From Anaerolineae bacterium (GTDB lineage Bacteria; Chloroflexota; Anaerolineae; B4-G1; DUEL01): a stretch of DNA of 28,991 nucleotides. Every line of letters begins with the position of its first letter. The first letter of the stretch is position 1. Made by a program: the position numbers and the translations under genes. The stretch spans positions 62,001-90,991 of the forward strand of contig JBDOIF010000020.1 in assembly GCA_041082215.1 (NCBI GenBank). Direction: 5' to 3'. Under the pieces are notes generated by a model. That model worked only from the letters and a program-made list of their open reading frames with translations, was not told the DNA's origin and made no database searches. Below are positions 1-28,991 of this stretch, one piece after another.

Positions 1-335
1 ACCATCGCCACCACCAGCGGCCAGTCGGCCGGGGAGAGGATCGCCACCAGGCTGGCCACGGTGGAGATCAGGCCTCCCAGGAGAAGCGCCTGTTTGCGGC
101 CCAGCCGGTCGGCCAGAATCCCCATCGGAAGGCCCAGCACGAGGACGGAGAGGCTCATCAGGGACATCAGAAGGCCCAGGAAGGCCTCGTCGTTCCCGCG
201 GGCCAGGACGAAGAGGTTCAGGAAGAGCATGAAGATGCCGTTTCCTAACCCGCTGATGGCGGTCATCACCAGGAACAATTTGGCGTTGCGGCTCAGGCCC
301 GCCATCCGTCGCACCTGTCGTGCCAGTGCGCTCAT
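1..335 (-). CDS. MFS transporter, N-terminal part (runs off the window start)
   Basis: Manual translation from ATG at 335: MSALARQVRRMAGLSRNAKLFLVMTAISGLGNGIFMLFLNLFVL...GLPMGILADRLGRKQALL. GxxADRxGRK is MFS motif A. ATGA overlap with the GNAT stop codon. Absent from the ORF track because it is truncated. Confidence 0.85.
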   Translation of the reverse strand, partial: MSALARQVRRMAGLSRNAKLFLVMTAISGLGNGIFMLFLNLFVLARGNDEAFLGLLMSLMSLSVLVLGLPMGILADRLGRKQALLLGGLISTVASLVAILSPADWPLVVAM

Positions 336-1333
336 CGAATCACCACCCTTTGTCCCAGGATCAGCCGCATCTGGACCAGACGGCGCAGCCTCTGGAATCC
401 AGCGGCGGCGAAAGCTGGCTCCAGTGCTTCCATTGGGCCTGGCAGCATGGTCACTATCTCCCACAGACGATGATGGGAGAGGCGGGCCAGGCCGAACGCC
501 GCGAGGCGGGGTCCCAGACCAGTTAACCGGTCAGTTCGGGCGAGCACCTCGATCCGGTGGTAGCGGGGGGACCAGTAACTGTACAGGCCCACTGCCCCCA
601 TAACCCGTCCCTCCTCTATGGCCACCCACCAGTCCTCTCGTCCTCCTTCCAGCCAGGCAGACAGCTTCGCCTCCCACCCGGCCCGGTAGAGGGAGGGGCG
701 GATCTCCAGCACCTCTCGATGGGGGCGGCTGAGCCCCTCCTGGGCCAGCTGGTACAGGAGGGTGCTCTCCGCCGCCCGGGCCCGCCGGATCGGCGGGGTG
801 TGGGGGGGGCGAGGCTTCACCGACCAGGGAAGCCCTGCCGGGCGGGTCAGTTCCAGCAGTGTGCCCACCGACTCAAAGCCCATGCTCTCGTAGAGGCTCC
901 GGGCGACGGGGTTATCCTCCCGCACCTCCAGCCCCACCCAGGAGCCACCCCGCCCGGCGGCCGTCTCCACCGCGGCCTCTATCAGCGCCCGGCCGATACC
1001 CCGTCCCCGCCACTCGGGGTGGACGGCGACGTTGCCGATCATCCACCCTCCAGGGGAGGCGGTCCGCCGCAGGGAGACGTTGCCCACAACCCGTCCCCCC
1101 TCCAGCCAGACAAAGCCAGGGGCGACCGACGTCCCGGTCTCCACCCCCCAGAGGAGGAAGCCCAGGCTCCCCCAGCGGGCCATCCGTCGCATCTGGCGCA
1201 GGGTATGGCGGGCTGCTGGCCCCAGCTCCCCGGCGAAGGAGAGGGCTATCAGCTCGGCCACAGGCCCCAGATGGCGGAGGGGGTCGAAAGGGACCAGTCC
1301 TTCGGACCGACGACGGGCGGCGGCAGCGACCAT
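332..1333 (-). CDS. GNAT-family N-acetyltransferase, two tandem GNAT domains
   Basis: Acetyl-CoA motif NVAVHPEWRGRGIGRALI and LEVREDNPVARSLYESMGF; second degenerate GNAT domain in the C-terminal half. Confidence 0.85.
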   Translation of the reverse strand: MVAAAARRRSEGLVPFDPLRHLGPVAELIALSFAGELGPAARHTLRQMRRMARWGSLGFLLWGVETGTSVAPGFVWLEGGRVVGNVSLRRTASPGGWMIGNVAVHPEWRGRGIGRALIEAAVETAAGRGGSWVGLEVREDNPVARSLYESMGFESVGTLLELTRPAGLPWSVKPRPPHTPPIRRARAAESTLLYQLAQEGLSRPHREVLEIRPSLYRAGWEAKLSAWLEGGREDWWVAIEEGRVMGAVGLYSYWSPRYHRIEVLARTDRLTGLGPRLAAFGLARLSHHRLWEIVTMLPGPMEALEPAFAAAGFQRLRRLVQMRLILGQRVVIR

Positions 1334-2511
1334 CAGGATCGGCCCTCCAGCGCCGCCAGCAGGTCGGCTGCCTGCTCGGGGGTGATCCTCCCCGCCTCGA
1401 CCAGGCGCAGTACCCGCATGCGCTCTTCATCGGAGACCGTCCCTCCGGTGGGGGCAGCCCGATAGCCGCTGGCGCGGCGCCAGCGCCGCTCCGCCCGCTC
1501 CGCCCGTATTCGGGCCTGCTCGGCCTCCCGTTCCGCTGCACGGCGGGCCTGCTCGGCCGCCCGCTCCGCCGCCCGGCGGGCCTGCTCCGTGGCCCTTTCC
1601 ACCCGCCGCCGGATCGCTTCGCTGTCCAGACGGCCCAGGCTCTCCTCCAGCCGGGCCTCCAGCTCCGCCATCGCCTCGGCGATCCGGGCTTCGATCTCCA
1701 CCCCCAGCCCTTCCAGCCCGGGCGCGAAGCTGAAGGTCACCTCTGGCTCCTCCTCCGGTTCCAGAGGCCGCAGGTAGACGTCCCCGCCGACCCGGGCCTC
1801 AAGGCTGGCCTCCCCCTCCCCTGCGATCCCCTGCACTTCTCCCTCCGCGCCTTCCTCCAGGACCAGTCCGGGGAGGGAGGAGCGGACCCGACCGCCGGAC
1901 TGCAGGGAGAGACGAAGGCTAACATCGGCGGGGAGATAGAGGAACAGGTCACTGCCAACCGTCAGCCGGTATGCTTTACCGGGAGGGAAGGGAGGCCCCA
2001 GCCGGACGTCCGCCCCGACCTGTTCGGCCACAAGCCCTCCCTCCAGGCCCTCTGCCTTCAGGTCGCTGCCGACCTGGCCGAGGAGGAGCTGCCCGGCCAC
2101 CTGCCCGATCCGTGCGTCCCCCGCCACCGCCCGGGCGCGCAGCTCTCCTTCCACCCGGCGGGCGACCAGGTCGCCGTAGACCTTTTCCAGCTCTGTCGGT
2201 CCTACCTGACGCAGCGAGACATCCCCAAACACCTCACCGACATCCACCACCCCCCGCACCCCCCTGATCAGGAGGTCCCCCCGAACGGTACGGACGGAGA
2301 GGGTGGAGCCGGCGGGGCAGATGAGGGTGCAGTCGTCACGGACGGTCAGGCTCAGCCGCTCCCCTTCCCGTTCCAGCAAAAGCTCCTCGGCCCCATCCTG
2401 GACACGGATGATGACCTGGGATTGCTCGACGCTCCGCACCGTCAGGTCCCCCAGGCATTCGACGACGGTGATATGAGGCGTCAGCGATGTCTCTACCGTC
2501 CGCTTGAACAT
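1333..2511 (-). CDS. DUF4097-type beta-repeat protein with coiled-coil linker and C-terminal SHOCT-like domain (YvlB/LiaX-like)
   Basis: Repeated VxGDLxx beta motifs (VRGDL, VFGDV, VYGDL, VAGDA, VGSDL, VGADV); C-terminus EERMRVLRLVEAGRITPEQAADLLAAL; SD GGAGG upstream. Confidence 0.75.
   Translation of the reverse strand: MFKRTVETSLTPHITVVECLGDLTVRSVEQSQVIIRVQDGAEELLLEREGERLSLTVRDDCTLICPAGSTLSVRTVRGDLLIRGVRGVVDVGEVFGDVSLRQVGPTELEKVYGDLVARRVEGELRARAVAGDARIGQVAGQLLLGQVGSDLKAEGLEGGLVAEQVGADVRLGPPFPPGKAYRLTVGSDLFLYLPADVSLRLSLQSGGRVRSSLPGLVLEEGAEGEVQGIAGEGEASLEARVGGDVYLRPLEPEEEPEVTFSFAPGLEGLGVEIEARIAEAMAELEARLEESLGRLDSEAIRRRVERATEQARRAAERAAEQARRAAEREAEQARIRAERAERRWRRASGYRAAPTGGTVSDEERMRVLRLVEAGRITPEQAADLLAALEGRS
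1500..1600 (-). repeat. Intragenic 33-bp tandem repeat encoding an 11-residue EQARRAAERAA unit
   Basis: CGGGCCTGCTC recurs at 1511, 1544 and 1577. Confidence 0.8.
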
Positions 2512-2529
2512 AGTGCCTCCTGTGCCTTC

Positions 2530-2808
2530 CTACGACTGCTCGCCCGCCGGGGTTGTGGTCATCAATCCGTACTGGTGCAGCCGCTGACCCAGCGTCATCA
2601 GCCCGTTCCCCAACCCGCACAGCATTCGACAGGCCTGGCGGGCCAGCCAGCCGCCGAGCCGCGGGCGAACCTGTCGGAGAGAACGGGTTGCTCCGGCTAC
2701 CCGGACATCCCGTGCCTGGTACAGCATATCCCTGAGGGACTCCTTGACGAGCGTTTCAGCCAAAAACGGATCCGTATACGCTGCCTTCTCCATCCAGTTG
2801 CGGTACAT
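2530..2808 (-). CDS. Hypothetical small protein (~92 aa)
   Basis: ATG at 2808 preceded by strong SD GGAGGAGG; lies co-oriented within the operon. Confidence 0.65.
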   Translation of the reverse strand: MYRNWMEKAAYTDPFLAETLVKESLRDMLYQARDVRVAGATRSLRQVRPRLGGWLARQACRMLCGLGNGLMTLGQRLHQYGLMTTTPAGEQS

Positions 2809-2898
2809 AGCCTCCTCCTCCAATTCTCATCGGTCCCTCAATGCTTCTCCGTGCCTGCGTGGTTCTTCCCCTGCTGCGAGCGCGTAACTCCAGTCACT

Positions 2899-3273
2899 TC
2901 AGTGCCCTTCCTGAAGAAGCCTCAACGCCTCCTCGGAGGAGATCTCCCGTCGGGCCAGTCGCTCCAGGATTTCCTGGCGACGTTCCTCATATCCCTCTTC
3001 TCGACCCCCCACTTCGTAGCCCAGGGCCCGGATGATCTCCTCCAGGCGGCTGCGGACGGTGGGGTAGGAGATGCCCAGCTCCTCCCCCACGCGGTTGATC
3101 TTTCCCTCGCAGCGGAGGAAGACCTCGACGAAGGAGAGCTGCTCGGGGGTGAGGTGAAAGAGCCGGCCCATCGTAAAGCGGCCCTCGAGCGCTGTGCCGC
3201 AGTTAGGACAGACCAGCCGGCTGACCAGCAGGTCGCCGTGACAAACCGGACATCCGGTCGGAACAGGGTACAT
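2899..3273 (-). CDS. DUF2089-family Zn-ribbon + HTH transcriptional regulator with SHOCT-like tail
   Basis: CPVC...CPNC ribbon; HTH INRVGEELGISYPTVRSRLEEII; tail RQEILERLARREISSEEALRLL; SD AGGAGG. Confidence 0.85.
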   Translation of the reverse strand: MYPVPTGCPVCHGDLLVSRLVCPNCGTALEGRFTMGRLFHLTPEQLSFVEVFLRCEGKINRVGEELGISYPTVRSRLEEIIRALGYEVGGREEGYEERRQEILERLARREISSEEALRLLQEGH

Positions 3274-3306
3274 GACGCCCTCCTGAAGAAAATTAATCTA
3301 TCTATG

Positions 3307-3334
3307 AAGAATTATAACATACAACTTAATTCTT
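3307..3334. promoter_or_regulatory. Palindromic putative operator AAGAATTA-N12-TAATTCTT
   Basis: Perfect 8-bp inverted repeat overlapping the -10 box and reaching the -35 box. Confidence 0.55.
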
Positions 3335-3339
3335 GTCAA
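3311..3339 (-). promoter_or_regulatory. Consensus sigma70 promoter of the DUF2089 operon
   Basis: Minus strand reads TTGACA-17 bp-TATAAT with an extended -10 TG, ~38 nt upstream of the start codon. Confidence 0.85.
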
Positions 3340-3354
3340 GAGCCTTTTTCTGAA

Positions 3355-3548
3355 GAGGTGTATTTCAGTCTGGGGGCGAGATGCCCCTGGCCCGGGCCGG
3401 ACCTGGGGAAACACGAACGGCGCGAATGGAAACGAATACCGCGAATGGAGCAGGGCTCCCTCCTGTTCGCTGTATTCGGGCCATTCGTGGGATTCGCGAT
3501 CCACCGGCGAGCGGGAGGACCACTCGCCCCGAAATCCAAATACGCCCC
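3355..3548. mobile_element. MITE-like palindromic dispersed repeat, copy 1
   Basis: 3366-3548 aligns without gaps to 9923-10105 (13 mismatches in 183 bp by hand count). Imperfect 26-bp terminal inverted repeat (19/26). Internal CGAAT/ATTCG hairpin. Confidence 0.75.
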
Positions 3549-3596
3549 TCCTGAAGTTCGGACGCGAGTTCGGACACAAACGCTCATTGGCCGCTT

Positions 3597-3638
3597 CTGA
3601 CCTCACCCCTACCCCCAACCCCCTCCCGGTGAGGTCAG
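3597..3638. repeat. Perfect 11-bp inverted repeat with C-rich loop (REP-like)
   Basis: CTGACCTCACC (3597-3607) / GGTGAGGTCAG (3628-3638); 20-nt loop CCTACCCCCAACCCCCTCCC. Confidence 0.7.
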
Positions 3639-3643
3639 CATGG

Positions 3644-3671
3644 TTGCGATATAAGCCGTGTTATGTATAAT
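3644..3671 (+). promoter_or_regulatory. Putative sigma70 promoter for the coiled-coil gene and selB
   Basis: TTGCGA-16 bp-TATAAT. Confidence 0.6.
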
Positions 3672-3743
3672 GGACCTGGCTACCCGCCCGCGGGTCGGTC
3701 CGGAAACCTGCCAGCGGGCGCAACTCCTGCCCAGGGGGCATCT

Positions 3744-4940
3744 ATGACGATGGATCTGACCCAGGCCAGCCAGATGCTCAAATGGCTGGACGAAGAACGG
3801 CGAAAAGACAAGGCGCTGATCTCCGCCCTTCAGGAACGGATGGAGTCCCAGGCCCAGCAACTGGCCCGACAGGAGGAGCAACTGGCTGCCCTCCAGGGGA
3901 CGGTCGCCGGGCTGGGGGTGCTGGCGACCCGCGTGGCCGAACTGGTTCAGGCTATGGACCAGCTCAAGGTCGAGGTGGGGCGAATGCTGGACCAGAGGGA
4001 GGAGCAGCGTCGTAAGGAGCAGCGGGAGATCGAGCGAGGACGCCAGCTTGAGATCGGCGCGCTTCGGGATGAGATCGCTCACCTCAGCGAAGGACTCCAG
4101 CGCATGTCCCGGCTGGAGGAAAGCCTGGCCGCCGCCCAGGCGGAGCAGCGGCGGCTGAACGAGGTGGCGCAGCGGCTGGAGGCCACCGTCGCCGACCTGG
4201 ACAAGCGGGTCGAGGACCGGGTACAGGCGGTGGTCTACCTGGAGGAGCAGCGGCGGGCCGACAACCGGCGGATCGCTGCCCTGGAGGGGGAGACGACGGA
4301 ACTGCGGAAGCGGCAGGAGGCCACCACCGCCAGGCTGACTCTGCTGGAGGAGACTATTCAGAAGCAGCAGGCGCGGCTCGAGGAAGGACTGAAGTCCATT
4401 AAAGAATTCGAAAAGGTCGTCGAGGAACTGCGGGTGGCCGACTTCCGCCGCAACCAGGCGGTGAAGAAGTGGGAGGGACAGGCCCAGGAGGTCCGCCAGG
4501 AGATGGAGCGACTCCAGGCGGAACGACAGCAGTTCGTCCAGGAACACCAGCGGGTGAAGCACGCGGTAGACCGGCTGGAGGGGTTCCAGGCCCGCCTGGA
4601 GACCCGCATGAACGAGGTGGCGGAGATGCAGCGGATGGCGGAGGACCGGCTGAAGCGGCAGTGGGAGGAGTGGCAGGCCGGCCGGGAGAAGGACCGCCGC
4701 CGCTGGGAGCTGGAGGTGGAGGAGCGGTGGAAGCATCAGGAGCGGCTGAATAAAGACCACGCCGCCCGGCTGGAAAGGCTGCAGGAGCAGGACGCCGCCC
4801 ACTGGCAACACATCCAGGCCACCCAGGAGGTGCTCCTGGCCCAGGCTCACGCTATACTTGAGGCTTCTCAATCCTGGATGGAAGAGGTCCAGAAGCAGAT
4901 TCAGGCCGTCCGGGAGAGCGCCCGCCCCCCCGCCTCCTAG
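3744..4940 (+). CDS. Uncharacterised long coiled-coil protein
   Basis: E/Q/R/L-rich heptad sequence over ~390 aa with no internal Pro, no TM segment and no Walker motif. Start chosen at ATG 3744 (or 3750) after AGGGGG; the ORF-track start at 3663 overlaps the -10 box. Confidence 0.8.
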   Translation: MTMDLTQASQMLKWLDEERRKDKALISALQERMESQAQQLARQEEQLAALQGTVAGLGVLATRVAELVQAMDQLKVEVGRMLDQREEQRRKEQREIERGRQLEIGALRDEIAHLSEGLQRMSRLEESLAAAQAEQRRLNEVAQRLEATVADLDKRVEDRVQAVVYLEEQRRADNRRIAALEGETTELRKRQEATTARLTLLEETIQKQQARLEEGLKSIKEFEKVVEELRVADFRRNQAVKKWEGQAQEVRQEMERLQAERQQFVQEHQRVKHAVDRLEGFQARLETRMNEVAEMQRMAEDRLKRQWEEWQAGREKDRRRWELEVEERWKHQERLNKDHAARLERLQEQDAAHWQHIQATQEVLLAQAHAILEASQSWMEEVQKQIQAVRESARPPAS

Positions 4941-5038
4941 AGAAGCTCTGGTGAAATACCCTGTGGAGGACATGGAGAAGTACCAAAGGACCCACGAGCC
5001 ATCATAAACCTCCGTGATCTCTCTAAAGGAAAAAGAAA

Positions 5039-6925
5039 ATGTACGTTATCGGGACCGCCGGCCACGTTGATCACGGCAAATCAACGCTGGTGCAAGCCCT
5101 CACAGGCATCAACCCCGACCGGCTCCGGGAGGAGCAGGAGCGGGAGATGACCATTGACCTGGGGTTCGCCTGGCTCACCCTCCCCAACGGCGAGTCGGTG
5201 GGAATTGTAGACGTGCCGGGCCACCGGGACTTCATCGAAAACATGCTGGCCGGGGTCGGTGGGATTGACGCTGCCCTCTTCGTCGTCGCCGCCGATGAGG
5301 GGGTGATGCCCCAGACCCGGGAACACCTGGCCATCCTCGACCTGCTGAAGATCGCAGGAGGGGTGGTCGCCCTGACCAAGGTGGACCTGGTGAGCGATCG
5401 GGAGTGGCTGGAGCTGGTGACCGCCGACCTCTCCGAGGCACTGGAGGGTACGGTCCTGGAGGGCGCACCGATCGTCCCGGTGTCGGCCCGCACCGGCGAG
5501 GGGTTGCAGGAGCTGCTGGCTACCCTTCAGGAGCTGCTGGAGCACACCGAGCCCCGGCCCGACCGGGGGCGGCCCCGGCTGTGGGTGGACCGGGTCTTCA
5601 CGATCAGCGGCTTTGGCACAGTGGTTACCGGCACTCTGATAGACGGCACCCTCATCGTGGGGCAGGAGGTGGAAATCCTTCCCCAGGGGCTGAAGGCCCG
5701 CATCCGGGGGCTGCAGAGCCATAAGACGAAGATCGAGCGGGCCGTCCCTGGCAGCCGTGTGGCGATCAACCTGGCCGGCGTCTCCAAAAACGAGCTGGCC
5801 CGCGGAGACCTGGTGACGATCCCCGGCTGGCTCCGCCCGACCATCCTGGCGGATGTCCGGCTGGACTATCTGGCCGATGCCGGCCTCCCTCTCAAGCACA
5901 ACGCCTGGCTCAAGTTCTTCTCCGGCTCGGCAGAGGTGATGGCCCGGGTGCGTCTCCTGGGGCAGGAGGCCCTGCCACCGGGGGAGTCGGGGTGGGCTCA
6001 ACTGGAGCTGAGCGAGCCGCTCCCCCTGGTGCGGGGGGACCGGTTCATTGTGCGTCGGCCCTCCCCGCCCGCCACCGTTGGCGGGGGTGTGGTGGTGGAT
6101 CCCAACCCCGGACGGAAGCACCGCCGCTTTCGCCCTGCGGAGATCGCCCGGCTGGAGACGCTGGCCCGGGGGACCCCTGCCGAGATTCTGCTGGAGGCGC
6201 TCCAGCGGCGAGGGCCTGCAGTGGTACGGGAGCTCCTGGAGGGCTCAGGGCTGGGAGATGCAGCACCTGCCGCGCTGGAGGAGTTGCTGACGGCAGGGGA
6301 GGTAGTGGTGCTGGATGTGGAAGGGACGGCGCACTCCAACCGGCTGGTGGCTTCCCGGGGCTGGTGGACAGCGACGATGGAGCGGATGCAGGGAGAGCTT
6401 GCTGCCTACCACCGCCGCTACCCGCTCCGGCCGGGGATGGGGCGGGAGGGGCTGCGCAGCGCGCTCCGGCTCGACCCCCGCGTCTTCAACGGGCTGATGG
6501 CCCGCGCCACGGCGGAGGGACTGGTGGCTGATGAGGGGGCCACCGTCCGTCTGCCTGACCACACAATCCGCTTCACCCCTGAGCAGCAGCGGGCGGTGGA
6601 GGAACTTCTGGCCCGATTCCGTCGCGCCCCGTACGCTCCCCCCTCGGTCAAAGAGAGCGCGGACGCTGTGGGCGACGAGGTGCTGGCGGTGTTGTTGGCC
6701 CGGGGGGAACTGGTGCAGGTCTCTCCCGAGGTCCTCTTCCTCCCCACCACCTACGAGGAGATGGTCCGCCGCATCCGCGACCACATCCAGCAGAACGGCA
6801 GCATCACCCTGGCCCAGGTCCGTGACCTGTTCCAGACCAGCCGGAAGTACGCCCAGGCGCTGCTGGAATACCTGGATGAGCAGGGAATAACCCGCCGGGT
6901 GGGAGACGAACGGGTGCTGGTATAA
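5039..6925 (+). CDS. selB: Selenocysteine-specific translation elongation factor SelB
   Basis: GTAGHVDHGKS, MTIDLGF, DVPGH, TKVD GTPase motifs; C-terminal winged-helix SECIS-binding end SRKYAQALLEYLDEQGITRRVGDER; 628 aa. Confidence 0.96.
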   Translation: MYVIGTAGHVDHGKSTLVQALTGINPDRLREEQEREMTIDLGFAWLTLPNGESVGIVDVPGHRDFIENMLAGVGGIDAALFVVAADEGVMPQTREHLAILDLLKIAGGVVALTKVDLVSDREWLELVTADLSEALEGTVLEGAPIVPVSARTGEGLQELLATLQELLEHTEPRPDRGRPRLWVDRVFTISGFGTVVTGTLIDGTLIVGQEVEILPQGLKARIRGLQSHKTKIERAVPGSRVAINLAGVSKNELARGDLVTIPGWLRPTILADVRLDYLADAGLPLKHNAWLKFFSGSAEVMARVRLLGQEALPPGESGWAQLELSEPLPLVRGDRFIVRRPSPPATVGGGVVVDPNPGRKHRRFRPAEIARLETLARGTPAEILLEALQRRGPAVVRELLEGSGLGDAAPAALEELLTAGEVVVLDVEGTAHSNRLVASRGWWTATMERMQGELAAYHRRYPLRPGMGREGLRSALRLDPRVFNGLMARATAEGLVADEGATVRLPDHTIRFTPEQQRAVEELLARFRRAPYAPPSVKESADAVGDEVLAVLLARGELVQVSPEVLFLPTTYEEMVRRIRDHIQQNGSITLAQVRDLFQTSRKYAQALLEYLDEQGITRRVGDERVLV

Positions 6926-6927
6926 CC

Positions 6928-6991
6928 CCCAATCACCCAATTACCCAATCACCCAATCACCCAGCCACCCACTCACCCAGCCACCCACTCC
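6928..6991. repeat. Degenerate 8-bp tandem repeat (CCCAATCA)x8 at the convergent gene junction
   Basis: Units: CCCAATCA, CCCAATTA, CCCAATCA, CCCAATCA, CCCAGCCA, CCCACTCA, CCCAGCCA, CCCACTCC. Confidence 0.8.
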
Positions 6992-8604
6992 CCCCACACC
7001 CACCTACCCCCCACCATCGTCCCTTTCACCTCTGTCTCCGCGATGGCAGGGGGGTCGCAGGTGAAGATATCCCGGTCCAGCACCACCAGATCCGCCCACT
7101 TCCCCGGCGAGAGGCTTCCCAGCCATTGCTCCAACCCCACGGCGCAGGCAGCCCCCCGGGTATAGGCCCGCACCGCCTCCTGGACAGTAATCCGCTGTTC
7201 GGGATGCCAGCCCTGGGGTCCGGCGTAGCCGTCCGGCCGGGTCCGTGTGACGGCAGCGTGGATGCCCAGGAAGGGGTTCAGGTCCTCTACTGGACAGTCG
7301 GAGCCGAAGGCCAGCACCGTACCGGCGTCCAGGAGGCTCCGCCAGGCATAGGCAGTGGCGGCCCGCTCCCCCCAGTACCGGTCGGCCATCACCGCATCCT
7401 GGGTGGCGTGGATGGGCTGCATCGAGGCAACCACCCCCAGCCTGGCCAGCCGGCCCAGGTCGTCGGGGTGAAGCAACTGGACGTGCTCGATGCGGTGGCG
7501 CAGACCCGTTGGGGCCGACCTCGTGTCGGCCCTGCCACAGGCAGACACAGGGCCTGCTCCGAGAACGGCAAACACGTCCAGCACCATCCGGTTGGCCCGG
7601 TCGCCGATGGCGTGGACTGCCAGAGGGAGGCCGCCATCGGCTGCCCGGCGGGCCAGCTCCTCCAGCGCCTCCCTCTCAATGGTGAGAATGCCCAGGTTGT
7701 CCGGCTCCCCCTCGTAGGGGGCCAGCATCGCCGCCGTGCGGGGGCCCAGTGCCCCGTCGGCAAAGACCTTGATGCCGCCGATCCGCAGCCAGTCGTCCCC
7801 GAAGCCAGCCCGTATGTGGAGCGCCAGAGCGTGGTCCAGCGCATCCGCTGGCAGGTACTTCACCACCCGCAGCCCCAACTCCTCTCGGGCGCGGAGCCGC
7901 TGGAGGGCCTCGAAAGCGGTCAGGTCGTCCATATCGTGGACCCCCGTCAGACCCACCCGCCAGGCCCGTTCGAAGGCGGCCGGGAGGGTCCCGGCGACCG
8001 TTTCGGCATCGGGCTGGGGGATCGCGGCACGGACCAGCTCCATTGCTTCCTCCAGCAAAAGCCCCGTGGGCTGGCCGGAGGGATCCCGCACGATGCGTCC
8101 CCCTTCGGGGTCGGGGGTCTCAGCGGTGACGCCGGCCTGCATCAGGGCGAGGGTGTTGGCCACCAGCGCGTGGCCGCTCTTGGCTGTCAGCGCCACCGGA
8201 TGGTGGGGGGCGGCCTGATCCAGGTCGGCGGCGGTGGGGAAGCGGGGATCGGGCCACAGCTCCTGATCCCACCCCCTCCCCAGCACCCATTCCCCGGCGG
8301 GGGTCGTGCGAGCCCGCTCCGCCACCCGGTCCACCACCTCCTCCAGCGAACGGACGCCGGTCAGGTCCACCTGCCGGAGCCCCAGGGCAAACCACATCAG
8401 GTGGATGTGGCTGTCGGTCAGGCCAGGGAGCACACAGTGCCCATCCAGGTCCACTACCCGGGTCTCCCTCCCGGCCAGTTGTCGCAGCTCCTCTCCACCC
8501 ACGGCCAGAATGCGGCCATCGCGGATCGCTACCGCCGAGGCTCGGGGGCAGATCGGGTCCATTGTATGGACAGTCCCACCGATGATGAGGATGTCTGCCT
8601 TCAT
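6973..8604 (-). CDS. Metal-dependent amidohydrolase, YtcJ/Amidohydro_3 type
   Basis: PGLTDSHIH, KVFADGALG, VHAIGDRA, RIEHVQL, FGSDCPV, GKWADLVVLDRD. Confidence 0.9.
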   Translation of the reverse strand: MKADILIIGGTVHTMDPICPRASAVAIRDGRILAVGGEELRQLAGRETRVVDLDGHCVLPGLTDSHIHLMWFALGLRQVDLTGVRSLEEVVDRVAERARTTPAGEWVLGRGWDQELWPDPRFPTAADLDQAAPHHPVALTAKSGHALVANTLALMQAGVTAETPDPEGGRIVRDPSGQPTGLLLEEAMELVRAAIPQPDAETVAGTLPAAFERAWRVGLTGVHDMDDLTAFEALQRLRAREELGLRVVKYLPADALDHALALHIRAGFGDDWLRIGGIKVFADGALGPRTAAMLAPYEGEPDNLGILTIEREALEELARRAADGGLPLAVHAIGDRANRMVLDVFAVLGAGPVSACGRADTRSAPTGLRHRIEHVQLLHPDDLGRLARLGVVASMQPIHATQDAVMADRYWGERAATAYAWRSLLDAGTVLAFGSDCPVEDLNPFLGIHAAVTRTRPDGYAGPQGWHPEQRITVQEAVRAYTRGAACAVGLEQWLGSLSPGKWADLVVLDRDIFTCDPPAIAETEVKGTMVGGRWVWGEWVAG

Positions 8605-8607
8605 AGG

Positions 8608-8655
8608 CCTTTCGGATTGCAGATCGCAGGTTCAACCTGAGGCCTGGAACTTGTG
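8608..8655. repeat. Degenerate heptamer repeat arranged as an inverted pair
   Basis: Minus strand GTTTCGG GTCACAA GTTCCAG GCCTCAG GTTG followed by AACCTGCG ATCTGCA ATCCGAA; core palindrome CAGGTT-C-AACCTG. Confidence 0.45.
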
Positions 8656-9864
8656 ACCCGAAACGGCCATCAGCACTGCTGCGGCGAACGCAAGCGCCGC
8701 GCCGAAGAGGAAGGGAGCGGAGGGGCCAAACCCGGGCCAGGGGCCGACCCCCTGCCACAACACCCCGGCGATGAGGGAGGCGGGGAAGTCAAGGATGCCC
8801 AGCACCGCGTTGTAGGTGCCGTAGGCGGTCCCCCGCAGATGCTCGGGGACGATGTCGGCGACCATTGCCCTGGTGGTGCCGTAGGCCAGGCCGTAGTATA
8901 CCCCGTAGAGGGCGTAGAGCAGCCAGACCTGCCAGCCGGTGCGGGCCAGGGCCACCCCCAGGTAGATGCCGGCGTAGACCAGCCACCCGCCGACGATGAC
9001 CCGCCGTCGGCCAATGCGGTCGGAGAGGGAGCCAGCGGGAGCGGAGACGAGGGTGTAGACGAGGTTGAAGGTGACCAGCATCCCCAGCACGCCGATCACG
9101 CTCAGCCCCCGCTCCTGGGCGCGGAGGATCAGAAAGGCGTCGGAGGAGTTGCCCAGGTCGAACAGGCCAACGATGAGCATAAAGAGGGCAAAGCGAGGGC
9201 CCATGCCGCGGAAGGAGATGCGGGGTCGCTCGTGGACACCCCTTACCGGCACATCCTGTGCAGCCACCGCGAGGGAGAGGACGGCCAGGAAGGCGGGCAC
9301 CAGGCTGATGAGGACCACCGTCTGGAAGGTGGAGCGGGAAAGGAGGGCCGCTCCCCGCTGTGCCAGCCAGACCACGCCCAGGGCGATCAGCAGCCCCACC
9401 ACGGCCCCACCGGTGTCGGCGGCGCGGTGGAAGCCGAAGGCCAGCCCTCGATGCTCCTCGGAGATCGAGTCGGCCACCAGAGCGTCGCGGGGAGCGGTGC
9501 GAATCCCCTTCCCCACCCGGTCCGCCCAGCGGATGCCGGCCACCATTCCCCAGGAGCTGGCAAAGTAAAAGAAGGGCTTGGCCAGGGCGGAGAGGGCATA
9601 CCCCCCAACAGCCAGCCACTTGCGGGCCTGCAGCCGGTCGGAAAGCCAGCCGGAGAAGACCTTGAGAAGGCTGGCCGTCGCCTCGGCGATCCCCTCAATC
9701 AGGCCGATAATGTTGGTCTTCACCCCCAGCACGTTGGACAGGAAGAGGGGGAGGATGTTGAGGACCATCTCGCTGGAGATGTCCATAAAGAAGCTGGTCA
9801 GGCTTACTGCCCAGATGTTGCGGGGCAGGGAGCGGAGATGTATACGGGACCTGGTTTCGGACAT
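8632..9864 (-). CDS. MFS transporter
   Basis: Multiple TM segments; FMDISSEM, SGWLSDRL, DRVGKGIRTAPRDAL, GSLSDRIGRR. Start at ATG 9864 after GGGAGG; the longer ORF-track start lies in the repeat element. Confidence 0.9.
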   Translation of the reverse strand: MSETRSRIHLRSLPRNIWAVSLTSFFMDISSEMVLNILPLFLSNVLGVKTNIIGLIEGIAEATASLLKVFSGWLSDRLQARKWLAVGGYALSALAKPFFYFASSWGMVAGIRWADRVGKGIRTAPRDALVADSISEEHRGLAFGFHRAADTGGAVVGLLIALGVVWLAQRGAALLSRSTFQTVVLISLVPAFLAVLSLAVAAQDVPVRGVHERPRISFRGMGPRFALFMLIVGLFDLGNSSDAFLILRAQERGLSVIGVLGMLVTFNLVYTLVSAPAGSLSDRIGRRRVIVGGWLVYAGIYLGVALARTGWQVWLLYALYGVYYGLAYGTTRAMVADIVPEHLRGTAYGTYNAVLGILDFPASLIAGVLWQGVGPWPGFGPSAPFLFGAALAFAAAVLMAVSGHKFQASG

Positions 9865-9886
9865 ATTCTTACCCTCCCAGGCCCTG

Positions 9887-9914
9887 ATTATATCTGGAAT
9901 CGAGTAACAGGCAA
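9887..9914 (-). promoter_or_regulatory. Putative sigma70 promoter of the MFS-amidohydrolase operon
   Basis: Minus strand TTGCCT-16 bp-TATAAT, 22 nt upstream of ATG 9864. Confidence 0.65.
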
Positions 9915-9922
9915 CAGTCCTG

Positions 9923-10105
9923 CAGTTTGGGGGCGAGATGTCCCTGGCCCGGGCCGGACCTGGGGAAACACGAGTGGCGCGAATGGAAACGAATACCGCG
10001 AATGGGGCAGGGATTCCTCCTGTTCGCTGTATTCGGGCCATTCGTGGGATTCGCGATCCATAGGCGGGCGAGAGGACCACTCGCCCCGAAATGGAAATAC
10101 GCCCC
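9923..10105. mobile_element. MITE-like palindromic dispersed repeat, copy 2 (outer 11 bp of the left terminal repeat missing or diverged)
   Basis: ~93% identical to 3366-3548, same orientation. Confidence 0.75.
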
Positions 10106-10115
10106 AGCGCTAGCT

Positions 10116-10143
10116 TTGCCTTCCCTACAAATCATGCTATACT
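10116..10143 (+). promoter_or_regulatory. Putative sigma70 promoter of the large uncharacterised operon
   Basis: TTGCCT-16 bp-TATACT with extended -10 (TGcTATACT). Confidence 0.6.
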
Positions 10144-10226
10144 GTATTATGTCACTTCGGACAGCACCGTTCTGCTGCCCGACGGGAAGGCTGGCCCCTG
10201 CAGGTGCGGATAAAGGGGGACTTACA

Positions 10227-10466
10227 ATGAAAGGGGAATTGGGCCAAAAAGCCGGGGAGGCCGGGCTGGATTTCATCCTCGTCCCGCTGGTGGAACTGGC
10301 GCGCGCCCTCGGCCCCCTTGCCGCCCAGGCTCTGCTCCTTGCCCAGCCTCTGCTGGACGGGTGGGTGGATCGGGCGACGCTTTCCGGCATGGCCGACCGG
10401 CTGGATAACCCCCTGGAGATGGAGAAACTGCTGGTCGCGCTGGAAACAGGAGGGGACGAACAATGA
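10227..10466 (+). CDS. Small hypothetical amphipathic protein (79 aa)
   Basis: ATG after AAAGGGGGA; ATGA overlap with the next gene; hydrophobic core ILVPLVELARALGPLAAQALLLAQPLL. Confidence 0.7.
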   Translation: MKGELGQKAGEAGLDFILVPLVELARALGPLAAQALLLAQPLLDGWVDRATLSGMADRLDNPLEMEKLLVALETGGDEQ

Positions 10467-11227
10467 CCGGACTGCTGGGTGGTCTGGAGATCACCGGTAT
10501 GCATCTGGCAGCACTGCTGCTCGTCGTCCTCGCCTTCCTCCTTTTGCTCCTCCTCACAGCGCGGGCGCGGGCCGGACGTCCGGCCCAGTATCGCCCCCTC
10601 CCTCCCTTTGAGCAGCTCTCGGTCAGATTGGGGGCTTCTGCCGAGAGCGGCGCACCCCTCCATCTATCCCTTGGGTCCGGCGGGTTAGGGGGGGACCGCA
10701 CTCTCGCCTCTCTGGCCGCCCTCCAGGTCCTGGAGGGGCTGGCAGATGCCGCCGTCGCCTATGGCAGGCCCCCGCTGGTCACTGCAGGGGACCCCACACT
10801 TGTGCCCGTGGCCCAGGACCTGCTCCGCCGGGCCTACAGGCGGCAGGGGACGCCGGAACGGTACGACCCGACCAGCGTCCGTCTCGTCGCACCCCAACCG
10901 GTCGTCTACGCTGCCGGTGCCGCCGACGTGGCTGCCCATGAGCGGGTCGCCGGCAATGTGGCCCTCGGAGCCTTCCGGGAGGAGGTCTCCCTGATCGCCC
11001 ATGCCGGGGAGCGTCCGTCCCTTCCTCAGATCGCTGCCGCGGACCAGCCACAGGCTCTGGGGGCCCTCTACCCGGCCGACGCTTCTCTGGCCATCGGCGA
11101 GGAGCTGTATGCTGGCGCTGCCCAGCTTGCGCGCTTCCCGCGCTACCTGGCCAGCCTGCGGGTTCAAGATATCCTGCGTCTGCTGATCGTCGCTGTCGTC
11201 CTGCTGAAGGTCCTGGGACTTTTCTGA
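10463..11227 (+). CDS. DUF6754-like membrane protein
   Basis: N-terminal TM, alpha/beta soluble domain (AESGAPLHLSLGSGGL...IGEELYAGAAQL), C-terminal TM after QDILR. Family assigned from motif memory. Confidence 0.65.
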   Translation: MTGLLGGLEITGMHLAALLLVVLAFLLLLLLTARARAGRPAQYRPLPPFEQLSVRLGASAESGAPLHLSLGSGGLGGDRTLASLAALQVLEGLADAAVAYGRPPLVTAGDPTLVPVAQDLLRRAYRRQGTPERYDPTSVRLVAPQPVVYAAGAADVAAHERVAGNVALGAFREEVSLIAHAGERPSLPQIAAADQPQALGALYPADASLAIGEELYAGAAQLARFPRYLASLRVQDILRLLIVAVVLLKVLGLF

Positions 11228-11237
11228 GAGGTTCGAG

Positions 11238-11876
11238 ATGGATCGGTTGACAAAGCGAACCCTGCCCACGGCGGTCGCGGTAGCAGCCGGCCTGCTCACC
11301 CTGATCGGCTACCTGATCCCCTATCCAGTACTGGCCTTCGCCCGCGACCAACTGATCCGCTGGGCAGTGATCGTCGCTGCTTTTGCTTTCGTCCTTGGCT
11401 TCTTTAACGTTCTCGAGGTCCACCTGAGGCGGATCACCAGGCGGAGGCCGGGCGGCTTCTACAGCGCCGTCCTCATCCTCTCCGCCCTCGTCACCCTGGG
11501 GATCACGCTGGTCGGCTCCTTTTCCGCCCCTCTCCGCCCGCTGAACGACTGGTGGTTCGACTACATCCTTTACCCTCTTCAGGCCAGCGCTGCCGGGCTG
11601 ATCGCTTTTACCCTGGCGCTGGCAGCCTTCCGCCTGCTGCGCGGTCGGAGAGGTGGCGAAGCGTTCCTGTTCCTTCTGGGAGCCACGCTGGTCCTGCTGG
11701 GTTCCCTGCCCCTGCCCGGAGTGGCAGGAGCACAGCTTGCGGCTCTCCGGGAGTGGTGGCTGACGGTCCCCTCAATGGCCGGAATGAGGGGCCTTCTGAT
11801 CGGCGTTGGGCTGGGGACCCTCCTCATCGGCCTGCGGGTCATAGCGGGGCTGGACCGCCCCCACAGTGAACCGTGA
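11238..11876 (+). CDS. Polytopic membrane protein (~6 TM), unknown function
   Basis: Successive hydrophobic helices; C-terminal VPSMAGMRGLLIGVGLGTLLIGLRVIAGLDRP; SD GAGG. Confidence 0.8.
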   Translation: MDRLTKRTLPTAVAVAAGLLTLIGYLIPYPVLAFARDQLIRWAVIVAAFAFVLGFFNVLEVHLRRITRRRPGGFYSAVLILSALVTLGITLVGSFSAPLRPLNDWWFDYILYPLQASAAGLIAFTLALAAFRLLRGRRGGEAFLFLLGATLVLLGSLPLPGVAGAQLAALREWWLTVPSMAGMRGLLIGVGLGTLLIGLRVIAGLDRPHSEP

Positions 11877-11889
11877 AACGGAAGGGACG

Positions 11890-13929
11890 ATGATCTACTG
11901 TCCGAAATGCGGCACGGCCAATCGAGAAGGGAGCCGCTTCTGTAATGAGTGCGGCAGTCCTCTCCCTTCCGGCACCGGGCTTCGCTGCCCGATGTGCGGG
12001 GAGATGAACCCCATTGGGAGCGTCTATTGCAACAAATGCAACGCCCGTCTGGTCCCGCTCACCACACCCCAGCCCCCCACGCCCCCGGGAGAAAAGCCTG
12101 CAGGGCCAGCCGGCCCCCCGCCGGTCCGGGGGCTTTCGCTGCCGACGATCCCCTCCCCGGAGAAGAAGCCCCCCGTTCCCGAAATACCCACCGGGGAAGG
12201 AGAGGGGGAAGACTGGCTGGCAGCGCTGCGGGCCACGGCGGAGGAGTTGAAAGCAGAGGGAATAGAGGAGGAGGCCCCTCCACCCGCTGCTGAGGTCGAA
12301 CCACTGGAGATCCCGGATTGGCTGGCCGAGCTGAGGGCTGCTCCGCCCGAGGAGGCTCCCGCTCCTCCCTTCGAAGTGCCGCCTGTGGAGGAGGAGCGGG
12401 CCGTCCCGGATTGGCTGGCCGAGCTGGAGGCCGCTCCGCCCGAGGAGGCCCCTGCTCCCCCCTTCGAGGTGCCGCCTGCGGAGGAGCGGGCCGTCCCGGA
12501 TTGGCTGGCCGAGCTGGAGGCTGCCCCATCCGAGGAGGCCCCCGCCCCTCCCTTTGAGGTGCCGCCTGTGGAGGAGGAGCGGGCTGTACCGGAGTGGCTG
12601 GCCGAGCTGGAAGCCGCTCCGCCCTCAGAGGAAGGGGGTCCCCCTGTCCCTCCTTTTGCCCAGGAGGAAATTGCCGGGGAAACGCCCCCGAAAGCGCCGG
12701 TGTTTATCTCTGAGGAGGGGCTGGCCGTCGAAGAAGGGACGATGCCGGAATGGCTGGCGGAGCTGGCCCCAGGCGAGGTAGAGCAGGCCCCCGCTGCGGC
12801 TCCTCCCTTCCCCCTGACCGAACCTCTGGCCGCACCGCCGGCGGTAGAAGGGCTGGTCCCGGCCGAAATCCCGAAGTGGCTGGAGGGGATGCGCCCGTCG
12901 GCAAAGAGGGAGGCTCCGCCGGAGGAGCCGGTGGAGACCAGAGGGGTGCTGGAAGGGCTGCGTGGCACGTTGCCCGCCAGCCGCGCCGTCGAGATGCCGG
13001 AGGGGGCAGCCCCCTCCCTCCCCGCCGCCCCCAGCGCGGCCTCCATCGCCCGCGCCGAGCTGCTCCAGGAGCTGCTGAGCCGTCCCCCTGCCCCTGCCCG
13101 CCCCCTCGCAAAAGAGCAGCGGCGGGACATAGGCTGGGTCGTTCAGCGGGCCGTTGTCGCCCTTCTGCTGATCCTTTCCATTGTGGCCCCGATCGCAGTC
13201 CCTATCCCCCTCTTCTCCGTTCCCTCATCCCCGGCGGCCGACCGGTTCTTCAACGCTGTCCAGCAGAACGTCGGACCTGACGAGCCGGTACTGGTGGCAT
13301 TCGAGTACAGCCCGGCCGAGGCGGACGAGATGGAACGGGTGGCAGAGCCGGTCCTGCGCCATCTGTTGGGACAGGGCGCACGGCTGATCATCGTCAGCAC
13401 CCGGCCGGAGGGGCCGGCCCTCGCCGAGCGGCTGCTGGCCCGGCTGAGGCCAGAGGCCCGGCAGGTGGCCAATCTGGGCTACCAGCCCGGACAGACCGCC
13501 GGTGTACAGGGGCTGCTTGCCGGATTGGACCGGCGGTCGGACCTGCGGACGGGGTTGCCCGCCGCCCAGGTCGCGGCGATGGAGGGGGTGCATACCGTCG
13601 CCGACGTGGCGATGGTGGTCGTCCTGGCCGCCCAGCCGGACGAACTGCGTGCCTGGGTGGAGCAGGTGACGCTGGCCTACCCGGACCTGCCGCTGGTAGC
13701 CGGGATCAGCGCACGGGTCGAGCCGCTGGCTGCTCCCTACCTGGACCCCGGCGCCGGTCAGTTGAGGGGAACGGTCGCCGGTCTGGCCGGGGCTGCTGCC
13801 TACGAAGCACACCTGGGGGCAGGCGGGCGGGCCGGATTTTACCTGAACTCGCTGGGGTTGGCCCAACTGACCGTAGTTGGATTGATGCTGGTGGGAGCGG
13901 CGATTTTCCTGGTGGGAGGGCGGAGATGA
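11890..13929 (+). CDS. Double-zinc-ribbon protein with acidic Pro-rich PDWL repeats, TM helix, globular domain and C-terminal TM
   Basis: Four CxxC pairs (CPKC, CNEC, CPMC, CNKC); P/E/A-rich linker; TM AVVALLLILSIVAPIAV; VLVAFEYSPAEADEM domain; GLAGAAAYE followed by a TM. Start at ATG 11890 after GGAAGGGA. Confidence 0.8.
   Translation: MIYCPKCGTANREGSRFCNECGSPLPSGTGLRCPMCGEMNPIGSVYCNKCNARLVPLTTPQPPTPPGEKPAGPAGPPPVRGLSLPTIPSPEKKPPVPEIPTGEGEGEDWLAALRATAEELKAEGIEEEAPPPAAEVEPLEIPDWLAELRAAPPEEAPAPPFEVPPVEEERAVPDWLAELEAAPPEEAPAPPFEVPPAEERAVPDWLAELEAAPSEEAPAPPFEVPPVEEERAVPEWLAELEAAPPSEEGGPPVPPFAQEEIAGETPPKAPVFISEEGLAVEEGTMPEWLAELAPGEVEQAPAAAPPFPLTEPLAAPPAVEGLVPAEIPKWLEGMRPSAKREAPPEEPVETRGVLEGLRGTLPASRAVEMPEGAAPSLPAAPSAASIARAELLQELLSRPPAPARPLAKEQRRDIGWVVQRAVVALLLILSIVAPIAVPIPLFSVPSSPAADRFFNAVQQNVGPDEPVLVAFEYSPAEADEMERVAEPVLRHLLGQGARLIIVSTRPEGPALAERLLARLRPEARQVANLGYQPGQTAGVQGLLAGLDRRSDLRTGLPAAQVAAMEGVHTVADVAMVVVLAAQPDELRAWVEQVTLAYPDLPLVAGISARVEPLAAPYLDPGAGQLRGTVAGLAGAAAYEAHLGAGGRAGFYLNSLGLAQLTVVGLMLVGAAIFLVGGRR
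12313..12624 (+). repeat. Intragenic 90-93 bp tandem repeat (3 full + 1 partial units)
   Basis: PDWLAELxAAPxEEAPAPPFEVPPxEE(E)RAV units start at 12313, 12406, 12496 and 12589. Confidence 0.9.
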
Positions 13930-14600
13930 CGACGGCGGACCTGGTCGGCACGGTGGTCGGTGTGGCGCTGACCCTCCTGATCCTCAGCTATATGATCGGC
14001 GATAATCCCCTCTACCGGCTTGCGCTCTATCTGCTGACCGGCGCGGCAGTCGGATACGGGGTCGCCCTGGCTGTTGTGGCCCTTTTCCAGCAGGTGATCC
14101 TGCCGCTCCTTCAGGGAGGGACCGCGGAGCGGTATGGCCTGCTGGTACCCATCGTTCTGGGACTGCTCCTGCTCTTCAAGGGATTCCCCCGCTGGGCGCC
14201 GTGGGGCAACCTGTCTACCGCCCTCCTGATCGGCGTCGGGGCAGCCGTGGCTGTGGCAGGAGCGTTGCTGGGGACGGTCCTCCCCCAGTCCGTAGCCTCC
14301 GGCTCCCTCGCCGACTGGCTGCGAGGCGGCGCGGCAGGGCTGATCAACAGCCTCCTGATCGCCGTGGGAACGATCTGCGCCCTGCTGGCCTTCGCCTTTA
14401 CCGTCCCCCGACAGCGCGCCCTTCAGAGATTGTGGCGGGGGACAGCAGGCGCAGCAGGGGTAATTGGGCGGCTTTTCCTGGCATCGGCCTTCGGCGCCGC
14501 CTTCGCCGCCGCCCTCACGGCGAGCCTCTCCATCCTCATTGGCCGGATTTACACCCTCATCGAGGGGGTCCAGCGACTGCTCCAGATGCGGGGAGGATAA
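13926..14600 (+). CDS. Polytopic membrane protein (~6 TM), unknown function
   Basis: LTLLILSYMIGDNPLYRLA motif, Gly/Ala-rich TM helices; ATGA-coupled to the upstream gene. Confidence 0.8.
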   Translation: MTTADLVGTVVGVALTLLILSYMIGDNPLYRLALYLLTGAAVGYGVALAVVALFQQVILPLLQGGTAERYGLLVPIVLGLLLLFKGFPRWAPWGNLSTALLIGVGAAVAVAGALLGTVLPQSVASGSLADWLRGGAAGLINSLLIAVGTICALLAFAFTVPRQRALQRLWRGTAGAAGVIGRLFLASAFGAAFAAALTASLSILIGRIYTLIEGVQRLLQMRGG

Positions 14601-14610
14601 ACGGGACCGC

Positions 14611-16368
14611 ATGTCCAGAGAACAGACCATCGGCTCAATTCTGATCGCCGACTGCGGCAGTGTGCTCACCAAGGCGGTGCTCCTGGACAGGGTGGACGGG
14701 ACCTACCGCTTCGTGGCCCGGGGGCAGGCGCTGACGACCGTCGAGCCCCCCTGGCGGGATATTTCCCTGGGGGTCCAGCACGCCATCCAGCAGATTGAGG
14801 GCACCACGGGATGGGTTCTGCTGGACGAACGGAACGATCTGATCACTCCTCAGGAAGCTGGCGGTCGGGGGGTAGATGCCTTCATCGCCATCGGCAGTGC
14901 CGCCCGCCCTGTCCGGGTGGTGGTGGCCGGGCTCGTGCCCGAGCTGAGCCTTTCCAGCCTGATACGGGCCGTTTCCAGCACATACAGCACCGTCGAGGGT
15001 GTGATCACCCTGGCCCCCGACTGCCGAATGTCCGAGGAAGAACAGGTCCAGATGATCCTGAACCGCCAGCCAGACGTGGTCTGCATTGCCGGCGGGACGG
15101 ACGGGGGGGCGGCTTACCCTGTGCTGGAGCTGGTCCAGACGGCGACGCTGGCCTGTTCGCTGATGGGGGAAGGAAAACGGCCCGGCCTCCTCTTTGCCGG
15201 CAACACCGCCCTCCGCGAACGGGCTGTGAAGGTTGTGGGAGGGCAGGCCGACCTCCGTCCTGTAGACAATGTCCTTCCCTCGCTGGGGGCGGAAAACCCG
15301 CGGGGTGTACAGGAGGAGCTCGATGCCCTGTACCGGGAGCGGAACCTGGTGAACCTGCCTGGAGGGGAACTGCTGACCCGATGGAGCACTCTCCCCGTCC
15401 TCCCTACCGCCACAGCCTTCGGCCGTCTTGTCCACTACCTCTGGTTTCTGGACCAATCCCCCAAAGGCACGCTGGGCATTGACGTGGGAGCGGCTACCAC
15501 CACCGTGGCCGCCGTTTTTGACGGGCGGCTTTCCCTTACCGTCCACAGCGGCCTGGGGTCCGTTTACGGTGGGCGACAGCTTCTGGAAGAGCGGGGAGCG
15601 GAGGCGGTCACCCGTTGGGTCCCTGCTGAGATGAGCGGCGATGAGGCGCTGGGGGGGCTGCTCAACCGGGAGATCCGGCCCGGAAGCGTGCCGGAGACGG
15701 CGGAGGAACTCTGGCTGGAGCAGGCATTAATCCGGGAGGCGATCCGGGAGACGCTGAGGACGGCCCGTCCGGGGTGGGGGCCGAACGGCGCTCAGCCCTA
15801 TCCCCATCTGACCCCTCTGTTCGATCCCATCCTGGTCAGCGGGGGCTGCCTGGCCGGCGCCCCTCGCCCCGGCCAGATCGCCCTGATGGTCCTGGACGCC
15901 GTCGAGCCGATCGGCATCAGTACCCTTCTGGTTGATCCCTACGGGCTGGCTCCCATTCTCGGCGCGGTGGCCAGCCTGAAGCCGCTTGCGGCGGTCGAGG
16001 TGCTGGACGGCGGCGGGATCGTCAACCTGGCGACGGTGATCGCCCCTGTGGGCGTGGCGCGTAAGGGGGAGACGGTCCTCCGGCTCCGCATCCATTATGA
16101 AGAGGGAGGGACCCTGGATGTGGAGGTGGCCTATGGCTCGCTGGAGGTGCTCCCCCTGCCGCCCGGTCAGGAGGCGGTGCTGGAGCTCCGGCCCCGGGGC
16201 CGCTTCGATGTGGGGCTGGGGGGGCCCGGGAAGGGGGGCAAGCGGCGGGTCCGGGGTGGGCTGGCAGGGCTGATTGTGGACGCCCGCGGCCGCCCGCTTC
16301 GCCTTGGGCCCGACCCCGCCCAGCGACGGGAACAGGTCCAGCAGTGGCTGTGGGACGTGGGAGGATAG
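14611..16368 (+). CDS. GlmL (glutamate mutase L)-like ASKHA/actin-fold ATPase
   Basis: Phosphate-1 ILIADCGSVLTKA; IAGGTDGG; phosphate-2 LGIDVGAATT; adenosine-like ILVSGG; C-terminal GLIVDARGRPL. Start ATG 14611. Confidence 0.8.
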   Translation: MSREQTIGSILIADCGSVLTKAVLLDRVDGTYRFVARGQALTTVEPPWRDISLGVQHAIQQIEGTTGWVLLDERNDLITPQEAGGRGVDAFIAIGSAARPVRVVVAGLVPELSLSSLIRAVSSTYSTVEGVITLAPDCRMSEEEQVQMILNRQPDVVCIAGGTDGGAAYPVLELVQTATLACSLMGEGKRPGLLFAGNTALRERAVKVVGGQADLRPVDNVLPSLGAENPRGVQEELDALYRERNLVNLPGGELLTRWSTLPVLPTATAFGRLVHYLWFLDQSPKGTLGIDVGAATTTVAAVFDGRLSLTVHSGLGSVYGGRQLLEERGAEAVTRWVPAEMSGDEALGGLLNREIRPGSVPETAEELWLEQALIREAIRETLRTARPGWGPNGAQPYPHLTPLFDPILVSGGCLAGAPRPGQIALMVLDAVEPIGISTLLVDPYGLAPILGAVASLKPLAAVEVLDGGGIVNLATVIAPVGVARKGETVLRLRIHYEEGGTLDVEVAYGSLEVLPLPPGQEAVLELRPRGRFDVGLGGPGKGGKRRVRGGLAGLIVDARGRPLRLGPDPAQRREQVQQWLWDVGG

Positions 16369-16372
16369 GAGG

Positions 16373-17440
16373 ATGCCCATCTACCCACCTCAAACCATCG
16401 TCTCACCTCTGACACTGGTCCGGCGGGAGCGATGGCTCCCGGCTCCAGGGGAGATCCTGGTGCGGGAAGGGGAACGGGTGGACCCGATCCAGGTCATTGG
16501 CCGCGCCCTTGTTCCCGGCGGTTTCCACATCGTGAACGTCGCCAGGGGCCTCGGCGTCTCCCCCCAGGCCGTCCACCGTTATCTCAGGGTCAAAGCCGGT
16601 CAGGAGGTCAGGCGGGGGGAGGTGCTGGCCGCCCGTGGGGGATTGGGCCGGCGCGTCTGCCGCTCCCCCGTGGATGGCCGTGTCGCCGAGAGCGGAGGGG
16701 GGCGGATTCTCATCGAAGCCTCGCCCCAGGAGCTGGAGGTCCGGGCCGATTACTACGGCACCGTGACGCGGGTGATCCCCGAGCGGGGGGTAATCCTCCA
16801 GATCTCCGGCTCGCTCATCCAGGGGGCCTGGGGGAATGGACGGCTGGAGATCGGCGTGCTGCACGCGATGACGGAAACGCGGGATCAGCTCCTGAAGGGA
16901 AGGGCGCTGGACGCTTCCTGCCGGGGCACCATCCTTCTCGGCGGCGCATATATGGACGAGGAGGCGCTGGAGCGGGCAGTAGAGTTCCAGGCGCGAGGGA
17001 TCATCGTTGGAAGCATCCCTCCTGGGTTGCTGAAGAAGGCGGCGCAGGTCCCCTGCCCGGTGATCGCGACGGAGGGTATCGGCACCGCCCCGATGTCCAG
17101 CCGCATTTTCCAGCTTCTCTCCACCCATAACGGCCGCGAGGCCATTCTGGACGGACGATTCCAGAGCCGATGGGAACGGGTCTGGCCAGAGATCATCATC
17201 CCCCTGCCTGCGGAGGCAGGCACGGACCGGCTGCGGCCTCAGGACACCCCCCTCCAGGTGGGAGACCGGGTACGGGCGGTCCGATCCCCCAACATCGGGC
17301 TGACGGGCACAGTGGTGGACCTGTCTGAAAGGCCGGTGCGTCTCCCCACCGGGGCGCGCACGCCGGCGATCAGGGTTCAGCCAGAGGGCGGAAGAGAGCC
17401 GGTATGGATTCCCGTGCCCAACCTGGAGATCCTGCGCTAG
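16373..17440 (+). CDS. Uncharacterised protein with RnfC/NqrA-like barrel-sandwich hybrid motifs and a C-terminal KOW/SH3-like domain
   Basis: GEILVREGERV; VKAGQEVRRGEVLA...SPVDGRV; central alpha/beta segment ARGIIVGSI; LQVGDRVRAVRSPNIGLTGTVVDL. SD AGGAGG directly before ATG 16373. Confidence 0.75.
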   Translation: MPIYPPQTIVSPLTLVRRERWLPAPGEILVREGERVDPIQVIGRALVPGGFHIVNVARGLGVSPQAVHRYLRVKAGQEVRRGEVLAARGGLGRRVCRSPVDGRVAESGGGRILIEASPQELEVRADYYGTVTRVIPERGVILQISGSLIQGAWGNGRLEIGVLHAMTETRDQLLKGRALDASCRGTILLGGAYMDEEALERAVEFQARGIIVGSIPPGLLKKAAQVPCPVIATEGIGTAPMSSRIFQLLSTHNGREAILDGRFQSRWERVWPEIIIPLPAEAGTDRLRPQDTPLQVGDRVRAVRSPNIGLTGTVVDLSERPVRLPTGARTPAIRVQPEGGREPVWIPVPNLEILR

Positions 17441-17449
17441 GAGGAAGTT

Positions 17450-18034
17450 ATGGAAGACATGGATTTGGAACTGGAAGGAATGGAGGAAGAAGAAGAGGGG
17501 GTCGAGCGACAGAATCGGACCTTTGTCCTCCTGGTGGCGGTGATGGGCGGCCTCCTGTTGATCGGCATCATAGCCTTCTGTGCCTGGGTCCTGATCGTCG
17601 GACGGGGGATGCTCAGAGGAGAGGCGGCGGTCGCTCCAACCAGCACGCCACCCCAGGTCGCGGCCGCCGATCTGACCGCTACGGCGGAGGCCCTTGCCCC
17701 GACCACGGCGCCGACCACCGAGGAGGCCGCTCCGGCGACCGAGCCGCCGACGCTTTCCCCTTCTCCCTCGCCGACCCCATCTCCCACCCCCAGTCCCACC
17801 GCAAGCCCCACTCCCTCTCCTGCGGAGGCCCGTCCAGGGACGCCGGCCAGCGCCGCCGGGGTGACGCCTACCATCGGCCCACAACGTACCACGCCACGGA
17901 CGACGGCGGCGGTAACACCGTCGGCCCCCACCTCCTCTCCTGAAACGGGCCTGGGGACCTTCACAGCGCTGATCCTGGCCGCCGGGCTTCTCGTCCTCCT
18001 GTTCGTCGCGCGTCGGCTGCGGATCGCCCACTGA
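17450..18034 (+). CDS. Pro/Thr-rich membrane/surface protein with an LPXTG-like (SPETG) C-terminal signal
   Basis: Acidic N-terminus, TM, (SP/TP)n stalk, SPETG + hydrophobic helix + RRLR; SD AGGAGG. Confidence 0.8.
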   Translation: MEDMDLELEGMEEEEEGVERQNRTFVLLVAVMGGLLLIGIIAFCAWVLIVGRGMLRGEAAVAPTSTPPQVAAADLTATAEALAPTTAPTTEEAAPATEPPTLSPSPSPTPSPTPSPTASPTPSPAEARPGTPASAAGVTPTIGPQRTTPRTTAAVTPSAPTSSPETGLGTFTALILAAGLLVLLFVARRLRIAH

Positions 18035-18124
18035 GCGGCAGCCGTTTCCGCCAGAACAAAGCGCCAACGCGCGGGCCCTGGCCTGCCGTTGGCGTCACTT
18101 ATATCCCGACCCTGTCGAGGTTTT

Positions 18125-19483
18125 ATGAAAAACGTGGAACGCCCAGAGACACAGGCCTGCCTGCTCGCCCATCTGTCCGGTGGGAAGTGTTGCGCCCTCG
18201 TCGGCCTGAGCAACACCGGCAAATCGGCTCTCCTGCGTTCTCTATGTATGCAGGAGCCTCTACCGGCCCCGTTGAGGGATACCTTCCCTGTCTATGTGGA
18301 TTGCAACCGGATGCTGGAGCTTTCCCAGCAGGGCTTCTATGAGGCAATCCTGCGGGCCGTCCGCTCCCGGGCGCGGGACCGGTCGCTCGAGCCGGACCTG
18401 CTGGCAAGGCTGGAGACGGCCTATGAGACCGTTGTCCACCCGGCCTCCTCTCTCTCCATTCCCCTGGGGTTCAACGACGCGATGGAGGGGCTGTGTGAGG
18501 CCCGACTGCGACCGGTGCTGGTCCTGGATGAGTTCGACGAACCCTTCCAGGCGCTGGAAGGGCGGATCTTCCTGAACCTGCGGGCGCTGCGGGATCGGTA
18601 TCGGGAACGGCTGCTGTACGTGACCGCCACCGCACGGACGCTGGAGGAGCTTCGGGACGACATAGAGACGGCCGAATTCCGCGAGCTCTTCGTCGGCCAA
18701 GTCTGCCGACTGGGAATGCTGGAAGAAGGGAGCGCCAGGGCGACCATCGCTGCTCTGGCAAATGAGGAAGGAGTTCCGCTCGACTCCGGGGAGGTCGAGT
18801 TCATCGTCCGGGCCTCCGGCGGACACCTGGGGCTGATCCACGGGGTCTTCCGCCTGCTTCTCCGGGCGCGGAGGGAGGCTCCGCAGACCTACGGACGGAT
18901 GGGGGTGCGGCTGGTGGAGGAGGCCCTGGCGGGGGACGGGGCGGTGTGTGGAGAATGTGAGCGGCTATGGGCTCAGCTCACCCCCACCGAACGCCGGGCG
19001 CTTTTGGCGCTGACCCGGGGAGAGCAACTGCCTCTGGAAGAGCAGGAGCAGCTCCGCCGGCTGGGTCTGGTCGCCCAGGAGGGGGCGGTCTTCTCCGACG
19101 CCTTTGCCGGGTTTGTGCGACGCTTCAGGCGGGAGGGAGCGGCCCGGCCGATGGGCCTCTGGCTGGACGAGGATGCCGGAGAGGTATATGTGGACGGGCG
19201 CCGCGTCCCCACGCTGACGGAGCTGGAATACCGCCTGCTTCAGACCCTCTACCGCCGGATGGGCAAGCTGTGCGATAAGTATCTGCTGGTGGAAGAGGTG
19301 TGGGGGGAATCGTACATTGACGAAGTGGACGATGCCCGCATCGAGAAGCTGATCAGTCGCCTGCGGGCCAAGATCGAGGAGGACCCCGCCAACCCCCGCT
19401 ACCTGATCACCGTCCGTGGGCGGGGTTATCGGCTGGTTGGCCGGCCGGATGATGAGTTGCCAGGAACGGTCAATGTGGTATAA
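18125..19483 (+). CDS. P-loop (STAND/AAA-like) NTPase fused to a C-terminal OmpR/PhoB-type winged-helix DNA-binding domain
   Basis: Walker A GLSNTGKS; Walker B VLVLDEFD; SGGHLGL; C-terminus LTELEYRLL...ISRLRAKIEEDPANPRYLITVRGRGYRL. Confidence 0.85.
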   Translation: MKNVERPETQACLLAHLSGGKCCALVGLSNTGKSALLRSLCMQEPLPAPLRDTFPVYVDCNRMLELSQQGFYEAILRAVRSRARDRSLEPDLLARLETAYETVVHPASSLSIPLGFNDAMEGLCEARLRPVLVLDEFDEPFQALEGRIFLNLRALRDRYRERLLYVTATARTLEELRDDIETAEFRELFVGQVCRLGMLEEGSARATIAALANEEGVPLDSGEVEFIVRASGGHLGLIHGVFRLLLRARREAPQTYGRMGVRLVEEALAGDGAVCGECERLWAQLTPTERRALLALTRGEQLPLEEQEQLRRLGLVAQEGAVFSDAFAGFVRRFRREGAARPMGLWLDEDAGEVYVDGRRVPTLTELEYRLLQTLYRRMGKLCDKYLLVEEVWGESYIDEVDDARIEKLISRLRAKIEEDPANPRYLITVRGRGYRLVGRPDDELPGTVNVV

Positions 19484-19484
19484 T
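19457..19484 (+). promoter_or_regulatory. Putative tRNA promoter inside the 3' end of the upstream CDS
   Basis: TTGCCA-16 bp-TATAAT with extended -10 TG; the upstream TAA stop is part of the -10 box. Confidence 0.65.
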
Positions 19485-19499
19485 TTTCTCAAAGTTCAG

Positions 19500-19575
19500 G
19501 CCACCCTAGCTCAATCGGCAGAGCAACCGCTTCGTAAGCGGTCGGTTGTCGGTTCAAGTCCGACGGGTGGCTCCA
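19500..19575 (+). tRNA. tRNA-Thr (anticodon CGT)
   Basis: Acceptor stem GCCACCC/GGGTGGC; anticodon arm ACCGC-TTCGTAA-GCGGT; T arm GTCGG-TTCAAGT-CCGAC; encoded CCA. Confidence 0.96.
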
Positions 19576-19581
19576 TCGGCC

Positions 19582-19608
19582 GGGCCCCGACGGTGGCGGG
19601 GCCTTTTG
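19582..19608 (+). terminator. Intrinsic terminator after the tRNA
   Basis: GGCCCCG-7 nt-CGGGGCC followed by TTTTG. Confidence 0.7.
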
Positions 19609-19609
19609 T

Positions 19610-20836
19610 GTGATGATGGACGGACGATCACCCCTTCGACGCGACCCCTGGTCTGTGGCCTGGCGCCTGGCCTCAGGAGGTCAGCTTCTGGCAGCCGTCC
19701 TCCTGGGGCTGGCGGTCTATCTTCTGCTGCTGACCCTGATCCCCCAGGTCCCAGCCGATCCCCTGATGGCCGACCGCTGGCTGGCCCAGGCCCAGGCCCG
19801 CTTCGGCTCCGCCACAGGGCCTGTCTACCGGCTGGGGCTTTTCTCCCTCGCCGGATCCCCCATCCCTCGCCTCCTCCTCATCCTCATCGGCTTCCTGCTT
19901 CTGGCAGGAGGGTCCGCACAGGTCGAGCGGCTCCTCTTCCTCCATCGCTCCGGCTGGCGGCAAGGATGGAGGGAGACCGGAGCGGCCATTGCCCGGACGG
20001 CGGCCTGTCTCGGCCCTCTCCTCCTGTTGCTGGGGCTGCTGGTCAATCAGCGATGGGGCTGGCGCGTGGACGGTCTGGTCGGCCGTCCGGGAGAGCCGCT
20101 GGACGTGCCCGGACACGGTAGAATCCCCCTTCGGCTCGTCCCTTCCGGCATCCGCTCCGCCAGCCCCGGCGTGGCCGTTTATGTCACCGGCAGCGGGCCT
20201 GAACTGAGGGTCCGGGCATACGACGCATCCGGCAATCCCCTCCCCCTTCAGCGGACCCCAAGGGATGCGGCGCAGCGGGAGCTGGTTCTGCGCCTTTTTC
20301 CCAATGTCCCGGAGGCCTTCTTCGCCATTTCGGACGGGGAGCTGATCGGTCGGGCAAGCGCGCTGGATATGTACAGCCTCTCTGCAGAAAGCCCCCTCTA
20401 TCTTCAGCTCTTTCGCCCCCCCAGCGGGGACCAGGTCTATCAGACCGAACTGACCGGCGAGGAGGTTGAGTTAGAAGTGGAGGGGATGCGGCTGCGGATT
20501 ATCCGTTCCTCCTATCTTCTCCTGGCCGCCAGCCACAGCCCTGGCCGCTGGCTCCAGGAGGTGGGGATCGTCCTGACCGCCCTTGGCCTCATCGCCCTGT
20601 CCTTCTGGGAGGCGGGGGGGGAAGGCTGGCGAAGGAGAGCCGGAGTAGCGTCTGCTGCGTTGCTGGCCCTTCTGACCCTGGCGGCGGCCGGGATGGCCCT
20701 GCGGAGCCTGGTCAAACTCGGCCTGGTATGGGACCGTTCCGCCACCCAGGCGGGCTTCACGATAGCCTGGTTGATCGCTCTGGCCGGGAGGCTTTTCCTT
20801 ACCCAGCCGACAGTGGAAGAAGGAGAGGAGCGATGA
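19610..20836 (+). CDS. Divergent ResB/CcsB-like membrane protein with a short CcsA-like tail
   Basis: LLLTLIPQ...RLGLFSLAGSP resembles the ResB N-terminus; soluble beta-rich domain; SHSPG + TM resembles the ResB xDPG end; extra TMs around LGLVWDRS. Confidence 0.55.
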   Translation: MMMDGRSPLRRDPWSVAWRLASGGQLLAAVLLGLAVYLLLLTLIPQVPADPLMADRWLAQAQARFGSATGPVYRLGLFSLAGSPIPRLLLILIGFLLLAGGSAQVERLLFLHRSGWRQGWRETGAAIARTAACLGPLLLLLGLLVNQRWGWRVDGLVGRPGEPLDVPGHGRIPLRLVPSGIRSASPGVAVYVTGSGPELRVRAYDASGNPLPLQRTPRDAAQRELVLRLFPNVPEAFFAISDGELIGRASALDMYSLSAESPLYLQLFRPPSGDQVYQTELTGEEVELEVEGMRLRIIRSSYLLLAASHSPGRWLQEVGIVLTALGLIALSFWEAGGEGWRRRAGVASAALLALLTLAAAGMALRSLVKLGLVWDRSATQAGFTIAWLIALAGRLFLTQPTVEEGEER

Positions 20837-21483
20837 ACAAAGGGCCGGTTATCATCGGGGTAGCAGGAGGCACAGGATCGGGGAAGACGACTGTGGCCCG
20901 GCGGATCCTGGAGCGGGTCGGTGCCGAGCACGTCGCCTACATCCCCCACGACGCCTACTACCGCGACCTCAGCCACCTCCCTCCCGCCCTCCGGTCCCAG
21001 GTCAATTTCGACCACCCGGATTCGCTGGAGACCGAACTCCTGATCGAGCACCTCAAGCAACTGAAGGCCGGGAAGCCGGTGGAGATCCCCGTTTACGATT
21101 TCACCACCCACACGCGGACGGCCGAGACACGACGGGTCGGCCCTGCGCCGGTGATCCTGGTGGAGGGGATTCTGGTCTTTGCCGAGCCGGCGTTGCGGGA
21201 ACTGTTCGACGTCAAACTCTACGTGGACACCGATGCCGACATCCGCATTATCCGCCGTCTCCAGCGGGACGTGCAGGAGCGGGGGCGGACGCTCGATTCC
21301 GTGATCCAGCAGTACCTGACGACGGTGCGGCCCATGCATCTGGAGTTCGTCGAGCCGAGCAAACGGTATGCCGACGTCATCATCCCCGAGGGGGGGTTCA
21401 ACGAGGTGGCCGTCGAGATGGTCGCTGCCCGGATCCGCGGGCTTCTGGCTCTGAGAGACTCTTTAGAACAGGATTGCCCTTGA
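20833..21483 (+). CDS. udk: Uridine kinase
   Basis: IIGVAGGTGSGKTT; HDAYY; NFDHPDS; VEGIL; RRLQRDVQERGR; VRPMHLEFVEPSKRYAD. Confidence 0.95.
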   Translation: MNKGPVIIGVAGGTGSGKTTVARRILERVGAEHVAYIPHDAYYRDLSHLPPALRSQVNFDHPDSLETELLIEHLKQLKAGKPVEIPVYDFTTHTRTAETRRVGPAPVILVEGILVFAEPALRELFDVKLYVDTDADIRIIRRLQRDVQERGRTLDSVIQQYLTTVRPMHLEFVEPSKRYADVIIPEGGFNEVAVEMVAARIRGLLALRDSLEQDCP

Positions 21484-22187
21484 AGCTTTCCATCCTCATC
21501 CCCGTCTACAACGAAATGGCTACGATCACCCAGGTGGTGGAGCGGGTAATGGCCGTCGAGATCGAAGCCGAAAAGGAGGTCATCATCATTGATGACGGCT
21601 CTACCGACGGCACCTGGGAGGTGGTCCAGGAGCTGGCTGCCCGCTGGCCGGGAGTGGTGAGGCCGCTGCGGCATGAGCGGAATCGGGGGAAGGGGGCCGC
21701 GCTTCAGACCGCTGCCGCATATGTCACGGGCGACCTGGTGATCACGCAGGATGCGGACCTGGAGTACGATCCAGCGGAGTATCCCCGGCTGCTGGCTCCA
21801 TTCGCTATGCCGGAAGTGCAGGTGGTCTACGGCTCGCGCAACCTCCAGCGGAACCCCCGTTCGTCGTGGGCCTTCTACTGGGGCGGGCGGCTGTTGAGCT
21901 GGCTGGTCAACCTGCTCTACGGCGCCCGCATCACCGACGAGGCCACCGGCTACAAAGTGTTCCGGGCCGAACTGTTCCGCAGTCTGAACATCCGGTCGAA
22001 CGGCTTTGAGTTCTGCCCTGAGGTCACGGCCAAGGTCCTGCGTCGCGGGATCATGATCCACGAAGTGCCCATTTCCTACCGGCCCCGCTCCCGCGAAGAG
22101 GGGAAGAAGATCCACTGGAAAGACGGGCTGATCGCCATATGGACGCTGGTGAGGTACCGATTTCTGAAGGAAGACGAGCCGGGATAA
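21480..22187 (+). CDS. GT2 glycosyltransferase, polyprenol-phosphate glycosyltransferase (DPM1-like)
   Basis: SILIPVYNE; IDDGSTDGT; NRGKGAA; QDADLEYDP; VYGSR; GFEFCPEVTAK. TTG start overlaps the udk stop (alternative start 21474). Confidence 0.9.
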   Translation: MKLSILIPVYNEMATITQVVERVMAVEIEAEKEVIIIDDGSTDGTWEVVQELAARWPGVVRPLRHERNRGKGAALQTAAAYVTGDLVITQDADLEYDPAEYPRLLAPFAMPEVQVVYGSRNLQRNPRSSWAFYWGGRLLSWLVNLLYGARITDEATGYKVFRAELFRSLNIRSNGFEFCPEVTAKVLRRGIMIHEVPISYRPRSREEGKKIHWKDGLIAIWTLVRYRFLKEDEPG

Positions 22188-22222
22188 GGAGTGGGAAGCA
22201 AGAAGCGGGAGGGGCGGCTGGA

Positions 22223-23146
22223 ATGGCATCCTGGTTGGTGACGGGGGGAGCTGGTTTCATCGGTTCACATCTGGTGGAGGCGCTGGTGGCGCGGGGAGAA
22301 CGGGTGCGGGTGCTGGACGACTTCTCCACTGGTCGGAGGGAGAATCTCGCGGGTGTGGCGGGGCGCGTGGAGGTGATCGAGGGGGACATCCGCGACCCAC
22401 AAACGGCTATCGGGGCGGCGCTGGGGATGGATATACTTGTCCATCTGGCGGCGGTCGTCTCGGTGCAGGCTTCGGTGGAGGATCCCCGGCGGATCATGGA
22501 GATCAACACCACAGGCACCCTCAACATGCTGGAAGCCGCACGGATGGCAGGGGTGCGCCGCTTCGTCTTCGCCTCCTCGGCGGCGGTGTACGGCGACCAG
22601 GACAGCCTGCCGTTGCGGGAGGAGCTGCTGCCGTGCCCCCTTTCCCCCTATGCAGCGAGCAAAGCGGCGGGTGAGGCGCTCTGCTGTGCCTACCGTGGCT
22701 CCTACGGCCTGCCGACGGTGATGCTGCGTTTCTTCAACGTCTATGGCCCCCGGCAGGACCCCCACAGCCCGTATGCGGGGGTCATCAGCGTCTTCGCCGA
22801 CCGGATGCGGCGGGGGCTGCCGCCGATAGTGTATGGGAACGGGCATCAGACGCGGGACTTTGTGTATGTGGCGGATGTGGTGGGGGCGGTGCTGGCGGCG
22901 GTGGAGCGGGAGGAGGCGGTGGGGGAGGTCTTCAACATCGCTGGTGGGAGCCAGACGAGCGTGCTAGAATTGGTGGCAATGCTCAATTCCATCCTGGGGA
23001 CCGAGCTGCAGCCGACTTTCACCTCACCGCGCGTCGGAGATGTGCGCCATTCCCGGGCGGACGTGCGGCGGGCCGAAGAGGCGCTGGGATGGAGGGCGCA
23101 GGTAGGCCTGCAGGAAGGGCTGAGACGGCTGATGGATGGCGGATAG
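22223..23146 (+). CDS. NAD-dependent nucleotide-sugar epimerase (GalE/WbpP-like extended SDR)
   Basis: VTGGAGFIGSH; ASSAAVYG; SPYAASK; RFFNVYGPRQDPHSPYAGVI; QTRDFVYV. Confidence 0.92.
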   Translation: MASWLVTGGAGFIGSHLVEALVARGERVRVLDDFSTGRRENLAGVAGRVEVIEGDIRDPQTAIGAALGMDILVHLAAVVSVQASVEDPRRIMEINTTGTLNMLEAARMAGVRRFVFASSAAVYGDQDSLPLREELLPCPLSPYAASKAAGEALCCAYRGSYGLPTVMLRFFNVYGPRQDPHSPYAGVISVFADRMRRGLPPIVYGNGHQTRDFVYVADVVGAVLAAVEREEAVGEVFNIAGGSQTSVLELVAMLNSILGTELQPTFTSPRVGDVRHSRADVRRAEEALGWRAQVGLQEGLRRLMDGG

Positions 23147-23162
23147 GCTCGAGGAGGGGTCG

Positions 23163-23681
23163 GTGAGGGACCCACGCGCTTCATCAGTTCCAGAAGATTT
23201 GTCGGAGAAGCTGGTGGCCTACTTTGCCGCCCAGCCGGATGTGGTGGCGGCCTACCTCTTCGGCTCGGTGGCCCAGGGCCGGGCCCGCCCCCGGAGCGAC
23301 GTGGACATCGCTGTCCTGCTGGCCGCCAGCCTGGACGAGGAGGCCCGTTTTGACCGTCGGCTGCGGCTCGGCTGCGAGGCGGAGAGCATCATCGGCCGCC
23401 GGACCGACCTGGTGGTCCTGAACGATGCTCCGCCGCGCTTGCAGCATCAGGTCCTGAAGCACGGACAGTTGATCTATGAGCGGGACCGGGCCGCGCGGGT
23501 GGAGTTTGAGGTCCGGGCGGGCAAAATCTACGCCGACCTGAAGCCGATGTACGACTTCTTCAAGGCGGCGCTGTTGCAGGAGATTCGGGAGGTGGGCCTT
23601 GGAGGACGCCGACGACGTCATCGTAGAGCGGCTGACGTATCTGCGGAACGAGTTGACCTACCTGAAACAGGAACGGGATAG
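23163..23681 (+). CDS. mntA: MntA-type minimal nucleotidyltransferase antitoxin
   Basis: GSX10DXD motif (FGSVAQGRARPRSDVD); DLVVLNDAPP. GTG 23163 follows SD GAGGAGG (alternative ATG 23136). Confidence 0.85.
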   Translation: MRDPRASSVPEDLSEKLVAYFAAQPDVVAAYLFGSVAQGRARPRSDVDIAVLLAASLDEEARFDRRLRLGCEAESIIGRRTDLVVLNDAPPRLQHQVLKHGQLIYERDRAARVEFEVRAGKIYADLKPMYDFFKAALLQEIREVGLGGRRRRHRRAADVSAERVDLPETGTG

Positions 23682-24048
23682 GGTACGTTCGTTCCGGCAA
23701 TATGTGGAGGACGTGCGGCTCAAGAAGGCCGTGGAACGGAGCCTGCAGGTTGCCATTGAAGCCTGCCTGGATATTGGCCGTCGGCTGATCGCCCTGGAGG
23801 GATTCCGCTACCCTGAGGACAACAAGGATGTGTTCCGGGTTCTGTACGAAGAGGGCGTCGTTTCCGAAAGCTTGTTGCCGTCGCTGGTAGACATGGCTCG
23901 CTTCCGCAACCTGATCGTCCACGACTATGCCCAGATAGACGACGCCAGGGTCTACGGCATGCTCAAAAAGCGGTTGGACGACTTTGACGCCTACGCCCGG
24001 GCCATTGCTGTCTACCTGGAGCAGGAGGGGGAACCCCATGGCGGATGA
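23599..24048 (+). CDS. hepT: HepT-type HEPN (DUF86) RNase toxin
   Basis: RX4HXY motif RNLIVHDY; AVERSLQVAIEACLDIG; TTG start after GGAGGT. Confidence 0.88.
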   Translation: MEDADDVIVERLTYLRNELTYLKQERDRVRSFRQYVEDVRLKKAVERSLQVAIEACLDIGRRLIALEGFRYPEDNKDVFRVLYEEGVVSESLLPSLVDMARFRNLIVHDYAQIDDARVYGMLKKRLDDFDAYARAIAVYLEQEGEPHGG

Positions 24049-25513
24049 TGCGCCCCTGGCCTACCGGGCGGTGCGGGGTGGGCTATGGGTGGCACTGAGT
24101 TCGTATTGGACCATTGGGTTTGGCTTTGTCGCTAACATCATCCTGACCCGTCTTCTTTCCCCCGAAGCCTTTGGCACCTTCGCCCTGGCGATGTTCTTTG
24201 CCCAGTTGCTACGGTTGGAGCCGAAGCTGGGCATTGGATATGCTTTCGGGCAATACAGGGAGACATCCGGGGAGACAGTAGGGACCCTCCTGGGTCTAAA
24301 CGTTCCCATTATTCTGGGCGGCTTTCTCCTGACCCTGCTGGCTGCGCCGGTCCTGGTACGATTGGGTTACGAAACGCTCGTCGCCCAGGTGGCTATCGTC
24401 CTTGCGCTGGCGGCGATGATGGAAAGCGCAGGTGGGCTGGCTGGAATTGTGCTGGACAAGGAACTGCGTTTCGGGCCGACCAGCCTGATGCAGAGCCTGG
24501 CCTTTCCGCTCTCTTATATCCCCGCCTTCTGGCTGGCGACCCATGGAGGTGGAGTCTGGAGTCTGGCCTCTCAGACTCTCACTTACAGCATATTGCTGCT
24601 CATCGGTGCATGGTGGATCCTTGGGCACCAATTGCCGGGGATTTTCCGAACGCCCTGGCGGTTCAATCCGCTGCTGGCTCAGCGGTTTCTTCGTTTCGGA
24701 GCAGGCGTAGGCCTGTGGCTGATGGCCGGGATGCTCTTTTCCCAGCTGGACAACTTCCTTATCGGCACCTTTGCCGGAGTGACAGCGCTGGGCTACTACG
24801 ACCGGGCCTATCGGATGGCCCAGTGGCCGGGGCTGTTGTTCACGACGTTACTTTCCCGCACCGCCTTCTACACGTACGCACGCCTGCAGGATGACCGGCC
24901 GCGGCTGGAAAAGACCGCGACCATGCTGACGTGGGCGGTCGGTATGGTGGCCGTGCCGCTGGCGATCGCCGTCTTTATCGCGGCACGGGATATCGTTGTT
25001 CTACTCTATGGGGAGCGGTGGCTGCCCAGCGCGCTGTTCCTGCAGATTCTCATCGCCTTCTTTGTGGTGCGGCCCCATCTGGAGAACGCTGGAGTGTTGC
25101 TGAACGCGATGGGCAAACCCGCGCGCGCCGCGACACTGCTTTGGGCCCAGGTGGGAGTCCTGGGCATTACGGGCCTCCCGCTGACGCTGCGCTGGGGTGC
25201 ACTGGGGACCTGTGGGGCAGTGGGGCTGGCGCTGCTGGTGGGCATAGTGTTGGCCTCCTGGTACATCCGCCAGGAACTCTCAACAAACGTCGGTTCCAGC
25301 CTGCTGGTACCGCTACTGGCGGGTAGCACTACATTGTTGGGGTACGCACTGCTCCTGCGATGGATACCGCTGGGGGGCCTGGGACTCCTCGCACGGCTCC
25401 TGGCCAAAGCCGCCTGGACGTTTTTGGCCTTCTATGCCCTGGCCTTCGCCCTGCGGATCCGGGAGACGGGGGAGCGGGCAAGATATGTGTGGAGATTGAT
25501 AAGAGAGAGGTGA
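24038..25513 (+). CDS. Polysaccharide flippase (Wzx/WzxC-like, MOP superfamily)
   Basis: Many TM helices; ILTRLLSPEAFG; QLDNFLIG...ALGYYDRAYR; LLYGERWLPS. Start ATG 24038 after GGAGGGGG. Confidence 0.88.
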   Translation: MADDAPLAYRAVRGGLWVALSSYWTIGFGFVANIILTRLLSPEAFGTFALAMFFAQLLRLEPKLGIGYAFGQYRETSGETVGTLLGLNVPIILGGFLLTLLAAPVLVRLGYETLVAQVAIVLALAAMMESAGGLAGIVLDKELRFGPTSLMQSLAFPLSYIPAFWLATHGGGVWSLASQTLTYSILLLIGAWWILGHQLPGIFRTPWRFNPLLAQRFLRFGAGVGLWLMAGMLFSQLDNFLIGTFAGVTALGYYDRAYRMAQWPGLLFTTLLSRTAFYTYARLQDDRPRLEKTATMLTWAVGMVAVPLAIAVFIAARDIVVLLYGERWLPSALFLQILIAFFVVRPHLENAGVLLNAMGKPARAATLLWAQVGVLGITGLPLTLRWGALGTCGAVGLALLVGIVLASWYIRQELSTNVGSSLLVPLLAGSTTLLGYALLLRWIPLGGLGLLARLLAKAAWTFLAFYALAFALRIRETGERARYVWRLIRER

Positions 25514-25516
25514 GTT

Positions 25517-26356
25517 GTGGAGACGGGTCTGACCAGACAGATCGGTTCAAGAATTCTGGATGGACTTTCTTTTCTTCCTTATTTCAAGGGGAAAGGGCTG
25601 ATCGCTTTGTGGACAATCCGGCTTTGGGGTCGCTCTCAACCCTTGACAATGAGATTGCCCAATGGAAGTCGAATATGGGTTGGGTATGATAACGCAGGCC
25701 ATGCCGTATTGCCTTATTGTATTGGCAAATATGAGCGCGAATTCACCCACTTTTTCCTGAGCTTCCTGCGCCGATTGAAGCCCGGAGAAAGCGTGATTGA
25801 CCTGGGAGCAAATGTTGGTTATTACTCCATAATGGCAGCCTGGCATCTGGGCCATTTTCAGGGGAGCCGGGTCTTTGCTTTTGAGCCCAATCCACATGCG
25901 TTCGCTTACCTGGAGCGCAATAAAGAACTGAATCGCCTGGACAATTTAGTGGCAGTTCAGCAGGCAGTTGGCGAGCGTAAGGGGCACATAACTCTGTATA
26001 TCGATCCTGATGGGATCACCTTTGGTTCCTTACAACCTTACCTTTCGCATCTCACGCAAGCCTGCGAGGTCCCAGTCACCACGTTAGACGAGTTTCTGCA
26101 CCCGTATTCGGATGTTAAAATCGCCCTGGTAAAAATGGACATTGAAGGTGCAGAGTTGCTGGCTTTGCAGGGGGCTCGGAAGACTTTGGAGAAGTTCCAT
26201 CCGGTCATTTTTTATGAAGAGAATGAGGCCGCGTATATAGCCTTTGGCTATGCCGTGGAAGAATTGCGGGAATTTTTGCGGGCTTTTGGGTATCGGCTTC
26301 ACTTTATGAAGCCAACAAATGTGCAAAATGTGATTGCTTTGCCAGAGGGCTTATGA
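25517..26356 (+). CDS. FkbM-family methyltransferase
   Basis: VIDLGANVGYYS; VFAFEPNP; TTLDEF; VKMDIEGAELLAL. Confidence 0.9.
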   Translation: METGLTRQIGSRILDGLSFLPYFKGKGLIALWTIRLWGRSQPLTMRLPNGSRIWVGYDNAGHAVLPYCIGKYEREFTHFFLSFLRRLKPGESVIDLGANVGYYSIMAAWHLGHFQGSRVFAFEPNPHAFAYLERNKELNRLDNLVAVQQAVGERKGHITLYIDPDGITFGSLQPYLSHLTQACEVPVTTLDEFLHPYSDVKIALVKMDIEGAELLALQGARKTLEKFHPVIFYEENEAAYIAFGYAVEELREFLRAFGYRLHFMKPTNVQNVIALPEGL

Positions 26357-27258
26357 ACATTAAAGTTAGCGTGATCATTCCTTGTTACAATCAAGGCAAA
26401 TTTCTGGCAGACGCTATTCAAAGCGTGTTGGAGCAAGATTATCCTGATAAAGAAATCATTGTGGTCAACGATGGCTCTGTTGATAATACGCGCGAAGTCG
26501 CTCTTTCTTTCAAAGACATGATCATATACATTGAACAGGACAATAAAGGTGCCGCTTCTGCACGAAATGCTGGCATACGTATTTCTCGTGGCGAATATGT
26601 GGCGTTTCTGGACGCTGACGATATTTGTTTACCTGGTCGGTTAAAAACGGAGGCCAAAATCCTGGATCAGCGTCCTGAAGTAGGGCTTATAGCCTCAGAC
26701 GCTTATCTGATTGACGAGGCAGGAAATATTTTAGGATTGAAATCATCAGTATCGGGATCTCCTCGCAACTCTCAGGATTTTCGGTGGGAAACCGTGGAAT
26801 ATTGTGCCACGACCAGCACTGTGATGGTCCGTAAAAAGTGTTTTGACGTAGCCGGATACTTTGATGAGAGTTTCCAGCGAGGGGGCGGGGAGGATTGGTT
26901 AGCCTGGGTTAGAATTGCTCATGATTTTTCTATGGTCTACTTAAGAGAACCAACTATAGGCTACCGTATGCACGCCCTCAATGTAACTAAAAACCTGGAA
27001 TTTATCAACCAACAAAATCGGCGAGCCTCTCATCTGGCTGTTACATGGGAGCATTTTCCGACTTACCCTGCCTACTTTAGGGCTAAGCTGTTATATTACC
27101 GGTTTGCCACAGCCTGGCATATTGAACCCAAGAGGGTCGCCTTGGGTTATCTATTTCGCGCCTTCGCTACTGAGCCAACTCAATGGCCGTATGGATTAAG
27201 GGTAATTCATCAGGGAGTAATGAACACCCTGCGTCGCCGAATAGGAAGATTTATGTGA
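26353..27258 (+). CDS. GT2-family glycosyltransferase
   Basis: VSVIIPCYN; VNDGSVD; ARNAG; FLDADD; GEDW. Confidence 0.92.
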   Translation: MNIKVSVIIPCYNQGKFLADAIQSVLEQDYPDKEIIVVNDGSVDNTREVALSFKDMIIYIEQDNKGAASARNAGIRISRGEYVAFLDADDICLPGRLKTEAKILDQRPEVGLIASDAYLIDEAGNILGLKSSVSGSPRNSQDFRWETVEYCATTSTVMVRKKCFDVAGYFDESFQRGGGEDWLAWVRIAHDFSMVYLREPTIGYRMHALNVTKNLEFINQQNRRASHLAVTWEHFPTYPAYFRAKLLYYRFATAWHIEPKRVALGYLFRAFATEPTQWPYGLRVIHQGVMNTLRRRIGRFM

Positions 27259-27264
27259 TGGAAT

Positions 27265-28329
27265 ATGCATATTGTCCTTGGTTACCGCTGGTTCCCAACG
27301 GCCGCCGGCTACCACATAGAGCGGGCCCTGCAGGCCCTGGGACACACCGTTACCTACATCGGCTTGCCCTGTAGCCAGCGCGCCGGCTATGATACGACCG
27401 TCCCGGTGGACGAAATCATCGCTTCTCTCCCTCAGAGGCCCGACCTTTACCTCTGGATTGACCCGGCCGGACGCTATTTCCCACCCGGAATTGAGCGTCT
27501 GCCTATTCCAACGGCCTGCTACCTGATTGACGTCCACCTGGGCCGCTGGCGGGAACAGGCCGCCCGCTTTTTTGATGTGGTCTTCATCGCTCAGAAAGAT
27601 TACCTGGATCGCTTTCGGCGAGCGGTGGGCCATGACCAGGTCTACTGGCTGCCGCTGGCGGCCGCATCGGACGTCCACCACGACCACCATCTCCCTCGCA
27701 TCTACGATGTGGGATTTGTGGGGAACATCGCCCGGGCCCATCGGAAAACCGCGCGCGCCCGCAGGCTCCGGCTGATCGCCGAACGCTTCCACACCAACGA
27801 TTTCTACCGCGTGTATATGCCGGAGGAGGTTGGACAGGTTTACAGCCAATCCCGTATCGTTTTTAACTGCAGCATTGCGGGCGATGTGACCATGCGGGTA
27901 TTTGAGGGCACAGCGTGCGGCGCGCTGGTCCTTACGGATGCCATTGCCAATGGGTTAGATGAACTCTTTGAAATCGGGCGTGAAATCGTCGTTTACCGGG
28001 ACGACGGGGATCTGCTGGAGAAAATCGCTTACTACCTGGCCCATGATAAGGAACGGGAGGCCATCGCCCGGGCCGGGCAGGCGCGTACTCTGAGGGAACA
28101 TACCTATGTTCATCGAATGGAGAGGCTGATCCATCTTGTATTGTCCTCCCATCTCCTGGCACCGATGAGAACGGCTTCGGCCGCGGAGAGATGGAGGGCG
28201 CGACGGGAAGTTTACATCCACCTGCATATGCTGGATGCCCTGATGGACCAGGCTCGTAATATAGGGCTGAACCCCTTCCAGCGGGCCTGGGCTATTCTCC
28301 CCTCTCTTCTCCGGAGGTTGCTCTTATGA
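27265..28329 (+). CDS. CgeB-like GT-B glycosyltransferase
   Basis: [43 protein letters not shown]. Confidence 0.85.
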
Positions 28330-28991
28330 GCATAGGGTCCTGTCCCATCTGTGGGGTGGATGACTCCACGCCGGTAATCTCTCTGCGGGGTTACCGATAC
28401 GTCCGCTGCAGCGCTTGCCGGGCGGTCTACGTGAGCCCGATGCCCACGACCGACCAGGTTGCTGCCTTCTACCAGAATCCAGCCTATTTTGTGGGTGATG
28501 AAGAGATCGGGTATCGGGATTATGCCGCTATGCATAAGGCGCTGGCTCCTCATTTTCGCCGGCGACTGCAACTCCTGGCGAAACATCTCCCTCAGCGGGG
28601 ACGACTGCTGGACGTCGGTTGCGCCGACGGCTATTTCTTGGCATTGGCCCAGGCCGATGGCTGGGATGTAGCAGGGGTGGAAATCTCGGAGCCAATGGCA
28701 AAAGAGGCATCGGCGCGATTGAATGTGCCGGTGGTGACCTCCCTGGACCTTCTGCCTCCCGAAACCTATAATGCAATAACGCTCTGGGAGGTGGTAGAGC
28801 ATTTTCCGGACCCGATCGCGGAACTTAGGCGGCTGGCCGAGCGACTGCGCCATGGAGGGGCGCTGATGCTCTCCACGCCCAACGCTGGCCACTGGCAGCC
28901 CCTGCGCGAGCCTGAGGCCTGGAGCGCGTACCACCCTCCGGCGCACCTGGTCCTCTTCACAGCTGAGTCCTTGAAAATGGCATTGGAGAAA
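28326..28991 (+). CDS. Class I SAM-dependent methyltransferase with N-terminal Zn-binding CxxC pairs (partial, runs off the window end)
   Basis: Manual translation from ATG 28326: [10 protein letters not shown]...VRCSAC...[12 protein letters not shown]...GVEIS...[10 protein letters not shown]...STPN. ATGA overlap with the upstream stop. Confidence 0.88.

Follow-up and report, generated by a model that had tools for sequence, protein, structure and literature searches.

The window analysed, a stretch of 28,991 nucleotides from a hot-spring Chloroflexota bacterium, contains eight co-oriented genes (g1 to g8) at 10227-18034 of the + strand, as delimited in the open reading frame list (Table 1). 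According to the ORF coordinates, the successive junctions from g1 to g8 measure -4, +10, -11, -4, +10, +4 and +9 nt, in agreement with the original prediction of genes that overlap or lie within about 13 bp of each other. A single putative promoter had also been placed ahead of the set, and we found there a sigma-70-like site, as a match to the consensus only, in a 362-nt divergent spacer shared with an MFS gene on the - strand. The region has four sigma-70-like sites, compared with 0.8 +/- 0.7 in shuffled sequences. A hint of operon transcription comes from a few short contigs of one RNA library. The following gene, g9, is a possible regulator with a loose linkage to the operon.

Table 1. 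Features of the operon and of its surroundings (positions in the window).
Feature	Positions	Strand	Description
Sigma-70-like promoter site	10116..10143	+	TTGCCT-16-TATACT, 9/12 positions, TG extension; consensus match only
g1	10227..10466	+	79-aa soluble protein, no family; ATG within ORF 9927-10466
g2	10463..11227	+	DUF6754 protein; TM helix, Rossmann-like alpha/beta domain, TM helix
g3	11238..11876	+	6-TM protein, no family; conserved C-terminal R/G-rich motif
g4	11866..13929	+	Scaffold and membrane protein; double zinc ribbons, motif array, two TM
g5	13926..14600	+	6-TM protein, no family; conserved LLGDNPLYR motif
g6	14611..16368	+	Long-form MutL/GlmL-family ASKHA protein; ATG within ORF 14464-16368
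g7	16373..17440	+	Barrel-sandwich hybrid, swivelling beta/beta/alpha and KOW-like domains; ATG within ORF 16274-17440
g8	17450..18034	+	Acidic N-terminus, TM helix, Pro/Thr-rich spacer, sortase-type signal
g9	18089..19483	+	STAND-type NTPase fused to OmpR-type winged helix (Pfam)

Membrane and surface proteins

A hydropathy scan assigned two TM helices to g2, six each to g3 and g5, two to g8 and two to g4 (residues 429-447 and 658-676), and none to g1 or g7. These counts uphold the predicted two TM-globular-TM and two 6-TM proteins, which belong to four unrelated families: g2 shows no kinship with g4, nor g3 with g5 (hhalign probabilities of 2.8% and 0.9%, respectively). No Pfam family was matched by g1, g3, g5 or g8, and neither Pfam nor NCBIfam revealed ABC, Sec/Tat, pilin or Fe-S families among the operon proteins, as anticipated from the absence of such motifs.

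The expected DUF6754-type membrane subunit is g2, which exceeds the cut-off of PF20539 (107.5 bits versus 27, E 8e-31), and metagenome-type g2 homologues reach 402-409 bits against DUF6754. Its structure model (pLDDT 91.2) has a Rossmann-like alpha/beta domain between the two TM helices, with a Gly-rich loop following strand 1, and the Arg-rich flanks of this domain suggest that it is cytoplasmic.

In g4, Pfam recognises the double zinc ribbons at nt 11890-12048. They precede an array of six [ED][LIV]PxWL motifs and a seventh, DWL (about nt 12211-12886), which includes a 93-nt tandem repeat at 12311-12624; an extracytoplasmic alpha/beta domain then lies between the two TM helices. Over 101 g4 homologues, the motif copy number has a median of 5 (range 0-45), and only 5 of the 16,087 ORFs of at least 100 aa in the own genome have two or more. 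Since the array is missing in 12 of the 101 homologues and in all metagenome-type g4 proteins, it is an accessory rather than a core element. The FtsZ tails of six Chloroflexota read D[IV]PxFLR[RKN] and the g4-type motifs [LIV]PxW[LM]; they share a [LIV]-P-x-aromatic-[LM] core, in which the aromatic residue is F in FtsZ but invariably W in g4, g6 being a candidate binder. The combination of a zinc ribbon with an [ED][LIV]PxWL array resembling the FtsZ C-terminal peptide is new here, as is the sortase-type signal at the end of g8; neither the zinc ribbons and repeats of g4 nor this C-terminus of g8 had been noted originally.

The g8 protein finishes with SPETG, 20 hydrophobic residues and an RRLR tail, the layout of a sortase-type sorting signal. 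The same C-terminal arrangement is present in the 60 g8 homologues listed, while a strict regular expression, xPx[TS]G, matched 23 of 87. With two sortase genes in the own genome, g8 is a predicted sortase substrate, and its Pro/Thr spacer and putative sorting signal fit the surface-anchored Pro/Thr protein foreseen for the operon. PADLOC returned no family for eight of the nine proteins searched; an anti-phage defence system was rejected, the sole match (g8, E 3.5e-6) falling in the low-complexity Pro/Thr region.

The putative ATPase g6 and its partner g7

We found that g6 is a member of Pfam PF13941 (MutL), scoring 205.3 bits (cut-off 27; E 2e-60) over profile positions 1-446 of 450, which places the anticipated GlmL-like ASKHA-fold protein in the operon. 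Among 36 sequences, residues D14, G16, T20, G161, G162, G166, D291, G293 and G411 show a conservation of at least 90%, and we take these Asp, Gly and Thr positions to be the ASKHA phosphate and adenosine motifs. GlmL serves glutamate mutase as an accessory protein, and Or-4, which is related to GlmL, belongs to ornithine degradation. Membership of PF13941 and the Asp/Gly/Thr nucleotide-binding motifs are common to g6 and these proteins, but g6 is extended at its C-terminus by a beta domain of ~120 aa, in which a D-x-RGRP motif is invariant, and is accompanied by the partner g7 and the membrane neighbour genes. It also scores far under the NCBIfam GlmL equivalog NF040745 (81.5 bits, where 475 are required) and the Or-4 model NF040744 (66.1 versus 600), and under a third model, TIGR01319 (61.7 versus 204).

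The absence of a mutase near the ATPase, first noted for the window, extends to the whole genome: this 96.13% complete assembly holds a single PF13941 gene, a profile search found no Met_asp_mut_E in it, and no mutase gene occurs among the flanking genes scanned with Pfam. The Chloroflexota and metagenome loci counted below for synteny were profiled with the operon's own genes only. In the related genome G116, a short 443-aa PF13941 paralogue (490 bits) directly follows OraS/OraE with its B12-binding domain, and the long 606-aa form sits in the operon, apart from the ornithine aminomutase. In a quick tree, the 8 short forms all fall in one clade (SH-aLRT 100) separate from the 20 long forms, so that the mutase-linked short forms stand apart from the g6 type. 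Strict co-occurrence of the ATPase with glutamate mutase was thus tested and not found, given a genome without mutase and the long form in the operon of G116. The NCBIfam scores, the genome without mutase, the two forms in G116 and the tree support the proposal that this ATPase has a role different from that of a B12-mutase accessory; g6 is probably not a B12-mutase helper.

Fold searches divide g7 into a barrel-sandwich hybrid, a swivelling and a KOW domain, the second resembling the swivel domain of PTS enzyme I (Z 11.3 and rmsd 2.2 over 106 residues) and the third KOW (Z 8.2, 59 residues aligned). Together with the lack of TM helices, this bears out the soluble barrel-sandwich/KOW protein that had been described. 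The label of an RnfC/NqrA-like partner applies to some 65-75 N-terminal residues only and is overstated for g7 as a whole: residues ~47-120 match RnfC (8ahx_C; Z 8.0 and rmsd 2.8 over 63 residues) and NqrA (4u9o_A; Z 7.5 and rmsd 2.5 over 65 residues), RnfC_N of Pfam scores below its threshold (18.3 bits versus 25.6), and Pfam shows no further Rnf/Nqr domains (NADH/FMN/Fe-S modules). In contrast to RnfC/NqrA, the remainder of g7 consists of the swivel and KOW domains, and Fe-S, flavin and NADH domains are missing. The RnfC/NqrA subunit is peripheral in its complex, seated on membrane subunits. As modelled, the three-domain make-up of g7 and the Rossmann-like domain of g2 between TM helices are both new here.

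At sequence level, g6 and g7 form a fixed pair that is fused in some lineages. The g6-g7 fusion P0244 aligns to g7 columns 5-354 (hhalign probability 100, E 2e-42), and its 995-aa fused form is found in 8 of 12 cluster members. P0203 joins the zinc ribbon and motifs to g6, with a 935-aa form in 10 of 12 members. The trio of the zinc-ribbon/motif protein, g6 and g7 persists in lineages that have lost or never had the membrane genes. One g6 fusion is labelled Bacillota.

Conservation and gene order

The g6 gene occurs in 39 of 41 related genomes (48-72% identity). Of 301 genomes of the phylum Chloroflexota, 79 have DUF6754, 163 the g7 family and 168 PF13941. When named Chloroflexota loci with enough flank were inspected, g2-g5 were kept in 46 of 47 (missing in one), g7 in 72 of 74 (missing in two) and g8 in 64 of 68; g1 precedes g2 in 36 of 47 such loci and g9 lies 3' of g8 in 22 of 59. 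The seven core families g1-g7 recur in metagenome contigs in an order unlike that of Chloroflexota: in 17 of 22 metagenome loci that span 8 kb or more, g6/g7 is followed by g2, g3 and a short g4, with g5 next in 15 and g1 upstream of g6 in 15. The gene-neighbourhood check therefore found syntenic homologues in both sets. Relatives of the fused ATPase with 61-73% identity are labelled Neomarinimicrobiota (Marinimicrobia), Planctomycetota and Deltaproteobacteria. In this sense, the claim that similar clusters occur in other anaerobic lineages stands as to their occurrence elsewhere, and "anaerobic" is better put as several phyla.

Metagenome-type contigs have neither the motif array nor g8. The sequence comparison shows as Chloroflexota additions the zinc ribbon and motif array on g4, g8 and sometimes the putative STAND/OmpR regulator g9. 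The set is also divided in places: four metagenome loci have g7-g2 without g6 nearby, in four Chloroflexia-like genomes g7 lies away from the operon (~1.26 Mb distant in G263), and in three loci of one genus g6-g7-g8 are separate from g2-g5. Many Chloroflexota families with penicillin-binding proteins are devoid of the module (f12, f24, f25, f30), so it is not universally needed for a walled cell.

A putative ATP-coupled envelope complex and its alternatives

Comparisons with Pfam, NCBIfam, PADLOC and PDB sequences, and at the level of folds, linked none of the proteins to a subunit of a characterised complex, as supposed when the set was put forward as an undescribed machine, and the system is not described in the libraries and literature searched. 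Since the set is kept in several phyla and matches no studied machine, it is probably an undescribed cell-envelope complex. We consider it somewhat more probable than its negation that g1-g8 constitute one operon for an uncharacterised, ATP-coupled cell-envelope complex and not for a B12-mutase helper. By inference, the gene products assemble into a single physical complex, with ATP hydrolysis as its power source or regulator. In such a complex, g6 would bind and hydrolyse ATP on the cytoplasmic side, and g7 would dock it through the RnfC/NqrA-like barrel-sandwich domain on a membrane core of 16 TM helices contributed by g2-g5. In g2, the Rossmann-like domain would face the cytoplasm as a candidate binder of a nucleotide-type ligand, and conformational work would be transmitted from the core to the alpha/beta domain that g4 exposes on the outside. 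This work may also reach the wall in Chloroflexota via g8, with one end held in the membrane and the other linked to peptidoglycan, and the motif array of g4 may be a multivalent recruiter of g6/g7 or of another hub, comparable to the FtsZ C-terminal peptide in its recruitment of FtsA. The output would most likely be transport or remodelling of an envelope component.

A different explanation, which we regard as not very likely, is a cytoskeletal or morphogenetic system guiding wall growth or cell-cell junctions in filaments, where g6 would polymerise like MreB or FtsA, g4 would be a RodZ-like adaptor, g3 and g5 would be MreD-like and g8 would tie the system to the wall. The ASKHA fold family of g6, the g4 architecture (cytoplasmic binding module, TM helix, outside domain) with its FtsZ-tail-like motifs, the wall-anchor signal of g8 and the zinc-ribbon/motif array fused to g6 in P0203 are consistent with it; however, the own genome already has adjacent FtsZ and FtsA, two MreB genes and MreC, and the contigs with Planctomycetota-, Marinimicrobia- or Deltaproteobacteria-labelled ATPase relatives are without the motif array and g8. 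Moreover, Pfam puts g6 in MutL only, MreB and FtsA of the genome being other genes, and we take its GlmL/hydantoinase-like branch to lie outside the known filament formers. In MreB-RodZ-MreC-MreD, FtsA-FtsZ and PilM-PilN, either a bitopic partner or a short linear motif keeps the actin-fold protein at the membrane; the operon proteins have no detectable homology to these systems. It is rather unlikely that the operon encodes a reactivase or chaperone exchanging a ligand, damaged or too firmly bound, on a cofactor-dependent client, possibly a g2-g5 membrane enzyme, with g6 and g7 rebuilding the ASKHA-plus-swivel architecture of DdrA/PduG. A B12-dependent mutase is absent from the genome and from the Pfam-scanned flanking genes, and Pfam, NCBIfam and sequence searches recognise no catalytic family in g2-g5. 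In favour of this reading, g6 is kin to GlmL and Or-4, the short clade adjoins slow-evolving long forms in the tree, and the g2 domain is a putative nucleotide binder. The middle domain of g7 also aligns structurally with the swivel domain of DdrA (2d0o_A; Z 7.1 and rmsd 3.5 over 117 residues), but this likeness to the diol-dehydratase reactivase is fold-level only, with no sequence similarity, and other swivel domains score higher; in addition, g7 has the barrel-sandwich and KOW domains, and the beta subunit and client dehydratase are absent here.

A ligand-gated ion or solute channel, with g3 and g5 as pore, g2 as RCK/KTN-like gate and g6/g7 as regulators rather than motors, seems improbable to us. 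It would account for the polar motifs of the conserved 6-TM proteins g3 and g5, which match no channel or transporter family in Pfam or in sequence and profile searches, and the g2 model has RCK/KTN domains among its better matches (KtrC 6i8v_A, Z 9.4, rmsd 2.7, 114 residues aligned; MthK, TrkA-N and KefC, Z 8.5-8.9). However, the list is flat (best Z 9.9), sirtuins, PGK, SIS domains and GT-B halves score equally, and the fold match is generic because 81 chains reach a Z of at least 8; Foldseek gave no matches at E<=0.001. That the genes are chance neighbours, or merely share regulation with unrelated functions, is highly improbable: g7 or g2-g5 lie apart from g6 in some lineages, but the same seven families survive rearranged order and different phylum labels, and there are two independent fusions (P0244, P0203).

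Returning to the ATP-coupled envelope complex, a broader and tentative reading, which we hold to be possible though less probable than not, would see in it an ancient, very conserved and new class of energy-coupled membrane machine, with an ASKHA ATPase as motor instead of an ABC, P-type, rotary, AAA+ or Sec ATPase. Its conservation shows in the roughly 70% identity between the ATPases labelled Marinimicrobia, Planctomycetota and Deltaproteobacteria. GlmL would then be a trimmed offshoot, and Chloroflexota would have gained a covalent wall link and an FtsZ-tail-like array clustering the motor, as tandem WH2 repeats do with actin.

If this is true, thousands of genes annotated "glutamate mutase L" would be mislabelled, DUF6754 and four orphan families would receive a function, and a new mode of coupling ATP to trans-membrane work would be added. 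The g4 motif array offers a concrete peptide-receptor hypothesis. A strongly conserved and widespread membrane complex would have gone unstudied in Chloroflexota and in Planctomycetota-, Marinimicrobia- and Deltaproteobacteria-labelled organisms, and its characterization would provide a handle on the poorly understood Chloroflexota envelope.

Organization of the operon and its surroundings

The operon lies on contig C146 of a 3.53 Mb genome (96.13% complete) that is closest, among named relatives, to MAGs of Anaerolineae and Thermoflexia, and hot-spring metagenomes contain the window DNA repeatedly. The original prediction of eight packed, co-oriented genes behind one promoter agrees with what we found: g1 to g8 are separated by junctions of -4, +10, -11, -4, +10, +4 and +9 nt and are preceded by one promoter-like site (see table). 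Pfam and NCBIfam name three of the eight proteins, namely g2 (DUF6754), g4 (double zinc ribbons) and g6 (PF13941, MutL), and give g7 a match to RnfC_N below threshold. Hydropathy assigns two TM segments to g2, six to g3, two to g4, six to g5 and two to g8, in agreement with the two TM-globular-TM and two ~6-TM proteins anticipated. Expression is hinted at by a few short contigs of a single metatranscriptome library that cover g2, g4 and g8, with DNA carry-over being possible and regions without coverage carrying no information.

Downstream of g9, a tRNA gene is bracketed by a promoter-like site, the best of the region (11/12 positions) and overlapping the 3' end of g9, and by a terminator-like hairpin; the genes farther downstream of the operon are unrelated to it. 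At the end of the window, GC content drops from about 66% to 46-57% across a polysaccharide-synthesis cluster that looks like a surface-glycan island from horizontal transfer. The window also contains a complete SelB gene, therefore selenoproteins are probably made by the organism. An ORF of 913 aa without family overlaps two genes having families on the opposite strand and, in this high-GC DNA, is probably a spurious frame.

Coordinates of features in the window, in the source genome (C100) and in fetched loci (L handles)
Feature	Coordinates	Strand or position	Basis or content
GNAT gene	window 332-1333	- strand, under the 913-aa ORF	
SHOCT-domain protein gene	window 1333-2511	- strand, under the 913-aa ORF	
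ORF of 913 aa	window 859-3600	+ strand	
SelB selenocysteine elongation factor gene	window 5039-6925		
MFS transporter gene		upstream of operon, opposite strand	Pfam
Sigma-70-like site	window 10116-10143	ahead of g1-g8	promoter-like match
Operon g1-g8	window 10227-18034	+ strand	
g9, STAND/OmpR-type gene		downstream of g8	Pfam
Promoter-like site	window 19457-19484		
tRNA-Thr(CGT)	window 19500-19575	downstream of operon	
Terminator-like hairpin	window 19582-19604		
Glycan cluster genes	window 25000-28991		flippase-type Polysacc_synt_3, FkbM methyltransferase, GT2, Glyco_trans_1_2 protein, methyltransferase
TPR-like protein	C100:63961-67020	- strand	
[LIV]PxW[LM]-rich protein	L033:7339-8823		N-terminal zinc ribbon (Pfam)
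[LIV]PxW[LM]-rich protein	L038:10776-12839		no Pfam family
Ornithine cluster of G116	L036:5596-9555		D-ornithine 4,5-aminomutase genes, then short MutL-family gene, two alanine-racemase-type genes
Lipid genes	L138:7856-9617	upstream of module	YegS-like lipid kinase, CdsA
Lipid genes	L180:17742-20772	downstream of module	PlsX, FabH, FabD
DUF58/VWA loci	L173, L176, L179, L181, about 9800-13300		g7, long DUF6754 protein, then DUF58/VWA gene

g6 and the glutamate-mutase helper GlmL

Our results indicate that g6 is other than a glutamate-mutase helper. It clears the Pfam PF13941 cut-off (205 bits) and stays far under the NCBI cut-offs (GlmL 81.5/475, Or-4 66.1/600, glmL_fam 61.7/204). It is the single PF13941 gene of its genome (96.13% complete), where no Met_asp_mut_E was found, in agreement with the absence of a mutase gene noted for the window. 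Conservation across 36 family members is at least 90% for the Asp/Gly/Thr motifs (positions 14-20, 161-166, 291-293 and 411), which we take to be the ASKHA nucleotide motifs, and D557, R559, G560, R561 and P562 of the extra C-terminal domain are invariant.

G116, a genome of the same class, has both forms of the family. Its short paralogue (443 aa, 490 bits) is encoded directly behind the D-ornithine aminomutase OraS/OraE with a B12-binding domain and the long one (606 aa) within the membrane operon, a separation in line with the predicted role of the ATPase apart from mutase aid. In a 28-row tree, quick maximum-likelihood only, with an arbitrary root and the careful search unfinished, the 8 short forms constitute one clade (SH-aLRT 100) apart from all 20 long forms. 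The genes around the short paralogue make up a cluster for ornithine fermentation, here in a genome of the Anaerolineae class.

Conservation, fusions and spread of the module

Among related genomes, g6 is present in 39/41, with 48-72% identity. In the loci fetched from relatives it adjoins g7 in 16/16 and g5 is adjacent in 13/16, the three exceptions belonging to one genus in which just g6-g7-g8 stay together; we found g2 in 9/16, and four further loci are cut off within g4 by the end of the contig. Of the best 80 loci obtained by scanning named-species genomes, 79 carry labels of Chloroflexota lineages and 1 that of Bacteroidales. Counting among these best 80 only the loci with enough flank, g2, g3, g4 and g5 are present in 46/47, g1 in 36/47, g7 in 72/74, g8 in 64/68 and g9 in 22/59. 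The long-form g6 is thus syntenic with the membrane genes, as expected from the original prediction.

Across 301 phylum-wide genomes, where module presence is nearly all-or-none per family, we found DUF6754 in 79, the g7 family in 163, PF13941 in 168 (135 above cut-off) and a PBP transpeptidase in 270; the last three tallies include genomes flagged unpublished (G078, G267, G312, G185 and G213), and the loci read in detail come from other genomes. The PBP occurs also in families without the module, so a tie of the module to peptidoglycan is not discriminating. In four large Chloroflexia-like genomes, g(1)2-g6 form a block and g7 is encoded elsewhere (G263 has g2 at 0.217 Mb, with g7 at 1.476 Mb). 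Three genomes from other families keep only g6-g7, and in two of them a soluble [LIV]PxW[LM]-rich protein is encoded directly 5' of g6. The many walled Chloroflexota families without the module and the linkage broken in some lineages count against a single essential role.

At E<=1e-30, an exhaustive profile-free search with g6 gave 617 representative clusters, whose lengths are almost all ~580 aa. In cluster representative P0244 (995 aa) a complete g7 is joined behind g6 (hhalign probability 100, E 2.2e-42), a form shared by 8/12 members of its cluster, and P0203 (935 aa) joins a double zinc ribbon and motifs to g6 (10/12 members). In P0269, which carries a Bacillota label, a peptidase M1 domain is joined to g6. 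Fused relatives of P0244 are labelled Neomarinimicrobiota and Planctomycetota (61-65% identity), and unfused ones of ~600 aa, which are 70-73% identical to the g6 part of P0244, carry the labels Planctomycetota, Planctomycetaceae, Marinimicrobia and Deltaproteobacteria.

Scanning metagenomes with P0244 yielded 47 loci, 22 of them at least 8 kb long, with DUF6754 proteins of 402-409 bits. The order g1, g6/g7, g2, g3, short g4, g5 is found in 17 of these 22, at GC contents of 35%-69% and with a g4 of ~290 aa devoid of zinc ribbon and motifs, in line with the similar clusters of other lineages mentioned in the original prediction. Ten of the long loci have g6 and g7 fused and 8 have them as separate genes; g5 is present in 15 (two contigs stop before it), one locus stops after g7, and g8 is absent from all 22. 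In four of the 22, g7 and a long DUF6754 protein precede a DUF58/VWA gene, and no g6 was seen in their flanks. There is strong evidence that the g1-g7 families are one functional unit because the same gene content recurs in a different order and two independent fusions join its parts. In L138 and L180, unrelated loci from metagenomes, the module has phospholipid or fatty-acid genes as neighbours, two loci being too few to support a lipid link.

Protein architecture and proposed working

The model of g2 (pLDDT 91.2, pTM 0.84) shows a three-layer alpha/beta domain between two long helices, with a conserved Gly-rich loop after strand 1 (consensus HVSLGxGG). The fold matches of this model (best Z 9.9; 81 chains at Z>=8; RCK/KTN domains 8.5-9.4) are of generic Rossmann type. 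The Arg-rich segments bordering the domain on either side suggest a cytoplasmic location. Foldseek gave no g2 match at E<=0.001, and in the ESM Atlas g2 retrieved DUF6754 clusters only and g5 no usable match among named clusters. Paralogy of the membrane proteins was rejected (hhalign, g2 against the g4 C-terminus 2.8%, g3 against g5 0.9%; BLASTP concurs), and by sequence comparison g2 to g5 are four unrelated families. PDB sequence searches with the g6 sequence and profiles of g6, g2, g5, g3 and the g4 C-terminus returned no real match, WD40 rows having no stretch passing, and found no solved relative of the four membrane proteins. In this sense, fold and sequence checks tied none of these proteins to a characterised complex, as expected for an undescribed machine.

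The g7 model (pLDDT 84.8) has three domains. The first is a barrel-sandwich hybrid that matches RnfC (8ahx_C, Z 8.0) and NqrA (4u9o_A, Z 7.5). The second, of the swivelling beta/beta/alpha type, aligns over 106 residues with PTS enzyme I (2wqd_A, Z 11.3, rmsd 2.2) and also matches the pyruvate kinase C-domain, aconitase X, RraA and, at Z 7.1, DdrA. The third is a KOW/SH3-like domain (Z about 8). Foldseek agrees weakly with this reading (one match at E<=0.001, TM 0.15). The description of a soluble barrel-sandwich/KOW protein was correct; the proposed likeness to RnfC/NqrA stands for the barrel-sandwich fold and not for the other two domains.

The N-terminal part of g4 contains two zinc ribbons, six [LIVMA]PxW[LM] motifs and one further DWL, partly within a 93-nt tandem repeat. 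A first TM helix comes next, then an acidic alpha/beta domain, expected on the outer side, and finally the second TM helix. The motif [ED]-[LVI]-P-[D]-W-L is present in a median of 5 copies per protein among 101 homologues (range 0-45, none in 12). At least two motif copies occur in just 5 of the 16,087 ORFs of at least 100 aa in the source genome. The only other protein with as many as g4 has ~1020 aa, TPR-like N- and C-terminal regions and an acidic centre with at least six E[IV]PxWL copies, and may share the motif receptor with g4. The motif resembles the C-terminus of six Chloroflexota FtsZ proteins, D-[IV]-P-x-F-L-R-[RKN], but FtsZ has F in D-[IV]-P-x-F-L. The FtsZ C-terminal peptide binds FtsA and other partners. 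A complex prediction of g6, g7 and g4 residues 140-198 (two motifs), run without controls, scored 0.00 twice, with a mark of 0.32. At its C-terminus g8 carries SPETG, a hydrophobic stretch and RRLR, its homologues have xTG, a hydrophobic stretch and [AS]RR[LM]R in common, and the genome encodes two sortases.

The module might instead serve morphogenesis in an actin-like manner, act on a membrane enzyme as a reactivase-type chaperone, or be a ligand-gated channel. A stand-in for FtsA, SepF or MreB was rejected, as FtsZ, FtsA, two MreB and MreC are already present in the genome, where SepF was not found. A gliding motor is not favoured because Anaerolineae and Thermoflexia in culture have, to our knowledge, been described as non-motile. 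It was considered because passages of the review PMC13104615 give no machinery for the Chloroflexota gliding motor. FcmB, according to PMC12645912, derives from ParM; this actin is unrelated to the g6 system. PADLOC gave no match to an anti-phage defence system.

DUF6754 has no mention in the searchable literature, outside which lie subscription journals and supplements, and nothing on the operon was found in the literature on GlmL/PF13941/TIGR01319, Chloroflexota actin-like proteins and Chloroflexus gliding. We put forward here a likeness of the g4 motif array to FtsZ tails, the fusion of such an array to g6, a Rossmann-like fold for DUF6754, and the presence in one genome of both a short paralogue linked to a mutase and a long one linked to the operon.

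With gene linkage, fusions, domain folds, motif conservation and topology signals observed, we infer assembly, ATPase activity, coupling direction and substrate of an envelope machine. In it, g6 and g7 would be a cytoplasmic engine on a 16-helix membrane core of g2, g3, g4 and g5, with g7 probably docking and coupling g6 to the core and g4 supplying the outward-facing domain. In Chloroflexota, g8 would add a covalent wall tether and the g4 N-terminus a multivalent recruiting array. ATP-driven changes would thereby cross the membrane, and an envelope component may be moved or remodelled.
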